Shown here piece by piece: positions 1 through 64,000 of a stretch of DNA of 64,000 bases. Below the pieces are notes generated by a model. It did not search any database, was not told where the DNA came from, and was given only the letters and a program-made list of their open reading frames with translations. The DNA comes from Prevotella sp. UBA1104 (lineage in GTDB: Bacteria > Bacteroidota > Bacteroidia > Bacteroidales > Bacteroidaceae): positions 19,511-83,510 of the forward strand of contig DCBP01000096.1 of the NCBI GenBank assembly GCA_002314055.1, written 5' to 3'. How positions within the stretch are numbered: the first letter of the stretch is position 1; each line of letters starts with the position of its first letter. The translations under genes and the position numbers were made by a program.

Positions 1-312
1 GAGCTTGCTCGTCGCGACTATAGTCAAATGATGCGTTCTTTGATGAATGTTGATGGTAATGATGTTGATGATACATCACCAACGTATAAAATTCTTGAAG
101 AGGGTAGTGCTACGCAGTCGAAAGAAGAGATGATGCAGTTGGCTAGTCGCCAGCAGAAGTTTATTCAAGGATTGGAGGCCGCTCTTGTGCGTATTGAGAA
201 TAAAACGTATGGCATTGACCGTATTACCGGGGAATTGATTCCTAAAGAACGTCTCCGTATTGTTCCTCATGCAACATTGAGTGTAGCATCTAAGAATGCA
301 AGAAAGAAATAA
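1..312 (+). CDS. dksA: TraR/DksA family transcriptional regulator (5'-partial)
   Basis: Frame open from base 1; acidic coiled-coil tip (DGNDVDDT) and C-terminal ALVRIENKTYGIDRITGELIPKERLRIVPHATLS typical of Bacteroidetes DksA; directly upstream of lspA. Confidence 0.8.
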   Translation, partial: ELARRDYSQMMRSLMNVDGNDVDDTSPTYKILEEGSATQSKEEMMQLASRQQKFIQGLEAALVRIENKTYGIDRITGELIPKERLRIVPHATLSVASKNARKK

Positions 313-316
313 GATA

Positions 317-1033
317 ATGAATCTGAAAAATCTTAGTAGAAAGAAAGGGCTAATTGCCTGTACCACGATTTTTATAGCTATTGTTGTAGACCAGATAATA
401 AAAGTTTGGGTAAAAACAACTATGCCTCTTGGCGGACAGATACATATTGCCGACTGGTTTTATATAAAATTTATCGAGAACAATGGAATGGCATACGGGA
501 TGACTTTTATAAACAAGCCTGTGTTAAGTCTTTTCCGTATGGTCTTGATTGCTTTATTGGGATGGTATATAGTGAAACAGGTTAAGAGTAAGGCACGTAC
601 GTTTTATGTCTTAGTATTGAGTCTTGTTTTTGCCGGAGCAGTTGGAAACCTTATAGACTGTATGTTTTATGGTTTGGTCTTCAGTGGTTCGTCACCTTTC
701 TATGTATCGTATTTTGTGCCTTTCGGAGACGGGTATTCTACTTTCCTGACTGGCAGAGTTGTAGATATGTTCTATTTTCCGCTGATAGTAACTACTTGGC
801 CAAGTTGGGTGCCGGTATGGGGCGGAGAGGAATTTGTTTTTTTCAGTCCGATATTTAATTTCGCTGATGCCTGTATCAGTGTTGGCTTTGTTTTGCTCAT
901 ATTGTTTTGTAGAACGGAGTTATCGCAGTTGTCTTTTGAAGGTAAAAGAAAGCATGATAATTTTTCCGCGAAAGAAAGAAAAGTACATGATGGCGATATA
1001 TCCGATGTAAGCGAAAAACTTGCGGATAAATGA
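317..1033 (+). CDS. lspA: Lipoprotein signal peptidase II
   Basis: DQIIK, ENNGMAYG, GAVGNLID, VVDM and IFNFAD motifs; multiple TM segments. Confidence 0.95.
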   Translation: MNLKNLSRKKGLIACTTIFIAIVVDQIIKVWVKTTMPLGGQIHIADWFYIKFIENNGMAYGMTFINKPVLSLFRMVLIALLGWYIVKQVKSKARTFYVLVLSLVFAGAVGNLIDCMFYGLVFSGSSPFYVSYFVPFGDGYSTFLTGRVVDMFYFPLIVTTWPSWVPVWGGEEFVFFSPIFNFADACISVGFVLLILFCRTELSQLSFEGKRKHDNFSAKERKVHDGDISDVSEKLADK

Positions 1034-1108
1034 TATAATCAGTATGGCGAGACTAAAGATAAACTTAGTCTGCGCCATATTTTGCATAATTAATAAGATG
1101 AAAATCTG

Positions 1109-2071
1109 ATGGAAAACAAAATGAAGAAATATTTTTCTGTAGCTTTCTTTATGTTTGCATGTGTCGCTTTATTTTTATCGTGCAAGCCACAAGTGCCAGG
1201 TAAATATATTCAGCCTGGTGATATGGAGGATATTCTTTTCGATTATCATATTGCTATGGGGATGATATCCGAGAATGATACGAATGATTTCCAAAAGCGT
1301 ATGTATGAGGCTTCGGTGTTGAAGAAGCATGGTGTTACGGAGGCAGAATTTGACTCTTCTCTAGTTTATTATACTCGTCATGCAGACAGATTCCAAACAA
1401 TATACGAGAATCTTTCGAAGCGACTTTCCGATGAGGCCGTCTCTTTAGGAGCTGCAGCTTCTGATGTTAGTAATTTTGGGGAGAATGCTACTTCTGGTGA
1501 TACGGCAAATGTATGGCGTGAGGCTTCATCATATGTACTTGCCACGGTTGAGCCAAATAATGTGGAGAGTTTTCATATTGTAGCAGATTCTGCCTATCAT
1601 AAGGGAGACCGTATTATACTCTCGTTTGACACTCAGTTTATCTTTCAAGACGGCTACAAGGATGGAGTCGCCATGTTGGCTGTAAAGTTGTCCAACGACA
1701 GTATAGTTACTCGTGTGCTGCATATTTCAGAGTCTACACATTACGATATATCCATTAGTGATGATGAGAATTTTGGTATTAAAGAGATACGCGGATTTAT
1801 AAGCTTGCAGAATCAGGAAAATTCATCTCAGTCAACCTTAAAACTTATGTTTGTTTCTAACATCCGTCTTATACGGTGCCATATTGGTAAGGATAAGACT
1901 TCGGAGAGCGTTGGTACTGCATTTGAAAATACAAATTCTGCCGATAGCACGGCTTCTTCTTCTGATGAAACAAATGGAGGCTTGCCTTCAGTAAGTCCGT
2001 CAAATCAAGTTGCTCCAGCTGACGAAAAGTTCATGTCTGTTCCACAGAGAAGAGTGGGGAGTTTAAATTGA
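1109..2071 (+). CDS. Lipoprotein, DUF4296-like
   Basis: Lipobox FLSC; MEDILFDYHIA and FDSSLVYY motifs recalled from Bacteroidales DUF4296 proteins next to lspA. Confidence 0.7.
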   Translation: MENKMKKYFSVAFFMFACVALFLSCKPQVPGKYIQPGDMEDILFDYHIAMGMISENDTNDFQKRMYEASVLKKHGVTEAEFDSSLVYYTRHADRFQTIYENLSKRLSDEAVSLGAAASDVSNFGENATSGDTANVWREASSYVLATVEPNNVESFHIVADSAYHKGDRIILSFDTQFIFQDGYKDGVAMLAVKLSNDSIVTRVLHISESTHYDISISDDENFGIKEIRGFISLQNQENSSQSTLKLMFVSNIRLIRCHIGKDKTSESVGTAFENTNSADSTASSSDETNGGLPSVSPSNQVAPADEKFMSVPQRRVGSLN

Positions 2072-2076
2072 CATAA

Positions 2077-2307
2077 GTGTCTGTTAGATTAACGCTATTT
2101 ATTCTTATGAGTAGAGATTATGAAAGAAAATACGCTTCCAGTAGAGTTGTGCTTGATGGTAAATTTTTGGGAGCTTATGTTGTAGAGGTTTATAAAGATA
2201 AAGTTGTAAATTATTATCCGCTTACAGAAGAACTTCCTTTTGTAGAATATATTGAAGAGGGAATAAATTTGAAAACAAATGTGGATGGTTGTTTGATAAT
2301 GCGATAA
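2077..2307 (+). CDS. Small hypothetical protein
   Basis: 76-aa ORF co-directional with the upstream operon, ending just before a terminator. Confidence 0.5.
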   Translation: MSVRLTLFILMSRDYERKYASSRVVLDGKFLGAYVVEVYKDKVVNYYPLTEELPFVEYIEEGINLKTNVDGCLIMR

Positions 2308-2309
2308 AT

Positions 2310-2340
2310 AAAAAGGCTCGACAATTGTTCGAGCCTTTTA
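2310..2340. terminator. Bidirectional intrinsic terminator
   Basis: AAAAGGCTCGA-caattgt-TCGAGCCTTTT between convergent genes. Confidence 0.85.
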
Positions 2341-2369
2341 TATTTATAATCTTAATGTATAATCCTTTA

Positions 2370-4376
2370 TTATGAATTCATAGTCATTAAGAATTCATCA
2401 TTATCGCGTGTTCTCTTCATGTTTGCGTCTATAGTGTTCATTGCTTCTATAGGATTCATGTCGGCAATGTATTTGCGTAGAATCCACATACGGTCGAGAG
2501 TTGTCTTGTCTTGCAGTAAATCGTCGCGACGAGTGCTTGAAGCAACGAGATTAACAGCAGGGAATATACGTTTGTTGCTTAAGCTGCGATCAAGCTGCAA
2601 CTCCATATTTCCAGTACCCTTAAACTCTTCAAAGATAACCTCATCCATTTTGCTGCCAGTATCTATAAGAGCAGTAGCTATGATAGTAAGCGAACCTCCT
2701 CCTTCAATGTTTCTTGCTGCTCCGAAGAAGCGCTTAGGCTTTTGCAGAGCGTTGGCGTCAACACCACCGGTTAAGACTTTTCCACTGGCTGGCGATACGG
2801 TATTGTATGCTCGTGCGAGACGTGTTATGGAATCCAGGAAGATAACGACATCATGTCCGCATTCTACCATTCTCTTAGCCTTCTCGAGCACTATGCCTGC
2901 AATTTTCACGTGTCTTTCAGCTGGCTCGTCGAAAGTAGAAGCGATGACTTCCGCGTTAACCGTACGAGCCATATCCGTAACTTCTTCCGGTCGCTCGTCG
3001 ATAAGTAGCATCATGAGGTAAGCCTCTGGGTGGTTAGCTGCAATAGCGTTTGCAATATCCTTCATGAGTATAGTTTTACCCGTTTTTGGCTGTGCTACGA
3101 TAAGAGCACGCTGTCCCTTTCCAATAGGAGAGAAGAGGTCAACGATTCTTGTGCTTAGATTGGTTGTCGCTTTGTCTCCACAGAGCGAGAATTTCTCGTC
3201 AGGGAACAATGGCGTAAGATGTTCAAATGGAATTCTGTCTCTCACTTCGTTAGGTTCCCTGCCGTTAATCTTGTCGATTGATGTGAGAGGGAAATATTTT
3301 TCTCCGTCGTGAGGTGGGCGTACGTGACATTCTATAACATCTCCTGTTTTCAGACCGAAATTCTTTACCTGAGCGTTAGATACGTACACATCGTCTGGCG
3401 ATGACAGATAGTTATAGTCGCTTGAGCGAAGGAAACCATATCCGTCGGGCATAATTTCCAATACTCCGTTTGCTGTTATTATATTGTCGAAATTATATGC
3501 CGTAGTTTCGTTTTGCAATTCATTGTCGTAATTGTCAATGTCGTTTTGTATCGGAGTAGTGGGATTGTCAAACATGTCATAGTTTGGCACTACTGCTTGG
3601 TCTTCGATAGGCAAGTCGACAATTGGTATAAAGTCTGTTCCATCTCCAGGGTCTCCTTGCCAAATTCTGTCATTGGCTTCAGCTTTCTTTTCTTCAGCCT
3701 TTTCGTTGTGTTCGTTTACTTTTGCTTGCAGTTGTGCTATAAGGTCAGCTTGCAGTTCGTTGTTTGTATTTTCATTCCCTTCGAATTTTTCTTCGGGTGT
3801 TGTTCCTATCTGTTGAACTGTTGCTACTTCTTCTTCTGGCGTATTTTGGATTTGGGGAGTTGTAGAAGTTGGGATTTCGCTTGTTTCATTGTTGTTCTGA
3901 ACTTCAGGCTGCTTGTCTTTAATTCCATTTATTTCTGCTGCGGTTTCAGCTGCGGCAGCCGCCTCAGCAGCTGCTTGTTCTGCCAGCTTGAGGGCTTTTG
4001 GTTTCCTTCCGCGTCTTTTAGGTGCTGGTGCCTCCTCTACTGGTGTTACGGTTTTGTCTTCCACTTTAGTTTCATCAGTATCGTTGAAGAGTGGAAGTTG
4101 TTCGTTTGTTGCCGTTTTGCTCTTTTTTAGGTCGAAGTTTTCTCCGGCATTTCCTTTTACGGTATAAACTTTATCCGTGTCTTTCTTGGCAATCCTTACT
4201 CTTTTCCTTTTTGTTCCAAGCGGATTTTTGTTACCTTCCACTTCGGCTTGTTTGTCGAGAATGGAGTATACGATATCCTCTTGCGAGTCGTTAGCGTTTA
4301 GCTGAGCTCCAAGATTTTGTGCAATATCTTCCAATTCGGAGATATTTTTAGATAGTAATTCGTCTTTGCTATACAT
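2370..4376 (-). CDS. rho: Transcription termination factor Rho with long N-terminal low-complexity insertion
   Basis: [18 protein letters not shown]-binding motif, [20 protein letters not shown]-loop, [24 protein letters not shown]. Confidence 0.98.
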
Positions 4377-4574
4377 TATCTTAGTATATAAGAAATTTAT
4401 TCTGATTGAATGTTTCCGACGTGGAAACATGGGAATTGTGTTTAAAACGATGCAAATTTATGAAATAACTTTGAAAAAAGCGAAACATTAGTGGTATAAA
4501 GTTTCGCTTTTAACTTATTTTATAATGTTACTTTAATCTATTTGCATCTCTGTCTTCTTTTAGGATATAATAGT

Positions 4575-6347
4575 CTATGCTTCTATTTCAGATAGTTCCA
4601 TCCATTCCATTGTCTTTTCGTCTATTATTTCCTTGAGTTCTGCAAAGCGTTTACTCTTTTCCGTAAGCTGTTTGATGTCAAGTTTACCGCTACACAGTTC
4701 TGCCTCTATTTGCTTTTGTTCTGTTTCCAAGTTAGCAATATCCTTTTCTAATTGTTCGAAGCGCGTTTTTTCTTTATATGTCATTTTGCGCTTTTCCGAT
4801 TTGGGCTTTTCCCTTTGTTTGTTTTCCTTTTTCTCCTCCTTTTTTGCTGCAGGCTGCAAGCTTTTCCATTCCCTGTATTGTGTATAGTTCCCAGGGAAAT
4901 CCTGGATTTCTCCATTCCCTTTGAATACGAGAAGATGGTCAACGATTTTGTCGATAAAATATCTGTCGTGGCTTACTACGATAACGCATCCTGCGAAATC
5001 AGCGAGATATTCCTCGAGTACTTGCAGAGTCTGAATGTCAAGGTCGTTAGTCGGTTCATCGAGTACCAGAAAGTTTGGATTCTTCATCAGTACTGTGCAG
5101 AGATACAGTTTGCGTTTTTCTCCTCCGCTCAGTTTATACACGTAGTTGTGTTGTTGTTCTGGCGAAAAGAGGAAGTATTGTAAAAATTGTGATGCAGAGA
5201 GATGTTTTCCGCCTCCCATGTCGATATATTCCGCAATGTCGGTAATTACGTCGATAACCTTTTGCTGTTCATTGAATTTTAGTCCTTCTTGCGAGAAATA
5301 TCCAAATTTCACAGTTTCTCCTATGTCGAATTTGCCGCTATCGGGTAGAACCTTTCCAAGGAGTAAGTTGATGAAAGTAGACTTTCCAGCTCCGTTGTCT
5401 CCCACGATACCCATTTTCTCGTATCTTGCGAAGTTGTAGTAGAAGTCCTTCAGTATAATTTTGTCTCCCCAAGCCTTCGATACGTATTGACATTCGAATA
5501 TTTTGCTTCCTATATATACGTTTCTTGATTTTAGTCTTAGTTGTCTGTCTTCTATTTTCTGTTTTGCAATCTTTTCCAGTTCATAGAAGGCGTCTTCTCT
5601 GTATCTTGCTTTATGTCCTCTTGCCTGAGGCATACGTCTCATCCATTCAAGTTCCGTTCGGTAGAGGTTGTTTGCCCTTTGTACCTCGGCTCTCATATTG
5701 TCGAGTCGTTCTTGTCTCTTTTCGAGATAGTAGCTGTAGTTGCCCTTATACTTATATATTTTTCTGTTGTCAAGTTCCAGTATTACTGAGCACACTCTAT
5801 CGAGGAAGAACCTGTCGTGTGTGACCATGAGTAATGTTTTGTTTCCCCTACCGATGAACCCCTCCAGCCATTCAATCATGTCAATGTCAAGGTGGTTAGT
5901 CGGTTCGTCAAGGATGAGAAAATCAGGTTCGTTGATAAGTATATTAGCCAAAGCCACTCGTTTCTGCTGCCCTCCGCTCAGTTGTCCCATTGGCTGGTTA
6001 AGGTCAGTTATTCTCAGTTGAGTCAGAATTTGTTTAGCCTTGAGAATCTTTTCCTCCTGTCCGTTATGGTTGAAGCATGCGTCGAGCACACTTTCCTCAG
6101 GATCAAATTTTGGTGTCTGTTCCAAGTATCCGGTTTTAATGCCGTTGGCATAAACAACCTCTCCGGTATCATAGTCCTCTTTACCAGTTAGAATAGACAA
6201 CAGAGTAGACTTTCCGGTTCCATTTTTTGCGATAAGAGCAACTTTTTGTCCTTCAGCCACGCTAAACGATATATTTTCGAATAGAGTTTCCGCTCCGAAT
6301 GATTTTGTTAGATTCTGTACGTCAAGAAAAGGTTTTACGTTTGCCAT
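4575..6347 (-). CDS. ABC-F family ATP-binding protein (Uup-like)
   Basis: Two ABC cassettes (NGTGKST/LSGGQ/LDEPTNHLD; NGAGKST/LSGGE/LDEPTNDLD), no TM segments, C-terminal coiled coil. Confidence 0.92.
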   Translation of the reverse strand: MANVKPFLDVQNLTKSFGAETLFENISFSVAEGQKVALIAKNGTGKSTLLSILTGKEDYDTGEVVYANGIKTGYLEQTPKFDPEESVLDACFNHNGQEEKILKAKQILTQLRITDLNQPMGQLSGGQQKRVALANILINEPDFLILDEPTNHLDIDMIEWLEGFIGRGNKTLLMVTHDRFFLDRVCSVILELDNRKIYKYKGNYSYYLEKRQERLDNMRAEVQRANNLYRTELEWMRRMPQARGHKARYREDAFYELEKIAKQKIEDRQLRLKSRNVYIGSKIFECQYVSKAWGDKIILKDFYYNFARYEKMGIVGDNGAGKSTFINLLLGKVLPDSGKFDIGETVKFGYFSQEGLKFNEQQKVIDVITDIAEYIDMGGGKHLSASQFLQYFLFSPEQQHNYVYKLSGGEKRKLYLCTVLMKNPNFLVLDEPTNDLDIQTLQVLEEYLADFAGCVIVVSHDRYFIDKIVDHLLVFKGNGEIQDFPGNYTQYREWKSLQPAAKKEEKKENKQREKPKSEKRKMTYKEKTRFEQLEKDIANLETEQKQIEAELCSGKLDIKQLTEKSKRFAELKEIIDEKTMEWMELSEIEA

Positions 6348-6350
6348 ACC

Positions 6351-6953
6351 TTAGATATTTCCCTCGTTAATGTCTTCAATATATTTCAGCAACTCCTCCC
6401 GTCCTTCTTTCTTCTCACTACTGGTTACGAAATATGGAGGAAGTTCCTCCCATTGTTCTTTTAGGGTTTCCATATACGCCTTTGCAGCCTTAAGTGCCTT
6501 CTGGGAGTTTCCTATTTTGTCAGCCTTTGTAAAGACGATAGAGAATGGAATTCCGCTTTCCCCAAGCCATGTGATGAATTCCGTGTCAATTTTCTGCGGT
6601 TCGTGCCTTATGTCGATTAGTACAAAGAGATTCACGAGTTGTTCCCTCTGTAGAATATACGACGAAATCATCTGTTCCAGCTTTTTCTGTACCACTTTAG
6701 AACGTTTGGCGTATCCGTATCCTGGAAGGTCTACAAGATACCATTCGTTGTTTATTATAAAGTGGTTTATAAGCAGAGTCTTTCCCGGTGTTGCCGAGGT
6801 TTTCGCCAATCCCTTGTGGTTGCAAATCATGTTTATGAGACTTGATTTTCCCACGTTGCTTCGTCCGATAAATGCAAACTCTGGTTTGTCGTCGTTAGGA
6901 CATTGTGATAGAGTTGCGCTACTTATAGTAAATTCAGATTTTTTTATTTCCAT
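6351..6953 (-). CDS. engB: Ribosome biogenesis GTPase YihA/YsxC
   Basis: [30 protein letters not shown] motifs. Confidence 0.96.
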
Positions 6954-7027
6954 AATTATAAAATGTCAAGCCCCAGCCCCTTTCTTGCTGTTTGTGGGCA
7001 GTTAGAATTCAGATGTAGAGTTTTTCA

Positions 7028-8824
7028 CTATTCAGCCGACATGTCGGCTACCATTTTTCTGTAAGTAGAGTAGAGGTGAGTTCTGCTCACGTATCCGAGC
7101 AGTTTCCCGTCTGTGTCAAGAACAGGCAGCATTCCTGCGTCGGTAGAGTCAAATTGTTTCATTACTTCCTCCATATTGTCGTTTACGCTCAATACGCATG
7201 GTGGTTGCGACATCAGTTGCTTAACCTTAAAATGGTGGTATAATTCAGTTCTGAAGATGATGTGTCTGAGTTTCGACATGTCGATTTCACCGAGAAACTT
7301 GCCGCCGTTGTCGAGAACAGGCAGGATGTTGTTGTGGCTTCTGCTGATGGCGTGCACGAGTGTGCCAAGATCCATATCTTCTGGAACATGTGAGTAGCTT
7401 TTGTCAATCATACTGTCGATGTTCATCAGTGTGAGCACCGCTTTGTCCGTGTGGTGGGTTATAAGTTTCCCCTCTCTTGCCAGTCGCATGCCGTAGATGC
7501 TGTGTGGCTCGAAGATTATAATGGTAAGATAGGCGCAGATGCTTACGATCATGAGTGGTATGAGCATTTGGTAACCTCCGGTAATTTCGGCTATGAGAAA
7601 CATTCCCGTCAGCGGTGCATGCATTACTCCAGCCATGACTGCAGCCATGCCGAGGAGCACGAAGTTCCTTTCAGGCACGTAGACCCCCACGTCGTATATG
7701 TTCCACAGTCTGGCGAAGAGGAAACCGCCGTAAGCGCCGATGAAGAGCGAAGGTGCGAAGGTTCCTCCGCATCCTCCTCCTCCGTTAGTTGCCGATGTGG
7801 CAAAAGCTTTGGTGAGAACAACGAGTGCTACGAAGACCACGAGCATGCTGCTGTGTCCGTAGAATATGGAGCTGTTCATAATCTGGTCCCAGTCTGCCTG
7901 CGTCTTACCGTTGAGCAACACGTTGATGCTATGGTAGCCTTCGCCGTAGAGTACCGGGAACAAGGCAATCAGTGTGCTTAGCATAATGCCGCCGAGAATA
8001 AGTTTAGCATACATGTGTCCTTTCAGTTTAGAGAACACCCCCTCGCATGCATTCATTGTGCGTATGAAATAAAGACTTATCAGTCCTCCTGTCACACCGA
8101 GCAGTATATATGCCGGTACTCTCTGCATTGTCCATGCACCGTCGGTATGGAAGTCGAACAACACTCCTCCCGACGAGAATATATACGTGAAGCAAGCCGC
8201 CGTAACACTTGCGATGAGTATAGGCAAGAGCGACGCCATCGTAAGGTCAATCATGAGCACTTCGAGTGTAAAGACGAGTCCTGCAATAGGAGCTTTGAAG
8301 ATTCCGGCGATAGCCGCTGCAGCTCCGCATCCTACGAGCAGCATCATCGTCTTCTGGTCCATTCTGAAGAGTTTTCCGAGATTACTGCCTATAGCCGAAC
8401 CAGTTAGTACGATAGGTGCCTCAGCTCCCACACTTCCTCCGCATCCGATGGTAATAGCCGATGCAATGACGGAGCTCCAGCAGTTATGAGCCTTCAGCCG
8501 ACTGTTCTTGCTGCTTATGGCGTATAGGATTCTCGTAATACCGTGGCTGATGTTGTCTCTTACCACATATCTAACGAAGAGTGCAGTTATGAAGATTCCG
8601 ATTACAGGATAAATCAGATAAAGCCAGTTGAATCCGTTTACGCTGAATCCCGTAGTCAGCAGATGCTGTATTTGCTTGATGAACGTCTGCAGCACGCTTG
8701 CCGCTACAGCTGCAAGGAACCCGACAGCAAAACTCAGTATGAGTGTAAACTGTTTGTCGGTGATGTGTTCGCTTCTCCAGTTTATTATAGCGTTGAGGAT
8801 TTTTTTCTTTTTGTTTTCTTGCAT
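7028..8824 (-). CDS. ClC-family chloride channel with CBS domains
   Basis: GGSVGAEAP, GGTFAPSLFIG motifs, many TM helices, C-terminal CBS pair; start uncertain (8824 or 8860). Confidence 0.92.
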   Translation of the reverse strand: MQENKKKKILNAIINWRSEHITDKQFTLILSFAVGFLAAVAASVLQTFIKQIQHLLTTGFSVNGFNWLYLIYPVIGIFITALFVRYVVRDNISHGITRILYAISSKNSRLKAHNCWSSVIASAITIGCGGSVGAEAPIVLTGSAIGSNLGKLFRMDQKTMMLLVGCGAAAAIAGIFKAPIAGLVFTLEVLMIDLTMASLLPILIASVTAACFTYIFSSGGVLFDFHTDGAWTMQRVPAYILLGVTGGLISLYFIRTMNACEGVFSKLKGHMYAKLILGGIMLSTLIALFPVLYGEGYHSINVLLNGKTQADWDQIMNSSIFYGHSSMLVVFVALVVLTKAFATSATNGGGGCGGTFAPSLFIGAYGGFLFARLWNIYDVGVYVPERNFVLLGMAAVMAGVMHAPLTGMFLIAEITGGYQMLIPLMIVSICAYLTIIIFEPHSIYGMRLAREGKLITHHTDKAVLTLMNIDSMIDKSYSHVPEDMDLGTLVHAISRSHNNILPVLDNGGKFLGEIDMSKLRHIIFRTELYHHFKVKQLMSQPPCVLSVNDNMEEVMKQFDSTDAGMLPVLDTDGKLLGYVSRTHLYSTYRKMVADMSAE

Positions 8825-8870
8825 GTGATTTTTCTTTGGACAGTCAGTCCTTTTTTTCACTTCTCCGTTT

Positions 8871-9437
8871 CTATCTTATAATTTTCACTTCTCCGTTTTC
8901 CGAGAGCTTTATTATGCTCGACGGCTTGTGGGGCTTGTGCTCCTGCCGTCTTGTCCAGCACACATAGTCTACGGCGTTGAGCAGTTCCTCTGAAATGTCG
9001 CGGTAATTTTGCGCGGCAGGCTCACCACTGATGTTTGCACTCGTCGAGACTATAGGTTTTTGGAATCTGAAACACAGTTCTCTTGAGAAATTCTCTTTCG
9101 TAATCCTCATTGCAATGCTTCCGTCGTCGGCCACGAGGTTGGGAGCGAGATTTACGGCATTGTCAAGAATTACGGTAGTAGGTTTGTCGGCAAGTTCCAG
9201 CAGATCCCATGCAACTTCAGGCACGTTTCTCACGTATCTTTGTAACCTTGCATCCGAGTCGACGAGACATATAAGAGCCTTTGAATCGTCGCGTTTTTTT
9301 ATTTTGTAAACCTTAGCAACTGCATCAGGGTTGGTTGCGTCGCAGCCTATTCCCCATACCGTGTCGGTGGGGTAGAGGATTACTCCGCCGTTGCGCATTG
9401 TCTTGACAGCATTTTGAATGTCTTCTTGAATGGTCAT
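8871..9437 (-). CDS. tsaC: L-threonylcarbamoyladenylate synthase (Sua5/YrdC)
   Basis: YPTDTVWGIGCDA, KIKKR, STSANISG motifs. Confidence 0.93.
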   Translation of the reverse strand: MTIQEDIQNAVKTMRNGGVILYPTDTVWGIGCDATNPDAVAKVYKIKKRDDSKALICLVDSDARLQRYVRNVPEVAWDLLELADKPTTVILDNAVNLAPNLVADDGSIAMRITKENFSRELCFRFQKPIVSTSANISGEPAAQNYRDISEELLNAVDYVCWTRRQEHKPHKPSSIIKLSENGEVKIIR

Positions 9438-9531
9438 ATTTCTTTTTGTTTATTTATCGTATTTTTATTTTGGGAATTATGCTATTTCGGTATTTCCGAA
9501 GATGAGCTTCAGTGTATGAGTTACAGCGGGT

Positions 9532-10698
9532 TCAGTCTTGCTGGAACCAATAATAAAACCAGTAAGTATTGGCGTAATTGGTTTGTATGCAGAACTTGCT
9601 CTGTCTTTTGTTGGGAGTGTTTTTAATTATATTCATGAAGTCCTGATAGTCAGCTTCCATGACCTCATCGTGGATTTTCACGACAGGGTTAGAGCGAAGG
9701 TGACAGTACAACACCAGAGCCTCTTTGAAGTGTTTGGGTAGGACATTCTTTCCTGCGTATTGCGAATTCTTGAATTCCCTTGCGAAACTGTCGATATCCT
9801 TGTCGAGTAAGTATCCGGCAAGTAGGTAATCTTCAAGTGGAGCCTTTGCCCATCCGTGCGCCTTCATCCATTTCAGATAGACCATCGGTGGCATTTTCTG
9901 TTTAGATATTTCCGCCACGTGGTGAAAAATCAGCGTGTCTGAATAGAGCATAGTCTTCACGCTTGTGCCATTTGGCAACAAGGATTTAGAGCCTCCCTTT
10001 ATCCTGTATTCGAAGAGTGTCTCGCCCAATGACTTGGTTTTTGAGAGCGCATAAATCCTTAGCATAGTCGTTGAGGAATCGGTCGGTGCATAGATCCCTT
10101 TGCCCACGCACAGAGCTTCCTTGAACTTTCCTTCATCTATGAGTCTTTCGATTCTCATGCGTTGGTGAAAAATCCGGTCGGTGTTTGTCGTCCCGCATAT
10201 AAATAAGAAGAAGCTTGCCATTATGAGCATGTTTTCCCATAAGATTCTGGCTCCCGACTTGTGGTTCGGTCCGTCGTTGTTGGCGAGTAGCTGTGCCGAT
10301 ACGAATGTTACGGCGGCATATACGGCAGTAAGCATCGGTACGAGCCATATCCATTTGCCGAACGAGAATTCCTTGTCAACGTCTGGGTTAATGTCGGTCA
10401 TTACGGCGAGAGCCATTGTTGGAATGAAATATGTCAGTGCAGGGTGTTTCGAGCATTTCCTTGTAGCCGTATCAATGCCAACATGTGCAAGATACAGCAC
10501 AGCCGTTATTATTGTTGCGCCCAAGAACCTGTTGTAGTGTGTGAGTCCCTTTGAAAGCACATGTTGCTCCATTGTGAGCAAGTCATCCTGATAGTAGAAC
10601 AGGTATACGAATGAAAAAGTGCAGAAGACAACGGCCGAGACTGCGCTTGCCCATGCCGTTGTCCTGTTGTCTCTGCGTATAAATCTGCTTTTAGCCAT
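9532..10698 (-). CDS. Membrane protein, DUF6057-like
   Basis: N-terminal TM helices; C-terminal PKHFKEAL and TYWFYY motifs recalled from this Bacteroidales family. Confidence 0.6.
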   Translation of the reverse strand: MAKSRFIRRDNRTTAWASAVSAVVFCTFSFVYLFYYQDDLLTMEQHVLSKGLTHYNRFLGATIITAVLYLAHVGIDTATRKCSKHPALTYFIPTMALAVMTDINPDVDKEFSFGKWIWLVPMLTAVYAAVTFVSAQLLANNDGPNHKSGARILWENMLIMASFFLFICGTTNTDRIFHQRMRIERLIDEGKFKEALCVGKGIYAPTDSSTTMLRIYALSKTKSLGETLFEYRIKGGSKSLLPNGTSVKTMLYSDTLIFHHVAEISKQKMPPMVYLKWMKAHGWAKAPLEDYLLAGYLLDKDIDSFAREFKNSQYAGKNVLPKHFKEALVLYCHLRSNPVVKIHDEVMEADYQDFMNIIKNTPNKRQSKFCIQTNYANTYWFYYWFQQD

Positions 10699-10699
10699 T

Positions 10700-12769
10700 T
10701 TAATTTTTTCTCAACACTACAGCCGAGCGTGCCGGAATGTAGAGTTTCAGCCATTCCTTGTGCTGGTCGACGTAGAGTTGGTCGTAATTGGTAAGATGAG
10801 TTATGGTGTCGTCGGTAAATCCGAATCCACCGTATTTTTTATTGTCAGTATTGAGCACCACGTCGTATGACCCTGTCGGCACGAGGAAGCCGTAGTCGGT
10901 AAACGATTTTACGGGGTTGAAGTTGAACACGAAAATCAAGTCCCCCCTCATGAAGGCGAGAATTTGGTCATCGTCGTTGTGCCATATTTCCTGTATTTTG
11001 GTGTTCTGGAATTTTGGCATCGACTTTATCGTCTCAATCATATCCTTGTCGAAGTCTCCGAGATAGTGGTAATCGAGTTCCTTGTTGTCCACGAGATTCC
11101 ATTGTCTGCGTGCGTATTTGTAGCTCCATCCGTTTCCTTCTCTCGGGAAGTCAATCCATTCCGGGTGTCCGAATTCGTTTCCCATGAAATTGAGGTATCC
11201 TCCGTTGATAGTAGCGGCAGTTACGAGTCTGATCATCTTGTGCAGAGCTATTCCTCTCTGCACGTTTCCGTTTTCGTCTCCCTTTTTAAAGTGCCAGTAC
11301 ATATCAGAGTCTACGAGTCGGAAGATAATCGTCTTGTCTCCCACGAGAGCCTGGTCATGACTTTCGCAGTAGCTTATGGTCTTTTCGTCCGGTCTGCGGT
11401 TTTTCACCTCCCAGAAGATGCTGCTCGGTTTCCATTCCTCGTCTCTTCTCTCCTTGATAGTCTTAATCCAGTAGTCAGGGATGTTCATAGCCATTCTGTA
11501 GTCGAAGCCCATACCTCCGTCTTTCACCTTAGCCGCCAGTCCCGGCATTCCGCTCACCTCCTCGGCGATAGTTATCGCCTTCGGGTTAATCTCGTGTATC
11601 ATTTCGTTTGCGAGGGTGAGGTAGCAGATAGCGTTGTCGTCCTCATGTCCGTTGTAGTAGTCGGGGTATCCGTTAAAGCTTTCTCCCAGTCCGTGGCTGT
11701 AGTAGAGCATTGATGTCACTCCGTCAAATCTGAATCCGTCGAAGTGGAATTCCTGCATCCAGTATTTGCAGTTGCTGAGCAAGAAGTGAACCACCTCGTC
11801 TTTTCCGTAGTCGAAGCAAAGGCTGTCCCATGCCGGGTGCTCATGCCTTTCTCCCGGGTAGAAGTATTGGTTAGGGTCTCCGGCAAGGTTGCCGAGTCCT
11901 TCCACTTCATTTTTCACGGCGTGGCTGTGCACGATGTCCATGATAACAGAGATGCCCATTTCATGTGCCGTGTCAATTAGCGACTTTAGTTCTTCCGGAG
12001 TACCAAATCTGCTGGACGGTGCGAAGAAACTGCTTACATGGTATCCGAACGAGCCATAGTAGGGGTGTTCCTGTATAGCCATAACTTGAATGCAGTTGTA
12101 TCCGTCGGCTTTAATTCGTGGCAGTATGTTGTCGCGGAATTCAGTATAGGAACCTACTTTCTCTTCGTCTTCCGCCATACCTACGTGACATTCGTATATG
12201 AGAAGAGGATTTTTGTCAGGCGAGAATTTTTTCTTCTTCCACTGGTATGGTTCCTCTGGGTTCCATACTTGTGCAGAGAAAATTTTTGTTTCTTCATCCT
12301 GTATAACTCTTGTCGTCCATGCCGGAATGCGTTCTCCATTTCCTCCGTCCCAGTAGACGTGCATTTTGTATAGCTGTCCGTGTTTTATGGCTTTTTCGCT
12401 GATGCGCAACTCCCAGTTTCCTGTTCCCTCTATTCTTTTAGCACGGAATTTTTCGTTTTCTTTCCAGTCGCTGAAATCACCCACGAGGAATAAGTCTGTG
12501 GCATTAGGAGCCCATTCTCTGAACACCCATCCTCGTTTCATCTTGTGCAGACCATAGTATTCGTGTCCGCTGGCGAAGTCTGCGAGTGAGCGTTTCCCAT
12601 TGCAAGTGAGTTGGCTCTTCTTCCATTGCGCATGTTCGTACCTTCCCTTTATAGCCTCTTCAAAGGGTTCCAGATAAGGGTCTTTCTGCACCAGTCCTAT
12701 ATGTTTTGGAGCTGCCTTGGTTTCTTTCCTTTTACCCCTTGCGGCAGTCTTGGTTGTTTGTCTTGCCAT
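10700..12769 (-). CDS. glgB: 1,4-alpha-glucan branching enzyme (GH13)
   Basis: REWAPNA, IYECHVGM, FDGFRFDGVTSM, AEEVSG, ESHDQALVGDKT motifs. Confidence 0.95.
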   Translation of the reverse strand: MARQTTKTAARGKRKETKAAPKHIGLVQKDPYLEPFEEAIKGRYEHAQWKKSQLTCNGKRSLADFASGHEYYGLHKMKRGWVFREWAPNATDLFLVGDFSDWKENEKFRAKRIEGTGNWELRISEKAIKHGQLYKMHVYWDGGNGERIPAWTTRVIQDEETKIFSAQVWNPEEPYQWKKKKFSPDKNPLLIYECHVGMAEDEEKVGSYTEFRDNILPRIKADGYNCIQVMAIQEHPYYGSFGYHVSSFFAPSSRFGTPEELKSLIDTAHEMGISVIMDIVHSHAVKNEVEGLGNLAGDPNQYFYPGERHEHPAWDSLCFDYGKDEVVHFLLSNCKYWMQEFHFDGFRFDGVTSMLYYSHGLGESFNGYPDYYNGHEDDNAICYLTLANEMIHEINPKAITIAEEVSGMPGLAAKVKDGGMGFDYRMAMNIPDYWIKTIKERRDEEWKPSSIFWEVKNRRPDEKTISYCESHDQALVGDKTIIFRLVDSDMYWHFKKGDENGNVQRGIALHKMIRLVTAATINGGYLNFMGNEFGHPEWIDFPREGNGWSYKYARRQWNLVDNKELDYHYLGDFDKDMIETIKSMPKFQNTKIQEIWHNDDDQILAFMRGDLIFVFNFNPVKSFTDYGFLVPTGSYDVVLNTDNKKYGGFGFTDDTITHLTNYDQLYVDQHKEWLKLYIPARSAVVLRKN

Positions 12770-12847
12770 AAATACAGATTCTATAAGTTAAAAAAGAGTA
12801 TGGTTTCCTTTCATCAGCCCTGTTTGCCGATATCCGTCTTACGACGT

Positions 12848-13291
12848 TTATGCCAATACTTTAAAAATTGCTTTTTTGATTTCTGCTTCGTCAGAGATAC
12901 ATGGAGCATGTCCGTCCTGCGGGAAGAAAATAGCGAATTCTCCTGGTTTGCATGTAACGTATGTATCTGCTGGAATTGCGAACTTCGTAATGTCTTTTTC
13001 GTCATTGTATTCACCCTCAGGCAGACTCTCGAGCGGAGTGTATCCGTATGTTTCCGATGTAGAGAGCGGTATCTGTATGTCGATCATTCTTTTGTGGGTT
13101 TCGAGCTTAGCCTCTTCCTTTGTCTTGCCTTTTGCAGTCTGAATGTTTACGAAGAGATCCTTTTCTTTGATGAAGTGTTTTCCCTCGTCAAGAGTGTTGA
13201 GGTCGTTTTCTTTGATAAACTTCACCACGTCCGCAAATAACGGGTTGAGAGTGGTGTATTTTTCCAGATTTTCAAGTGTGTCTATTACCAT
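12848..13291 (-). CDS. YhcH/YjgK/YiaL family protein
   Basis: LETHKRMIDIQI and FAIFFPQDGHAP motifs. Confidence 0.9.
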   Translation of the reverse strand: MVIDTLENLEKYTTLNPLFADVVKFIKENDLNTLDEGKHFIKEKDLFVNIQTAKGKTKEEAKLETHKRMIDIQIPLSTSETYGYTPLESLPEGEYNDEKDITKFAIPADTYVTCKPGEFAIFFPQDGHAPCISDEAEIKKAIFKVLA

Positions 13292-13371
13292 TTTTTTGAT
13301 TTTTATATTGTTAAAAGTTTATATCTATTCTGAGAGTTATGGTGAAAACAGAGGTTTCTCCCATATTTCTG

Positions 13372-14508
13372 CTATTGTCTTCTTCCCCTTATATACATCC
13401 CTTGAGCGGTAATGTTTCCGTTTCGGTCTTTTTCGATGAATTTGCCGTCGCGTTCATCATCCTTATACGAGCCTTCAAAGCGTTTGCCGTCTTTGTCCAC
13501 CTCGATAGCCTGTCCTTCCCTTTTTCCGTTGCGGAAGGTCCCTTTGAATTTGTTGCCGTTGGCGAAATGGATAATCATGAGTCCGTTTTGTTTTCCGTTT
13601 TGGAATTCCCCTTCAAAGACGTCTCCGTTTTTCTTTGTCAGTTTTCCGTGTCCGTTTTGCATGTCGTTGTTCCACGAACCAACGTATACGTCTCCGTTTT
13701 TCCATACAAAAGTTCCGATGCCCTCCATGTTTCCCTCGTTGAAATGTCCCGTATAGTGGTCGCCGTTAGCGAAGGTGAAGATTCCTTCTCCAGTGCGTTT
13801 CCCCTTGAGGTAGTCGCCTTCATACACGTCTCCGTTTCTGAACTTGTATATTCCCTTTCCGTTTTGCATGTCGTTTTGCCAGTCGCCGATGTATACGTCG
13901 CCGTCAGAATATTTGTTTGTTCCCTTTCCGGAGCGCTGGTTGTCGAGCCAGGTGCCGTCGTATGTCGTTCCGTCGCCCCAGTCGAAGAATCCCTTTCCGC
14001 ACTTTTTGTCGTCTTTCCATTCTCCATCATAGTAAGCACCGCTGGCGTATGTGTATTTTCCTTTTCCTTGTCTCTTGTCATGATACCAGTTCCCGTCGTA
14101 TTTGTCTCCGTTGTAGTAAGCCATTACGCCGTGTCCCTCCTGGTAGTCGCGAAACCACAGTCCGTCGTATTTGTTGTTGTTGATGAAGTGGTAGGTTCCC
14201 TTTCCGTGCTGCTGGTCCTGAAACCATTCCCCCTCGTATTTTTCTCCGTCGGAGAAGGTGTAGACGCCGTATCCCTGTCGTCTTCCCTTTACATATTCCC
14301 CTTCGTAGGTGTCGCCGTTCTTGTATATAGCGAAGCCTTTTCCGTTAGGTTTTCCTGCCAGCATCTCCCCTTTAAACTGTCCTCCGTCTTTTGTCGTACA
14401 TGATCCGAGGGATATTTTCTGTGCGAGACACAATGCCGGCATTATGGCAAGTAGTAATATATATAGTTTCTTTTTCACGTTTTGTCTTACTTTGGTTATT
14501 AATGCCAA
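13372..14508 (-). CDS. Secreted MORN-repeat protein
   Basis: Signal peptide followed by about 14 tandem 23-aa NGDxYxGxWxxDxxxGxG repeats; start uncertain. Confidence 0.9.
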   Translation of the reverse strand: MALITKVRQNVKKKLYILLLAIMPALCLAQKISLGSCTTKDGGQFKGEMLAGKPNGKGFAIYKNGDTYEGEYVKGRRQGYGVYTFSDGEKYEGEWFQDQQHGKGTYHFINNNKYDGLWFRDYQEGHGVMAYYNGDKYDGNWYHDKRQGKGKYTYASGAYYDGEWKDDKKCGKGFFDWGDGTTYDGTWLDNQRSGKGTNKYSDGDVYIGDWQNDMQNGKGIYKFRNGDVYEGDYLKGKRTGEGIFTFANGDHYTGHFNEGNMEGIGTFVWKNGDVYVGSWNNDMQNGHGKLTKKNGDVFEGEFQNGKQNGLMIIHFANGNKFKGTFRNGKREGQAIEVDKDGKRFEGSYKDDERDGKFIEKDRNGNITAQGMYIRGRRQ

Positions 14509-14681
14509 AGGTAGTGATTTTTTTTGACGTAGGCAAACTTTTTAGCTTTTTTTTGAATATAGGCGACTTGTGGTGCATAACTCTATTGCTCATGCTCTCT
14601 GAATGCGTTGGATAAGATTGCTAACTGCGGAAAAAATTGTTCCTCACTACACACTCCGAATCACTCCACATACGATAAATT

Positions 14682-14841
14682 TGTTTCATTGTTTCATTGT
14701 TTCATGTTTCATTAAGCACCTTCAAAAAAGTGGAAGTGGATTTTTATATTATATATATAATATATTATATATATAATATAAACCTTTTTCTGCACTTCGG
14801 AAAGCCCTTAATGAAACATGAAACAATGAAACAATGAAACA
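14682..14841. repeat. 35-bp perfect inverted repeat of TGTTTCAT units around an AT-only core
   Basis: 14682-14716 is the exact reverse complement of 14807-14841. Confidence 0.9.
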
Positions 14842-14847
14842 TTTATT

Positions 14848-15936
14848 CTAATTCCAATCATAGCTGCCCGGCTTCAGTACAATAATAGTTTCGCCGTAAC
14901 GGAGTGCCACCACTCCCGGAGCAAATTCTCCTTCAACCGAGAGGGTGGTCCAGTTCATGGCTGAGAGAGCGGTAAACGCCGTGGCACCGCCCTCAAAAAT
15001 CAGAGTGGAGGGCGTCTTCTCGTCTACAAGCTCCGCTGTGGCAATGGCTGTAAGCTGGCGCAGTCGGGAGGCATAGTCTGCCCCCATTGCCTGATGATTG
15101 CCTATGCGTATGGCGAGTGCCGAACTGTGGAGCCACTCTCTTTTTAGATGCAAGAGCCATGTTTGAGGTGGGGCGCCATGGAATACATCGTCAGACATCG
15201 TAATCTCTGTGCCGCCAAACTGACAGAAAGGAGGGGTAGCGACGAGGCTACGGCTCTGGGTGCTGCCCTGTATGGCGAGTAATGGACCGCTGAGCGCATT
15301 TACCGAAAGACGGGAGTTAAAAGGGGAGCTGGCTGCCGTTGCTGCATTATGGGCAAGGAGAAAAGCGGCAAAGGTGTCGGCTCCTCCGGCTACGAGTGTG
15401 CTTGGGGGAGCTTGCTTTACGAGACTTTGGATTTCGCTTTCTGTCGTGGCGTCGGCAATGTATACGGCAGAAGGACTGCCATGGAGCAGTTTGCTGACTT
15501 CTGACGTGTGGGCTGGGAATTCCGGGTCGCAGGCAAAGGCAGTCTTACTGAGCTCCACGCCGTCGACATAATATCTTCCGCCGCTGATTATGCGTCCTCG
15601 TGACGGGTTCTGCGGCAAGAGCAGAACTTTCTCGAATGCCGTGGCGCCGAGAATGGCAGAGAGTTCCTCGCCTACGTTACCGCGCAATACGGAGTCGACC
15701 TTCTTGAAAAGCAACGGTTGTGGGTTGAGGCTCATAGCTTGTCGACAGAGGCGCCGACAGGTCTCTTGGGCTACGGATGGGGCTGCGGAGCGTGTGTCTG
15801 TGGCAATAACAACAACATCGGCGTGATTGTCAACAGGTACGGAGTTGATGGAAAAGTCTACGGAACATCCGTGGCGGAGAGCCACTCCGGCAATTTCGGC
15901 AGCCCCAGTGATGTCGTCGGCAATGGCTATAATCAT
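14848..15936 (-). CDS. Four-carbon acid sugar kinase family (DUF1537)
   Basis: IADDITGAAE, TDTRS, KKVDSVLRGN, GGATA and KPGS motifs; adjacent to pdxA-like gene. Confidence 0.88.
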   Translation of the reverse strand: MIIAIADDITGAAEIAGVALRHGCSVDFSINSVPVDNHADVVVIATDTRSAAPSVAQETCRRLCRQAMSLNPQPLLFKKVDSVLRGNVGEELSAILGATAFEKVLLLPQNPSRGRIISGGRYYVDGVELSKTAFACDPEFPAHTSEVSKLLHGSPSAVYIADATTESEIQSLVKQAPPSTLVAGGADTFAAFLLAHNAATAASSPFNSRLSVNALSGPLLAIQGSTQSRSLVATPPFCQFGGTEITMSDDVFHGAPPQTWLLHLKREWLHSSALAIRIGNHQAMGADYASRLRQLTAIATAELVDEKTPSTLIFEGGATAFTALSAMNWTTLSVEGEFAPGVVALRYGETIIVLKPGSYDWN

Positions 15937-16985
15937 ATTTCCTCCCCCTTGCCGCCTTTGCGCGATAATGCCATCCTCGTGGCGTAGTCGATCGACAGCA
16001 GCATGGCGTCTGGACTTGCCACTCCCTTTCCTGCCACGTCGAATGCCGTGCCATGGTCTACGGAAACGCGGATAATTGGCAGTCCGAGAGTGATGTTCAC
16101 TCCCTTTGCCGTTTTCATCTCGCCCGTTTCCTTGTCCCAGTTGAAGCCAACGACCTTAAACGGTATATGTCCTTGATCGTGGTACATTGCCACACATCCG
16201 TCATACTTGCCGCATTTTGCCTTGGCAAATAGCGTGTCAGGCGGAACGGGACCTTCCACGTTGAACCCTCGTGCCTTCAGTTCCTCTACGGCGGGCTCAA
16301 TCTCCAGTCGCTCCTCGTCGCCGAAGAGTCCGCCGTCGCTGGCATGAGGGTTTAGTCCGGCGATACCGATCTTTGGGTTCTCGATGCCAAACTGTCTGCA
16401 TGCGTCTGTTATCAGTTCCGTTACGTCTATGATGCGTTCTTTCTTAACCAGGTCGCAAGCCTTGCGTAGCGGTACGTGGGTAGACACGTGGATTACGCGT
16501 AGCGACTCGTCGGCAAGGAGCATGGCGTATTTTTTCGTGTGAGTATAGGTGGCATAAATCTCCGTATGTCCGTCGAAATGATGACCGGCAAGATTTAGTG
16601 CTTCCTTGTTGAGCGGTGCCGTTACTGTGGCGTCAACCTTACCGTCCATGGCAAGCTGGATAGCCGTTACTACTGATTGGAAGGCAGCGTTGCCGCATTG
16701 TACGGCAACCTTGCCCTGTTCAAACAGCTGCATGTCGATGAGGTGCAAATCCATCACGTCAACAGTGCCAAGTTCAAATTTCGCCTCTTCCACTTCTTTT
16801 ATGGTATGAATCTTAAGGGCAGATTTCTGTTGTCTTGCCACAAATTCCATTACTCCAGCGTCGCCCACTACGAGAGGGCGGCATTTTGAGTAAGTTTCTT
16901 CCATTGCGAGAGCCTGTAGGATTATTTCCGGACCTATTCCTGCCGGATCTCCCATTGTAATTGCCAATATAGGTTTCATATTCAT
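15933..16985 (-). CDS. pdxA: PdxA-family dehydrogenase (likely PdxA2, tetronate-4-phosphate dehydrogenase)
   Basis: TMGDPAGIGPE, GHTE, GLNPHA, AMYHDQG, SVDHGTAFD motifs. Confidence 0.92.
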   Translation of the reverse strand: MNMKPILAITMGDPAGIGPEIILQALAMEETYSKCRPLVVGDAGVMEFVARQQKSALKIHTIKEVEEAKFELGTVDVMDLHLIDMQLFEQGKVAVQCGNAAFQSVVTAIQLAMDGKVDATVTAPLNKEALNLAGHHFDGHTEIYATYTHTKKYAMLLADESLRVIHVSTHVPLRKACDLVKKERIIDVTELITDACRQFGIENPKIGIAGLNPHASDGGLFGDEERLEIEPAVEELKARGFNVEGPVPPDTLFAKAKCGKYDGCVAMYHDQGHIPFKVVGFNWDKETGEMKTAKGVNITLGLPIIRVSVDHGTAFDVAGKGVASPDAMLLSIDYATRMALSRKGGKGEEI

Positions 16986-16996
16986 TATTTTCTTTT

Positions 16997-18556
16997 TTAT
17001 TTGTTTTCCTTTCTCTTTTCCTCAAGATATCCGTAGATTGTCAGCTCTTTGTCGGCAAGTGGCGTTTTAAAGAACAAACTTGCCACGTAGCCAACGACGA
17101 GTACAATTATATGACTGTATACACCGAGCATATATTTATGATGGGTGAAATTCCAACTGCCAAGGTCGAGCAACATTCTGTCGTCGCCATAGTGTGTTGA
17201 TGTAAGTACGGCGTATGCTGTGAATACTATTGCTGCGGCGATTCCGATATAAAGTCCCTGCCAGTTGGCGCGACGGCTGAACAGACCGAGCAGGAAGATT
17301 CCCACGATGCCGGCGGAGAGGATAGCGTATAGTCCGAAGAGTGTTCCTAATACTCCTTCACCGCCCCATGCCACGTAGAGCAGTGCACAGGCAATGGCTC
17401 CGAGTCCTGTTATGACGACAGCCCAGCGTCCCACGCGCATTTTCTGTCTGTCGGTAGCCGTTTTGCGGAAACGACCGTAGTAGTCTTCTACCACGATTGC
17501 CGAGATGCAGTTTATGTCGGCGTCGATGCTCGATATTGCTCCAGCTATGAGAGCCGCGAGGATAAGTCCTGTTATGCCTACAGGCATCTCCGTAGAGATG
17601 AAGTAGGGGAAGACTTCGTCGCTCTTTATCCCTTCAGGCAGTATGCCGCTGTTGATATGGTAGTAGGCGAAGAGACACGTGCCGACGAACATGAAAAGTG
17701 CCCATGTTGGCACACTCAGGAAGATACCTAAATAAGAGGCGCGCTTAGCACTGCGGTCATCGCGTGCCGTAAGATAGCGCTGTACGATACTTTGGTCTGT
17801 GCCGTATTTCTGTAGAGCGTAGAAGATACCGTTGAGTACCATTACGAGGAAGGTGAGATGAGTCAGATCCATGTCGTAAGGACCGAAGTCGATTTTCTTG
17901 TATTCTCCTGCAATGCGGAAAATCTCGGCTGGTCCGCCATCGGTAAGATAGAACAGCATGCCCACGGCAAGCAGTCCGCCGATAATAAGCAGAAACCCTT
18001 GAATGACGTCCATCCATATTATCGCTTCCATACCGCCGAAGAATGTCATTACGATAACCACGGCTCCGATGATGATTATGACCCATCGGATATCCATCCC
18101 GCCCACGAACATCGCCATGGCGAGAGCGAGCAGATACAGGATTGTGCCCATCTTTGAGAAATGCTCCAATACAAAGGCGAAGGAGCTGTAGAGACGTGCC
18201 AGTGGACCGAATCTGCGCTCGAAGTATTCGTAAGTGCTGAGACGTATTACGCGACGGTAAAGTGGTACGATGAAGCCGATGAGACATACGAGAACGAGCG
18301 GAACCATGAGCCCCTGAACAAGTAAAATCCAGTTGCCGGCATAAGCGTTGCCGGGGTAGGCTAGGAATGTTACGCTGCTTATTATCGTGGCGAACATCGA
18401 CATTCCGACTGCCCACGACGGTATGTTGCCACCGGCAGCAAAATAGGTATCCGTAGAATTCTGGTTGCGTGAGAAATAGAAGCCCACGCCGAGTGCCATT
18501 ATTATAGAAACTATTATGATGGCGATGTCTATCCAGTGAAGAGATGATGTTTCCAT
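16997..18556 (-). CDS. Sodium:solute symporter
   Basis: Many TM helices; YFAAGG, STYEYFERRFG, DQSIVQRYL motifs. Confidence 0.92.
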   Translation of the reverse strand: METSSLHWIDIAIIIVSIIMALGVGFYFSRNQNSTDTYFAAGGNIPSWAVGMSMFATIISSVTFLAYPGNAYAGNWILLVQGLMVPLVLVCLIGFIVPLYRRVIRLSTYEYFERRFGPLARLYSSFAFVLEHFSKMGTILYLLALAMAMFVGGMDIRWVIIIIGAVVIVMTFFGGMEAIIWMDVIQGFLLIIGGLLAVGMLFYLTDGGPAEIFRIAGEYKKIDFGPYDMDLTHLTFLVMVLNGIFYALQKYGTDQSIVQRYLTARDDRSAKRASYLGIFLSVPTWALFMFVGTCLFAYYHINSGILPEGIKSDEVFPYFISTEMPVGITGLILAALIAGAISSIDADINCISAIVVEDYYGRFRKTATDRQKMRVGRWAVVITGLGAIACALLYVAWGGEGVLGTLFGLYAILSAGIVGIFLLGLFSRRANWQGLYIGIAAAIVFTAYAVLTSTHYGDDRMLLDLGSWNFTHHKYMLGVYSHIIVLVVGYVASLFFKTPLADKELTIYGYLEEKRKENK

Positions 18557-18583
18557 GGGTGTAGTTTTTATAGGTGTCTTTAA

Positions 18584-19483
18584 TTAATAAAATCTCTTTA
18601 TTTCGCTCTTTATCCTTTCGGCGGTTGAGGCGTCAAGCTCAGTGAGCGGCGGTAACATGTAGGTTTCGCAAAGTCCGAATTGCTTCATGATAACCTTCAG
18701 TCCGGCAAGCGATTGTCCGAGTGTAAGTCCTGTAGTATTAACTTTACCCATGTCGACAGTAAGCCTTTGTAAACGTTCTGCTTCATCGAAATCACCCTTC
18801 AAGGCAGCCTCGAATAAATCGTTGTAAAGTTTTGGGGCATAATTGCCTACGCTTGGTACAATACCGTCTGCTCCTAATTTCATGGCATGGGCAGAATTTG
18901 CGGCACATCCACAGAAATAGGCAAAGTCGTCGCGGTCGGCAAAGATTTTCAGAGCCTGTTCCATACGTTCTAAGTCGTTCTCCGAATCTTTCAGTCCTAC
19001 GATGTTTGGAAGCCGACTCAGTCGTTCTATAACATCAAGCGGAATACTCATGTGGGTTGTAATCGTGATGTTGTAAAGCATCAGTGGAATGCTGATGTTT
19101 TCAGAAAGATTCTTGTAGTATTCATACATCTGGTCGGGGGTGAGGGCATAGTAGCTCGGCAGGGTGGCAGCTATGACGTCGGCGCCAGCCTCCGTGAAAA
19201 GCTTTGCTGCCCGTAACTGTTCGCTCCAGCATGTGCCGCATAGCCCGGCGTATATAAGTATGCGCCCGGCGCTGACCTTTGTTGCCGTCTCTATCATGCG
19301 CGCTCCTTGTTCGGCGGAAACGGAATTTCCTTCACCGGTGGTGCCCATTATGAGTGCCGAAACGTTGTTGCGGGCAAAGTTTTCTATGATTTTCTCTACT
19401 GCTTTAAGGTCTACGTCGCCGTCTTTGGTGACAGGTGTTACCATTGGAACCACTACTCCGTGGTATTTCTCGTTTACTTTCAT
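18584..19483 (-). CDS. DapA/NAL-family class I aldolase
   Basis: GVVVPMVTP, MGTTGE, LMLYN, GLKDS (Schiff-base Lys); start set at MKVNEK. Confidence 0.88.
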   Translation of the reverse strand: MKVNEKYHGVVVPMVTPVTKDGDVDLKAVEKIIENFARNNVSALIMGTTGEGNSVSAEQGARMIETATKVSAGRILIYAGLCGTCWSEQLRAAKLFTEAGADVIAATLPSYYALTPDQMYEYYKNLSENISIPLMLYNITITTHMSIPLDVIERLSRLPNIVGLKDSENDLERMEQALKIFADRDDFAYFCGCAANSAHAMKLGADGIVPSVGNYAPKLYNDLFEAALKGDFDEAERLQRLTVDMGKVNTTGLTLGQSLAGLKVIMKQFGLCETYMLPPLTELDASTAERIKSEIKRFY

Positions 19484-19740
19484 ATTGTTTTTTTTGATTA
19501 TGTTATTAGACTGTTTGTGGAAAATTGTAGATTTTCTTCGGGGATTTTTAGTCCCGTGTTTTAGAATAGACTCGTAAAATAGTGCTTTGTAACGTATGAA
19601 TGGTATGAAAAGTGTTTGTTTGTTCGGAAAACTTGCAAATATATTTTCGTATGTCAGATAAAATTTGTATATTTGCATGGCGGAAGGATAAAGTGACTTC
19701 TGCTGCTTAACATAGTAAAAATAACCAAAATAAATATCGT

Positions 19741-20226
19741 ATGAAAAAACTAATGATGCTCGTCGTTGGACTCGTTATGACTATAGCTGCCAACGCTCAA
19801 TTTGAACAGGGTAAATATTATGTCAGCGGCTCGCTCACAGGGCTTAATATGAGCTATAGCGGAGCTGACAAATTTAATCTGGGTGTTGAGGCTAAAGGCG
19901 GATACATGGTGGCAGACAACTGGATGGCGCTTGCCATGGCGGGATATTCTCATAGCGGACAGGATGGAATTGACGACACGTTCCAGGCTGGTGTGGGTGG
20001 AAGATACTACATTATTGAAAATGGACTGTATATGGGCGTAAATGCAAAGTTTGTACGCGGCAACAGCAGTTATAATGACTTTATGCCGGGTATAGAACTT
20101 GGATATGCTTTCTTCCTCGGAAGGAGCGTTACGGTAGAGCCTGCCGTGTACTACGACCAGTCTATTAAAAATCATTCTGACTACTCTAAAGTTGGCTTGC
20201 GTGTAGGTGTGGGCATTTATCTCTAA
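19741..20226 (+). CDS. Outer membrane beta-barrel protein
   Basis: Signal peptide ANA-Q, alternating beta-strand pattern, C-terminal VGVGIYL. Confidence 0.8.
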   Translation: MKKLMMLVVGLVMTIAANAQFEQGKYYVSGSLTGLNMSYSGADKFNLGVEAKGGYMVADNWMALAMAGYSHSGQDGIDDTFQAGVGGRYYIIENGLYMGVNAKFVRGNSSYNDFMPGIELGYAFFLGRSVTVEPAVYYDQSIKNHSDYSKVGLRVGVGIYL

Positions 20227-20356
20227 GAGTAAGGGTTGGAAGTGTGGTGTGAGGGGAGAGCGGAATTTGTTTTTGTTCCATTCTTTTATAAATCACCCTC
20301 CCTCCCATAACTAATCCCATAACTAATAATGATAACAATAACAGTAACAAAAAACT

Positions 20357-21205
20357 ATGTATACAGTAGACGAATTGGAAGATAAACTGATAGATTTGGC
20401 TTTTGCTGAGGATATCGGCGACGGAGACCATACCACTTTGTGTTGTATTCCTGAAGATGCAATGGGAAAATCACATCTGTTAATAAAGGAAGACGGAATC
20501 CTCGCCGGAGTGGAAGTGGCAAAAAAAGTATTTGCCAGATTTGACAAGACAATGAAGGTAGAGGTGCTCATCAATGATGGTACTCCTGTGAAAAAAGGAG
20601 ACATCGCAATGGTGGTAACAGGTAAAGTGCGCTCGCTGCTGCAGACCGAGAGACTTATGCTTAATATCATGCAGAGAATGAGCGGTATCGCTACAATGAC
20701 GCATAAATATGTAGAGAGACTGAAGGGTACGAAAACTCACGTGCTCGATACAAGAAAGACCACACCTGGAATGAGAATGCTTGAAAAACAGGCTGTCAAG
20801 ATTGGCGGAGGAATGAATCATCGTATCGGACTCTTTGACATGATTTTGCTTAAAGATAATCATGTCGATTTTGCCGGAGGCATAACTAACGCTATTGACC
20901 GCTGCCATAAATATCTTGACGAAAAGGGACTGAAACTGAAAATAGAAATTGAAGTTAGAAACTTCGACGAGATGAATCAGGTCCTTGAACACGGAGGGGT
21001 AGACCGCATAATGCTCGACAACTTCTCTGTGGAGGATACGAAAAAGGCTGTGGAGATTATTAATGGAAGAGTGGAGACGGAATCCAGCGGAGGCATAACT
21101 TTTGACACTATACGCGACTATGCCGAGTGTGGAGTTGACTTTATCTCCGTAGGAGCTCTTACTCATTCTGTTAAGGGACTTGATATGAGCTTTAAGGCTT
21201 GCTAA
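20357..21205 (+). CDS. nadC: Nicotinate-nucleotide pyrophosphorylase (quinolinate phosphoribosyltransferase)
   Basis: EDIGDGDHT, DTRKTTPG, HRIGLFDMILLKDNH, IMLDN, SVGALTHS motifs. Confidence 0.97.
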   Translation: MYTVDELEDKLIDLAFAEDIGDGDHTTLCCIPEDAMGKSHLLIKEDGILAGVEVAKKVFARFDKTMKVEVLINDGTPVKKGDIAMVVTGKVRSLLQTERLMLNIMQRMSGIATMTHKYVERLKGTKTHVLDTRKTTPGMRMLEKQAVKIGGGMNHRIGLFDMILLKDNHVDFAGGITNAIDRCHKYLDEKGLKLKIEIEVRNFDEMNQVLEHGGVDRIMLDNFSVEDTKKAVEIINGRVETESSGGITFDTIRDYAECGVDFISVGALTHSVKGLDMSFKAC

Positions 21206-21249
21206 AGAAGTTGGCGAGTTTCTATGAATGCTATTTTATAAAAGCTAAA

Positions 21250-22887
21250 ATGAAAAAAATATTTTTATCCTTAATACTTTGTGCAGGCGTGCTACAGGCT
21301 ATTGCCTGCACAAATTTTATTGTCGGCAAAAAAGCAAGTGCCGATGGATCCGTAATTTGTTCTTATAATGCCGATGATTACGGCATGTTTATAAATCTTT
21401 GTCATTTCCCGGCAGGAAAACACCAAAAGGGAGAAATGAGGAAAATCTACGATTGGGATACTAACGTATACCACGGACAAATTCCAGAAGCTTCCGAAAC
21501 TTACAACGTCATCGGAAATATTAATGAATATCAGGTGACAATCGGAGAGACTACTTTTGGCGGACGAGAGGAAATGGTTGACTCTACTGGTATTATCGAC
21601 TACGGGTCGCTTATCTATATCGCTCTGCAACGCTCCAAAACGGCAAGACAGGCTATTTCTGTAATGACTACTCTTGCCGAGACTTACGGATATAACTCTG
21701 AGGGCGAGACTTTTACTATCTGTGACCCTAACGAGGCTTGGATAATGGAAATGATGGGGAAAGGACCGGGCAGCAAAGGCGTTGTATGGGTTGCTGTGAG
21801 AATTCCTGACGATGCTATCTGTGCACATGCTAACCAAAGTCGCATACGGACTTTTGACCAAAAGGACAAGAAAAACGTCCTGTTTTCAAAAGATTGCATA
21901 AAATACGCCAGACGAATGGGGTGGTTTAGCGGCAAGGACAAAGATTTTAGTTTCTGTGATACTTATGCTGCACCGGATTTTGGCGGACGACGTTTCTGTG
22001 AGGCACGCGTATGGAGCTTCTTTAATCATTTTCAGGATATGAGTCGTTATCTTCCGTATGCTGAGGGAAAAGTGAAGGGAGCAGAACCTATGCCTCTATG
22101 GATAAAGCCTAACCGTAAGGTTAGTGTGCAGGACGTTCAGGCTTGCATGCGCGACCATTATGAGGGGACTCCGTTTGCTCTCGACAACGATATGGGGCAG
22201 GGCGTTTGGGAAATGCCTTACCGTCCGACACCACTTTCGTTTAAAGTTGACGGAAAGCAATATTTCAACGAACGACCAACTTCTACGCAGCAGACTGCTT
22301 TCTCGTATGTTTCTCAGATGCGTTCCTGGTTGCCAAGACAGGTGGGCGGCGTTTTGTGGTTCGGAAACGACGATGGCAACATGATTGCATATACTCCTAT
22401 ATATTGTGGAAATACTAAGCAACCGGAATGTTACAACACTCCTGGAGCTGATGCTGTAACATTCAGCGACAAAAATGCTTATTGGGTTTGCAACTGGGTC
22501 AGCAATATGGTTTATCCGCGCTACTCCTTGATGTTCCCATCGCTTAAAGAAGTACGCGACTCGCTCGAAATGTCTTATTTTTATAAGCAGGGTGGGGTAG
22601 AGAAGAGGGCTGTTGAACTTTGTGGCTCTAACCCTGAGAAGGCTATAGAATACCTTACTGAATATAGTAATACTACAGCTCAGCAGATGCTTGCTCGTTG
22701 GAAGCAACTTGCCACATATCTTATTGTAAAATACAATGATATGGCGGTTAAACCAACAAAGAACGGCAAATTCCTACGTACGAAGACTGGTCTTGGGGCA
22801 AAGGTGGAACGTCCTGGGTTCCCTGAAAGGGTAGCACGTGAACTCATTAGACAGACTGGAGATAAGTATGCTGTTCCTGTTGAATAA
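21250..22887 (+). CDS. C69 family dipeptidase
   Basis: Signal peptide then nucleophile CTNFIVGKKASADGS; NEYQVTIGETTFGGR. Confidence 0.9.
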   Translation: MKKIFLSLILCAGVLQAIACTNFIVGKKASADGSVICSYNADDYGMFINLCHFPAGKHQKGEMRKIYDWDTNVYHGQIPEASETYNVIGNINEYQVTIGETTFGGREEMVDSTGIIDYGSLIYIALQRSKTARQAISVMTTLAETYGYNSEGETFTICDPNEAWIMEMMGKGPGSKGVVWVAVRIPDDAICAHANQSRIRTFDQKDKKNVLFSKDCIKYARRMGWFSGKDKDFSFCDTYAAPDFGGRRFCEARVWSFFNHFQDMSRYLPYAEGKVKGAEPMPLWIKPNRKVSVQDVQACMRDHYEGTPFALDNDMGQGVWEMPYRPTPLSFKVDGKQYFNERPTSTQQTAFSYVSQMRSWLPRQVGGVLWFGNDDGNMIAYTPIYCGNTKQPECYNTPGADAVTFSDKNAYWVCNWVSNMVYPRYSLMFPSLKEVRDSLEMSYFYKQGGVEKRAVELCGSNPEKAIEYLTEYSNTTAQQMLARWKQLATYLIVKYNDMAVKPTKNGKFLRTKTGLGAKVERPGFPERVARELIRQTGDKYAVPVE

Positions 22888-23061
22888 CTGTTTATGATAG
22901 TTATGTGTCGAGATATTATCTATGTTGAATAGATCTTATATATGTCGAATGACTTTCTGTCTTAAGGTATGCGTTTTTATTCTATATGTAAATAAAACAG
23001 TAAAAATGCTTTGTGACGCAATTTTTTTTAATATAAATTTTGCAGATAAAATAAAAACGTG

Positions 23062-23069
23062 TACCTTTG
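23062..23069 (+). promoter_or_regulatory. Bacteroidetes -7 promoter element for tRNA-Arg
   Basis: TACCTTTG matches TAnnTTTG about 20 nt upstream of the tRNA. Confidence 0.65.
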
Positions 23070-23088
23070 CACTCGCAATTACGGAAAT

Positions 23089-23162
23089 GGCTCCGTAGCT
23101 CAACTGAATAGAGCATCTGACTACGGATCAGAAGGTTCCGGGTTTGAATCCCAGCGGAGTCA
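23089..23162 (+). tRNA. tRNA-Arg (ACG)
   Basis: Acceptor GGCTCCG/CGGAGTC, anticodon arm TCTGA-CTACGGA-TCAGA, T-arm GGGTTTGAATCCC. Confidence 0.96.
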
Positions 23163-23216
23163 CAAGAAAAAGTTTTTAGAGTTGTTTAGAAAGAGCAACT
23201 TAAAGACGTGAGAGTT

Positions 23217-23250
23217 ATGAGGGTGTTAGATTCTAACATCCTCATTTTGT
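23217..23250 (+). terminator. Terminator downstream of tRNA
   Basis: ATGAGGGTGTTAG-att-CTAACATCCTCAT hairpin followed by T-run. Confidence 0.7.
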
Positions 23251-23388
23251 GTATTTTAGGTACTTTTTTCGCGGCTATAAGTTTTGCTAATCAGAGATTA
23301 TTTAGAGTTTGAGTTAATGTCAAACCAAGTGGCTGATTTGGGGCAAAAGGTAATTAACGATACAGAAAAGTACAGAAAGATACAGAAA

Positions 23389-23433
23389 TTTGTTACACTT
23401 TTTGTTACACACCCCCTTGGAAATTTGTTACAC
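23389..23433. repeat. Three TTTGTTACAC direct repeats, putative integrase arm-type sites
   Basis: Exact copies at 23389, 23401 and 23424 between tRNA and integrase. Confidence 0.65.
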
Positions 23434-23540
23434 TTTTGAAGTTTTAGCGAATTCCAGGGCAATAATACATTTTGCAACAGTTAAAAAACATTACAACGAT
23501 TGTCTGTGCTCCGATGATGTCACGCAAAACTTTTATTGAA

Positions 23541-24704
23541 ATGAAAAAGAATTTAGTGGATGTCGTTTATGACAGAAGGAATCTTGTTGCAAAGAAAGGT
23601 TATGGATTTCTAGAAGTGAGGGTTTATCTTGACCACACAGGCAGAAGGAAGTACTTGAAAATTGATAAGTGTACTCCAAGTGAGGCAAAGAAACTTGAAA
23701 AGTCCCATGAGACAAAGGAACTGATCGAGAAATGTGAGCAGATTCTGTCCGTGATGAAATTTCTTGGTGAAGACATGACACCGGAAAATTTTGATTTTCA
23801 TCTAACTGGAGAATCAAAGAAAACTGAAAAGTTAGAGGAGCCGGAACCCAAGGAAGAAGCTCCCAAGGACAACTCCAACAAGAGTTTCATCCGCTACATG
23901 GAATTTGCCCTCGCCGATGAGGAGCTTCGCCCTGGCACCCATAAGAATAAGGTGGTGGTGATAGATGCCGTAAAGCGTTTCGGCGGTCTGAACACCTACG
24001 GCGACTTGACTCCGGCAAAGATCCGTCAGTTTGACGACTGGCTTCATGACGGCACAAGGTCTGATGTAACTATTTCCGGCTACCACAAGAAGGTACACAA
24101 ATGGGTGCGGCAGTTGGTAGAGACGGACGAGATAGCCCATGACCCGTATTCACGTGTAACGATAAAGCGCGGCAAGAGCAAGGAGCGCCGTCCTTTGACG
24201 GAATCCGACTTGAAACGTATGCGCGAGTACCGTTTTACAGGCAAGCTTGAACGTGTGCGCGACCTGTTCATCTTCTCGGCATATACAGGTTTGTCTTATG
24301 CCGATACCCAAATCTTTGACTTCGAGAGCATGACGTTAAGCAACGGCGGTATGTACTATGTTGACGGCAGCCGAGTGAAGACCGGCACACGCTTCTTCAC
24401 TCCGATACTGTCCCCTGCAATGGAAGTGCTTAAGAAATACAACTTCAATTTGCCGAAGATAAGCAACCAGAAGGCAAACGACTACCTCCATCTGATAGAG
24501 GCACAACTCGGTTTCCGCAACAGCCTGACTTTCCACGTTGCACGGCACACCTTCGCTACTCTCGCCCTGTCTCATGACGTGCCAATCGAGAACGTGGCGA
24601 GAATGTTGGGACATGAGGACATCAAGACCACACAGATTTATGCCAAGGTGCTGCGCTCCACGATCGAGCGCCATGCCGAAGCACTGCAAGGCGCACTACT
24701 CTAA
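23541..24704 (+). CDS. Tyrosine recombinase/integrase (IntDOT-like)
   Basis: YTGLSYAD, RVKTG, FHVARHTFAT, MLGHEDIKTTQIY. Confidence 0.95.
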   Translation: MKKNLVDVVYDRRNLVAKKGYGFLEVRVYLDHTGRRKYLKIDKCTPSEAKKLEKSHETKELIEKCEQILSVMKFLGEDMTPENFDFHLTGESKKTEKLEEPEPKEEAPKDNSNKSFIRYMEFALADEELRPGTHKNKVVVIDAVKRFGGLNTYGDLTPAKIRQFDDWLHDGTRSDVTISGYHKKVHKWVRQLVETDEIAHDPYSRVTIKRGKSKERRPLTESDLKRMREYRFTGKLERVRDLFIFSAYTGLSYADTQIFDFESMTLSNGGMYYVDGSRVKTGTRFFTPILSPAMEVLKKYNFNLPKISNQKANDYLHLIEAQLGFRNSLTFHVARHTFATLALSHDVPIENVARMLGHEDIKTTQIYAKVLRSTIERHAEALQGALL

Positions 24705-26594
24705 AATCCGGTAGAAGGTGCCTTTAAGTAACCGTGACCTTCCCGATTCGTGGAACGTCGCGGTTATTTTTTCACACAGATACCTTCCTCCATTTATGAA
24801 GAACACCGCCCTCGGCGAGGGCACCGTGTCCGACAGGAAAGAGAAATGGTACTTCTTCTTTCCGTCGATGTTGTATTTAATTCCGCTGTCCTGTGTATTT
24901 CCATTGATGCGAAGAGAATACTCTTCTGCATATACGACAGAAAAATCGTCGCGTACCTCGATGAAGTCCACCACCGGGTGCGGCTGATACGGCAGATGAT
25001 AATACCTGCCGTCCCAAATCCCCATGTAGATGCACGAGAAATAATCCTCCGAACTGTCCTTTTCCCCCTTGGAAATGGCATAGCTCGCCGTGCCCTGTGC
25101 CAGGTCACCGGCATCATAGTCAATGCCGTCATGCCCCCTCGTGTTCTCCGTAACGCCCGACCATGTCGTACTGTCGCCGCCACTGACGGTGCCGTCCTCC
25201 GACATCACCCACCCCGTGTTGTCGCCCATATCACCGCAGTTGAGAAACAGCATGTTACCATACGTGTCGTCAGTGCCCTCAATCCATGCCGGCACAATCT
25301 TAATCTCAATGTCGTCCGAATCCTCACTTACGAACCTCTCCCCGAACTGGTTTACCGGAAGCAGTCTGTTATAATACTTGTACATCTTGCTTTCGCCGAT
25401 TTTCTTGTAAAACACCGACTTGTAACAGTACATCACGAAATACGTACTGTTCTCCTTGCAAAAGAAAAGCTTGTTTCCCTTGGATCCGCGCATATAACCG
25501 CGAGTGAAGCCCTCTCCGCTGTGTCCGGGTCCGGATATAGTCTGCACCCCCGAAATCTGAAGCCCCTTCGCTTCCGATAGAAGTTCCTCCATGGTATTGA
25601 AGACAACCGCCTTCTTTTTGTTCGCCCGTATGAACCAGTCGCACGACGAATACGCCCATAGAAGCGAGCCATTGTCGGCATACTTCAGATTAGAGCTGCC
25701 GAAATACTTTGAATCATCCTCCCTCGAAACCTCGGCAGTATAAGAATCCACCACCCTGTCAAGTTTTACGCTCTCCACCTTTTCAAGAGCCGTCCGGGTA
25801 AAGGAGAAAGAAACCGTCCTGTTCTTGTGGTTGATGTCGAACTCCCCCGAAAGGAAATATTCCAACTGCTCGAAAAACTCCGTCAGCGACCAGTGCGGAA
25901 GAGCGATGGCAAAGTTCCACGCCTCCCATGACGGCGGCAGAGTGTTGCAGATGACAAGATCCTTCATCCTCGACACGGTAAGTTGCGAGAAATCCCCCGT
26001 GTACCCCGTGACCTCACAAATCTTGTCAAGGATATAAAGAAGATACGGCTGGAACGTCAGCGAACTCCTTCCCTGCGTAAACTCCTTGTACTTGCCGCTT
26101 TCCGCATCCACGGAAACCACATTGTGCAACTCTCCGTAAGAATTGTTAGCCCACGGCAGCGGCACCCAGTTGTTGTAAGGATACGGACGAAATGCATCCT
26201 CCGGGTCATAATGACTTGGCGACCTGTCCTCCGGATATCCGAGAAAAAGCTCGTTAAGATAGATGTCGTCAAAGGTAGAATCAAAGTTCTGTGCGCTCTT
26301 GCCCTCAAGAAACTGCGTCTTCACCTCCGTGTCGGAAATCTCCGTAATCGTGATGCATCCCGACTTGTAGAAGTCCCCGTCCCGTATGTCGCAGTCAAAG
26401 ACGACATTTGACTTCTCCACGTCAGCGCGGTGGATGTGCCCGAAAATCTCGATGTTTTTGGCGCATCCCTTCAATGGAAACGTAATGGTCAGCGTATAAG
26501 AATCGCTGCCCGTAAACAGACGATTTTCAAATATAAAGTCAAACGACGTGTTCTTCTTCAAAAAAGCTTGCTTGCCGTTGATGATAATCTGCAT
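24696..26594 (-). CDS. Phage tail-associated protein (putative)
   Basis: Directly downstream of tape measure; N-terminal ENRLF/SYTLTITFP pattern resembles Bacteroidales phage tail proteins. Confidence 0.6.
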   Translation of the reverse strand: MQIIINGKQAFLKKNTSFDFIFENRLFTGSDSYTLTITFPLKGCAKNIEIFGHIHRADVEKSNVVFDCDIRDGDFYKSGCITITEISDTEVKTQFLEGKSAQNFDSTFDDIYLNELFLGYPEDRSPSHYDPEDAFRPYPYNNWVPLPWANNSYGELHNVVSVDAESGKYKEFTQGRSSLTFQPYLLYILDKICEVTGYTGDFSQLTVSRMKDLVICNTLPPSWEAWNFAIALPHWSLTEFFEQLEYFLSGEFDINHKNRTVSFSFTRTALEKVESVKLDRVVDSYTAEVSREDDSKYFGSSNLKYADNGSLLWAYSSCDWFIRANKKKAVVFNTMEELLSEAKGLQISGVQTISGPGHSGEGFTRGYMRGSKGNKLFFCKENSTYFVMYCYKSVFYKKIGESKMYKYYNRLLPVNQFGERFVSEDSDDIEIKIVPAWIEGTDDTYGNMLFLNCGDMGDNTGWVMSEDGTVSGGDSTTWSGVTENTRGHDGIDYDAGDLAQGTASYAISKGEKDSSEDYFSCIYMGIWDGRYYHLPYQPHPVVDFIEVRDDFSVVYAEEYSLRINGNTQDSGIKYNIDGKKKYHFSFLSDTVPSPRAVFFINGGRYLCEKITATFHESGRSRLLKGTFYRILE

Positions 26595-26597
26595 GAT

Positions 26598-29500
26598 TTA
26601 TTTCCTCCTTGATTTAGGTGTTTTGTTTCTGATAAGCGTGTTGTATTCATCCTGTGCCTGTTTGATGCCCGTGTCTCCGGTGACCGTGTTTACCGTGACA
26701 AACGGCTCATTGAGCCTGTCCTTTAATGCGGACATGGTTTCAGTGTATTCACTCATTATTTTCGTGCTTTGTACAATAGCCGCCGTAGCCAGTCCGTCCG
26801 ACTGCTGCTGCACGATGACCGGCTGACTTTGTGCTTTATTCTGATTATATACATTAGGCGCAATAGACCGGCTGACATCATCGGCTCGTAAGGATCCGAT
26901 GGTGTTGGTCCGCTGCGCATAGTCCAGAGCGTTGATGATAGGTCGAGCCACAGGAGAAGCAAGCATCTCCTGCGAAGCCACCCATTCTCCGGCATGAACG
27001 ATGCCGACTTCTTCATCAACCCTACCCGAAGGAGTAAAACCACCGCGCATATACCCCTGGCTTTCCGAAGCCTGTTGTTGCTTCTTTATAGCCGCAATCT
27101 GGATGGCACCTGCAGCGATAGCCATCGCCGCGGCAATAGGAGCAAGAATATAACCCACCATAGGGATGGCGGCAGCGGATCCGTAAGCCGACAGTGCATT
27201 CTGTGCCGTCTGCGCCACGGCTTGCAATACCTGCATCGTGAACATCTTCTTGTTCGCCTCGTTCTTTTTCTTGGCGAGTTCCTTCTGCTTCTGCTCCTCC
27301 AGCTTCTTCACCTTGTAGTTGTTGCCCTCCGCCTGACTAATCTCCTTGTCATACCGCTTCTCGATGGCGGCAGTCTGAATCTCCAGTTCCGCCTGAATGA
27401 GCGACGTCATGCCGGAGAAAATCGACGACATCCCCGAAGTCAGCGTATCGAAAGACCCCGTTACCGCCTGTCCCCAGTCAGACTTCAGCCATTCCGTAAC
27501 ATCCTCCGCCATACCCTGTAGAACATTCCTGTTTTCATCCTTGTACTCCTGTCCGTACTTCTTTGCGAGAGCCACCTTTGCTTTTTGGTAAGCCTTCTCG
27601 ATGCGCAGCTTTTCCTCCGCATCATCGCCTGCAGCCTTTATTTCGTTGCGGTAGACCTCGTCAAGCGCATTACTCTCCTTAGTGTACTTCTCCTTTTTCT
27701 CCCCCTTGTTGTCGCCGAAAAAATCCTCCTTGATTTTTGCGAGTTCCTTCTGGTGCTTCTTCTCGTTTTCCTCCGTCTCCTTTATGCGCTTCTTCTGGTT
27801 CTCGACAAGCTTGTCCTGATAAGTCTTGTCCGCGGCGAGCTGCTCTTTAGACCCTTTCGTGTAGACCTTGGTCAAACGTCGTAGATGCTCCAGCTCCATG
27901 AGTTCGAGCGCATCGTCATACGTTTTCTGGTCCACCTTGCCGTCGATGAACCTCTGCTTCTCGGTTGCAACAAGTTCATTGTAATAGTCATTCTCCTCTT
28001 TAGCCGACTGTGTATTTTTGTCGTCCACCAACTTTTTCTTGGCTTCATAGAAAGCCGCCTCCGCTTCCATTTTCTGCTCCGTCGTAGCCTTGCCGTTCGC
28101 CATGACCTTCTCGTTATACTCAATGTCGATTTCAGTCATGCGGTTCGTGTACTCCTCATAGTCCTTCTCCCCCTTGGCATAGGCAATGCGGTTAAGAGCC
28201 TGTTCCCGTGTCCGCCAGTCCTTTTCAGACTTTAAGGCGTCATTGTTTCCTTTGTCGGTTTTTGTAGGTGATGTAGGTGTAGTAGGTTGGGTAGGTTTTT
28301 CTTCTTCCTCGCTTGTCTTTTTCGTTTCCTCCGCCGCATCCTTGGCGATGTCCTTGCCGTATATACCTGTAATGACCGCCTCGCGCTTGTCAAGCTCCTC
28401 AATCTTTTTGTCAATGTCCTTCGTGCCGTTCCTTATACGAGTGTTCAGCGCCGTATTCTGAGCCGAAGCCGCCATGCCGCCGAGCCTGTCGCCCGTCACG
28501 ACCCTGTGCTTGTCCTCGTATTCAAGTTTGTTCTTCCTCTCCTGCTTCTCGATGACGAGGTCCGCACGCTGCTTGCCGATTTCCTTCAGTTTGTCCTTGG
28601 CGCCCTCAATTTCATACTTCCGGGTCAAAGACTTTAGATAATCGTCAAGAGCCTTCTTGTTCTCCTTGTACTTGCCTGTCGTGTCGTCAAGCTGCGCATT
28701 GTAATTGGGAATAATCCTGTTCAGCGCATCAATCGCCGTGTGGCGATCCTTTAATGACTGAGTTTCATCACGCGCCACGGCAAGAAGAGCATTTATCTTG
28801 TTCTTCTCCTCGACAATTCCCTCTTGCCCACGCTTGCGTATTTTCTGCAAGTCCTTTTCAGACTGCGACACCTCCGTCATGCGCTTGTACAACTTGTACA
28901 ATCCCGTACCCAATAGAATCACCGCCGCAAGAATGGCGCCGTACCCCGAAGCCAGCTGCGCCCCCTGTTTTTTGAGGTCCGACATCAGCCAGGACTGCCG
29001 CACCCAGTTGCCCTGGAGCTTGGCAAGTCCCATTTGAAGAAGAAGATGAGCCGCATGCAGCGTCCCGACCACAGTCTTGTAAGCCATTGTTGCCGTTTTG
29101 CAGATAACGAGCCACGCATAATGCGCCTTGAACGCTATATTGCTTGCATTCACCGCAATTTTGTACGCAACAAAAGCCGCAGTAAGGGAAGCAAGGGTAA
29201 AGGCATTCTCCTTGATGAACGTTATAGACGTGCTCATAAATTTGAGTAATAAAGTAGTCGAAGAAATGACATGCGCCATGACAGGCTGCAGCTGCTGCCC
29301 GAGCGCCACCGCCATTTCAGTAACACCTTTTCTTGCCTTGTCAAGTCCGGCTTGCACCGTCGTGTTCTGAACATTGAACTCGTTGGTAACGGAAGTACCT
29401 TCAGCAAAAGCTTTGTTCGCCTCCTCCTGTTCCCACCGCACCATGTCAAGGTTTCCGGCAAGCGCGGAAATCACCTGTGCCGCACGTGCCCCGTTTTCCC

Positions 29501-30692
29501 CCATATCCTTGAATACAGGCGCCAACACGTCAATGTTGCCCAGTTCATGGAGCCTGTCGAGCAACATAAGAAGACCCTCGTTAGTACTTTTCTTTAGAGT
29601 CTCGTTAAACTCCTTCGCATTAAGTCCTGTAGCCTTGATAATTTTGTCATTCTCCTTGAACATGTCCATAATGACCTTTGAAACGGCAGTCGCCGACATC
29701 TCCACCGCCTGACCCTGGCTATCCAACACGGCTGCAAAACCCATGATTTCGGGAATCGTCATTTTCGCCTGTGCCCCCACGCCAGCCATACGCTGCGCAA
29801 AGTTTGCAAGATACGGAGCCGATGCCGTGCAGTTCTGCGACAACTCATTAATTACCGAACCCACGGCAAGAAGAGCCTTTTCCGTTCCCATGCGCTCCTC
29901 GTCACCGAAGATGCTTGTCAGTTTGGAAAGAGTAAGCGTCGCCCCTTCACCCAAATCGTCGAGAGCAACATTGATTTGGTCAGCAGCACGTACAAAACCG
30001 AGCACATCCTCCTGTGAAGTTTTGCCGAGTCTTCCGGCTTCCTGTGCAAGTTTGTTCAAATCCTCCCGAGCCGTTCGTGTATCAATCTTCTTGAACTCCT
30101 CGTTCAGTTCCGCAACCCCCGAAGCCGAAAGTCCCGTAAACTTGCGTACATTCGCCATCTCCTGGTCCATATCCGCAAAAGCGTTCACCGCCGAGCGCCC
30201 CGCCATGACAAGACCTGTAACGGCAGCCGCCATTCCGGCGATAGCCGTCTGCCAATCGTTCAGCTTGCGGTTCATGCGTTCCCACAGACTTTCATTCTCC
30301 CGAAGTTCCGAGTTAACTTTTGCTATCTCCGCCTTTACACGCTTGATAGCCTCACATTGGCGGTTCCACTCCTCGCTACCACGCTCCAATCCGTTAAGAC
30401 TGCGCTTTAACTGGGATAGAGTGCGGTTTAACTCCTTGGGAGAAGCTTGGTCCAACCTCGCCAAAACATTTTCCACTCCTTTACTTGCACTCTCAATTTG
30501 AGAAATCTGCCTGTTCGTTTCCTTCAACTCCTTCTTCAAGCGAGTCAGTTGCGACTTGTTTCCTGCCGCAGCCGCCTTCTCGATAGCCTTTTCAAGATTG
30601 GAAGCTTGCGATTTGAGCTTGGCAAGCATATCCTCCGCCTGTTTACCGTTTACAGTAAGGGTAACCGTTGCGTTAGCATTAATAGATGACAT
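26598..30692 (-). CDS. Phage tail tape measure protein
   Basis: About 1360 aa, Ala-rich helical, TP901-like core (FADMDQEMANVRKFTG), C-terminal GGFT...GIVHAGEWV motif. Confidence 0.92.
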   Translation of the reverse strand: MSSINANATVTLTVNGKQAEDMLAKLKSQASNLEKAIEKAAAAGNKSQLTRLKKELKETNRQISQIESASKGVENVLARLDQASPKELNRTLSQLKRSLNGLERGSEEWNRQCEAIKRVKAEIAKVNSELRENESLWERMNRKLNDWQTAIAGMAAAVTGLVMAGRSAVNAFADMDQEMANVRKFTGLSASGVAELNEEFKKIDTRTAREDLNKLAQEAGRLGKTSQEDVLGFVRAADQINVALDDLGEGATLTLSKLTSIFGDEERMGTEKALLAVGSVINELSQNCTASAPYLANFAQRMAGVGAQAKMTIPEIMGFAAVLDSQGQAVEMSATAVSKVIMDMFKENDKIIKATGLNAKEFNETLKKSTNEGLLMLLDRLHELGNIDVLAPVFKDMGENGARAAQVISALAGNLDMVRWEQEEANKAFAEGTSVTNEFNVQNTTVQAGLDKARKGVTEMAVALGQQLQPVMAHVISSTTLLLKFMSTSITFIKENAFTLASLTAAFVAYKIAVNASNIAFKAHYAWLVICKTATMAYKTVVGTLHAAHLLLQMGLAKLQGNWVRQSWLMSDLKKQGAQLASGYGAILAAVILLGTGLYKLYKRMTEVSQSEKDLQKIRKRGQEGIVEEKNKINALLAVARDETQSLKDRHTAIDALNRIIPNYNAQLDDTTGKYKENKKALDDYLKSLTRKYEIEGAKDKLKEIGKQRADLVIEKQERKNKLEYEDKHRVVTGDRLGGMAASAQNTALNTRIRNGTKDIDKKIEELDKREAVITGIYGKDIAKDAAEETKKTSEEEEKPTQPTTPTSPTKTDKGNNDALKSEKDWRTREQALNRIAYAKGEKDYEEYTNRMTEIDIEYNEKVMANGKATTEQKMEAEAAFYEAKKKLVDDKNTQSAKEENDYYNELVATEKQRFIDGKVDQKTYDDALELMELEHLRRLTKVYTKGSKEQLAADKTYQDKLVENQKKRIKETEENEKKHQKELAKIKEDFFGDNKGEKKEKYTKESNALDEVYRNEIKAAGDDAEEKLRIEKAYQKAKVALAKKYGQEYKDENRNVLQGMAEDVTEWLKSDWGQAVTGSFDTLTSGMSSIFSGMTSLIQAELEIQTAAIEKRYDKEISQAEGNNYKVKKLEEQKQKELAKKKNEANKKMFTMQVLQAVAQTAQNALSAYGSAAAIPMVGYILAPIAAAMAIAAGAIQIAAIKKQQQASESQGYMRGGFTPSGRVDEEVGIVHAGEWVASQEMLASPVARPIINALDYAQRTNTIGSLRADDVSRSIAPNVYNQNKAQSQPVIVQQQSDGLATAAIVQSTKIMSEYTETMSALKDRLNEPFVTVNTVTGDTGIKQAQDEYNTLIRNKTPKSRRK

Positions 30693-30723
30693 AGTCCTTT
30701 CGAATTTGAATGTTATACGACAG

Positions 30724-30758
30724 CAAAAATAGCGACACGGGAACATTCATAAAAAGAC
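30724..30758 (-). promoter_or_regulatory. Element-specific promoter GTCTTTT-N20-TAnnTTTG (tape measure)
   Basis: One of seven copies with an exact 20-nt spacer. Confidence 0.7.
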
Positions 30759-31381
30759 GCAAAATCAAGACGTTAAGCTCCAAAAAGGGCACGAGGATTT
30801 AAGAAAATCCGCCATTTTTTAAGACATAAAAAATATAACGTCTTGATTACCAACGAGAAAAGGGATTGTTAAGGGAATTTCCCTTAACCCGTCTTGATAA
30901 AGACCCCCCGACCGCCCTGTACTGCCGAACCGCTCCGAGGCTTTCAAGGAAGCGGAATATGTGAACAAGTGTTAATTTTAAGTTTCTCAATTACGACAAA
31001 ATGCCGAAGTTGCGCTAAAAGGCGAAAATTCCGAATAAGGCGAAAAGGAAGAAAAGGCGGATTAGGTTGCGAGGGATGCGAGAGCGACCGCAAAGTTTCG
31101 CAAAGGCATAAGGATGCTCCGAGTTTCGGAATGATGAAAGGGACACTCCGAGTTTCGGGAAGATATATGTTTTCGGATTGGGAGAAATGGGAGGACTAAG
31201 AGAAATGGGCAAAGGTTTCGGAAAAGTAGGGAGTTTTCGGGATGACAAAGGGTATCGGAATGACATATAGGACTGATATGACCAATAGGACGAATACGAG
31301 AGGGGAAAAGTGAGGGTTTCGTGATGATGCCAAGGACAACAAAGCGACCCACGAGCCGACGGAGGCATCGGGCGGTAATGC

Positions 31382-32353
31382 GGCAGTGGTGAGAGATGAA
31401 AAGGTGATGCGCCTGTCGGTATTCAGCCGACATGGGGGCGCATCGGCTTTTCATCGGCTTTACTTCACTCTCAATAAAACTTGTTTTACTGAGGGGGAAG
31501 TAATGCTCACCTCTGCCATACCTATTGAATAAGCGAGAGTGCTGGCTGACTTTTAGCAATCTCCGATTGCCATAAGTCAGACGGCTTTCTCGCATTGACA
31601 GACAATAGAAAGCGCAGCTTTACCAGACAAAGGGCGAAGCCTGTGAGGAAATGAAGGCATTGCCTTATTGCAGAGAGTGTGAAGGCGCAGCCTTGCAAAA
31701 AGCGAATGGATGTGGAGAGAAATGCAATGAAGTGGGAATGTAGGGTTTCGGCTTGGCGCGAAGAGCCAAGGCGGAACCCGTAATGGGAACGTAATGGAAT
31801 GTAGCGCAACGTCCTTTCGCAACTCTGAAAGGTGAAGGGTGTGCAACACTGTTCACCTTTTAATAAAGACAGACATCGAAGATGTAGGAAATGAAATTGA
31901 CGCTTGCGTGTTGATGATTGACGTGTAGGTCAGACAAGCACGCTGAAAGCGTTGCTTGGCTGGGCGGAGCGTCAATCATCAGCGGAGGTGGTGCATTGTT
32001 CGGTGGCGAGGACCGGCGCAGCCGTGAAAGCGTGGGGCGTGGAATGAAGTGGAGGTGCTTCGGGCTGACGTGAAGGAAAGTGTGTGTTGCTTACCCCGTG
32101 CCGTAACTCGTGTGCCTGCACTTTCTCTGAAAGACGCAGCGGACTTGTCGACGCTCGCGGCGATGTGTCCGCTGCCCTTCCAGAGAAAAGAGTTGCGGCA
32201 CGGATTAAGGGAAGTGGCATACTCTTTCCGCAACAGAAGAACGAAGAGCCGGAACGCAATGGAACGCCCCACGGTTTTCTTAGCCACAGCGTGGCTTGTA
32301 CTCGCTATGAACAATGCACCGCCGGAGCCGTTGGCTGAAGGCTTTAGCCTTTT
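31382..32353 (+). ncRNA. Putative large structured non-coding RNA (5' end undefined)
   Basis: Nested long helices with + strand G-U pairs, no credible ORF, terminator at 32333-32353. Confidence 0.6.
32333..32353 (+). terminator. Intrinsic terminator closing the structured region
   Basis: GGCTGAA-ggc-TTTAGCC followed by TTTT. Confidence 0.55.
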
Positions 32354-32972
32354 ATTCTCTTCGGGCGTGGGAGCGCCGAAGTACAATAAGAATAATACCT
32401 ATTATAAATAGGATGATGAAAGTGAGCTTTGTGGATGACGAAAGGAAAGGCTTGCTTTCCTTTTGTGTATTTTGCGCCTTTGCGTATGAGGACTGCATCG
32501 CCTTGGCGAGGCTGTCCGCTTCCTGCTGGTACATGGAGGACTTTTCCTCGACCTTCCGGGAGAGGTGAAGTCCGTAGACGGTTACTTTGGACGGCTGCGC
32601 CGTGGAAAATGAAGAAGACTTTGTCTTGGTGTTCTTATGGGGCTTGCCCGTAGAGGGAGAAACGTCAGGGAGTGGCGCAGAGGTATCGGAGTGCTCACTG
32701 GTGTTTCGGGTGGGTGGGAAGTATAGAGCGCAGCTGTCGAAGGAAAGGGCGGTGAGGCGCCTTAAAGAGCTGGATGAAAGATTCTCGGCGGATTGCCATT
32801 GGGCTTGCACAACGGCGTTCCGACCGCTTTCATCATTCTGTGTTTTCCGCACTGTCTTGCATCCTGCAAGGCAAATTACGGAAAAAATAAAGCCCCACCC
32901 CCAGACCCCTCCCCAAAGGGAGGGGAGTGATATGCTTGAGAACTTGTGTTTTAGAAATGGGATGATATTCAT
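32352..32972 (-). CDS. Lipoprotein with C-terminal TM helix (u-spanin-like)
   Basis: Lipobox LAGC, C-terminal LTFIILFIIGIILIVL-RR, directly after the endolysin. Confidence 0.6.
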   Translation of the reverse strand: MNIIPFLKHKFSSISLPSLWGGVWGWGFIFSVICLAGCKTVRKTQNDESGRNAVVQAQWQSAENLSSSSLRRLTALSFDSCALYFPPTRNTSEHSDTSAPLPDVSPSTGKPHKNTKTKSSSFSTAQPSKVTVYGLHLSRKVEEKSSMYQQEADSLAKAMQSSYAKAQNTQKESKPFLSSSTKLTFIILFIIGIILIVLRRSHARRE

Positions 32973-33005
32973 ATTCAGGGATGATTTAGTTGTGAGAGTA
33001 TTCTT

Positions 33006-33416
33006 TCAGATGTTTGCATATTCTTTTGTGGCATCGAAGGATGGGCAGGCTTTCGGGGCGAAGTCGCGATGACTGCGGATGCTTGCATGTGGAAACTGCT
33101 CTTTTAGCTCTTTGAGAAGAGATAAAAGTGCAGCCTTCTGTGCTGACGTGCGAGTGTCCTTCGGACTCTTGCCGTCAGTTGCGAGACCACCTATGTAGCA
33201 TACTCCGATGCTATTGGTGTTGTGCCCCTGGCAGTGCGCTCCAACCGCTCCGATTGGGCGCCCAGTGTGTATGCTGCCGTCAAGGTAGACAACGTAATGG
33301 TAGCCGATGGAGGCGAATCCGCGTTGTCGGTGCCAACGGTCGATGTCGGCGACAGTGAAAGACTTGCCTTCGGGAGTTGCGGAGCAATGGACGATGATTG
33401 TGGTGATCTTTCTCAT
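33006..33416 (-). CDS. N-acetylmuramoyl-L-alanine amidase (T7-lysozyme-like endolysin)
   Basis: IIVHCSAT, IGYHY, GAHC, SIGVCYIGG, HRDF..KACPSFD motifs. Confidence 0.93.
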   Translation of the reverse strand: MRKITTIIVHCSATPEGKSFTVADIDRWHRQRGFASIGYHYVVYLDGSIHTGRPIGAVGAHCQGHNTNSIGVCYIGGLATDGKSPKDTRTSAQKAALLSLLKELKEQFPHASIRSHRDFAPKACPSFDATKEYANI

Positions 33417-33664
33417 TTCTTCTCCTCCTCTTTCAGTTTGTTGTCGAGATAGGATCTGAGTTCGGAGTACTTGCTTTGTATGTAGATGGTAACCCCGAAG
33501 ATGGATCCGGCATAGATAAGGCACTCGGCGAAAATGCCGAGGACCGACTCGTGGATTTGACCGGTGGGCGGTACTACGAACCCTGCGACGGCAAGGAGAA
33601 ATCCGCCAATCAGCATAGCGATTGCAGAAGTAATCTGGATGTTTTCTTTAGTTTCTTTAGTCAT
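33413..33664 (-). CDS. Putative holin
   Basis: 83 aa, two TM helices, charged C-terminus, overlaps the endolysin start. Confidence 0.7.
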   Translation of the reverse strand: MTKETKENIQITSAIAMLIGGFLLAVAGFVVPPTGQIHESVLGIFAECLIYAGSIFGVTIYIQSKYSELRSYLDNKLKEEEKK

Positions 33665-33708
33665 GATGATAAGAATTAGTTGATTGAATAAACAGAAGAA
33701 AGTTGCTT

Positions 33709-33743
33709 GTCTTTTGCCATTCAGAGAATAAGAGTTACTTTTG
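33709..33743 (+). promoter_or_regulatory. Element-specific promoter GTCTTTT-N20-TACTTTTG, antisense orientation
   Basis: Same motif and spacing as the six minus-strand copies. Confidence 0.65.
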
Positions 33744-33752
33744 TGTCATGTT

Positions 33753-33827
33753 TGTGGTATGAGACCATTAACATTTGGTATGTGGTATGAGACCATTTAT
33801 ACTTTGGCGTTGTGGTATGAGACCATT
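33753..33827 (+). repeat. Three TGTGGTATGAGACCATT direct repeats
   Basis: Exact 17-bp copies at 33753, 33781 and 33811 with 11- and 13-nt spacers. Confidence 0.9.
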
Positions 33828-33844
33828 TCGCCATTTTTCGTATC

Positions 33845-35002
33845 TTAGAACTTGGAAAAGTTATAGGAAACTTCATAGTTTTGTTCATCAGTCCCTCTTG
33901 CACAAGCAATAACCTTAAACACGGCGAGGTTTGTGCGAAGGTCCGAAAAGCGGAACGCCCAGGAAAAGTCCGTTTCCTTGTAGAAACCGACAGCAAACTT
34001 GAACGAATGATACTTGTAAAGGATATCAAAGAGTTTTTGTCCGTAAGGAATACGGATCTTGTTAATCTTTCCGTCCGGGAGTTCAACGACCTTCACCTTA
34101 GAGAACAGGGCTTCCGGCGTTTGCATATATTGGTGTTTCGTTTCATTAGGTTGCAGTTTCTCCATGCGGAACGAAACCGTGTCGTCGCTGTTGATGATTA
34201 TTTTCTTAGAGTCAAAAAACCTGTTCCATCCGCGACGTTTAGGGAGATATTCCCTTGGCAATTCCGGGTTTTCCTTGTCAGTCCACCGTCTTGAAGTACG
34301 TGTCGTGTAACGGAAGATTACCGGAATGAGCCCCGACTTGACCAACTGATAAGCCCCCTGAATATAAATCTTGTTGTCCTTGATAATCGCCTCGATATGC
34401 ACGGAGGTGGTTTGACGCATGGAAGCAAACGTATTGATGTTGTTCTGGAGCGTTCGGATGGCAGACTTCAGAGAAGAGATGTCCGTTTGGAGCTGCTTAA
34501 TGTCGATATCCATGAGGTTGGCACCGCGGCGCAGGGAAGTGATGGAGAGTTGGATATTGCTGATGCTCTTTTCAAGGTCGGAGAGAGATATTTGGAGGGA
34601 CGTGATGTCCTTGGAAACTGCGGAAATATCCGTTTTGCACTTGTTGAGATCCGTTACCTGCTGAGCACGCATAACCCCGGCACGTTCGGTGGTGGCTTGG
34701 CGGATGGAAATGGAATTTTGCAAGACCTGCGACCTGTTCGTTTTCAGATCAGACTTGGTGAGGGAGAGGAAGACACTGTTGCGGTCGTCCGAGCCAATGG
34801 AAATGCCGTTGAGCATTGATCCGAGATTTTGCAGCGCCGTGCGCCATGCAGCAAGGCTCGCCACGTCCGACTGTTGGGCGGTGTTGGCGATGACGTCGGC
34901 AATGCGCTGGAGAAGCGCGCCGAGGACTTCGGGAGAAATACTTTCCTCTTGAGTTTCGTTGCGGAAAGAGGAGATTAGATTAGTGAGAGAAGAGATGTCC
35001 AT
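33845..35002 (-). CDS. Phage protein with coiled coil (possible tail fibre or accessory)
   Basis: 385 aa, heptad-rich middle, ATTERAGVM motif, own element-specific promoter. Confidence 0.6.
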   Translation of the reverse strand: MDISSLTNLISSFRNETQEESISPEVLGALLQRIADVIANTAQQSDVASLAAWRTALQNLGSMLNGISIGSDDRNSVFLSLTKSDLKTNRSQVLQNSISIRQATTERAGVMRAQQVTDLNKCKTDISAVSKDITSLQISLSDLEKSISNIQLSITSLRRGANLMDIDIKQLQTDISSLKSAIRTLQNNINTFASMRQTTSVHIEAIIKDNKIYIQGAYQLVKSGLIPVIFRYTTRTSRRWTDKENPELPREYLPKRRGWNRFFDSKKIIINSDDTVSFRMEKLQPNETKHQYMQTPEALFSKVKVVELPDGKINKIRIPYGQKLFDILYKYHSFKFAVGFYKETDFSWAFRFSDLRTNLAVFKVIACARGTDEQNYEVSYNFSKF

Positions 35003-35014
35003 GATTTTTTATTG

Positions 35015-35049
35015 CAAATATAATTTGGTGGAATTGATGAAGAAAAGAC
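35015..35049 (-). promoter_or_regulatory. Element-specific promoter GTCTTTT-N20-TATATTTG
   Basis: Exact motif upstream of the 35002 start. Confidence 0.7.
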
Positions 35050-35183
35050 GAAATTGAATTTAGAATTTAGAGTGTAGAATGTAGAATTGTGGCTTCGCCA
35101 TTGAGAATTGGAGAATTATTGAATCTTTGTGTAACTGAAAAATTGAAAAATGATAGAACTGCGAGAACTGGAATTTCCTACAA

Positions 35184-35615
35184 TCAGTGATTGTAGCGGA
35201 GGTGCTTGTCGTCCAGGGCTTGGGCGACGATACCGACAAACTCGTTGGCGATGTTTTCGGAGAGGAAATCACGGAGGTTCATTACAGAGGCGTAGTATTT
35301 GCGAGAGAACCATGGTTTCTTTTTGCGCTTGCGGTCGCGGCCGATGTCGCCATTATTACCTCTTGGAACCTCTTTTCCGGTGCCATAGTTCTGCCAAAGG
35401 CCGTATTCAAGAAATGTTTGACTAAGTCCAATTTCGATGAATCTGCCATCGGCTCTTACGGGGAGGGACTTGGGACTGTTGAGCAACCTCCCGGTGTCGA
35501 TGACACCGAGGAGAGTGATTTGCTCCTTCCATATCTTCAGCATCGTGTCGTTGAAGGCAAGAACGAATTTCTCGCGCTCCTGCTGGGTTTGGTCATTGCC
35601 ATTCTGTGGGGTCAT
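35184..35615 (-). CDS. Phage hypothetical protein (possible neck/tail completion)
   Basis: IDTGRLLNS motif; position in the morphogenesis operon. Confidence 0.6.
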   Translation of the reverse strand: MTPQNGNDQTQQEREKFVLAFNDTMLKIWKEQITLLGVIDTGRLLNSPKSLPVRADGRFIEIGLSQTFLEYGLWQNYGTGKEVPRGNNGDIGRDRKRKKKPWFSRKYYASVMNLRDFLSENIANEFVGIVAQALDDKHLRYNH

Positions 35616-36126
35616 AACGAAGGTCGGTAAAGGTGTCTACTGCAATTTGAAAGAAAGCGCATGCGCAGCCGGAGAAGAAATACTGGTCTATTTCTTGGAA
35701 ACTGATACGTGGATCGAGGTAGATGCTGTTTTGTTCTAACCTTGTTTTCTCCAAAATCAACTTGCTCATGAACTGACGGAACAACTCGCGCATGGAGTCC
35801 ATACACGCTTGTCGGGCGGTCATGTCGCCGAGAGCGTGACGCATGGCGAGGAAGACAGTCTTCACTCGCCTTGTGTGGGGACTGTTGTTCACTTCGATGT
35901 AGCCTTGACTGATGTCCGACACGGCGACGATGGCGGTGGCGGATTGGAGCTGGTTGAGAGCTTCCTCGAAGCCGTCAAGACCGCTGACCTTGGCGAAGAC
36001 AAATTCTTTGGTTTGGGCGAATTTGTTGGTGGATGTGAGGGTTTGGAAGAAGACGGCGGCATTCCAGGCCCCACCCCCGAACCCCTCCCCGTGGGAGAGG
36101 GGAGTAATATGCTTTTGTTGCGTCAT
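35593..36126 (-). CDS. Phage hypothetical protein (possible tail terminator)
   Basis: 177 aa, overlaps the next gene; position. Confidence 0.6.
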   Translation of the reverse strand: MTQQKHITPLSHGEGFGGGAWNAAVFFQTLTSTNKFAQTKEFVFAKVSGLDGFEEALNQLQSATAIVAVSDISQGYIEVNNSPHTRRVKTVFLAMRHALGDMTARQACMDSMRELFRQFMSKLILEKTRLEQNSIYLDPRISFQEIDQYFFSGCACAFFQIAVDTFTDLRYDPTEWQ

Positions 36127-36281
36127 AGTGGAAAGATTGAAAAATTGAAAAAATGAAAGATTGAAAAATTGAGAGATTGAAAGATTGAAAAAAGATGAGA
36201 GAACTGGGAGTAATGGGAGAACTGATGTTCTGCTTAGGACAGATGGGACTAATAGGACAAATACACTTTTGAAGTATTATG

Positions 36282-37025
36282 CTATTTGGTGCTACGCTTG
36301 AAGTCCTCGACCTCCTTGGCTTTTGCATCTAACTCCGTCAGGGCTCGCCACGTGTCCATGGCGAGGACTGCGCTCTCTTTGGTGATGTCGCCACCAGTGA
36401 GGGCGCGAATCTGGGCGTTCATGGCGTTCTTGACTTCCTCGGCGGTGTTGGGGAAATTGCCGAGGAGGTTTGAAGGCACGATTGGGGATGCTGTAAAGAA
36501 GTGGTGGAACTGACGGGCGAAGTACTGCTTCAGCGCGGCAATCCAGTAGAATATGCCGAAGAGATGGGCGGTGGTGAGTTTACGCTGCTTGATTTTTGGG
36601 TAGAGCAAAGGGGCGGCATCTTTTAGGATGTTGATGTTTTTGGTGTGGAGAAAGCCTTGGTAATAATTATCCACTGCGATGAAAGTGGAGAACGGGATTT
36701 GCTGAAAATCGGCAGCGATGCCTTGCGCCTTGCCGATTTTCGTGATGCGTGTGGGGAATGGAGGAAATGACCTTAGAAAATCCAGAGTTGCGGTGGCGGA
36801 CTGGATTTGACGTGTTGAGAGCCATGCTTCATTTTTGCCGTGCTTGATGAGGGTGTTTCCCTTGAAACGGCAACACACAGAGAGGTTTGCCCATTTGAGA
36901 AGGCAAATAGTTTGGATTTCTTCCATTGGGTAGTCCTTGGAAAGGAGGTGGAAGAAATATTGGAGTTGGCGGTCAGAGAGGGACTGCCAATCAGTGGGGA
37001 GAGATATATTGAAAAATGCTTCCAT
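36282..37025 (-). CDS. Phage hypothetical protein
   Basis: LPTDWQSLS N-terminus, QIRALTGGDITKE C-terminus; element-specific promoter upstream. Confidence 0.65.
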   Translation of the reverse strand: MEAFFNISLPTDWQSLSDRQLQYFFHLLSKDYPMEEIQTICLLKWANLSVCCRFKGNTLIKHGKNEAWLSTRQIQSATATLDFLRSFPPFPTRITKIGKAQGIAADFQQIPFSTFIAVDNYYQGFLHTKNINILKDAAPLLYPKIKQRKLTTAHLFGIFYWIAALKQYFARQFHHFFTASPIVPSNLLGNFPNTAEEVKNAMNAQIRALTGGDITKESAVLAMDTWRALTELDAKAKEVEDFKRSTK

Positions 37026-37029
37026 ACGG

Positions 37030-37064
37030 CAAAGGTATGGAAGCATTGGTATGGAGGAAAAGAC
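37030..37064 (-). promoter_or_regulatory. Element-specific promoter GTCTTTT-N20-TACCTTTG
   Basis: Exact motif. Confidence 0.7.
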
Positions 37065-37069
37065 AAAAG

Positions 37070-37483
37070 TTATTTTAAAGTGTATTCTGTTGAAAGTCCG
37101 TTATTATTATCTGCTGTCTTCTCACTTTTTATACCGAATGGTGAATTGTTACAGCTAACATATATTCTAACGAAGTTTGTACTTTCTTTGCTTGATTGAG
37201 CAGTTGGAGTTGCGGATAATCTTACTGTTTGACCTTTTTTGAAAGGTCCATATGTACCTTCCCATGTTGATGATGTTGTAGATGTGCTTTCTTGTCCCTT
37301 TTCTGTTGTGTATGAAATAACTTGTTTAAAACGGCTTGGTACAAACATTTTTACTTCATACTTTACATAGTAAACATCATTTGCTTGTGTTGTATCATCA
37401 GGAATAACAGGATCATTAGACCCGTCTTTTGAACAAGAAACAATCAAAAGAAGTAAAGTGAAAAATATAAATATTTTTTTCAT
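37070..37483 (-). CDS. Low-GC lipoprotein (moron/cargo)
   Basis: Lipobox IVSC; AT-rich; own TAATTTTG element upstream. Confidence 0.75.
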   Translation of the reverse strand: MKKIFIFFTLLLLIVSCSKDGSNDPVIPDDTTQANDVYYVKYEVKMFVPSRFKQVISYTTEKGQESTSTTSSTWEGTYGPFKKGQTVRLSATPTAQSSKESTNFVRIYVSCNNSPFGIKSEKTADNNNGLSTEYTLK

Positions 37484-37527
37484 ATCTTGATTATTAATTT
37501 ATTTATGCTGCAAAATTATAAAATATT

Positions 37528-38382
37528 TTAGAAGAAATATCCACTAGACTCTTTTTTATTTTTATATCCGTAGTCTTTAAAGAGATTGAAGGTGTCAGAG
37601 TTCTTCCATTCTAGGAAGACGTAGCTCTTGGAAGTACGTATGAAATTGACGGCATCGATGATGGACGGTGTTGGGAATTCGCCCGTTCTCAGGATTGAGA
37701 ACTCAATCGAACGAATCCGGTTGCTTAATTTCAGATAGGCATTTGAATCAGGAGATTTAGAAAAGTCGTTCCTTATGATACATTTCCGAAGGGTTTCCAT
37801 TAAACTTTCAGAAAAATAATCACGTGCGAGTTTATCCTCGATGATGATAAGCTGGTTTCGGATATCGGTGTATTTCAGCCAAATATGGTCGTTAAAACCG
37901 AGGTTCTGAACGATGTCGAGAGTCGGGAACATCGTCTTGGCGAAGAAGTTGTAAGGTTTCGAGTTGAGCCAGTGGTGAGCTTCGAGAAGCATCGGTTGGA
38001 TAGTTTGCAGGGCGTCATCACGGGTTTTCTCCAAGGATGATAAAAGTCGTTCGATGCGCTCCTTGGAAGCCGGGGCGATGTTTTGGTTGCTGACGATGCC
38101 GAAGCCGTTGGGGGTGAGGATGAGATCCAACTGGGGGATGGCATGGAGCATGGCTTCTGATGCTACGATGATGCGGCAGAAGTGGAGAAGCGGTGTGATG
38201 TCGGAGTAAGTTTTGATTCGCGACATAGTGTCGGTGGAGACAAACGTGTCAGTAAGCCACGTTTCCGCATGGAGAAGGTGGTACTGGATTTTGTCGTAAA
38301 GGGACGTTTCCCCGGCAACCGCTTTGAGGGTGTTGGGGATGTACTTTAATAAGGTGGTGTTGTCGGGGATTAAAGCTGACAT
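37528..38382 (-). CDS. Phage protein, DUF6712-like (possible head-tail adaptor)
   Basis: AIPQLDLILTPNGFGIVSNQNIAPASKER motif; follows portal. Confidence 0.65.
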   Translation of the reverse strand: MSALIPDNTTLLKYIPNTLKAVAGETSLYDKIQYHLLHAETWLTDTFVSTDTMSRIKTYSDITPLLHFCRIIVASEAMLHAIPQLDLILTPNGFGIVSNQNIAPASKERIERLLSSLEKTRDDALQTIQPMLLEAHHWLNSKPYNFFAKTMFPTLDIVQNLGFNDHIWLKYTDIRNQLIIIEDKLARDYFSESLMETLRKCIIRNDFSKSPDSNAYLKLSNRIRSIEFSILRTGEFPTPSIIDAVNFIRTSKSYVFLEWKNSDTFNLFKDYGYKNKKESSGYFF

Positions 38383-38424
38383 GATTACTAATTTTTTTTG
38401 TGAGTACTGGGAGAGCTGGGAGAA

Positions 38425-39816
38425 CTAATCATTTTTGTTGTCGGGGGGAGTGTTCTGTTTTTCGGTGCTTACCTGCTTGGCATCCTTGTTCTCGTCAAGA
38501 GTGGTAAGCTGGATGAAAGGGCAGTCGGGCTTGACCGCTGACCAGTTGTTGAAACGGATGATAAGGCGATGGACGTTGAAAAGTAGGTCATGATACGGTT
38601 TTTGCAGAGCCTGTGCGATGGTGTAAAGCTCACGCTTGTCAGAGCCGGAGTTGTTTGTCTGAGTTTTGCCGGGGACAGAGCCGACGAGGTTGGAGTGGAC
38701 ACGCATTGTGAAACACATCATGTTCACCGCCTCGATGATGTCCGTCGCCCAGTCGCCGCCCTCCTTGTCAGTCTCGATTTTGTTGATGACGACATCGTGC
38801 TGCTCCTCACCGTTCGGTGATACGTAGAACGTGGAGAAGAGGACCTTTCCACTGTTCTCCATACCCGTGAGAAAGTTGATGATGTTATCCTTCTCCTTGT
38901 TTACGCGTTCCTGCTGCTTCACTTTATCCGTGATACCCTCGACTTTGAAGATGTTGTTCCAGAAGCTGTTGGCAATCTCGATGTGGTATTTTATTGGGGC
39001 GGAGTTCTTGAGTTTCGCTTCCTTGGCGATGCCGATGAGCTGCTTGATGTTGTACCACTTGCCCTTGAAAAGAGCGGCATAGTAAGGGATTGGGTAATAG
39101 GTGTTGTCGGGCGTGGGAACACGACTCAAAACCGCAAACTTGCGGTTTGAGAATGAAGAATTAAGAGTGAAGAATGAAGAATTCTGATTAGCGTTGTTCT
39201 TTGTTTTTCCTTTGTTTAACCGCTGCTGCAAATCCGAGAGAGGGGATTGAGGATTCAATAACTCGATGCGCTCGATGTCTTCTGGGGAAGGAGTATTGCG
39301 CCAGTTGGCATAGAGGATGTAAGGGATTATGCCGTTCTTGTCAGCCGGGGCGAAGCGGACGTAACAGGCTTGCTTGCGTGCGATGCGGACGATGCGTGAG
39401 CCGTCCTCGTTGAGGATGATGACGCTTACGGCGAAACCGAAGTGTTTGAAGTCTTGGCAGACGCCGAGGAAATAACTCGCGATGTCATTATCAGCGGTGA
39501 AGTCCTCAACTTCCTTCTGTACTTGTGCGGTGGCGGAGCTTGTGTCGTAGACTAAGCCGCTGCCGTAGCAGACTTCGGCATTGAACATCTGGCATGTGGC
39601 GAGAGTTTCATCGGACTCGATAAGGTCGATGATGTTATACGGCATCTGGTTGTCGGCGCCCCATGGGATGTATTGCATCTTTTCAGTGATGAACACTGGG
39701 GCGATGTTGTGCTCCTCCTTGAAGACTTCACTTGTCTTGGGGGTGAAGGCGGCTGCCTTGTTGGTGCCGGGAATCTGGGCAACGGATGTTGGGGGGATGA
39801 AAGAAAAATCGCTCAT
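38425..39816 (-). CDS. Phage portal protein (putative)
   Basis: YIPWGADNQMP, YYPIPYY, FLTGMENSGK, SGSDKRE motifs of Bacteroidales phage portals. Confidence 0.78.
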   Translation of the reverse strand: MSDFSFIPPTSVAQIPGTNKAAAFTPKTSEVFKEEHNIAPVFITEKMQYIPWGADNQMPYNIIDLIESDETLATCQMFNAEVCYGSGLVYDTSSATAQVQKEVEDFTADNDIASYFLGVCQDFKHFGFAVSVIILNEDGSRIVRIARKQACYVRFAPADKNGIIPYILYANWRNTPSPEDIERIELLNPQSPLSDLQQRLNKGKTKNNANQNSSFFTLNSSFSNRKFAVLSRVPTPDNTYYPIPYYAALFKGKWYNIKQLIGIAKEAKLKNSAPIKYHIEIANSFWNNIFKVEGITDKVKQQERVNKEKDNIINFLTGMENSGKVLFSTFYVSPNGEEQHDVVINKIETDKEGGDWATDIIEAVNMMCFTMRVHSNLVGSVPGKTQTNNSGSDKRELYTIAQALQKPYHDLLFNVHRLIIRFNNWSAVKPDCPFIQLTTLDENKDAKQVSTEKQNTPPDNKND

Positions 39817-39834
39817 ATCTTGCTTTTTTGAGGG

Positions 39835-39869
39835 CAAAGATATGGGCGAAGAGATGTGGGGGAAAAGAC
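39835..39869 (-). promoter_or_regulatory. Element-specific promoter GTCTTTT-N20-TATCTTTG (portal)
   Basis: Exact motif. Confidence 0.7.
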
Positions 39870-39873
39870 AAGG

Positions 39874-40812
39874 TTAAAGAGGATTACATCCTTGTAAAAA
39901 TCCGAACTCATCAAAATAGAAAATTCCATTTTTTGTTCTGTAAACATAAATCTTTACACTTTCTCCATTTTGAATGACATTCTTTTCTTGTACAAAAGTT
40001 ACATTGCCATGATTGAAATCTTTGAATTCCCGCAGATTTACTTTGTCATGTGCATATAAAACATTTAGCATTTTAAAATTATATATCCCATTCTCGTCAA
40101 ATGAATCCAAATGTTCATTTGTTAATCCTCCGGGACAGTTCGCCAGTGCATCACATTGTGCATTAACCTCATTAATTATGCTTTCCTTATCATCTTTCCA
40201 ATATTCAGTTGCGTAAGCTACCATTTTATTGAAATATTCGACATCTCTATTACGCATATCCTTCGCCCACTTTCCATAACCATCAGATGTTTCATATTTT
40301 ATTAATATCCCATTCAGAAAATATAAATTGTATTTAAATTTTTCACTAACAATCATTCCGTTTTTTTGAGTTGTATCACAATCTATCTTCATTGCATCAG
40401 CAATAAAATTTATGGTAAAATTTTTCTCTTTTATGCCTTGATCCAAACAACTTTCTATTTTATAAGCGTCAAATTCCCTGTCAAAACTATATTCTTTAAG
40501 AAAAGAGTTAACATCTCGTTGATACAATTCTTTTACATTGTCTTCTGTTATAATTCCAATGATGTCTGATGTAAAACTTTTAAAGAGCACACAGAATATA
40601 TCCTGTTGCATATTTTCATCATAATTCATGTAAGTGTAAAAGAAATTTTCGCCATATCCCAATTTGGCTGCAACACCATTTATTGAAATATCCTTCAACG
40701 AAGAATATTTCAATTGGTATTCGCTTCCCGATTTTACAAAAACATTCCAAGCATTAGCATTAATAAATGTAAGAGTAAGAAAAAAGTAAAGTATTGTATA
40801 TTTCAGTTTCAT
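39874..40812 (-). CDS. Secreted hypothetical protein (cargo)
   Basis: Signal peptide ANA-W; AT-rich. Confidence 0.7.
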   Translation of the reverse strand: MKLKYTILYFFLTLTFINANAWNVFVKSGSEYQLKYSSLKDISINGVAAKLGYGENFFYTYMNYDENMQQDIFCVLFKSFTSDIIGIITEDNVKELYQRDVNSFLKEYSFDREFDAYKIESCLDQGIKEKNFTINFIADAMKIDCDTTQKNGMIVSEKFKYNLYFLNGILIKYETSDGYGKWAKDMRNRDVEYFNKMVAYATEYWKDDKESIINEVNAQCDALANCPGGLTNEHLDSFDENGIYNFKMLNVLYAHDKVNLREFKDFNHGNVTFVQEKNVIQNGESVKIYVYRTKNGIFYFDEFGFLQGCNPL

Positions 40813-40843
40813 AAGTTATATTATTTTGTCGTTGTATAAATCG

Positions 40844-41713
40844 TCAGTTGTAAATGTTTATGTTTTCAATGAAAGTAACATGCAAAGCTACGGTATCAGA
40901 AACAATGGACAATGGCATTTTACCTTCTAATACCAATAAAGACTTGGTTTTGGGATGCACTCCTTTTACACATTGTTCTGCATTTAGTATAGCATCATAC
41001 TTAATACATTGATATACACCTCGTAAAATGTCTGCATTATCAGATATTGCTGACTTGACCTCGACTGCAATCTGTGTGTCATCTTTCAGTATGAAGTAAA
41101 CATCGAGTCGGTCGCCAGACAAAAGTATATGCTCCATTTCCTTATGCTTGACATTCTTAATGCCAATACATTCGGGATGTTCGTAGATGTATTCTTTAAG
41201 TGCCTTATGCTTGATACTTTCAGAACTATGTTTAGAGAAAGTTCCCTTTCGGATTGTGTTCTCATACGCCTTGTTGTCAGAACCATTGTATGGTGTGAGT
41301 TCAAGTGCATTGAGAACATCTTGCCATCTGTCATAGTAGTAAGCTTCACAGTTGAGACGTTTCATTTGGTCGTTTTTCTGTTCGTCTGAGAGTGAGCTGT
41401 AATCATGGCTTACATAATCGAAACCGTTGCTCGGTAGTTTTGTCGTCTTGCTTATAACCTGGCAATTCAATGTCGGCACATCCTTAAATTCGGGACGTGC
41501 TTTCTTCAATGCTTTAAACACATCATCAATTAGCCCCAACACTTTGCCAATCTGGTCAGTTTTGTGTCCTACAGCCCTTGACAAATCTCCATAGGTATGT
41601 GGTGATTTGCTTACAGAAGCCCAGTATACAAGAACTGGTATCATCTTGCAAGCCCACATCGCATTTTTATGCCGAGGGTCATTCAGCAGAGACAAATATT
41701 CTGGTTCTTTCAT
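40844..41713 (-). CDS. PD-(D/E)XK nuclease with N-terminal HTH-like domain
   Basis: TYGDLSRAVG N-terminus; MEHILLSGDRLDV...VEVKS...GVYQCIKY (NucS/Mrr-like pattern). Confidence 0.65.
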   Translation of the reverse strand: MKEPEYLSLLNDPRHKNAMWACKMIPVLVYWASVSKSPHTYGDLSRAVGHKTDQIGKVLGLIDDVFKALKKARPEFKDVPTLNCQVISKTTKLPSNGFDYVSHDYSSLSDEQKNDQMKRLNCEAYYYDRWQDVLNALELTPYNGSDNKAYENTIRKGTFSKHSSESIKHKALKEYIYEHPECIGIKNVKHKEMEHILLSGDRLDVYFILKDDTQIAVEVKSAISDNADILRGVYQCIKYDAILNAEQCVKGVHPKTKSLLVLEGKMPLSIVSDTVALHVTFIENINIYN

Positions 41714-41841
41714 GAGATACTTGTTTTATTTGGACAAAGATACATATTCTATATGAATTTATACGTTAGTAAAGTTAAAAAGTTACACAAAAGCAACAAA
41801 TTGATTAATTATCACTAACTTTGTCGGCAAATTTACAAATT

Positions 41842-42045
41842 ATGGAAGACGTTAATCGCTTAAAATTAGTGCTTGTCGAAAAGAAGAAAACAAGCAAATG
41901 GTTGGCAGAAGAGTTGAAAGTAAACCCTTCAACAGTCTCAAAGTGGTGTACAAATACATCACAGCCGCCATTGGAAACATTGATACAAATATCTCAACTG
42001 TTACAGGTCGAATTGACAGAACTCGTAAGAATGCCCCAAAAATGA
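41842..42045 (+). CDS. XRE-family HTH regulator (RM controller-like)
   Basis: WLAEELKVNPSTVSKWCTNTSQP; first gene of the RM operon. Confidence 0.88.
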   Translation: MEDVNRLKLVLVEKKKTSKWLAEELKVNPSTVSKWCTNTSQPPLETLIQISQLLQVELTELVRMPQK

Positions 42046-42052
42046 ACTAAAG

Positions 42053-43405
42053 ATGATCACGACTATCAAGAAAAATTTTTCATTATTTGACTTTTGTAAG
42101 AAGAAAGCCGACAAGGTTCAGATATACGGTGAAGAAACATTGGATGATGAAGGAAATGTAATACCCTTTGTAGACCAAGCCGCCCTCATTACCCATTATT
42201 TGCAGCTAAGAAATAAAAATGTAGATATGCCTTATGCACAACAAGCCGAAGGCATATTAAATTTGTGGTATGAGTTTGTTAAAGGTGAGAAACAGCACAA
42301 ACCAGTTGATTTTGAAGGTGTGTCAGATTCGCCTGTTGGATATCAATCATATTTGTTTCCAGATTTATTTGAAGCTCCGTTTCAAGCTCCCAAGCATCCA
42401 AAATTCACATTTATAGATTTATTTGCTGGTATTGGAGGTTTTAGAATGGCATTCCAGAATCTTGGAGGTGAATGCGTATTTTCTTCCGAATGGGATGAAC
42501 AGGCAAAGAAAACCTATTATGCAAATTATGGTGATGTGCCTTTTGGAGATATAACAAAGGAAAGTACAAAGAACAAAATACCTAATGGGTTTGATATTCT
42601 TTGTGCAGGATTCCCGTGTCAGGCTTTCTCTCTTGCCGGAAAGCGACTCGGCTTTGAGGAAACTCGCGGTACATTGTTTTTTGATGTTGCGGAGATATTA
42701 CGCCGTTATCAGCCGAAGGCATTCTTCCTTGAAAATGTGAAAGGTCTTGTAATACATGACAAAGGAAGGACATTCAAGACTATTCTTAATACATTGGATG
42801 AAGTCGGATATGTTGTTCCAGATCCACAGATAGTAAATGCAATGTTCTTTGGTGTTCCACAGCATCGTGAGAGAATTTACATTGTTGGTTTCAGAAAGGA
42901 TTTGGGAATAAAGAAAGAGGATTTTTCTTATCCAGAGCAGAAAAAAGTAACAAAAAAGTGGATTGATGTTCGTGAAGAGAATCCTGTGCCAGCAAAGTAT
43001 TATCTTTCTACCACTTATATCGAAACGCTAAAACGGCACAAGGCTCGTCATGAGGCGAAAGGTCATGGCTTCGGATATGACATAATACCCGATGATGGTA
43101 TTGCACATGCTATTGTCGTAGGTGGTATGGGAAGAGAGAGTAACCTTGTTATAGATTTTCGTCAAACGGATCTTACGCCGACAACGAGGATTAAAGGTGA
43201 AGTAAATCGCCAAGGTTGGCGCAAGATGACTCCTCGTGAGTGGGCGCGTTTGCAGGGCTATCCGGACAATTTCAAAATTGTTGTAGCTGATGCCTCGGCA
43301 TACAAACAGTTTGGGAATAGTGTGGCTGTACCGGCAATACAGGCAACAGCAAAGCAGTTGCTTAAAACTTTGAATGATAAAAATATTCTCAAAATATGGG
43401 ACTAA
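42053..43405 (+). CDS. DNA (cytosine-5) methyltransferase, M.HpaII-like
   Basis: FIDLFAGIGG, AGFPCQAFS, LENVKGL, PQHRER, YKQFGNSV motifs. Confidence 0.96.
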   Translation: MITTIKKNFSLFDFCKKKADKVQIYGEETLDDEGNVIPFVDQAALITHYLQLRNKNVDMPYAQQAEGILNLWYEFVKGEKQHKPVDFEGVSDSPVGYQSYLFPDLFEAPFQAPKHPKFTFIDLFAGIGGFRMAFQNLGGECVFSSEWDEQAKKTYYANYGDVPFGDITKESTKNKIPNGFDILCAGFPCQAFSLAGKRLGFEETRGTLFFDVAEILRRYQPKAFFLENVKGLVIHDKGRTFKTILNTLDEVGYVVPDPQIVNAMFFGVPQHRERIYIVGFRKDLGIKKEDFSYPEQKKVTKKWIDVREENPVPAKYYLSTTYIETLKRHKARHEAKGHGFGYDIIPDDGIAHAIVVGGMGRESNLVIDFRQTDLTPTTRIKGEVNRQGWRKMTPREWARLQGYPDNFKIVVADASAYKQFGNSVAVPAIQATAKQLLKTLNDKNILKIWD

Positions 43406-43426
43406 AATAACTGAAAATATAATATT

Positions 43427-44506
43427 ATGGCATTAACAGGAAATAAAGGAGAATGGAGTGAGATATACACTCTTTTTAAATTGTTAGGTGATGGTAAAGT
43501 TCATGCTGGCGATGCCGATATGAACAAGTTGGAATTGTATTATCCAATTCTAAATATCATTCGCGAAGAAAGCAAGCGATACGAGTATAAGCCAAATACA
43601 GAGCAGAACATTGTTATCATAGATGAAGATGGTAATGAGTATGCTCGAATTTCCATGGACAGGTTTGTTGAAGAATCGTCAAAATTGTTGTCTGAAATTA
43701 AGGCGGCAAAGAAGAGTGCTTTTGAAATTCCAGAAGCTGAACGTTTCATGGGCGAGATTGGCTGTTCTAAATTGAAGGCACCTTCAACAGACAAGGCCGA
43801 CATTCATATTGTAATACATGATCTTCGAACGAATATGACTCCACTGTTGGGTTTCAGTATTAAATCGCAGTTAGGCAGTGCTTCAACTTTGCTTAATGCA
43901 GGAGCTACCACCAATATTACTTATAAGGTAGATGGAACAAAGTTGAGTGATGAAGATATTAATGCAATTAATGGGGTCAATAGTCATTTGGACCGTTTGT
44001 CAGCTTTATATGAAAAGGGATGCTCATTGGAATATAGTGATATAGACAATTCCGTTTTCAGAAATAATCTTCAGTTTCTGGATAATTGTATGCCACAATT
44101 TATTGGAGACTGCCTGTTGGTTGATAGTAAAGGGGCAAATTCCTCAATAGACCATTGTGTGAAAGAAGTTGCAAAGAATAATCCTTTTGACTACAAAGGC
44201 AAGAATGTAGAAGATTTCTATGCCCACAAGATGAAAGTTTTGCTTCTAAGTGCAGCCCTCGGTATGGTGCCAGGCAAGGAATGGACTGGACGGTATGATG
44301 CCAATGGTGGCTATCTCGTAGTCCGCAAGGATGGAGAAATTGTCTGCTATCATTTCTACAATCAGAATGATGTTGAAGACTATTTGTATAAGAATACTCG
44401 GTTTGAAAGAGCCAGTCGAAGCCGTTTTGGGTTTGGTAAACTGTATCGTGGGGAAGATGGTAGTGTTTACATGAAGCTGAACTTACAGATAAGATTTAAG
44501 AAATAA
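43427..44506 (+). CDS. Type II restriction endonuclease, HpaII family
   Basis: MALTGNKGEWSEIY, KADI, GFSIKSQLG, LNLQIRF; adjacent to the C5-MTase. Confidence 0.85.
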   Translation: MALTGNKGEWSEIYTLFKLLGDGKVHAGDADMNKLELYYPILNIIREESKRYEYKPNTEQNIVIIDEDGNEYARISMDRFVEESSKLLSEIKAAKKSAFEIPEAERFMGEIGCSKLKAPSTDKADIHIVIHDLRTNMTPLLGFSIKSQLGSASTLLNAGATTNITYKVDGTKLSDEDINAINGVNSHLDRLSALYEKGCSLEYSDIDNSVFRNNLQFLDNCMPQFIGDCLLVDSKGANSSIDHCVKEVAKNNPFDYKGKNVEDFYAHKMKVLLLSAALGMVPGKEWTGRYDANGGYLVVRKDGEIVCYHFYNQNDVEDYLYKNTRFERASRSRFGFGKLYRGEDGSVYMKLNLQIRFKK

Positions 44507-44556
44507 ATAGACCTGTTCCTTTTTAGTGGTTTGGCAGAAAATAAAAGATTATTGGC

Positions 44557-45906
44557 ATGGACTTCGATTTTAAATATTCAAATTCATACACAGGGATATG
44601 GTATATTCCAAATTCTCAAAATGATATAAAAATATACGGCACACTATCACTGGACAAGCAATCTATGACAATAGATTTTGTAACAAGTGGAATAAATAAT
44701 GATTACCTTGGAATAAACATTCCAAGGATGGATGGTATAGTCTTTTCCACTGATGAAAAAGGAAAAGAGTGTACATATACATTGTCATTAAGAAATTTGC
44801 TCTTTTTAAAAAAAAATCCATTTTACATTGATTGTAATCATTTTTTATATGATGTTAAAACTTTAATAATTTATAAAGGAAAAGTTGATTTTGGTAAGAT
44901 TAAAAGTGTCTGCTTTTATACAAAAATGTTAAACAAATGGGCAAGCCATCAGATAAAGGATTGTTTCAAAGATTCAAAGTTATTTGAAGGAAAAATATCC
45001 TTTTCTTGTCCACAACCAATTGTTTTATTTGAAAATTCAGAAATAGAATTATCATTATTCATAGGTCATAAATCTTTTTTTGATAATGAAACCGTTGGTA
45101 TCAATGTAAAACCTTTCTTTACGCTAAACTTTAAAAGCCCTGTAGAATTTGGGAAAGCTCAGTTTGAAATAAACAAATATTCGCAATTGTTATTTTTATT
45201 GTGGAACAATAACTATGAATTCGACTTTGTTGAATACCGCACAGAAGAAGGACGGTTTACTTGTAAAACAAGTGAGAAGCATCTCTTCCGTTATATGTCG
45301 ACATATAAAAATGCGTCTCCATTTACAGAACTATCAGACATTCTTAATGAAAAGTTGTCTTTTGAAATAATAAAGAAATGGACAAATCTTTATGAAGAGT
45401 ATAAAGTTGCAATTATCACTTTCATAGAAACAACTTTAAATTCAATTTCTTCTCCATCAATGAAGATTAAAAATTACATAAGCGCTCTTGATGCCTTTTC
45501 AAAGGATATGAAAGGAGAAGAAAAAGAAATCGATAAAAACTCAAAAAAATCACGCACAATATATGGTATATTAGGAAAGGTGGATAAAATCATTTCGAGA
45601 GATGAAATTAATAAACTGAAGACATGGACTCTAATAGAAAAAGGAACAGCTTTAAAACCCAGGTTAAAAAAAATGATTTCGGAACTTGATGAATTACTTT
45701 CAGATAGTGGTATTGATAATACATTTATTGAAAAGATAGTTAACACAAGGAATAATTTTACTCATCCAAAGGAGTATGAAGAAAATTCATTTAAATATTC
45801 AGAATTGGATGATGCAGCATATTTGCTGACAAAAATAATTAGAGCGTTCTTGTTGAGGAAAATTGGATTAGATAAGAATTTAATAAAAGGAATCATAAAA
45901 TTCTAA
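44557..45906 (+). CDS. ApeA-like HEPN-domain protein
   Basis: N-terminal GIWYIP...GTL beta domain; C-terminal RNNFTH (Rx4H) motif. Confidence 0.72.
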   Translation: MDFDFKYSNSYTGIWYIPNSQNDIKIYGTLSLDKQSMTIDFVTSGINNDYLGINIPRMDGIVFSTDEKGKECTYTLSLRNLLFLKKNPFYIDCNHFLYDVKTLIIYKGKVDFGKIKSVCFYTKMLNKWASHQIKDCFKDSKLFEGKISFSCPQPIVLFENSEIELSLFIGHKSFFDNETVGINVKPFFTLNFKSPVEFGKAQFEINKYSQLLFLLWNNNYEFDFVEYRTEEGRFTCKTSEKHLFRYMSTYKNASPFTELSDILNEKLSFEIIKKWTNLYEEYKVAIITFIETTLNSISSPSMKIKNYISALDAFSKDMKGEEKEIDKNSKKSRTIYGILGKVDKIISRDEINKLKTWTLIEKGTALKPRLKKMISELDELLSDSGIDNTFIEKIVNTRNNFTHPKEYEENSFKYSELDDAAYLLTKIIRAFLLRKIGLDKNLIKGIIKF

Positions 45907-45939
45907 TATAATAGCATCTTTAAATATAATGAATAGCAA

Positions 45940-46362
45940 ATGAAAAAATTTATATTATTGTTTGTTTTTGGCATTATATATGCAACAAGCATTTGTGCAC
46001 AACAAAAATTTTTCTGTGAAATAAAAGGAGCAGAAAAAGAGTTATCATCAGGACTAAAAATAGTTTTTGACTTTGGTAAAGATCCTGTTTATGGTAGCCT
46101 TTCAACTCTGAAGAGCAAACAGAAATTAGTTGATGAAAAAGGTGAAGTAATTTCATTTAATAGTATGGTCGATGCCGGAAATTATCTATCTGGGAAAGGT
46201 TGGACATTTGTTCAAGCATACTCGTCTGATTATGGTGGACAGGCAATAAATCATTGGATATTCAGTAAAGAATCTGAGAGCTTAGAAAAGGCTTGCGAGG
46301 GAATAGTAACAAAAGGAATGTATGAGCAATCTCATAAACGAGTTGGATATTATGGAAATTGA
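45940..46362 (+). CDS. Secreted hypothetical protein
   Basis: Signal peptide; FNSMVDAGNYLSGKGW motif. Confidence 0.7.
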   Translation: MKKFILLFVFGIIYATSICAQQKFFCEIKGAEKELSSGLKIVFDFGKDPVYGSLSTLKSKQKLVDEKGEVISFNSMVDAGNYLSGKGWTFVQAYSSDYGGQAINHWIFSKESESLEKACEGIVTKGMYEQSHKRVGYYGN

Positions 46363-46705
46363 ATTTTTGATAGCTTTGAGAGATGTATTGGAGGAAATGG
46401 AGAAGTCTGGTGGAGAATACAGTGAAAGTGAAATAGAAAAGTTTGCTCCTAAATACTCACAAGCTATAGTAAAAATGCTATGTGATGAAAATGTAATAAC
46501 ACCATGTATAGGAGGATGTCTAATTATAAAGCCGAACGGGAATTTACTATTACTTTTGGAAAGAACAAAAGGAGTAATTTCTGAAAAAATACAAGCTAAA
46601 AAGGATCATGTATTTAATAGATGTAAAGCCTATCTTACAATAGGCTGTTCTATTATAGCACTGATCATCTCCATAATTTCCATAATTGTCAGCTGTAACC
46701 ATTAG
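46322..46705 (+). CDS. Hypothetical protein with C-terminal TM helix
   Basis: 127-aa ORF overlapping the upstream gene. Confidence 0.6.
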   Translation: MSNLINELDIMEIEFLIALRDVLEEMEKSGGEYSESEIEKFAPKYSQAIVKMLCDENVITPCIGGCLIIKPNGNLLLLLERTKGVISEKIQAKKDHVFNRCKAYLTIGCSIIALIISIISIIVSCNH

Positions 46706-46715
46706 TGATAGACCT

Positions 46716-47219
46716 ATGGACAAGATGACCAAAGAGCAGCGCAGCCGTTGTATGGCATCCATACACAGCAAGGACACCAAGCCGGAGATATTGGTTCGGC
46801 GGTATCTCTTTGCCCATGGGTTCCGGTATCGGGTAAACCATCCGCGACTGCCGGGGCATCCCGATATCGTGATGCGCAAGTACCGTACGGTCATCTTTGT
46901 AAACGGTTGCTTTTGGCATGGACATGAAGGATGCAAATACTTTGTATTGCCCAAAAGCAGGACGGAGTTTTGGCAAGCGAAGATAGAGCGCAATATTCAG
47001 CGAGATAAGGAAGAACAGAAACGGCTTGCCGATATGGGTTGGCATTGCATTACTGTATGGGAATGCCAGTTGAAGCCAAAGGTGAGAGATGAAACTTTGC
47101 GTTCTTTGGAATACACGATTAATCATATCTATGTTGAAGACCATAAGGTTAGGAGATATGAGATGCCGGAGGAGGAAAGAGAGATGGCGGCGGAGCCTGA
47201 TAAAAATATGGAAAATTAG
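46716..47219 (+). CDS. vsr: Very-short-patch repair endonuclease
   Basis: RSRCMASIHSKDTKPE, LPGHPDIV, FVNGCFWHGH, VWECQL. Confidence 0.95.
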   Translation: MDKMTKEQRSRCMASIHSKDTKPEILVRRYLFAHGFRYRVNHPRLPGHPDIVMRKYRTVIFVNGCFWHGHEGCKYFVLPKSRTEFWQAKIERNIQRDKEEQKRLADMGWHCITVWECQLKPKVRDETLRSLEYTINHIYVEDHKVRRYEMPEEEREMAAEPDKNMEN

Positions 47220-47248
47220 AAAAATAATTAATAATCTTATTAAAGAAA

Positions 47249-47725
47249 ATGAATATGAGTACACGAAAAAAAATAATCCTGACATGTGTAATAGGATTGG
47301 TAATTGGAATTATTGGTGGGGGAATTAGTGGATATTTCGTAGGATATTATCAAGGCTGTGATATAGGTTATAATAAAGGATATTACGAAAAAGAAAGTGA
47401 GGATACAAGTAAAACTGAAAAAAAAGTAGAAAATGGTTTAATTCTTTTCGATACCCCCCAAAAAGAAATACATGTAAGTTCATTTCATGTCTTTCAAGTT
47501 ATGTCGAATGGCAGTGCTTTAGCTGAATGTTATGATACAGGTAGTGATGATCTTGCTTTTGAGGCAGTGGTTAGGTTTCAAGCAACAGAAGGGAATGTAT
47601 ATTATGATGACCAAATAATAAAATTATCGGAAGGAAAGCATTTTAGACTTATTGGAACATATGATTATGAAAGTCGAAAAAATGGTTGGAAAACAGTTCC
47701 TGTTATAGGTATCTTTGACAAATAA
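47249..47725 (+). CDS. Membrane-anchored hypothetical protein
   Basis: N-terminal TM helix; YYDDQII and GTYDYES...KTVPV motifs. Confidence 0.7.
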   Translation: MNMSTRKKIILTCVIGLVIGIIGGGISGYFVGYYQGCDIGYNKGYYEKESEDTSKTEKKVENGLILFDTPQKEIHVSSFHVFQVMSNGSALAECYDTGSDDLAFEAVVRFQATEGNVYYDDQIIKLSEGKHFRLIGTYDYESRKNGWKTVPVIGIFDK

Positions 47726-47742
47726 AAGAAGGAGTATTATAA

Positions 47743-47973
47743 TTACATATACACCTCCACACCATTCACCTCAAATATACACACATCGCGAAGCTGCCGG
47801 ATTTGATTAGAGTCCAGCAGCTTCATTCGTCTTGTACCTTTGTAGAAGTCGTATTTGAGGGAGATGCAACGGCGCCAGAACTGGATCTCGCCGCTCTTTG
47901 TCCAGAGACGGATGTCGACGGGTTCGGGGGAGGAGAGGATTTTTCTTAGAGTGGTGATGTGGATGCTACGCAT
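47743..47973 (-). CDS. Small phage hypothetical protein
   Basis: 76 aa, phage-like GC, co-directional with structural genes. Confidence 0.65.
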   Translation of the reverse strand: MRSIHITTLRKILSSPEPVDIRLWTKSGEIQFWRRCISLKYDFYKGTRRMKLLDSNQIRQLRDVCIFEVNGVEVYM

Positions 47974-48023
47974 GGAAGATGGAAAGATTGAAAGATGGAA
48001 AGATTGAAAAGGGGCGGTGATTG

Positions 48024-49085
48024 TTAATCGAAAGGTGGGGTGTATTGACTGGTGAAGACGTTAGCCGGGGATGGGACATTAGCCGGGAAGATGTTGTCGG
48101 TGAACTTGTACTTGAACTTGATGGAGTTGGTGGCGTTGTCGGCATCAGAGATTTCAGAGGTGATGTCGGTGATGATAATAGGGAGACCATAATCCTCATT
48201 GACGTCCGTAACGAGAGAAACGGAATGCGAGAGAAGAAGAGTGGAGATGCGGACGGCATCATCATATTGTAGCATGGACGTTTCAACCTCGAATTCAGAA
48301 TCCGTGGTATCGTCGTAAAAAGATGTTTCGCCATTGCAGACAGCTGTGGAACGTTCAAAATTGGTGATGCGCTTTGTAGTGCAATACAGAAAGATATATT
48401 CGTATTGCATAAACTCGTTGTAAACGGAAAGGATGATGTTGGGCTGCTTGTCAATGACATAAAACGTCTTGGCAAGAGCACCCCGGTGAACGGTAAAGGA
48501 AAGGAGTTTCCCTTTAGTCTTCAATCGGGAAGCGATGTATTCGGGAGAAATGTCCACGGACTGGTTGGTGCCTATAGCTGGGGTGCTCGTGCCCTCGTCG
48601 ACAGTTTCAATGGTAGGCGATGACTTTCCGTTTTCCATAACAAGACAATCCGTGTATTTTTTTATTGTGCTGTTTGCTGTTGGGATAAAAGAAAGAAACT
48701 GGATGGCAGAGCGCGGAATGAGATACACCTTCGCCGTGGTGAGGAAGTTGGACTGTAAGAAAACTTGGGCAGACCATTCAAGATAGATTTTAGCGAAGAC
48801 CACGATCCTGTCCTCCTTCGTCTGTGCCGTTTCCGAATCCGTCTGTGCCTTGATTTGAAACTTTGTTATACTTCTGTTGTATTTGGTAAGATAATTCTCC
48901 AAAATAGAGCGGAGGTCATAGAAATAGGCATAATTGTTGAACGGATATAGAGTGGTTTGGAAAATTGCCGAGCCGGAGCACAGGACAGAAACCGCGACAG
49001 ACTGAGCGTCAGTTCTTATGGGGATTCTCTTGGGGAGACTCGACGAGAAGGTGAAAGTGGATGGCGAGAAAGAAATAGTAAGCAT
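48024..49085 (-). CDS. Phage hypothetical protein (possible tail component)
   Basis: 353 aa, beta-rich, element-specific promoter upstream. Confidence 0.65.
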   Translation of the reverse strand: MLTISFSPSTFTFSSSLPKRIPIRTDAQSVAVSVLCSGSAIFQTTLYPFNNYAYFYDLRSILENYLTKYNRSITKFQIKAQTDSETAQTKEDRIVVFAKIYLEWSAQVFLQSNFLTTAKVYLIPRSAIQFLSFIPTANSTIKKYTDCLVMENGKSSPTIETVDEGTSTPAIGTNQSVDISPEYIASRLKTKGKLLSFTVHRGALAKTFYVIDKQPNIILSVYNEFMQYEYIFLYCTTKRITNFERSTAVCNGETSFYDDTTDSEFEVETSMLQYDDAVRISTLLLSHSVSLVTDVNEDYGLPIIITDITSEISDADNATNSIKFKYKFTDNIFPANVPSPANVFTSQYTPPFD

Positions 49086-49099
49086 AGTGATTTTTGTTT

Positions 49100-49134
49100 C
49101 AAAGATAGGAAGGAAACCGTTAGTACCAAAAGAC
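49100..49134 (-). promoter_or_regulatory. Element-specific promoter GTCTTTT-N20-TATCTTTG
   Basis: Exact motif. Confidence 0.7.
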
Positions 49135-49337
49135 GGAAGTTGAATTTAGAGTTTAGTGTGTAGAATGTAGAGTTGTCGGCGAAGCCGATTGAGAATTGGA
49201 GAATGAAGAAAGAAAATTGGAGAATAAAGAATTTTCCGCTAAGCTCCAACAGGGCGGTGGGTGGGGAAACGAATAAGAAACGGACACGACCGATGGAAGA
49301 AAGGAAGAAGTCCGAAATTCGGACTTCTTCCCTCCGC

Positions 49338-49655
49338 CTAAGCCCTCTTTTCCGCCTTCGGCTTGCGCCCCCTTCTTTTCTTGGGCATTTCCTCTGTGGC
49401 GGCGACCGCCTTCTGCTCCGTGGCTGCTGCGGCAGCCTTGCCGAGAGCAATCTCGTGAGAGAGGCGAGAGAGACAATTATCAGAGATGTTCAGCCCGGAA
49501 CGCTTTTTGAGGAGGAACATAAGGCGCATCGCCTTATACGCGCTTTTGCAGTAAAACCTCTCATTACTGTCATTGCTGAAATAAACGAACCAGATACTGT
49601 TTTCAGAATAAAGATTAACGGCTTTAGCAGCCAAGATAACATTAGGAGTATTCAT
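49338..49655 (-). CDS. Small basic hypothetical protein
   Basis: 105 aa, C-terminal [10 protein letters not shown] (AT-hook-like). Confidence 0.65.
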   Translation of the reverse strand: MNTPNVILAAKAVNLYSENSIWFVYFSNDSNERFYCKSAYKAMRLMFLLKKRSGLNISDNCLSRLSHEIALGKAAAAATEQKAVAATEEMPKKRRGRKPKAEKRA

Positions 49656-49687
49656 AACTTATAATATTTAAAAGTGAAACAATCAGA

Positions 49688-49912
49688 TTAATGAATGAGA
49701 TAGGCTTCGATATATGTGATGTCAACCATAGCGTCCGCTGCGAGCATTTCCGCCTTTGCGCTTGCCTCTGCATAAGAATCGGCTTCGATCTCATATTCAA
49801 GATATTCTCCATCCTCTCCATTGATAACAACCTGATAGAGATTGCTTGAATGTTCAACTCTTCTACCTCTTTTGTTAAGGCGATATTCCGATTCAAAAAC
49901 TGTATTAACCAT
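49688..49912 (-). CDS. Small acidic hypothetical protein
   Basis: 74 aa with an acidic C-terminal half; downstream of the large hairpin. Confidence 0.6.
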   Translation of the reverse strand: MVNTVFESEYRLNKRGRRVEHSSNLYQVVINGEDGEYLEYEIEADSYAEASAKAEMLAADAMVDITYIEAYLIH

Positions 49913-49974
49913 AATCTAAAATTTTTATTGTTCGACTTAGAGTGAAGCACCGAAGTGCTTTTGTAATTTTTACG

Positions 49975-50153
49975 TGCAATTCGGGAGCGCAAGTAGAAGG
50001 CATGTATGCAAGGGATAGACGAAGATTATTTCACCCTTCAGGGCTTGAAAGATTTTGGATTAAGGCAAACCTGCCCCAAAAACTTTTGAAAAAATCTTTG
50101 GATAAGCGCCGTGGCGCGACCCTTTCAGACAAGCCGCTTGCGCTAACTTTGCA
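49975..50153. promoter_or_regulatory. Branched hairpin, putative single-stranded-DNA promoter
   Basis: Imperfect inverted repeat with TAACTTTG in the right arm. Confidence 0.5.
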
Positions 50154-50440
50154 AAGGAAAAATCAGAAAGCACATAGGAGTGGAACGCTCGAACGATAAA
50201 AATTAAAAAATGGAAATACGGAAAAAGGAATATCGTTAAATGAAGAATGAAGAGTGAAGAATGAAGAATCCGGCAATCTCTGTCTACCAATTAAAAAAAT
50301 GGAGAGGATGACCGATAAAAGAAGAATATGAGATTGAAGACACAAAAAGAAAGAGGGAAGTGGAAAGGCGGTAATGCTATAAAAACGGCTACCGATGATA
50401 TAATCAACTATATCGAAGTGTATCTCAAAAAAACGGTGTT

Positions 50441-50692
50441 TCACGAAATATGAACGGTGAATACTCCTGATGTTGTCTTGACTGCTCTACCACTGCCGTA
50501 AATTCTGACAATAGTATCTACCAATTTCATGAAGCAATGACAGGAATGAGAGGTTGCGAAAGAGCAATAAAACAAGGTGTTTACCGCTATACTCCTCAAA
50601 AAGTGTTTCGGGCTGAATATCCAATTGCCGCTCTCGCCCACGAGATTGCTCTTGGCAAAGGACAGCGAAGCGGAGAAGGTGGTGGACGACAT
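50441..50692 (-). CDS. Small hypothetical protein (uncertain)
   Basis: 83-aa ATG ORF in an otherwise empty interval. Confidence 0.3.
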   Translation of the reverse strand: MSSTTFSASLSFAKSNLVGESGNWIFSPKHFLRSIAVNTLFYCSFATSHSCHCFMKLVDTIVRIYGSGRAVKTTSGVFTVHIS

Positions 50693-50789
50693 TGAGAAAA
50701 TGCCGAAGAAACGGGGCGCAGGGCGGAGGGAAGAGGAAAAGAGGGGTTAGGGGGAGAGGTTTACTCTGTTCTATATACTTTTGGGGTAG

Positions 50790-51176
50790 TTATAAATCAA
50801 GGTTGCGCGGATTTTTACCATATTTATTGTCTCCTTCACTACCAAGTAATGTAAAAATAAAAAGAATAAAGGCTCCAGGACCGGATAATAAAAGAAGTAA
50901 AATCCACCAGCCAGATTTCGAAGAGTCATGTAAACGACGTACAAGAATTGTAAAATTCGGTATGATTTGAAATATTCCAAATACACCAACAAGAATAAAA
51001 GAAAGTCCTTCATTATCTTGAAATGCGACAGAGGCTGCTATGCAAGCAGAGGCTATAACTATATATCCCAAACACTGATACAACCAAAACCACCAGTATT
51101 CGGAACGAGTTGCTCTACCATGCAAGGTAAAATAATGAGAGTAAGCACTCTTAATAGCATCGAACATTCCCATAGC
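50790..51176 (-). CDS. DUF805 membrane protein
   Basis: GRATRSEYWWF, VRRLHDS.KSGWW, NKYG motifs; start uncertain. Confidence 0.88.
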   Translation of the reverse strand, partial: AMGMFDAIKSAYSHYFTLHGRATRSEYWWFWLYQCLGYIVIASACIAASVAFQDNEGLSFILVGVFGIFQIIPNFTILVRRLHDSSKSGWWILLLLLSGPGAFILFIFTLLGSEGDNKYGKNPRNLDL

Positions 51177-51217
51177 TATTTTATTTATATTAGTACTAAA
51201 CAAATTCACAAATGGAT

Positions 51218-51745
51218 TTACAACCGATAGGTCGCCTTGATTCCATTAATGAAACTATCAAATCCTTGTGGACAATCTGATTTACAGATTATTATTCCAT
51301 TGTTCCAAGCTGTCATCATATAGTAGTTGGTCTTAGTCTCGATTATTTCAGATAATCTGTTGTATTGAAATTTTGACCTGCTCATATCGCCATTGACTGT
51401 CGAAACAAAGTATGTGTCATAAAAATACAATGAGTAAGGGGAACCTTTGGTCAATGTGTTCTTATTATAAGCCTCCTTTGCCTTTCTGTCAGTTGAAGTG
51501 TGGAGATTCCAGTTCACATAGCCCAAAACAAGAGAGGCAATTATGGAAGCTATTGGATATGTGTGGTGATCAGCATAGGATGCTATGTCCGAAGCTATAA
51601 TTCCGCACAAAATCAAGAAAGAAACAGCATAACATGTATAATGCTGTCTTTTAAGATGATACCTGGTTGTCAAAATAAACTTGTTATACCGCAAAAACTC
51701 ATCCAAAGTGTATTTGCTATTGATTGTATAGATAGGTTGCTCCAT
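51218..51745 (-). CDS. YcxB-like membrane protein
   Basis: Two TM helices followed by FYDTYF and IIETKTNYY..GIIICK pattern. Confidence 0.65.
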   Translation of the reverse strand: MEQPIYTINSKYTLDEFLRYNKFILTTRYHLKRQHYTCYAVSFLILCGIIASDIASYADHHTYPIASIIASLVLGYVNWNLHTSTDRKAKEAYNKNTLTKGSPYSLYFYDTYFVSTVNGDMSRSKFQYNRLSEIIETKTNYYMMTAWNNGIIICKSDCPQGFDSFINGIKATYRL

Positions 51746-51787
51746 AATGATGTTCGTTTGGGATTTACGTTTGCAAAGATATATATA

Positions 51788-53518
51788 TTATCTAACTCCA
51801 CCAATAGCAATCGGGTACAAATCATGCTGTGGGAACTTTTCGCAGCCGATATAGAGGGTGTCGAAGGCATCGGTGCCGTCGGTGCGGTGCTCGAGGAGAT
51901 CTTCTTCAGATTCCGGTTGCTTCTCCATGGATTTGTTTTTGCGGAAGCCGTTGCGTCCTCGCTCCACTCCGGCACTTTGGATTGCTAAGATAAGGTCATC
52001 GTTGTTCTGGCGGTTGAAGTAAGGCATTAGGCGCTGCTTGCCGGCGAAGCCTTGGTTGATTAAGAGATACTTTTCATCGTGTCGCATCGGGTTTCCGAGA
52101 TACACGTCAATGACTTGCCATCCATGCCGCTCAAACTCGTGGACGACAACCCAGTGGAAGTCCTGGTCGTTCACGGCATAGTTGGAGCCAAGGGCGGTGG
52201 CATCGTAATAGTAGATGACTGTCTTGTTAGGATGTGGAGCGTAGTAAGTGCAGAAGTCGGCAACGAGCGCAGGGATTTTACGCTCGAACTTGACATAAAA
52301 AGATTTGAGGATATTCATCCGATTATTGCGCGGCTGACCGCATACAATCCAGTTGATGTTGGCATTGTAGTCCATACCGATACAAAGCGGTTGCATTGGG
52401 TCGATGTCAGAATCCGTGCGACAGTCAAGAGAGCTGTTGAGCGTGGAAAACTGACTGTTGGCATGGATAGAGTAAAGATCCTGCTGCGCCTCGCTGATGA
52501 TTTTTTCATAGCCGAGAGAGTCGAGGTAAGAGAAATCCGAAGCATCATACTTGTGGTATTCCTGCATAGAAGAATAGAATCCGTCATGCGAGATGCCGAT
52601 CTTCTGACAGAGGATAGAAGTCTGGAACGTCTTGGGCGTGAGGTCGCGCTTCATCTGGCGGATGTACTCCTCGCCGAGGAGCTGGAGATTTTCCAAAGTA
52701 GAGTATTCCTTGTAATAGACAGCGACACTTCTCATTTTATTCAGAGATTGGTCGAGCCATTTGAGGTAATTGGGGAGGTATGCCGGAATGGGTTGCTGCT
52801 GCTCTTTGAGCGTGGCGATGCGCTCCTTGGTCTGCCAAATCTTGTATATAGTACCCTTTATTGTGTCAATCAATTCCTTGTCCATCTTATCCTCGTAATG
52901 CAGGAACCACGAGCCTTTTGTGGTCTGCGGCATATCCGAGAGCACCATCATACTATGATTAAAACTATGGTGTCCGAAGTACGAGCGGATGCCGCCGTTG
53001 GCTGGCAGCGTCTCGTCTTTAAGTTTGTTGTAGTCAATAAACTTCGCCTCGTCAATAAGGAGCCAAGACAGCGTGAGGGAGTTGGAAGAGCCGGGGCGGT
53101 CCTGACTGATGATGATGGCGACACTGCCATTATAAAAGGTGATTACATGCTCGTAGTCAGCCGGTTCAGTGATGGGCTTAGCGAAAGACTTGGGAGGTTT
53201 GCGACCGACCACATAGTGAACCCCGTTGATGTATCCCCACCGCTTCCACGCAGCAAGCAAACCGGGGAGCGTGTTTGTAAGACCATGCTTGAAAGTCGGC
53301 ACCACGATGCCGCCCGTCGAACCCGGCATGCGCTGCATGTTGCGGAGCACAAAAGGCGAGGCGATGGAGTCCGTCTTGCCGGTGCGCCGCCCGGCGACAA
53401 TGACGGTAGTCTTGGCGGCGATGTATTGCGTGAGAAGTTGGGGCTTGTTGAAGTAGACACGCTTGGTGTGGAGCTTGGCTTCGGTGTCCCATTGTGTGGT
53501 GTCAACTTTGTTGGTCAT
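51788..53518 (-). CDS. Phage terminase large subunit
   Basis: Walker A AGRRTGKT, Walker B LLIDEAK, nuclease IGMDYN and TDGTDAFD. Confidence 0.88.
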   Translation of the reverse strand: MTNKVDTTQWDTEAKLHTKRVYFNKPQLLTQYIAAKTTVIVAGRRTGKTDSIASPFVLRNMQRMPGSTGGIVVPTFKHGLTNTLPGLLAAWKRWGYINGVHYVVGRKPPKSFAKPITEPADYEHVITFYNGSVAIIISQDRPGSSNSLTLSWLLIDEAKFIDYNKLKDETLPANGGIRSYFGHHSFNHSMMVLSDMPQTTKGSWFLHYEDKMDKELIDTIKGTIYKIWQTKERIATLKEQQQPIPAYLPNYLKWLDQSLNKMRSVAVYYKEYSTLENLQLLGEEYIRQMKRDLTPKTFQTSILCQKIGISHDGFYSSMQEYHKYDASDFSYLDSLGYEKIISEAQQDLYSIHANSQFSTLNSSLDCRTDSDIDPMQPLCIGMDYNANINWIVCGQPRNNRMNILKSFYVKFERKIPALVADFCTYYAPHPNKTVIYYYDATALGSNYAVNDQDFHWVVVHEFERHGWQVIDVYLGNPMRHDEKYLLINQGFAGKQRLMPYFNRQNNDDLILAIQSAGVERGRNGFRKNKSMEKQPESEEDLLEHRTDGTDAFDTLYIGCEKFPQHDLYPIAIGGVR

Positions 53519-54186
53519 TGTTGTTGTTTTTTAGGTGTGGTAGGTGGTGTAGGTGAGGTAGGTGTTGTAGGGGCGGTAGGTGATGTATTATCATTGAAGA
53601 TGTCATCCAAAACCAAATCAGCTTGCTCGTATTCGATGTTTTCCGTATCGGGGTGAGATGCGGTAAGCTCGTGAGTGAGTTTTCGGATACGCTCGTCGAT
53701 GTTGGGGACGGGAGTGATGCCCACGACACGAGGGTCGGTTGTCGGGAAGAACGGTTGCACCACAATCATGTGGTACGGAACGGATTGCTCGTCCTCGATG
53801 TCAATGCGGTTGAACTTCGCGTAAGAGGTAGCAGCTTTCTCCATCGTCTTTGTGTCCTTGCGCTTCTTCGCCATCTGGTACGTCTCCATAATCATCTCGT
53901 TGTACCGCCAGCGGTGGAAATCGCGCGTACACTCGGCAAGATTAGGCAAAATCGCCTTAACGATTTTAAGGTCAGCGTAAGCCGTGACCTGCGAGAGATT
54001 ATAACGGCTGCGCAGTTCATCGACAAACTGGCGATCCTTCATGTCCGGGTTGGCGATTGACCAGGTGACCATGTCGCGGAGACGGAGAAGGTGCTCGATT
54101 TGGGGCAAGGGATACTTTGCTTCCAAATCAGATTTGGCGGTGTATAGATCCTGCTTGGCGATTTCGATGATGGATAATTGGCTCAT
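53515..54186 (-). CDS. Putative terminase small subunit
   Basis: Helical protein overlapping the TerL start. Confidence 0.55.
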   Translation of the reverse strand: MSQLSIIEIAKQDLYTAKSDLEAKYPLPQIEHLLRLRDMVTWSIANPDMKDRQFVDELRSRYNLSQVTAYADLKIVKAILPNLAECTRDFHRWRYNEMIMETYQMAKKRKDTKTMEKAATSYAKFNRIDIEDEQSVPYHMIVVQPFFPTTDPRVVGITPVPNIDERIRKLTHELTASHPDTENIEYEQADLVLDDIFNDNTSPTAPTTPTSPTPPTTPKKQQQ

Positions 54187-54265
54187 AGTGATAACCCACC
54201 CTGACCCTCCCCAAGGGAGGGAAGGCAGCGCGGTGGGGACGCTTTAGGTGTTGTTGAATGATTGA

Positions 54266-54541
54266 TTACTCGTCATCCTCCATGTCGAGGAGATTGTTAC
54301 GGGTGTTTTCGAGAGCGAGAGGAGAACCGACATAAGCGAGTTGCATCTCCTGATGGAGAAGTTTGACACGACTTGATGCTTTGCCACGGTGGTACGCCTT
54401 GGAAACATCAGTAGTCTTGTCGGCAATATCCTGACGCAAGACTTCGGCAGGGATGCCGAGGATAATCGCCATATCGCTGATTTTAACGTAGATAGAGGCA
54501 TATTGCTCGATTTGAGTGAGGATTTGTTCGGAGTATTGCAT
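54266..54541 (-). CDS. Phage hypothetical protein (HTH-like)
   Basis: ISDMAIILGIP pattern; 91 aa. Confidence 0.6.
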   Translation of the reverse strand: MQYSEQILTQIEQYASIYVKISDMAIILGIPAEVLRQDIADKTTDVSKAYHRGKASSRVKLLHQEMQLAYVGSPLALENTRNNLLDMEDDE

Positions 54542-54631
54542 ATATTGAGTTAAGAGTTTAGAGTGTAGAATGTAGAGTTTTCGGCTTTGCCGATAAAGAG
54601 TTATTTAATTAAGAATTTTAGATTATACAGA

Positions 54632-55168
54632 TTAAGAGTTGTTGGCTCCAGCTTCTGTCATGCGCTGTTTGAAGAGGTCGGAGAGAGGGACGGAGTGATT
54701 TCTGATGAGATCAGAGACGGAAGAGTGGAGAGAGGTGAAAATGTCCTTGTCCGTGGAGATGAAAGTAGACTCGTGTCGGTTGCCTCGGGTGAGGTTTTGC
54801 GAGGTGACGACACTGACGACTTCTCCACTTTCCGCTTTTACCAACAAGATTTTGGAGTGATTGTCAGCAAGATAAGTGCGCTTCATCGTTTGAGTGATGA
54901 ACGCCCAAAGTTTGAGAGTCTTGTTCGTCGCCTTATGGTCGAGGACGAGATTGAACTCCTTGATGTTGCCCTCCTTTTCGATGAAGAAGAGACGGCGGAG
55001 AAACTCCTCGGAGATGGAGAACGAAGTCTGCCAAATCTCCGATTTGCCGACCTGTGAGAGAATCCACTCCAGGACGTCCGCCACCTGAAGGGCGTTCGAG
55101 AGATACGCCTGGTGGGGACAGTTGGAGAGAGGCTTCAGGATGGTGGAGATGTCGAGATTGCGCTTCAT
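54632..55168 (-). CDS. Phospholipase D-fold protein (single HxK motif)
   Basis: NHSKILL...VTSQNLT..N..E pattern. Confidence 0.62.
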   Translation of the reverse strand: MKRNLDISTILKPLSNCPHQAYLSNALQVADVLEWILSQVGKSEIWQTSFSISEEFLRRLFFIEKEGNIKEFNLVLDHKATNKTLKLWAFITQTMKRTYLADNHSKILLVKAESGEVVSVVTSQNLTRGNRHESTFISTDKDIFTSLHSSVSDLIRNHSVPLSDLFKQRMTEAGANNS

Positions 55169-55875
55169 TTCTTCTTTTTATTTTTTTTAGGTGTGGTAGG
55201 TGGTGTAGGTGTGGGAGAGCCTTTCTTGGGAGAAATGGGAGTAATGGGAGAACTGGATGATGTGGGAGAGCTGGGAGAGCTGAGAGAACTGACATGTTCG
55301 GTGTTGTCAGACTGATTTTTCTCTGCACTTTCTGCTGTTTCTTCCGAAATTACGAAATGGTCATAAGTGTTCCAGTTGTCGTGCAATTTTTTATCAAGAG
55401 AGATGAACTCGTCGAGGAGAGGTTTGCGCTCGGCATCAGAGTGAAGCTTGGTGTCTTCAGAGAGAAGACGCAAGCGGAGATGCAGTTCACGCATGCGGTG
55501 AGTGATGTCAAGGTTTTCGACATAAAGAGATTGAATATCCTCCGGCAGACGGTCGTGGTCAGCACGCTTGCCGGCTTTAAAATCATCAGCCGGGTTGTTC
55601 TCTTTGAACTCCGTCCGGGCTTCAATGATGGTATTTACTTGCTGCTGCATGACGTTTACCTCCTCATGCTGCTCAATTTCGAGCCTTGCTTTAAGAAACT
55701 GTCGGAGCTTACCTTCGATAAATTCAGCCTTTCCCTTTGGGTTAAGGCTGATGTTGCGGTACATGATAGGGTTGTTGGTGAGTTGGAGGAGAAGGATGGC
55801 GCCTTCATTCCAATCCTTTTCCTCTTTTGGGGTATTGAGGAAATCCTGAAGTTTGAGAGTGAGATTTTTGTCCAT
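55165..55875 (-). CDS. Phage hypothetical protein
   Basis: GKRADHDRLPEDIQ and NWNTYDHF; repeat-derived Ser/Pro tail. Confidence 0.65.
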   Translation of the reverse strand: MDKNLTLKLQDFLNTPKEEKDWNEGAILLLQLTNNPIMYRNISLNPKGKAEFIEGKLRQFLKARLEIEQHEEVNVMQQQVNTIIEARTEFKENNPADDFKAGKRADHDRLPEDIQSLYVENLDITHRMRELHLRLRLLSEDTKLHSDAERKPLLDEFISLDKKLHDNWNTYDHFVISEETAESAEKNQSDNTEHVSSLSSPSSPTSSSSPITPISPKKGSPTPTPPTTPKKNKKKK

Positions 55876-56008
55876 TGTTTTGAAAATAAAATTTTGGATT
55901 TTGATTTGATTTTGGGAGAACTGGGAGAGCTGGGAGAACTGGGGCGATGACAATTATTTTAGGATTGATGGGACTAATAAGACCAATAGAACATGGACTT
56001 GCGACAAA

Positions 56009-56662
56009 CTAAAGCTTGTTGTTGATGCCGGTGAAGAAGATGCAGTTCTTGTGGTGCTCGACAAGGAGGTTGCGCATGGCTTTGAGGGTGGAGCCAGTTG
56101 TTACAAAGTCGTCGAAGACAATGCAGTTCGGTTCTTTGGGGAGAATGTTCAAGGAGAACACCGCCCCGATGCGCTGCTTGGAATGACAGAAAGCAACATC
56201 CTCGTAAAACGGGATGTGCAACTGCCTGGCAATATCCTCACTGATACGAGTGGCAAAGTTCTTGACAAGATGGCGGCGCTTGGGAGTAGTGACGATACAC
56301 CACGAACCACTTTGTAAATCACCGCCGAGAATCTCCGCAATGAGCGGAGAAATATTGTCGGCAAAGAAGTTCACCATACTGTCATCAGCCTTGATGTCAG
56401 TCAGCGTCCTACCATAAAGCGTTTTCTGCCATATCGAAATGAAGAACACGTCGCCACGCTTGGTAAGACGGACCCGCCGGGAGAAGTCGCAGCGCGCTTC
56501 GACCGACTTATCCCACGCCTTGCGTTTCTCGACAGCAAAGATATCCTTGTTTTCGATAGTTTTGCCCATATCGACCACAGGCAAATCGAGCGAACCCGAC
56601 AAGTCAGGGACGACGATGTCATTCAAGAACTCGCCCATGTCAAGTAAAGTCCGCTCGATCAT
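56009..56662 (-). CDS. Phosphoribosyltransferase-fold protein (ComF-like)
   Basis: CIVFDDFVTTGSTL PRPP-binding motif. Confidence 0.8.
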   Translation of the reverse strand: MIERTLLDMGEFLNDIVVPDLSGSLDLPVVDMGKTIENKDIFAVEKRKAWDKSVEARCDFSRRVRLTKRGDVFFISIWQKTLYGRTLTDIKADDSMVNFFADNISPLIAEILGGDLQSGSWCIVTTPKRRHLVKNFATRISEDIARQLHIPFYEDVAFCHSKQRIGAVFSLNILPKEPNCIVFDDFVTTGSTLKAMRNLLVEHHKNCIFFTGINNKL

Positions 56663-56817
56663 AGTTTAAATGAAGAATGAAGAGTGAAGAATGAAGAATT
56701 GGTCGCCTTGCGGCGATTAAGAATTATGCAGTTAAGAGTTATACTCATACGGCATTTCTTACTCATATTGAGAACCCAAACTTCATTCTCACAATTATAC
56801 ATTTATACAATTATACA

Positions 56818-57375
56818 CTAAGCCGAACAGTCGATTTCACCGTCATCAGTGGCGAGAGTACCCGTATAGAACGGAGCCGGACACTCGTCCGCCGCCTCCG
56901 CATTGATAGTGGTGCCGCACGTGCCCGTGGCACCCTGTCCGAGATCCTGCGAAACAGTAGTTTTTGTCGTCCACTTGTCGCTTCCCACGACACGGTATTT
57001 CCCCTTCATGTCCTCCACGACAAACACGTTGTCATTGTTGTTGAGATACGCCGCAGCCGCCGTTGCCTCCTCCCCGACAGAAGGGTGGAGCGCCACCAAT
57101 TTGTTGAGTTGCGTCTGGGAAGGGAGTTCCCCCTGCGCTTCAGAAGTAAGTTGGGATTTGTCAGGAAGAATGTCGATAAACTTCCATTTCGCTTCCTCAC
57201 GCATGGTAAACGACCCTGCATAAGTAGAACCCGTGCAGCGTCCTATGTCGTCATGAGGTAGTTTAGGCCAAGCCAGGATATTGTTCTTGGAAGTGAAATA
57301 TATACGCCTACGCACACCCGGAAGTTCCGGAGTGCCCATTGCCCAGGCGAGAGATTTTTGAATGTCAGTTGCCAT
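56818..57375 (-). CDS. Phage structural protein (possible tail tube)
   Basis: Follows the capsid gene; beta-rich; ELPGVRRRIY and CPAPFYTG. Confidence 0.55.
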   Translation of the reverse strand: MATDIQKSLAWAMGTPELPGVRRRIYFTSKNNILAWPKLPHDDIGRCTGSTYAGSFTMREEAKWKFIDILPDKSQLTSEAQGELPSQTQLNKLVALHPSVGEEATAAAAYLNNNDNVFVVEDMKGKYRVVGSDKWTTKTTVSQDLGQGATGTCGTTINAEAADECPAPFYTGTLATDDGEIDCSA

Positions 57376-57551
57376 AAAAATGAAGAATTAAGAATGAAGA
57401 ATGAAGAATTGGTTGGTCTGCGACCAATTGGAAATTAAGAGTTGGTAAAACCTGCCGGCGATCCACGCCGCTTTCGCGAAATGCAGAGTACTGGGCGTTT
57501 TTCCTTTCCTTCAGAATCCGCTCATCCAGCGAAGAGTCCGACAGGTGTTTA

Positions 57552-58511
57552 TCAGTCAGAGAGTTCCACGACCTTCAGTCGTCGCTTGTCGATAGACTCG
57601 AACTGCACGCCGAAGAACATGGTAGCGATGTAAGAGAGGACAAACGGTTCAAAACGCTCCACATCCACCGATTCCACATCCCCCATCTGGTCATAGCCAT
57701 AGAGCATGTTGATTTTCGGGGAGATATGGATGTACTTGGAGTCCGTCTTGTTGGAAAGCGGACAAAGCGTGAGTTTGCCGTTAGAGCCCTCCACCGTCGG
57801 CTGGTTGTATTTCGTGTTGTACGGAATACCGCTGTGAGTAAGGAGATACCCCTCGTTGTACTTGTCAGCGAAGTCCTGCGAGCAGTACATCAGCAAATCC
57901 TGCGAACGTAGGCGCGGATCCAGCGAGAAGAGAATCTTCTTGGCGATGTCCACCGCATTAGCCGAAGTGATAGCCTCCGTGAGCTTCATGTAATTGCCGT
58001 TGGCGACAGCCAGATTGCCGTCCGTCACCTCCTTCTTGGTGATAGTGTCAAAACCGTCAAAAAGATCATGCGTAGTCTTTCCGCTACTGTTGCGCACACC
58101 GTTCCAGATAGCATCATTAAGATGCTCCGAGAGAGATTTCGCAATAAGACCAAGTACCTCGCGAGCCGTAGGCGCCGACTTCTGCCCGTCGCCCTTAGTA
58201 GCCCCGGTGCCGAGAAGCGTGGAAATCGCCGAGTTCGGTTCAAACTTGGCAACCACCGAGCCGAAGAACGTCTCCAGCGTGCGGAAGTCGAGTTGAAGAT
58301 TAAAGTCCTCGCTACGCGTCGGCGAGTACGGAGCGAACTGCGCCGATCCGTTAAGCGAGCCGACCGACTCCTTGTAACGGATTCCCGGTCGCCCGGTCAT
58401 AAACTTGAGAGTCTCCTCGCAACCGATAAGCGGAAGACGGAGGAAGTCAGAGCGGTACTTGCGAGCCGCGTCCTTGTATTCGTCAAGAGAAAAAGAAAGT
58501 TTACCTGCCAT
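57552..58511 (-). CDS. Putative major capsid protein
   Basis: 319 aa directly after the Clp protease; IWNG...LFDGF pattern of HK97-fold capsids. Confidence 0.7.
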   Translation of the reverse strand: MAGKLSFSLDEYKDAARKYRSDFLRLPLIGCEETLKFMTGRPGIRYKESVGSLNGSAQFAPYSPTRSEDFNLQLDFRTLETFFGSVVAKFEPNSAISTLLGTGATKGDGQKSAPTAREVLGLIAKSLSEHLNDAIWNGVRNSSGKTTHDLFDGFDTITKKEVTDGNLAVANGNYMKLTEAITSANAVDIAKKILFSLDPRLRSQDLLMYCSQDFADKYNEGYLLTHSGIPYNTKYNQPTVEGSNGKLTLCPLSNKTDSKYIHISPKINMLYGYDQMGDVESVDVERFEPFVLSYIATMFFGVQFESIDKRRLKVVELSD

Positions 58512-58726
58512 ATATAAATGAAGAATTAAGAATTAAGAATGAAGAATTGGTCGCCTTTGGCGATTGAGAGTTAAAGAGTTTAGAGTTAAGCATAAAGGAA
58601 CTTTAAATAAAGACCCACCCTGACCCTCCCGAAGGGAGGGAAGGGCTGCGCACTACGATTGTTGCGCAAGAGGGAAAGTTAAACTTAAAATCAAAAAAAT
58701 ATGAAAAAGATATAGCTAAAGTATTG

Positions 58727-59839
58727 TTACGGAAGCGAGTCAAAGAGCGCCTTAGCAGAGTTTGTGGTGTCGTAGAACCTTTCGATGTCAGACTTTTCGG
58801 AATTGGCGCCGCTTTTATTGTCGACGACGTTGTTAGTAGAGTCCGCCGGCAGTTTGTTGACCTTCTCCAGAAGAGAGTTGTTAGCATTAGTCAAGTCCTC
58901 GACCTGCTTCTTTAAGTTGGCGATAGACTCCTCCCTCTTCTTGAAGGCATCCTCGATAGAGTCGAGTTGTGCGGAAGAAAGAGAGAAAGCGTCATTCCCG
59001 GAAGCGAGAGCCTCGCAACCGAGAATGGCACAGATGTACTTGAAAGTTTTGTTCATAAGAGTAGAGCTGTTGTTAGAGTTGTTGATATCATTAGCATTAT
59101 TTGTGTCGGTAACGTCAAAAGCTTCAGTATTGTTATTGCAGTTATCCTTAGAATTCGAGTGGAACGCCGCCGCAATGGTCTGCATGAAACGCTTGAAAGC
59201 GCTGATGTCGTCAGCCTTTGTCTTATCAGAGATATTTGCCGGCAGCGGAATACCGTGAGCGGTGCAGTCCGCGACGACAGCCTCGGTAATGACAGGAGCT
59301 TGCTCGTCGTCAAACTCCGTGAGTTCATCCACGAAGCCCCATTCAAGAGCCTCCTGCGCCGACAGCCATCCGCCCTGTTTCATAAGAGCGAGAAGATCCG
59401 CCGATTTTTTCTTACAGCGGTTGGCATAGATAGCGGCGATGTTGGCATCAATCTTGTCGAGGTCATTCTTCTGCTTGGTGAGGTTGTCGATAAGATTCTG
59501 CATGTCCGTGGCGTTCAGGCTGCCCCATTCAAAGAACGCCTGGCTGCACTGATGCACAAGATACATCGCCGAGCGGTCCATGGAGATGTGCTTTGCACCC
59601 ATGGAAGCCACGGTGGCGGCACTGGCGTTCATGCCGACGAAATGAGCATGAACGTTGCCGTGCCGCCTGAAAGCAGACGAAATGGAAAGCGCAGTAGAGA
59701 GGTTGCCGCCAAGAGAATCGATAAGAACCGACACTTCCTTGTCAGTGTTCTTGTTAAGAATGAAATCGACATAGTCAGAATCGAAGTCCCAACCGCCGAC
59801 ATATCCCTTTAGGTGAAGATTGTATTTGGTCTTTGCCAT
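58727..59839 (-). CDS. ClpP-like prohead protease with C-terminal scaffold
   Basis: IDSLGG, ASAAT (Ser nucleophile), LVH, WLSAQEALEWGFVDE; coiled-coil tail. Confidence 0.88.
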   Translation of the reverse strand: MAKTKYNLHLKGYVGGWDFDSDYVDFILNKNTDKEVSVLIDSLGGNLSTALSISSAFRRHGNVHAHFVGMNASAATVASMGAKHISMDRSAMYLVHQCSQAFFEWGSLNATDMQNLIDNLTKQKNDLDKIDANIAAIYANRCKKKSADLLALMKQGGWLSAQEALEWGFVDELTEFDDEQAPVITEAVVADCTAHGIPLPANISDKTKADDISAFKRFMQTIAAAFHSNSKDNCNNNTEAFDVTDTNNANDINNSNNSSTLMNKTFKYICAILGCEALASGNDAFSLSSAQLDSIEDAFKKREESIANLKKQVEDLTNANNSLLEKVNKLPADSTNNVVDNKSGANSEKSDIERFYDTTNSAKALFDSLP

Positions 59840-59860
59840 GATAAATTGTTTGATGTGGGG

Positions 59861-59895
59861 CAAAGATACCTTATTATATATTATATCAAAAAGAC
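59861..59895 (-). promoter_or_regulatory. Element-specific promoter GTCTTTT-N20-TATCTTTG (head operon)
   Basis: Exact motif. Confidence 0.7.
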
Positions 59896-60135
59896 AGGCT
59901 TTTTGATAATTAGGAATTAGGAAAGAGGAATTAGGAATGAATTGGTCGATGACTAAAATTTGGAATGAGGAGAAGAGCAAAAAAATTTTTTCTCAAAGTT
60001 TGGACAGATTTTGGCCGTTATAGTTGTAACAAGCGTTTTGAAAATGTAAGTAGTTGAAAATCAAGAAAATAAGTTTGTGGGTTATGTAACAGACAGTTAC
60101 AAAACGCCCCAAGATGTTACAAAAATCAAGGAAAA

Positions 60136-60549
60136 TCAGGCAAAACAGGGGATGAGAGCCATGGAATTAGAGTAAGAAACGGCAAATTTGTTCACCGCCT
60201 TCTCGTTGTCGAGAGAGCCTGAAGTAGACGAAAATTTGACGATTGGGAAGGGATGCTCCTTCGTTCCGACAAGAAAAGTCTTGCCGTTCACCGTTTCAAT
60301 GATGAAACAGATATGAGCATGAGTTGGAAGAGAGTCAAGCGAAGAAAACGAGAGTTGCACCTTTTCAATGCAGCCGTTGTTTTGGAATTGCGAATCCGTT
60401 TCGCAGATAGCATCCCCGACAAGGGCGACAGGAACAGCATCGGCAAAGACCGCCACAGGGACGTTAGCCAACGCCCTTTGCAATATGTTTGCAAGAAGCG
60501 AGTCAGCAAACACATATCTTATAGTCTTGATGCCTGGAAGTCTGTTCAT
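60136..60549 (-). CDS. Phage hypothetical protein
   Basis: 137 aa, LPGIKTIRY start resembling the 56818-57375 protein. Confidence 0.6.
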   Translation of the reverse strand: MNRLPGIKTIRYVFADSLLANILQRALANVPVAVFADAVPVALVGDAICETDSQFQNNGCIEKVQLSFSSLDSLPTHAHICFIIETVNGKTFLVGTKEHPFPIVKFSSTSGSLDNEKAVNKFAVSYSNSMALIPCFA

Positions 60550-60606
60550 ATATACAAATTCAAATAAAATTCTGCCGTTTCTTCAAAAAATCGTAAAACC
60601 GAAAAA

Positions 60607-61095
60607 TCACCCTTTCAGTCGTTGTCTTTTTTTCGTCTTACACTCATTAGTGAGATAATTCTTACGAAGCCGTTGGTAATTCTTAGCGATAGAATCCCAA
60701 CAAGAGCCATCCTCCGTGATGCCGCGCTGCTCCATAAAGAGGTAAATCAGATCCTTCTGTTGCCTGCCGATAACCCCGAAATCATGAAGGAAGTTCCAGC
60801 AGTCCACGTCAAACGAGTTTTTTATGTTAGCGACAAGCGCCCGTTTCCCCGTATCCGTGATATGGTTGTACGTCCGAGGGTCAAGCGGTTTGGAGTAGGG
60901 AATACAAATTGCGACCTCATCCTTCTGCGGAGAGTGGAAAAAACCGCCGGGCGGTTGCTTGGTAAGAGCAAGCTTCAGCAACTTCGACTCGATGCAGCCA
61001 TTCGTAAGGCGCACCGGCTCGTTGCCTCCGTGACGGTGGATAAACCACTGGCGGAGATAACTCGGAAGTTTTATGTAAACGTGATAGTCGCTCAT
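60607..61095 (-). CDS. Phage hypothetical protein (candidate late activator)
   Basis: Basic, C-terminal HTH-like segment; between primase and head operon. Confidence 0.55.
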   Translation of the reverse strand: MSDYHVYIKLPSYLRQWFIHRHGGNEPVRLTNGCIESKLLKLALTKQPPGGFFHSPQKDEVAICIPYSKPLDPRTYNHITDTGKRALVANIKNSFDVDCWNFLHDFGVIGRQQKDLIYLFMEQRGITEDGSCWDSIAKNYQRLRKNYLTNECKTKKRQRLKG

Positions 61096-61250
61096 TGTTG
61101 TAAGAATTTGCACAAAGATAGAAGAAAATTTGCGTACATTCATCTTATTTGAAAAATATTTAACAACATTTGGTTCATAAGTTTGTTAGTTTGTTTATAA
61201 ATGAATACCTTTGCTGATAAGAATTGTTTAACATTTAAAATATAATATTT

Positions 61251-61652
61251 ATGGAAGTATTTTTGTCTTTAATTTTATTGGTTTTTGGTATTTTGCAAAT
61301 TATTTTGTTTTTCAAAATTTGGGAAATGACGAATGATGTCAAAGACATGAAAAATAAAATGCTTGGTTCATATACAGAGGATACAGAGTTTTTAATAAGA
61401 AAAAACAGAGCTATTGGAAATAACGAAAAGGTTGCTGAAATATTGATTGAGGAGTTGTTATGCAGTTTTGAAAAATATATTAATAGTGCTGAATATTATG
61501 CATCAACTGATTTAAGTGAGAATATTGCAGAACTTGAAAAGAAGTTGCAGGTTTTAGGAGTAGAACTTCCTTCAGGTTTGAGAAAGATAAAAAATGCGAA
61601 AGATTTCAAAGATCTCAGTAGAATAAGAGTTCCAAAAGAAGAAAAAAAGTAG
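61251..61652 (+). CDS. Membrane-anchored hypothetical protein (cargo)
   Basis: N-terminal TM LQIILFFKIWEMTNDV; own TACCTTTG element and terminator. Confidence 0.72.
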   Translation: MEVFLSLILLVFGILQIILFFKIWEMTNDVKDMKNKMLGSYTEDTEFLIRKNRAIGNNEKVAEILIEELLCSFEKYINSAEYYASTDLSENIAELEKKLQVLGVELPSGLRKIKNAKDFKDLSRIRVPKEEKK

Positions 61653-61668
61653 CAGTTAATTAGTTTAT

Positions 61669-61706
61669 AAGCCGAAGTAACGAATTAAGTTCTTCGGCTT
61701 TATTTA
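61669..61706 (+). terminator. Intrinsic terminator
   Basis: AAGCCGAAG...CTTCGGCTT followed by a T-rich run. Confidence 0.65.
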
Positions 61707-61950
61707 TGCTTTGAATAAGAGCAAGAGAAATTTTTAGTAAAATGTAAACAAAAAGTATAAATGTTACAAGAAGTTACAGGTAATTACAAGAAAAATAGAC
61801 CCTTATATGCTTGAAATAAAGAGTGTTACATTGAATTACAATAATTACACCACTTTTCCGCCCAAAATAAAACGTACGAAAAAAAATGTTTGTTTGTTCA
61901 TAAACGAAATCCAGGAAAAGAAAGCTCCCCAAATTTACAGACATTAACAT

Positions 61951-61983
61951 AAAAAGAACCGCCGAGACATCTCTGCCCCGGCG
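61951..61983 (-). terminator. Terminator of the primase/helicase gene
   Basis: Minus strand CGCCGGGGCA-gaga-TGTCTCGGCG then GTTCTTTTT. Confidence 0.7.
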
Positions 61984-62019
61984 ATACCAAAATTATGATA
62001 GAAAGAAATTAATAAAACA

Positions 62020-63999
62020 TTAGAAAGGTCTGTCGTCCGGCTCATCCGCCGACGAAAGAAGACTGATGCCAAAGGCAGAAGCCAGGCTCTCATAATCAAA
62101 GCAATAAGCACGTTGCGCCATTGTCAGTTTGGGAGCCGATCCACCCGGACCCAATTTTGAAATGTCGTATTGCAGAACACCCTTCTTATAGACATCAAAT
62201 CGAACCACCTTTTCCCCCAGGTAAGCCCGACTGTTCTGAAGATAATACTTCAGGGCATCAACCGGCAGCACCTTCTCGTTAGCCATGCGCCCCTCCTTAC
62301 GGTAGAGATTAAAGATACGCGTTTTCTGCAGAAAGAGAACCGGGTGTTCCGATTGCCAAAACGCATCAATTATGTCCGACTTGAATTTTCCGCAATATTG
62401 GATTTTGTAGTCGCCACCCTCAATAAGTTCGCCATCCGAAACCAGATACTGCACTATATTCCAGAAGTTGCCGAGTTCGCCATTTGTCTTGCACTCCGCA
62501 TTTTGTTTCTTTATGCCCTCCACGGTAACATCCAACATCTTTTTATATGGAAGAGTAGGGATGCAGTCCTGCAACACTTTAAGCGCCGCCAGAGGCACAC
62601 ACCAGTTGTTCATGATACGGTCTTCCCCTTTTTCCTTTCCTAATTTATTCGCCACATCATCCTGTGCATCATGAAACGCCGTGGCCCATGCCTGTTCAAA
62701 GCGTTTCCGCTGCTTCTGGATTTCCAGCGTGATATGCGTCAGTCCCGGAGACCGCATTTCAAGAAGTTTCTTGTAGTTCAGTTTCTCCTCATTCGAAAAC
62801 TCCGACTTCGGGAACTGCAGGAAGATAAGACGAGAGAACAGCGCAATGTCCGCCGTCGGCATCTCCTGGCCAGAAAGGATGATGCCCGAATCCACCGCCG
62901 TAGTCTCCTTCTTCTTGTCAAGATCCATATTCATGCGAGTGCGCCCCGTGCCGTCCCACAGACCCTTCAGAAACTCGATAATCTTCACATCCAAGTCGTT
63001 CTTGTACTCATCAATATGCACAAGAGCGTTCGCCGACTGCGCCACCGTGTCATTAAGCGCCGAGGGCGTAGAGTTCTGAATGTTCGGAGCCGTGTAGCAA
63101 ATGGTAAAAAGAGAAAGCAGCGTGTGCCCCAATTCCGACTTGCCGCTGCCCTTAGGACCGAAAAGGTTGAGAATCGGGAACCAGTGGTTAGCCGACGAAG
63201 AAGTTACCACGTCGCGGAAGAGCGTGGCAAGATAAAAACAGAATCCGATGCGTCCGTTGTCGCCATACACTTTGAACAGTTGTTCAGTGAACTCCTGAAT
63301 CGAGATAGAAGAAAGGTTAAGATGCACAAACTGCTTTTCAAAATTAAAGAGTTTCGGGTCCGAGCGGTAAATCTGCGAACTCGCCGGTAGATAGAAGTTC
63401 CCCTTGTCCTTCAACCTGACAATACCGAACTCATCCGTTTCAATAAACTTAGTCCCGTCAAAAATACCGTTTCCGAAGGCAAAGAACCCTTGGCGCTGCC
63501 ATCCCATCTGCGTGATTTCCGTAGCCGTTTCCGTCTTCTCGTAAAGATACGATTTCAGTTTGGTCAGTTCCTTTTCAGTGCCTTTCCAGATAAAGTTGCC
63601 AAGCCCCTCAATCCTCTGCTTGAACTTCGCAAGAGCGATAAGATCCTCCTGCTTCAGTTCCAAAATCTCCTCATTTTCCATTTCGTTTTTGATTTTATAA
63701 AGTCGTTTCGGGTTAATGTTGTCCTTAATGTGAAACAAAGGTTTCATAGTAAAATTCGACCACTCGTAGACGCTGCCCTTCTCCGTGATCGACATGTAAC
63801 AGCCGTGAGAAATATAAAAGCCATACTTCCTGTTAAGGTCAGACTCGTTCTTCTCCTTCGATTTCTTGTCCTCCTCCTCACGGCGCTTCTTCTCGTTCTT
63901 AATCGCCTGGCTCCAAATCGTGCGCCCGGAATAAAACTTCGATAGTTTCGCAATATACATAGAAATACCCGTCTCGTCATCAATAAGCGAAAGAAGATA
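62020..63999 (-). CDS. Phage DNA primase/helicase, C-terminal ATPase part (5'-partial)
   Basis: WSNFTMKPLFHI, Walker A GPKGSGKS, Walker B HIDEY; frame open to the window edge. Confidence 0.8.
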   Translation of the reverse strand, partial: YLLSLIDDETGISMYIAKLSKFYSGRTIWSQAIKNEKKRREEEDKKSKEKNESDLNRKYGFYISHGCYMSITEKGSVYEWSNFTMKPLFHIKDNINPKRLYKIKNEMENEEILELKQEDLIALAKFKQRIEGLGNFIWKGTEKELTKLKSYLYEKTETATEITQMGWQRQGFFAFGNGIFDGTKFIETDEFGIVRLKDKGNFYLPASSQIYRSDPKLFNFEKQFVHLNLSSISIQEFTEQLFKVYGDNGRIGFCFYLATLFRDVVTSSSANHWFPILNLFGPKGSGKSELGHTLLSLFTICYTAPNIQNSTPSALNDTVAQSANALVHIDEYKNDLDVKIIEFLKGLWDGTGRTRMNMDLDKKKETTAVDSGIILSGQEMPTADIALFSRLIFLQFPKSEFSNEEKLNYKKLLEMRSPGLTHITLEIQKQRKRFEQAWATAFHDAQDDVANKLGKEKGEDRIMNNWCVPLAALKVLQDCIPTLPYKKMLDVTVEGIKKQNAECKTNGELGNFWNIVQYLVSDGELIEGGDYKIQYCGKFKSDIIDAFWQSEHPVLFLQKTRIFNLYRKEGRMANEKVLPVDALKYYLQNSRAYLGEKVVRFDVYKKGVLQYDISKLGPGGSAPKLTMAQRAYCFDYESLASAFGISLLSSADEPDDRPF

Positions 64000-64000
64000 A

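Follow-up and report, generated by a model that had tools for sequence, protein, structure and literature searches.

The window, the whole 64,000-nt stretch of Prevotella sp. UBA1104 DNA analyzed here, contains a tRNA-integrated prophage in which a lysis pair (amidase plus spanin-like lipoprotein) is separated from the tail tape-measure protein (TMP) gene by an interval that is free of ORFs from 30747 to 32351. An earlier note on this DNA had placed a structured segment, 31382-32353, between a lysis cassette and a tape measure; the Pfam and PHROG matches of both neighbors bear out this setting, and the ORF-free interval exceeds the part noted then (Table 1). The 206-aa protein flanking the element returned zero families above cut-off in a Pfam search, but its sequence features and its position after the amidase suggest a putative unimolecular spanin. 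An Rfam scan of the window identified a single tRNA (23089-23162), which serves as the integration site and lies beside the integrase, 8 kb from the element. Pfam and PHROG searches identified no initiator gene adjoining the element. The closest TMP among deposited phages shares 34.5% identity, so that no characterized phage is usable as a stand-in. Late transcription has to traverse the gap holding the element or restart within it.

Table 1. Features of the element and its flanks, in window coordinates
Feature	Position	Strand	Remarks
Tail tape-measure protein (TMP) gene	26598..30746	-	PF10145 E 1.7e-19; phrog_25337 E 7.6e-43
Control-like block	30865..30985	none	Palindromic hairpin 30868-30888; C-rich block AAGACCCCCCGACCGCCCTG at ~30903-30922; GCGGAATATGT...GTTAA block
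Leader	31000..31340	+	Purine-rich, largely unstructured; degenerate GTTTCGG-type direct repeats
5' domain	31374..31522	+	GGTA/TACC and GGCAG-GGTGAG/CTCACC-CTGCC close around long hairpin 31395-31457
Hairpin GCGAGAG...CTCTCGC	31533..31593	+	23 pairs, 3 changed on both sides; 98.9% paired
First purine-zipper helix	31702..31820	+	2-bp rungs alternate with GNA/GNA loops; cap hairpin 31743-31779; in MFE and alifold structures
Hairpin AAAGGTGAA/TTCACCTTT	31828..31860	+	Conserved; stem changes of GTCAAAG/CTTTGAC type in L011 clade
Hairpin with 12-bp base TGATGATTGACG/CGTCAATCATCA	31912..31981	+	GUA/GGA loop; predicted fold
Rod, 337 nt	31987..32323	+	Most conserved domain; basal helix GGTGGTGCATTGTTC/GAACAATGCACCGCC
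Intrinsic-terminator-like hairpin and T run	32333..32353	+	Abuts stop codon (32352) of convergent spanin-like gene
Spanin-like gene, 206 aa	32352..32972	-	N-terminal lipoprotein-like signal features; C-terminal transmembrane helix
Amidase gene	33006-33524		PF01510; phrog_822 E 2.6e-61

Translations, Pfam and PHROG searches and stop counts agree with the earlier view that 31382-32353 holds no credible ORF. Coding DNA might nonetheless have been missed if it were read with a non-standard code, relied on frameshifts or consisted of very small genes such as those for tail-assembly chaperones. Open stretches on the - strand reach 185 codons, relatives have ORFs of 90-200 aa at the same place, and siphovirus tail modules usually carry their chaperone genes upstream of the tape-measure gene, the position that the element occupies. 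However, the open stretches overlap in different frames, as a C/T-rich strand would give, and the - strand ORFs of 117-177 aa translate into low-complexity Ser/Leu/Pro/Arg strings; the two that were searched (31062-31595 and 31979-32386) had neither Pfam nor PHROG matches. Each of the six frames is interrupted by 13-31 stops, and since two or more kinds of stop occur in every one, reassigning one stop would open none of them. Moreover, indels among relatives within the longest + strand ORF measure 1, 2-3 and 65 nt and are not multiples of three, substitutions track helix partners rather than codon positions, and no conserved open frame with protein-like sequence, tail-assembly chaperones included, was found in the element. 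As far as sequence analysis goes, a protein-coding reading is refuted, and missed coding DNA retains a vanishingly small probability. An alternative genetic code for the element was likewise rejected, given the two or three kinds of stop in each frame.

Architecture and covariation of the structured interval

The helices, hairpins and rod singled out in the earlier note are all present, and the minimum free energy (MFE) fold of 31382-32353 on the + strand recovers them. This fold contains 348 pairs, 31 of them G-U, with 71.6% of bases paired. The note had also proposed a comparison with dinucleotide shuffles, and at -461.1 kcal/mol the + strand fold beats every one of 20 (-334.3 +/- 8.4 kcal/mol; z -15.05; 0/20 as good). 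The - strand RNA fold reaches -368.8 kcal/mol (z -10.8), and folds with DNA parameters give z -16.1 and -14.5 for the two strands, both far above chance. Because both strands, and DNA parameters as well, fold beyond chance, thermodynamics shows structure and not the strand or the molecule. Neither GNRA nor UNCG predominates among the hairpin loops, so that loop type is equally undecisive for RNA versus DNA.

The 5' 630 nt of the ORF-free interval (30760-31385) are without significant structure (z -1.3 on the + strand and -2.2 on the - strand). Within the control-like block, which is kept in all three aligned clades and may comprise divergent promoters or an operator, the palindromic hairpin is a conserved terminator-like site on the - strand, between the element and the tape-measure start; the C-rich block is found too in a non-alignable family described below (L076). 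The leader region (31000-31399) has a GC skew of +0.41 and an AT skew of +0.30. In relatives the leader consists of clean tandem arrays whose copy number varies, for example a 75-nt unit in 4.1 copies in L021 and an unrelated 67-nt unit in 3.6 copies in L011.

In the 5' domain, GGCAG (31382-31386) and GGTGAG pair with CTGCC (31513-31517) and CTCACC (31506-31511), respectively, and enclose GATGAAAAG (31395-31403)/CTTTTCATC together with TACTTC (31461-31466)/GAAGTA (31497-31502). The second of these arms (31461-31502), which makes the junction three-way, occurs only in the window, L007 and L072 and is missing from the main and L011 clades; the hairpin that follows the 5' domain is missing in L044 and L046. 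The 3x3 loops of the first purine-zipper helix lie at 31714/31806, 31724/31796, 31729/31791 and 31740/31780, and in the alignment rows inspected, A-U rungs of this helix are replaced by G-C in the L011 clade, whereas its G-N-A loops stay as they are. Three successive invariant loops of the UGNAA/UGNAA type set 32041-32053 opposite 32251-32263 in the rod, whose distal branched hairpin comprises 32082-32222. Homology with relatives stops at ~32330. AATG(G/A)A motifs had been thought to recur in linkers; this was mistaken, since they pair mutually as U-A-closed GNA/GNA 3x3 internal loops in two long helices. Their density is modestly raised, at 5 per 500 nt in 31501-32000 versus 75 in 64 kb.

Collecting homologues and testing for compensatory changes, a route suggested by the earlier note, revealed covariation above shuffles in both the rod and the 5' domain. 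The homologues form four clades of about 76-98% identity, a shallow phylogenetic depth at which compensatory changes go back to few branches. Across 16 sequences and 113 pairs of the rod, 98.7% of cells are paired and 21 pairs changed on both sides, versus 15.8 +/- 1.7 in shuffles (0/500 as high); the covariation score is 0.190 versus 0.110 (0/500), and slid controls yield 1-4 pairs with 34-47% paired. For the 5' domain plus the 31533-31593 hairpin (12 distinct sequences, 60 pairs), pairing holds in 98.6% of cells, both partners changed in 6 pairs versus 3.1 +/- 1.1 (9/500 shuffles) and the score is 0.111 versus 0.067 (0/500 shuffles). Slid controls over both tests range from 0 to 4 pairs. Module M4 (31826-31990), which contains the 31912-31981 hairpin, has 29 consensus pairs, 10 of them with a compensatory change. 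Four adjacent compensatory changes, UUUCUCUG/CAGAGAAA versus UUUUCUCG/CGAGAAAA, could be a single register slip. Loop sequences are better conserved than the surrounding stems. At least eight predicted hairpins or rods are maintained by compensatory and wobble substitutions across the four clades.

Wobble pairs, purine loops and the folding strand

The earlier observation that many non-Watson-Crick positions are G-T on the + strand holds at the consensus pairs of five modules. G-U cells outnumber A-C cells by 209 to 11 in the rod and by 44 to 1, 30 to 1, 121 to 9 and 106 to 5 (the last being M4) in four other modules, although counts of this sort are biased toward G-U by the prediction of structures on the + strand with G-U permitted. 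Together, the five modules have 510 G-U and 27 A-C cells, or 75 of the latter when three 1x1 mismatch columns are added in which A-C, a mismatch that would read as G-U on the - strand, is conserved in 16/16, 14/20 and 18/18 sequences. Three neighboring wobbles of the rod are U-G in 16/16, U-G in 13/16 and G-U in 14/16 sequences, and Watson-Crick in the remainder. The alifold energy of the rod is -167 kcal/mol on the + strand and -127 on the - strand.

The internal loops follow the same pattern. Nine of the eleven 3x3 loops in the + strand fold are GNA/GNA loops (U-A-closed, of the UGNAA/UGNAA type); the - strand fold and 40 + strand shuffles contain none. L008, L011 and L044 have 4, 8 and 7 such loops, respectively, and their opposite strands 0. 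The loop sequences stay constant while the adjacent base pairs covary; their geometry is presumably that of sheared G-A pairs, as in other purine-loop structures. The excess of G-U over A-C and the confinement of GNA/GNA loops to the + strand identify this strand, opposite to the late operon as the earlier note had proposed, as the one selected for folding.

This asymmetry bears directly on whether the element could instead act in cis within the late (- strand) transcript, be it as a long structured 3' tail on the lysis mRNA, as the 5' leader in the mRNA of the tape-measure gene or as a zone of processing, termination or antitermination. Such a role would suit the - strand fold (z -10.8), the conserved - strand terminator-like hairpin at 30868-30888 before the tape-measure start, the - strand terminator that follows the spanin gene in the L076 family and the need for late transcription to pass the gap or restart in it. 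On the - strand, however, the wobbles become A-C mismatches and the purine loops pyrimidine UNC/UNC loops, the ratio of G-U to A-C is 510/27 (510/75 with the mismatch columns) and the rod consensus is 40 kcal/mol worse. We therefore consider a late-transcript role highly improbable.

A second alternative, raised as structured single-stranded DNA in the earlier note, is an element acting at the DNA level. Its + strand might fold as ssDNA, or the interval might be a replication origin in which the 31000-31340 repeats are iterons and the structured part is a single-strand initiation site or the template of a primer RNA; ColE1 RNA II and the transcribed ori of lactococcal phage c2 are precedents for structured primer RNAs. 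The clean 67-75-nt tandem arrays of variable copy number that directly precede the structured part in relatives are consistent with this possibility, as are the strong G and A skew of the leader, which resembles R-loop-prone sequences, an ssDNA fold (z -16.1) as far beyond chance as the RNA fold, and a search that found no promoter for a free-standing RNA gene. Yet nine purine 3x3 loops are conserved, as are stretches of two or three adjacent G-T wobbles; both features are commonplace in RNA but would come at a cost in a hairpin made of DNA, making the ssDNA reading less likely despite the DNA-parameter folds. In addition, the repeat units differ completely between clades that have the structured body in common, the element is part of the late region, at a great distance from any replication genes, and a + strand terminator follows the rod. 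We know of no long-lived + strand ssDNA stage there in a tailed dsDNA phage. A DNA-level element thus appears unlikely. That a conserved element exists and folds on the + strand is the solid part of what the comparisons indicate.

Relatives, module turnover and transcription signals

DNA searches with the 1.6-kb interval gave no match in 60 other genomes and none among 50,697 phage records, leaving homologues reachable only through TMP and a 16-mer scan. Within its own genome the interval has only four matches, of 33-40 nt, all at leader positions 31260-31299. The rod is present in 28 of 37 IMG/VR loci retrieved through TMP; three of the nine rod-less loci end <300 nt upstream of the TMP gene, and the other six have a TMP 38-77% identical. 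A further 74 loci, made up of L036-L043 and 66 from genomes, were screened with an nhmmer profile of the rod, which matches nine of them; of the 118 metagenome loci picked up by 16-mer, 37 contain the homologous interval. Every phage carrying it is of the human-gut Prevotella/Leyella type. Among the fetched loci, the cultured strains with copies are Leyella stercorea DSM 18206 (L045) and Prevotella merdae Marseille-P4119 (L050), whose copies both belong to the main clade. A calibrated covariance model of 32082-32222 (R1) scores 139.7 bits on the + strand and 27.9 bits on the - strand; of 49 sources searched, it matched the window itself and just three metagenome copies close to it, with zero matches in 45 more distant loci. 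The sequence family therefore appears narrow and, as far as we searched, limited to one Prevotella-type phage lineage.

Within this family, modules come and go. L007 and L072 share a 65-nt insert, the main clade has an extra domain of ~200 nt, and L024 is without an equivalent of 31601-31826, including the first purine-zipper helix. L029 has in place of that helix a gene with its own terminator, located between the 5' domain and the rod and encoding a 181-aa membrane protein on the same strand as the element; the same slot in L083 contains a 137-aa ORF preceded by a SAM-I/IV riboswitch. Pfam assigned no family to either of these moron proteins. Modules that are dispensable or interrupted in relatives argue against a single obligatory 1-kb molecule.

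Beyond the family, a second group of seven sequences (L076) occupies the same locus and is non-alignable with the Prevotella element. Its strand bias is the one seen in the Prevotella element: it has 190 pairs, 10 of them compensatory, with G-U 226 versus A-C 8 and folding energies of -203 versus -150 kcal/mol. A - strand terminator follows its spanin gene. Eight short conserved motifs were compared with this group, and just an 11-mer and a 10-mer are common to both, leaving homology unproven. More distant relatives have unrelated, sometimes near-perfect palindromic stretches at the same position; the two strands of L054 are equal in folding (-194 and -201 kcal/mol). A k-mer comparison over 28 such upstream regions was uninformative: CAATG stands 2.8-fold above composition, but coding sequence is included in them. 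Strongly structured, non-alignable stretches at one position in distant relatives suggest a locus-level function that annotation has overlooked.

The same observations could be read as palindromic insertions (MITE-like or hairpin-forming selfish DNA) that accreted in a moron hot spot and at most insulate two operons. Close relatives differ in the modules they possess (the L007/L072 insert, the window-clade arm, the ~200-nt domain of the main clade and the L024 deletion), protein-coding morons use the slot in L029 and L083, and the unrelated palindromes of distant relatives, with L054 strands that fold alike, point the same way. The modules are, however, single-copy: the matches in their own genome are confined to the four short ones in the leader, and 60 other genomes and 50,697 phage records gave none. 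Decaying selfish palindromes would also lack the pairing kept in 98.6-98.7% of cells, with compensatory changes above shuffled and slid controls, the greater conservation of loops than stems and the strand asymmetry. An origin by accretion is accordingly quite improbable in our judgment.

Signals for transcription of the + strand are sparse. As the earlier note had reported, a scan of the + strand from 30747 to 32353 finds no TAnnTTTG promoter; the box occurs on the RNA strand in just 8 of 38 family members, without one common place, and a sigma-70 promoter scan of the element gave no usable candidate. A look-up of sequencing runs containing the 1.6-kb interval listed no RNA run. The + strand terminator at 32333-32353 described in that note is present in the window and, by alignment, in L007, but is specific to this clade rather than family-wide. 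L072, which was read as far as the rod, is assigned to the same clade by a TMP 97% identical and by its match to L007. Other clades have a different sequence at the terminator site, overlapping the 3' end of their spanin-like gene. In L029 the insert gene is accompanied by a TATATTTG box as well as by a hairpin and T run, and such a gene on the same strand indicates that the element's strand is used for transcription there.

Nearest known RNAs and a possible function

The earlier note had likened the element in size and setting to GOLLD and ROOL while recognizing it as neither. An Rfam 15 scan of the whole window at the gathering threshold reported one tRNA only, with no match to GOLLD (RF01998), ROOL (RF03087), OLE, HEARO or raiA. 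At E <= 10, 30500-32800 gave six chance-level matches (best 20.6 bits, where the threshold is 58.6) that include no large bacterial RNA, and 13 related loci at the gathering threshold yielded only the SAM-I/IV riboswitch, elsewhere in L083. A full-text literature search found no description of the element. Five conserved 14-16-mers are absent from eight supplementary files of PMC8040213, a part of that resource, and a fragment may be among its 3,161 candidates.

GOLLD is a very large, ornate non-coding RNA of prophages and phages that has no known function. The element resembles it in these respects and, too, in its layout, where an unstructured leader of repeats and a 5' half that varies precede a 3' rod of high conservation. 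It shares the prophage context of the GOLLD/ROOL kind but not the adjacency to tRNA genes typical of them; unlike GOLLD it has no tRNA genes beside it, its host phylum is Bacteroidota, and it is predicted to form rods and hairpins with purine-zipper loops rather than a multi-junction fold. ROOL RNA was reportedly described by Weinberg et al. in 2017 (PMC5737381). Differences from ROOL are that no pseudoknot-rich compact fold is predicted for the element and that no tRNA island is nearby. According to PMC12286853, ROOL is a large structured RNA of prophages and phages that has neither a known partner protein nor a known function. The repeated unit of the element, 5'-U-GNA-A-3' opposite 5'-U-GNA-A-3', corresponds to the UGGAA/UGGAA motif, in which two Watson-Crick pairs alternate with three purine-purine oppositions. 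According to PMC7801683 and PMC12448875, this motif of the r(UGGAA)n/(TGGAA)n pentanucleotide-repeat duplex, the SCA31 repeat RNA, has been examined by NMR and crystallography. Whereas r(UGGAA)n is a simple repeat expansion, the motif here comes from a bacterial virus, in which it forms part of helices that are unique and covary, and it varies at its middle base (GGA, GAA, GCA, GUA). Phage morons, which are independent transcription units lodged between late operons, offer a further comparison. Like them, the element lies in an inter-operon slot, opposite to the late genes and, in the window clade, with its own terminator, and protein-coding morons fill the slot in L029 and L083; unlike them, it has no ORF, ~1 kb of conserved RNA-type structure and no recognizable host-type promoter.

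We favor the reading that the product of 31374-32353 (+) is a large, structured non-coding RNA of ~950 nt representing a new family, to which we give a somewhat better than even chance. The candidate family is carried by one lineage of temperate siphoviruses from human-gut Prevotella/Leyella. Of the interpretation first put forward, a structured, non-coding and conserved element that folds on the + strand and is neither GOLLD nor ROOL has stood; the module turnover speaks against a single obligatory RNA of ~1 kb. The element is probably a real large phage ncRNA family and probably new. Transcription may start within or close to the conserved block beside the tape-measure gene, proceed rightward across the leader, with its purine-rich and unstructured repeats, before it enters the structured body, and terminate convergently with the lysis genes. 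Modules that are gained, lost or split without loss of the rest, together with one loop motif displayed many times, lead us to speculate that the RNA is a multivalent platform, not a single-site ribozyme or riboswitch. Its repeated purine-zipper loops could then bind many copies of one partner, conceivably an RNA-binding protein encoded by the phage or its host, or a second molecule of the same RNA.

A broader idea, which we regard as decidedly doubtful, is that a Bacteroidales siphovirus lineage reserves the slot upstream of the tape-measure gene for large anti-late RNAs, non-homologous and 0.6-1.2 kb long depending on the clade, the Prevotella version being an assembly of RNA alone or of RNA and protein, built of stacked UGNAA/UGNAA zippers that self-associate or array a partner along rods. 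If true, giant phage RNAs would come in a third architecture next to the cages of GOLLD and ROOL, and the RNA might serve virion or tail assembly or neutralize a host factor.

To our knowledge, few bacterial or phage RNAs have close to 1 kb of conserved structure, the usual list being OLE, GOLLD, ROOL, HEARO and raiA. The recently solved structures of OLE, GOLLD and ROOL are RNA-only assemblies. A further family would enlarge this small set with a new phylum (Bacteroidota), with prophages of abundant human-gut Prevotella and with a distinctive repeated purine-zipper motif. The element would be tractable because two cultured strains, DSM 18206 and Marseille-P4119, carry copies of it.

Setting and coding potential of the element

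The prophage is integrated next to a tRNA, and the roughly 1-kb element lies in an interval without a credible gene (30747-32351). As the earlier note had it, this places the element between the lysis cassette and the tape measure, flanked by the amidase and spanin-like genes on one side and the gene for the tape-measure protein (TMP) on the other. The product of the spanin-like ORF is probably a unimolecular spanin. A defence-type island also lies in the prophage, opposite the late genes (42053-45906, plus strand), and encodes a C-5 cytosine methyltransferase (PF00145), an HpaII restriction endonuclease (PF09561) and an ApeA-like HEPN protein (PF18739/PF18862).

Prophage features, and folds of the element with shuffled controls
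Feature	Position	Strand	Remarks
tRNA	23089-23162		
Integrase	23472-24704	+	
TMP, 1,382 aa	26598-30746	-	late gene
Conserved block	30865-30985		palindromic hairpin and C-rich AAGACCCCCCGACCGCCCTG, between TMP start and structured body
Element, RNA	31382-32353	+	-461.1 kcal/mol; shuffles -334.3 +/- 8.4; z -15.05
Element, RNA	31382-32353	-	-368.8 kcal/mol; shuffles -272.7 +/- 8.9; z -10.8
Element, DNA parameters	31382-32353	+	-252.4 kcal/mol; shuffles -149.9 +/- 6.4; z -16.1
Element, DNA parameters	31382-32353	-	-210.5 kcal/mol; shuffles -126.4 +/- 5.8; z -14.5
206-aa ORF	32352-32972	-	lipoprotein-like N-terminus, C-terminal membrane helix
N-acetylmuramoyl-L-alanine amidase	33006-33524	-	late gene
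Portal	38425-39837	-	late gene
Terminase large subunit	51788-53518	-	late gene

The interval is certainly structured: its plus-strand RNA fold is far more stable than shuffles, and every helix listed in the earlier note recurs both in the sequence and in the minimum-free-energy fold. Folding energy by itself points to no particular strand or molecule. The proposed start at 31382 is a true boundary, because the 630 nt on the gap's 5' side (30760-31385) are without significant structure (z -1.3 and -2.2).

A protein-coding reading would have to draw on the long open stretches of the minus strand. These exist because that strand is C/T-rich; they overlap in different frames, their translations are of low complexity, and the two minus-strand ORFs searched matched no Pfam or PHROG family. 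All six frames contain stop codons of two or three kinds, so stop-codon recoding opens none and was rejected as a rescue. With indels of 1, 2-3 and 65 nt also separating relatives in the structured region, the absence of a credible ORF stands, and we give coding sequence a negligible chance.

Plus-strand GC skew is positive over the lysis and head-side genes (30800-38000) despite their minus-strand coding and negative over the TMP gene; the sign changes at the element.

Relatives and compensatory change

At the DNA level the interval had no match in 60 other genomes or in 50,697 phage records. Using the N-terminal 500 residues of TMP as query, we collected 37 IMG/VR loci, 28 of which carry a homologous interval 5' of the TMP gene on the opposite strand; three of the other nine are cut off within 300 nt and six, whose TMP is 38-77% identical, have no such interval. 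With a TMP profile we obtained 66 genome loci, from Prevotella, Leyella stercorea DSM 18206, Prevotella merdae, Xylanibacter ruminicola, Muribaculaceae and Bacteroidaceae assemblies. An nhmmer profile detected the rod (31987-32323) in 9 of 74 screened loci, every one with TMP at least 90% identical, and a 16-mer scan of metagenomes yielded 118 loci, of which 37 contain the rod and the remainder are chance matches. The members form four clades. The main one is large; another unites the window, L007 and L072, a third L011, L012, L013 and L030, and the last L044 and L046. The 3' limit of homology lies 1,459 to 2,120 nt from the TMP start, and homology ends at about 32330, exactly at the rod base.

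Compensatory changes are present among these homologues. In the rod (16 sequences), 98.7% of cells pair at 113 consensus pairs; 21 pairs are changed on both sides (15.8 +/- 1.7 when shuffled, 0/500 as high), as are 86 cells (26.8 +/- 3.8), and the covariation score is 0.190 versus 0.110 (0/500). Slid controls gave 1-4 such pairs, with 34-47% paired. The 5' domain (31374-31522) and next hairpin (31533-31593), in 12 distinct sequences, have 60 consensus pairs with 98.6% of cells pairing; 6 pairs (3.1 +/- 1.1 shuffled, 9/500) and 15 cells (3.6 +/- 1.5) are changed on both sides, the score is 0.111 versus 0.067 (0/500), and slid controls gave 0-1 pairs. Two middle modules, folded with alifold from gappy alignments, have compensatory change in 24/52 and 10/29 pairs. 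Only four clades lie behind all these counts, so few independent events underlie them, and in one CU/AG helix a slip in register may account for four consecutive "compensatory" pairs.

Folding strand

Many non-Watson-Crick positions are indeed G-T on the plus strand: at consensus pairs, in structures predicted on that strand with G-U allowed, G-U outnumbers A-C by 209 cells to 11 in the rod and by 44/1, 30/1, 121/9 and 106/5 in other modules. Three wobble pairs in a row persist in one helix in almost all of 16 sequences; on the minus strand they would read as three adjacent A-C mismatches. The rod consensus energy is -167 on the plus strand versus -127 on the minus; as counter-evidence, A-C is conserved in three 1x1 mismatch columns.

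Loop types give independent support: the plus-strand fold contains 11 symmetric 3x3 internal loops, nine of them U-A-closed GNA opposite GNA. Forty dinucleotide shuffles averaged 1.1 such 3x3 loops and produced no GNA/GNA loop, and the minus-strand fold has none. L008, L011 and L044 have 4, 8 and 7, and the opposite strand of each has 0. The rod's loop sequences, GUGGAAUGAAGUGGAGG opposite CGGAACGCAAUGGAAC, hardly vary, while the flanking helices covary; in another zipper helix, alignment rows of the L011 clade display 2-bp rungs changing from A-U to G-C with G-N-A kept. Purine-purine zippers are an ordinary RNA building block; to our knowledge, their pyrimidine complements are not. Together, the G-U excess, adjacent wobbles, consensus energies and GNA/GNA loops lead us to conclude that it is the plus strand that folds, with RNA as the more natural molecule. 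The AATG(G/A)A motifs noticed earlier are present, as UGNAA/UGNAA units rather than linkers, a motif known from r(UGGAA) repeats (PMC7801683, PMC12448875).

A modular candidate RNA gene and its alternatives

Neither the element nor 13 relatives matched Rfam 15 at curated thresholds, bar a SAM-I/IV riboswitch in one relative, and nothing meaningful appeared at E <= 10. GOLLD and ROOL, large and ornate RNAs of prophages with no known function, are nearest in kind; PMC12286853 describes GOLLD as conserved in its 3' region and variable in its 5' region. The element belongs to neither, as it lies away from tRNAs and its rods and zippers look different.

Comparison of homologues indicates a modular element. 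The three-way junction described earlier is there in the window, and its second arm is restricted to the window clade. An additional ~200-nt domain follows 31826 in the main clade, and the rod of L007 and L072 carries a 65-nt insert. L024 has no counterpart of 31601-31826, and hairpin 31533-31593 is missing from L044 and L046. The plus-strand terminator reported after the rod is present in the window and L007 (32333-32349); in the main clade the convergent spanin-like gene instead shares its end with the rod's last ~45 nt. A plus-strand scan of the window element found no Bacteroidetes-type promoter, in agreement with the missing TAnnTTTG, and a -7 motif occurs anywhere on the equivalent strand in only 8/38 relatives. 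In L029, a 181-aa predicted membrane-protein gene (L029:4405-4950, -), matching no Pfam family, replaces the element's middle on the element's strand; its promoter-like TATATTTG box and terminator-like hairpin with a T run point to use of that strand for transcription there, and its own terminator makes the rod separable from the 5' domain.

The comparisons show a conserved, non-coding element that folds on the plus strand, and we consider it somewhat likely to be an RNA gene. That it consists of accreted selfish palindromes seems to us quite unlikely. Far more speculatively than the RNA gene itself, the RNA might be a multivalent platform. Its recurring purine zippers would then hold numerous copies of a single partner or pair up among themselves, which would fit the tolerance of module gain and loss.

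On the TMP side of the structured body, the hairpin and AAGACCCCCCGACCGCCCTG (window 30865-30925; L076:3810-3850, -) lie upstream of the tape-measure gene, 120-180 nt from its start, and are kept across phage clades whose adjacent non-coding DNA no longer aligns, AAGACCCCCCGACCGCCCTG being common even to the non-alignable L076 family. Read on the late strand, they form a G-rich box and, after it, a terminator-like hairpin, and may be a late-gene control site; that the element itself belongs to the late transcript and works in cis is very unlikely. Purine-rich sequence with GTTTCGG-type repeats follows 3' of the block. At this leader position, clean tandem arrays with 87-95% matches and unrelated units occur in L021 (5293-5598, 75 nt x 4.1) and L011 (5464-5704, 67 nt x 3.6), and copy number differs among near-identical phages. 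The arrays resemble iterons and so keep alive a reading as a single-stranded DNA or origin element, which we regard as unlikely.

Of the whole 1.6-kb gap, leader segment 31260-31299 alone has further copies in its own genome; it recurs at C55:3591-3630, C93:9774-9829 and C50:38157-38189 (33-40 nt, 84-88% identity, four places on three other contigs).

A calibrated covariance model of the distal rod hairpin (32082-32222) scored 139.7 bits in the window and found no match in 45 more distant loci. The same slot in such phages is densely structured too. In the L076 group (7 sequences, two clades, 81% identity), 10 of the 190 consensus pairs are compensatory, with G-U 226 versus A-C 8 and -203 kcal/mol on the strand opposite TMP versus -150 kcal/mol. 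Windows of 400 nt on that strand in L054, L056, L064, L068, L083 and L098 gave z of -7 to -18; in L054 the other strand folds equally well. GNA/GNA loops number 0-1 in each of these families. Conservation seems to concern the locus and not a single sequence family. In L083, a prophage of Prevotella sp. P6B1, the equivalent spanin-to-tape-measure gap holds the SAM-I/IV riboswitch on the late-gene strand (L083:2532-2643, +; 59.2 bits, gathering threshold 41.1). Directly downstream lies a 137-aa ORF (2639-3052, +) that matches no Pfam family; together they would be a phage-borne, riboswitch-controlled moron.

What the first reader, a model, noticed from the sequence alone, without database searches (positions are those of the whole stretch)
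33709..33840. Antisense late-type promoter firing into a three-repeat mini-array
Seen: the only + strand copy of the element promoter ends at 33743, and 10 nt later come three exact TGTGGTATGAGACCATT repeats. Each has an internal TGGT-N5-ACCA hairpin, and they are separated by related 11- and 13-nt spacers containing TTTGG. There is no + strand ORF, and the array sits divergent from the holin start. Inference: a late-expressed small repeat RNA (protein sponge, decoy for a defence system, type III antitoxin-like RNA, or lysis-timing regulator). Alternatively the repeats are operator sites.
Basis: partly seen in the sequence, partly recalled or inferred. Interest (0 to 1): 0.75.

Follow-up and report, generated by a model that had tools for sequence, protein, structure and literature searches.

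The report
Prophage small RNA gene beside holin
A Prevotella-type prophage carries, in the gap just upstream of its cell-lysis genes, what looks like a previously undescribed ~92-nt three-hairpin small RNA gene read against the phage genes from the phage's own promoter type; it probably restrains or times lysis, but its expression has not been tested.

Summary
Three exact 17-mers lie at 33753, 33781 and 33811 (+). They sit 9 nt after a promoter at 33709-33743, the only + strand copy of a phage-specific promoter class, GTCTTTT-N20-TAnnTTTG. That class occurs 7 times in the prophage and once in the remaining 3.26 Mb.

The repeats are not a repeat/spacer array. The "spacers" are outer stems, giving three hairpins (33748-33774, 33777-33803, 33805-33833). 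The last is followed by a U-run that looks like a terminator, so the predicted RNA is about 92 nt (33748-~33840).

The same module (promoter, 9 nt, three hairpins, U-run) sits between the same two genes in six diverged sequence groups: 30 viral contigs and 6 genomes. Across them the holin is 48-88% identical and the upstream protein 22-47%.

Covariation, G.U polarity, and promoter and terminator orientation all indicate an RNA on the window + strand. No Rfam family matches, and three literature searches found no description.

The holin has no promoter of its own. I therefore favour a cis-antisense or convergent-transcription gate on read-through into holin-endolysin-spanin (about 0.5). A multivalent protein-binding RNA is the main rival (about 0.3). 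DNA operators, a type III antitoxin and a CRISPR mimic are rejected. Expression is untested.

The parts
33709..33743 (+). Promoter of the small RNA: GTCTTTT element overlapping the -33 TTTG (33713-33716), a 19-nt spacer, and the -7 box TACTTTTG (33736-33743). It is the only + strand copy of the phage-specific promoter class.
   Evidence: conserved in relatives; consensus and G at -5 from PMC6847099 passages
33748..33774 (+). Hairpin 1, which starts at the predicted transcription start (33748, 5 nt after the -7 box G). Outer stem AUGUU/AACAU, U.U internal loop, core GUGGU-AUGAG-ACCAU.
33777..33803 (+). Hairpin 2: outer stem GGUAU/AUACU around the same core.
33805..33833 (+). Hairpin 3: outer stem UGGCG/CGCCA around the same core. 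It is the stem of the presumed intrinsic terminator.
33834..33840 (+). U-run (UUUUUCG) after hairpin 3, the presumed 3' end of the RNA. It ends 5 nt before the stop codon of the upstream 385-aa gene.
   Evidence: a U-run follows the last hairpin in 5 of 6 groups and is weaker in the L038 group
33413..33664 (-). Holin-like gene (83 aa, two hydrophobic segments by inspection). There is no TAnnTTTG box of its own on the - strand between 33665 and 33844.
   Evidence: (PHROG 8278, unknown function)
33006..33416 (-). Endolysin (N-acetylmuramoyl-L-alanine amidase, 136 aa from the ATG that overlaps the holin end).
32352..32972 (-). 206-aa protein with a lipobox-like LAGC, a spanin-like last gene of the lysis cassette. 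The function is inferred from position.
33845..35002 (-). 385-aa coiled-coil structural-block gene. Its read-through transcript would have to carry the holin.
35015..35049 (-). Nearest upstream gene-sense promoter of the same class (GTCTTTT-N20-TATATTTG), convergent with the small-RNA promoter.

Best explanation
The feature is a compact small-RNA gene on the + strand that fills the gap between a late structural gene and the holin.

Transcription. A promoter of the phage's own class (33709-33743) is predicted to start transcription at about 33748. The RNA folds into three hairpins, each with a conserved G.U-closed core helix (GUGGN...N'CCAU) and its own outer stem. It should end at the U-run after hairpin 3, at about 33840, giving roughly 92 nt.

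Proposed function. The holin-endolysin-spanin cassette has no promoter of its own, so it must be read through from the convergent promoter at 35015. I propose the unit acts as a gate on that read-through. RNA polymerase firing or sitting at the opposing promoter, and/or the antisense RNA pairing with its exact complement in the read-through mRNA (three complementary hairpins, kissing-loop style), would lower or delay expression of the lysis genes relative to the structural genes.

Shown: the anatomy, its conservation, the strand polarity and the membership of the promoter class.
Inferred: transcription itself, the timing, and the gating mechanism.
For: - Promoter. It is a perfect TTTG-N19-TAnnTTTG and belongs to a class found 7 times in the prophage and once elsewhere in 3.26 Mb. 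The six gene-sense copies precede the tape measure, 385-aa, 254-aa, portal, 353-aa and protease genes.
- Relatives' promoters. In each of 5 relatives, the single opposite-strand copy within the prophage is the one in front of the array. The control pattern gave 1 hit in total.
- Conserved module. It is present in six diverged groups: 29 of 29 holin-linked viral loci, 4 of 29 genome loci and 1 of 51 further viral loci. There are always three hairpins, and always 9 nt between the -7 box and the first hairpin core.
- Synteny. The order upstream gene, module, holin, amidase, lipoprotein is kept although the upstream protein is only 22-47% identical.
- Strand polarity. 34 of 34 distinct hairpins are more stable on this strand, and each has at least one G.U. 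The whole-RNA MFE is better by 9-25 kcal/mol in 8 of 8 representatives. The z-score is better in 3 of 5 groups and tied in 2.
- Covariation. 93% of cells are paired against 83.6% in shuffles. 15 of 27 pairs changed on both sides (0 of 500 shuffles reach this). The score is 0.305 against 0.04-0.08 with slid partners.
- Terminator. A U-run follows the last hairpin on this strand only.
- Holin promoter. There is no - strand TAnnTTTG in the gap. In other lineages the holin abuts or overlaps the upstream gene or has a sense promoter of the same type.
Against: - No expression data exist: no RNA run was available, so there is no transcript evidence.
- The antisense overlap ends 46-97 nt upstream of the holin ATG, and the RNA has no conserved complementarity to the holin start region (z -1.0 to +1.1 in 6 groups). 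A simple block of translation is therefore not supported.
- A pure cis-antisense role does not explain two things. One is the conserved core helix with its G.U closing pair (17 of 19, 15 of 18 and 18 of 19 rows). The other is that the cores are (near-)identical within a phage yet differ between phages in 5 of 6 groups. Both fit a bound partner better.
- The + strand is G+U-rich overall, which by itself favours G.U pairs. In the window itself the z-scores of the two strands are equal.
- The alignment used for covariation was fitted to the model.
- All six groups belong to one syntenic phage lineage, so the constant position is partly inherited rather than independent evidence.
Confidence: 0.5

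Rival explanations
1. The same small RNA is made, but it works in trans as a multivalent protein-binding RNA. It would be a sponge, scaffold or decoy for a phage or host protein, with each hairpin offering one binding site at the G.U-closed core helix.
For: - The core helix GUGG.../...CCAU and its G.U closing pair are conserved in all three hairpins and all groups.
- The distal stem and loop vary freely (3-19 nt).
- Cores are identical or nearly so within a phage but differ between phages in 5 of 6 groups. That is the pattern expected of sites co-evolving with a cognate protein.
- The number of sites is fixed at three.
Against: - No candidate partner was identified. Pfam and PHROGs give no RNA-binding protein among the prophage ORFs scanned.
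- In the L017-L037 group the three cores differ from each other.
- The tight packing against the holin start and the upstream stop codon is not needed for a trans-acting RNA.
Confidence: 0.3
2. The functional hairpins are on the - strand, as a structured leader of the holin mRNA (a binding site or processing signal). On this view the + strand promoter is incidental.
For: - The palindromic cores also fold on the - strand, with z -3.26 in the window.
- The holin must be transcribed through this region.
Against: - In the L080 and L084-86 groups the - strand hairpins are nearly lost, because G.U pairs become A.C (-1.6 to -8.4 against -9.7 to -13.8 kcal/mol; whole-RNA z -1.2 and -1.35 against -3.7 and -5.25).
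- The + strand promoter with fixed 9-nt spacing, and the + strand U-run, are conserved in all groups.
Confidence: 0.07
3. The repeats are DNA operator or iteron sites for a regulator of the neighbouring promoters.
For: - There are three direct repeats with internal dyad symmetry, spaced 28-33 bp, next to a promoter.
Against: - The distance between the conserved half-sites ranges from 3 to 19 nt, even within one phage.
- The intervening and flanking bases change in a compensatory way that preserves hairpins. A dimeric DNA binder would not tolerate the variable spacing or require the compensation.
Confidence: 0.04
4. It is a type III toxin-antitoxin RNA or an RNA mimic of CRISPR repeats.
For: - It is a tandem of short structured units behind a promoter, ending in a terminator.
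Against: - No + strand ORF follows the terminator, and no ToxN-like domain was found in the ORFs scanned.
- No CRISPR array was found in the 96%-complete host assembly by a k-mer scan. All 9 candidates are tandem repeats without spacers, and none resembles the unit.
- The 17-mer occurs nowhere else in the genome.
Confidence: 0.03

Closest known systems
ColE1 RNA I / RNA II and related plasmid countertranscripts (recalled knowledge)
   Same: A roughly 100-nt antisense RNA with three stem-loops, made from its own promoter. It is fully complementary to the leader of a longer transcript, and loop-loop kissing is plausible.
   Different: The target is a phage lysis operon, not a replication primer. 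There is no Rop-like gene. The hairpins share a conserved core helix. No sequence or Rfam relationship exists.
Type I toxin-antitoxin pairs with a divergent upstream sRNA (tisB/istR-1, shoB/ohsC, zor/orz; recalled; family overview in PMC2887945, seen in a search listing only)
   Same: A small membrane-damaging protein gene with a small RNA gene placed divergently just upstream of it.
   Different: The holin is part of a holin-endolysin-spanin cassette. The RNA does not reach the translation start (46-97 nt short) and has no complementarity to it. The promoter is of the phage structural-gene class rather than an obviously constitutive one.
Phage antisense RNAs proposed to delay lysis, e.g. asRNA PAK_P4as15 opposite the endolysin gene of Pseudomonas phage PAK_P4 (PMC5563952, Discussion passages read)
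   Same: A phage-encoded antisense transcript at the lysis genes, proposed to hold back lysis proteins.
   Different: That asRNA overlaps the endolysin coding region and was found by RNA-seq. This one is intergenic, is defined by promoter, terminator and covariation, and lacks expression data.
Convergent-promoter transcriptional interference in temperate phages (coliphage 186 pR/pL, lambda PaQ; recalled)
   Same: Face-to-face promoters in which the opposing promoter lowers the output of the other.
   Different: Here the opposing unit ends after about 92 nt in a conserved, structured RNA. Both promoters belong to the same phage-specific class.

Membership tests
Bacteroidetes housekeeping-type promoter (-33 TTTG / -7 TAnnTTTG) | A -7 box TAnnTTTG (no G at the nn positions), a -33 TTTG, and about 19 nt between them | tested here: met
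   TTTG-N19-TACTTTTG at 33713-33743. The consensus, TAHHTTTG and G at -5 come from PMC6847099 passages. 25 of 30 related sequences keep the strict pattern; the other 5 differ by one base.
Phage-specific promoter class GTCTTTT-N20-TAnnTTTG (defined here) | GTCTTTT exactly 20 nt before the -7 box, and enrichment within the phage | tested here: met
   7 copies in the prophage against 1 in the other 3.26 Mb. The generic promoter pattern occurs 3 times inside and 156 outside. The same holds in 5 relatives.
Intrinsic terminator | A stable hairpin followed directly by a U-run on the transcribed strand | tested here: met
   Hairpin 3 (-13.4 kcal/mol) is followed by UUUUU at 33834-33838. A U-run is present in 5 of 6 groups and is weaker in the L038 group. 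The simple consensus scan did not call it.
Structured RNA family (conserved secondary structure) | Base pairs maintained by compensatory change across homologues | tested here: met
   15 of 27 pairs changed on both sides; 93% of cells are paired; shuffle and slide controls are far lower. The alignment was fitted to the model, which inflates pairing somewhat.
cis-antisense RNA | A transcript from the opposite strand overlaps it | not testable with these tools
   The geometry requires read-through from 35015 to express the holin, but no RNA data could be obtained.
Type I toxin-antitoxin | The antitoxin RNA base-pairs with the toxin mRNA so as to block its translation or trigger its decay | tested here: inconclusive
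   It would be complementary to the leader of a read-through mRNA only. The overlap ends 46-97 nt before the ATG, and there is no complementarity to the start region.
Type III toxin-antitoxin (ToxIN-like) | An RNA repeat array followed on the same strand by an endoribonuclease toxin gene | tested here: not met
   No + strand ORF lies downstream, and no ToxN-like Pfam hit was found among the 33 ORFs scanned.
CRISPR-repeat mimic (RNA anti-CRISPR) / mini-CRISPR array | Repeats resembling a host CRISPR repeat, or repeats of 28-37 nt with unique spacers | tested here: not met
   No CRISPR array was found in the host. The units are 27-29-nt hairpins without spacers.
Any Rfam 15 family | A score at or above the family's gathering threshold | tested here: not met
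   Only a tRNA was found in the whole window. The best local hits score 15-16 bits against thresholds of 40-60.

The most novel reading that the evidence does not exclude
The three G.U-closed hairpins are a trivalent binding platform for a protein that co-evolves with them. The RNA would then be an RNA 'antiholin', a lysis clock, or an anti-defence sponge made together with the virion genes. It may also work in concert with the conserved ~450-nt rod-like element of the same strand polarity on the other side of the lysis cassette (31880-32345). Together the two would form an RNA bracket that controls when a gut Bacteroidales phage lyses its host.
Probability: 0.2. Interest if true: 0.8.

Novelty: new variant of a known kind. 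Interest (0 to 1): 0.6.

Why it matters
Almost nothing is known about how temperate phages of Prevotella and other gut Bacteroidales time lysis, or about their regulatory RNAs.

This finding gives a sharply defined candidate that can be tested directly: a predicted start at 33748, an end near 33840, three hairpins, a working covariance model, and 36 natural variants.

It also exposes a phage-specific promoter class, GTCTTTT-N20-TAnnTTTG, which marks the structural genes in this phage lineage. That implies a still unidentified phage factor that reads it.

If the RNA gates the holin, it would be a lysis-control design different from the dual-start holins and antiholins of model phages. It would also be useful for engineering Bacteroidales phages and lysis switches.

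Tried and rejected
- RNA-seq: no RNA holder was listed for window:33000-35100.
- Rfam at gathering and at permissive thresholds gave nothing.
- GenBank phages by blastn: 5 records matched only the amidase or holin coding parts, and none covered the intergenic module. The one cultured phage inspected, BT638P2, has no gap before its holin-like gene.
- Exact 17-mer in species genomes: of 10 loci, only the Prevotella sp. UBA746 locus is related. L009 has no similarity. The other 8 are single copies in unrelated phyla and were not examined further.
- Composite pattern scan of viral contigs: 26 hits, of which 21 were already known and 5 were chance.
- MAFFT alignments of the whole unit (A1, A3) could not keep hairpins 2 and 3 in register, so I used a covariance model seeded from the window instead.
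- Model R2 in 150 family genomes found none apart from the host. Stricter filters applied and only 20 candidates per genome were scored, so weak variants may have been missed.
- Small RNA against the holin start region: no signal.
- Invertible-promoter idea: there is no room for flanking inverted repeats in the L021-type loci, where the -33 box lies 10 nt from the holin ATG.
- Upstream-ORF idea for the AUGG on the - strand: not conserved in the L080 and L084 groups.
- Packaging-site idea: in the complete 47-kb relative with terminal repeats, the module lies at 35.6 kb, not at an end.
- att repeat of the tRNA end: none of at least 13 nt in the window beyond 40 kb.
- Regulator hunt by Pfam on 9 further ORFs found nothing relevant.
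- Three literature searches found no description of the element.

Full report
**Setting.** The window carries a Bacteroidota-type prophage. A tRNA (23089-23162) and an integrase (23472-24704, +) are followed by genes on the - strand: a 632-aa gene, the tape measure, a lysis cassette, a 385-aa coiled-coil gene, portal-like, terminase-like and protease genes, and others. A restriction-modification island on the + strand interrupts the block. The closest named record is Prevotella sp. UBA746, whose locus L007 is 97.6% identical over the region.

The finding lies in the 180-nt gap between the stop codon of the 385-aa gene (33845) and the ATG of an 83-aa holin-like gene (33664). That holin-like gene overlaps an Amidase_2 endolysin and is followed by a lipobox protein.

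**Observation.** The three exact 17-mers are real and unique. There are three copies in the window at up to 3 mismatches, where shuffles average 0.08, and three in the whole 3.3-Mb genome.

The promoter is real too. TTTG-N19-TACTTTTG at 33713-33743 matches the Bacteroidetes consensus (consensus from passages of PMC6847099).

The extended motif GTCTTTT-N20-TAnnTTTG occurs 7 times inside the roughly 39-kb prophage and once in the remaining 3.26 Mb. The generic promoter pattern, by contrast, occurs 3 times inside and 156 times outside. Six copies are on the - strand directly before the tape measure, 385-aa, 254-aa, portal, 353-aa and protease genes. The seventh is the + strand copy at 33709-33743.

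**Anatomy.** The G of the -7 box lies at position -5 in Bacteroidetes promoters (PMC6847099), which puts the predicted start at 33748. From there the + strand folds into three hairpins: 33748-33774, 33777-33803 and 33805-33833. Each contains the 17-mer core (GUGGU-AUGAG-ACCAU) inside its own outer stem: AUGUU/AACAU, GGUAU/AUACU and UGGCG/CGCCA. UUUUU follows at 33834-33838. The 11- and 13-nt "spacers" are therefore halves of outer stems that differ between units but stay complementary. The predicted RNA is about 92 nt, and it ends 5 nt before the stop codon of the upstream gene.

**Relatives.** Searches were run with the holin protein, a holin profile, a composite DNA pattern and a genome panel. 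The same module turned up in six sequence groups:
1. the window, one IMG/VR contig and Prevotella sp. UBA746;
2. L017-L037 and L042;
3. L038-41, L043 and L044;
4. L080;
5. L084-86;
6. L130.

Together these are 30 viral contigs and 6 genomes. The holin is 48-88% identical to the window's, and the upstream protein only 22-47%.

Every group shows the same order on the strand opposite to the holin: TTGTCTTTT(G/A), 19 nt, a -7 box, 9 nt, three hairpins, then a U-run after the last one. The U-run is weaker in group 3. 25 of 30 sequences keep the strict promoter pattern, and the other 5 differ by one base.

Six group-2 loci carry a roughly 73-nt insertion between promoter and array. The insertion duplicates the -7 box next to the array.

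In each of five relatives examined as whole records, the promoter class recurs several times in the gene direction. The single opposite-strand copy within the prophage is the one before the array:
- a complete 47-kb phage: 5 + 1;
- a provirus: 4 + 1;
- a fragment: 2 + 1;
- a whole genome: 4 + 1, all five within 9 kb of one contig;
- a second whole genome: 2 + 1 in the prophage contig, plus one copy elsewhere.

The reversed-pattern control gave 1 hit in total.

Holin relatives outside this lineage lack the module. Either the holin abuts or overlaps the upstream gene (L072, L075, BT638P2), or it has a sense-oriented promoter of the same TGTCTTTT type about 25 nt before its ATG (about ten of L131-L143).

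**RNA or DNA, and which strand.** The conserved half-sites ([G/A]UGG and CC[A/U]AU) are separated by 3 to 19 nt, even within one phage. The bases between and outside them change in a compensatory way. This excludes a dimeric DNA-binding site and calls for a hairpin.

A covariance model was seeded from the window and rebuilt from 8 sequences. It finds all six groups at full length in 20 of 71 sources. In the other 51 it gives no full-length hit; the only extra matches are 3 short promoter-only partial hits, in L019, L020 and L026, which also carry the module.

On its alignment:
- 93% of cells pair, against 83.6 +/- 0.8 in shuffles;
- 15 of 27 pairs changed on both sides, against 9.4 +/- 1.6 (0 of 500 shuffles reach it);
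- the covariation score is 0.305, against 0.04-0.08 with slid partners.

The alignment is fitted to the model, which flatters pairing.

Polarity points to the + strand:
- 34 of 34 distinct hairpins are more stable on the + strand, and each has at least one G.U (5 trivial downstream stems were set aside).
- The whole-RNA MFE is better by 9-25 kcal/mol in 8 of 8 representatives.
- Z-scores favour the + strand in 3 of 5 groups and tie in 2, including the window.
- In groups 4 and 5 the - strand versions nearly vanish.
- A G.U pair closes the core helix in 17 of 19, 15 of 18 and 18 of 19 rows.

The + strand is G+U-rich throughout the prophage, so G.U counts alone are weaker evidence than they look. 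The decisive points are the conserved promoter and U-run orientation together with groups 4 and 5.

**Function.** On the - strand there is no TAnnTTTG between 33665 and 33844, and none is conserved in relatives. The holin-endolysin-spanin cassette must therefore be read through from the convergent promoter at 35015. Every such transcript contains the exact complement of the small RNA and has to pass the opposing promoter. In three groups that promoter's -33 box lies only about 10 nt from the holin ATG.

I therefore favour a gate on read-through into the lysis genes, acting by promoter interference and/or antisense pairing through three complementary stem-loops. Because both promoters belong to the same class, the gate would scale with structural-gene transcription.

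Three results count against a simple version of this:
- The overlap stops 46-97 nt before the ATG.
- There is no complementarity to the start region.
- The conserved core helix, together with the within-phage similarity of the cores (5 of 6 groups), is better explained by a bound partner.

A multivalent protein-binding RNA is thus a serious rival. The two readings are not exclusive.

A type III antitoxin, a CRISPR mimic and operators are rejected, for the reasons given under the rivals.

**Known or new.** No Rfam family matches. No GenBank phage record covers the module. Three full-text searches found nothing on it.

The nearest analogues by design are:
- three-stem-loop countertranscripts such as ColE1 RNA I (recalled);
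- divergent sRNA/toxin pairs of type I systems (recalled);
- convergent-promoter interference in temperate coliphages (recalled);
- the asRNA proposed to delay endolysin accumulation in phage PAK_P4 (PMC5563952, passages read).

It is a new RNA family and a new variant of antisense control in phages. Among species-representative genomes it is rare: 5 of the 401 searched with the holin, counting the host, and 0 of 150 others by the model under strict filters.

**Side result.** Downstream of the lysis cassette lies an ORF-free 1.6 kb (30760-32350). It is conserved at 75-82% nucleotide identity in groups 2 and 3. It is not opened by TAG or TGA recoding, and the TAA read-through frame looks non-protein.

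Its right part (31880-32345) folds into a rod-like hairpin of about 450 nt:
- The + strand z-score is -12.6, against -7.2 for the - strand.
- There are 162 consensus pairs, 22 of them with compensatory change.
- The + strand is more stable in 6 of 6 sequences, with 81 against 23 G.U cells.
- No canonical promoter lies nearby on either strand.

What this element is, and whether it is linked to the small RNA, remains open.

Noticed in passing
window 30760-32350 (core 31880-32345): This ORF-free 1.6-kb stretch lies between the spanin-like gene and the tape-measure promoter. It is conserved at 75-82% in two other groups. It contains a rod-like hairpin of about 450 nt (+ strand z -12.6, - strand -7.2; 162 consensus pairs, 22 compensatory; + strand favoured in 6 of 6 sequences). 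It has no Rfam match, no recoded ORF and no nearby canonical promoter. It could be a large structured RNA or a long DNA palindrome.
   Followed up: partly
window 30724, 35015, 37030, 39835, 49100, 59861 (-) and 33709 (+): The phage-specific promoter class GTCTTTT-N20-TAnnTTTG (7 copies in the prophage, 1 in the remaining 3.26 Mb) is also present in five relatives. It implies an unidentified phage factor that recognises the GTCTTTT element.
   Followed up: partly
L019, L020, L023, L027, L029, L042 (between promoter and array); L004 about 4067-4128; host contig C54:19394-19546: A small insertion of about 60-75 nt duplicates the TATCTTTG box and carries promoter-like sequence. A similar unit is tandemly repeated in the host genome. 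It looks like a small mobile or repeat element that targets or copies -7 boxes.
   Followed up: no
window 49332-49654 and 50458-50756: Five inverted-repeat pairs (22-30 nt arms, 88-96% complementary) together form long inverted arms that flank about 0.8-1.4 kb with small ORFs inside the prophage. This may be an invertible segment.
   Followed up: no
window 35050-35150, 39145-39206, 49136-49256, 50232-50293, 54541-54615, 56662-56723, 57372-57433, 58510-58593: Families of low-complexity intergenic repeats (AGAATG/TAGAAT-type runs next to short GC hairpins) recur between prophage genes. Similar tandem arrays occur elsewhere in the host genome (C9, C70, C122).
   Followed up: no
window 42053-47725 (+): A low-GC island on the opposite strand sits inside the structural block. 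It encodes a C-5 cytosine methylase, an HpaII-type endonuclease, an ApeA-like HEPN protein and a Vsr endonuclease.
   Followed up: no
window 33643-33701: A 21-nt imperfect inverted repeat (76% complementary) could pair the holin leader with codons 1-7 and enclose the start codon. It was seen only in the window-type sequence.
   Followed up: no
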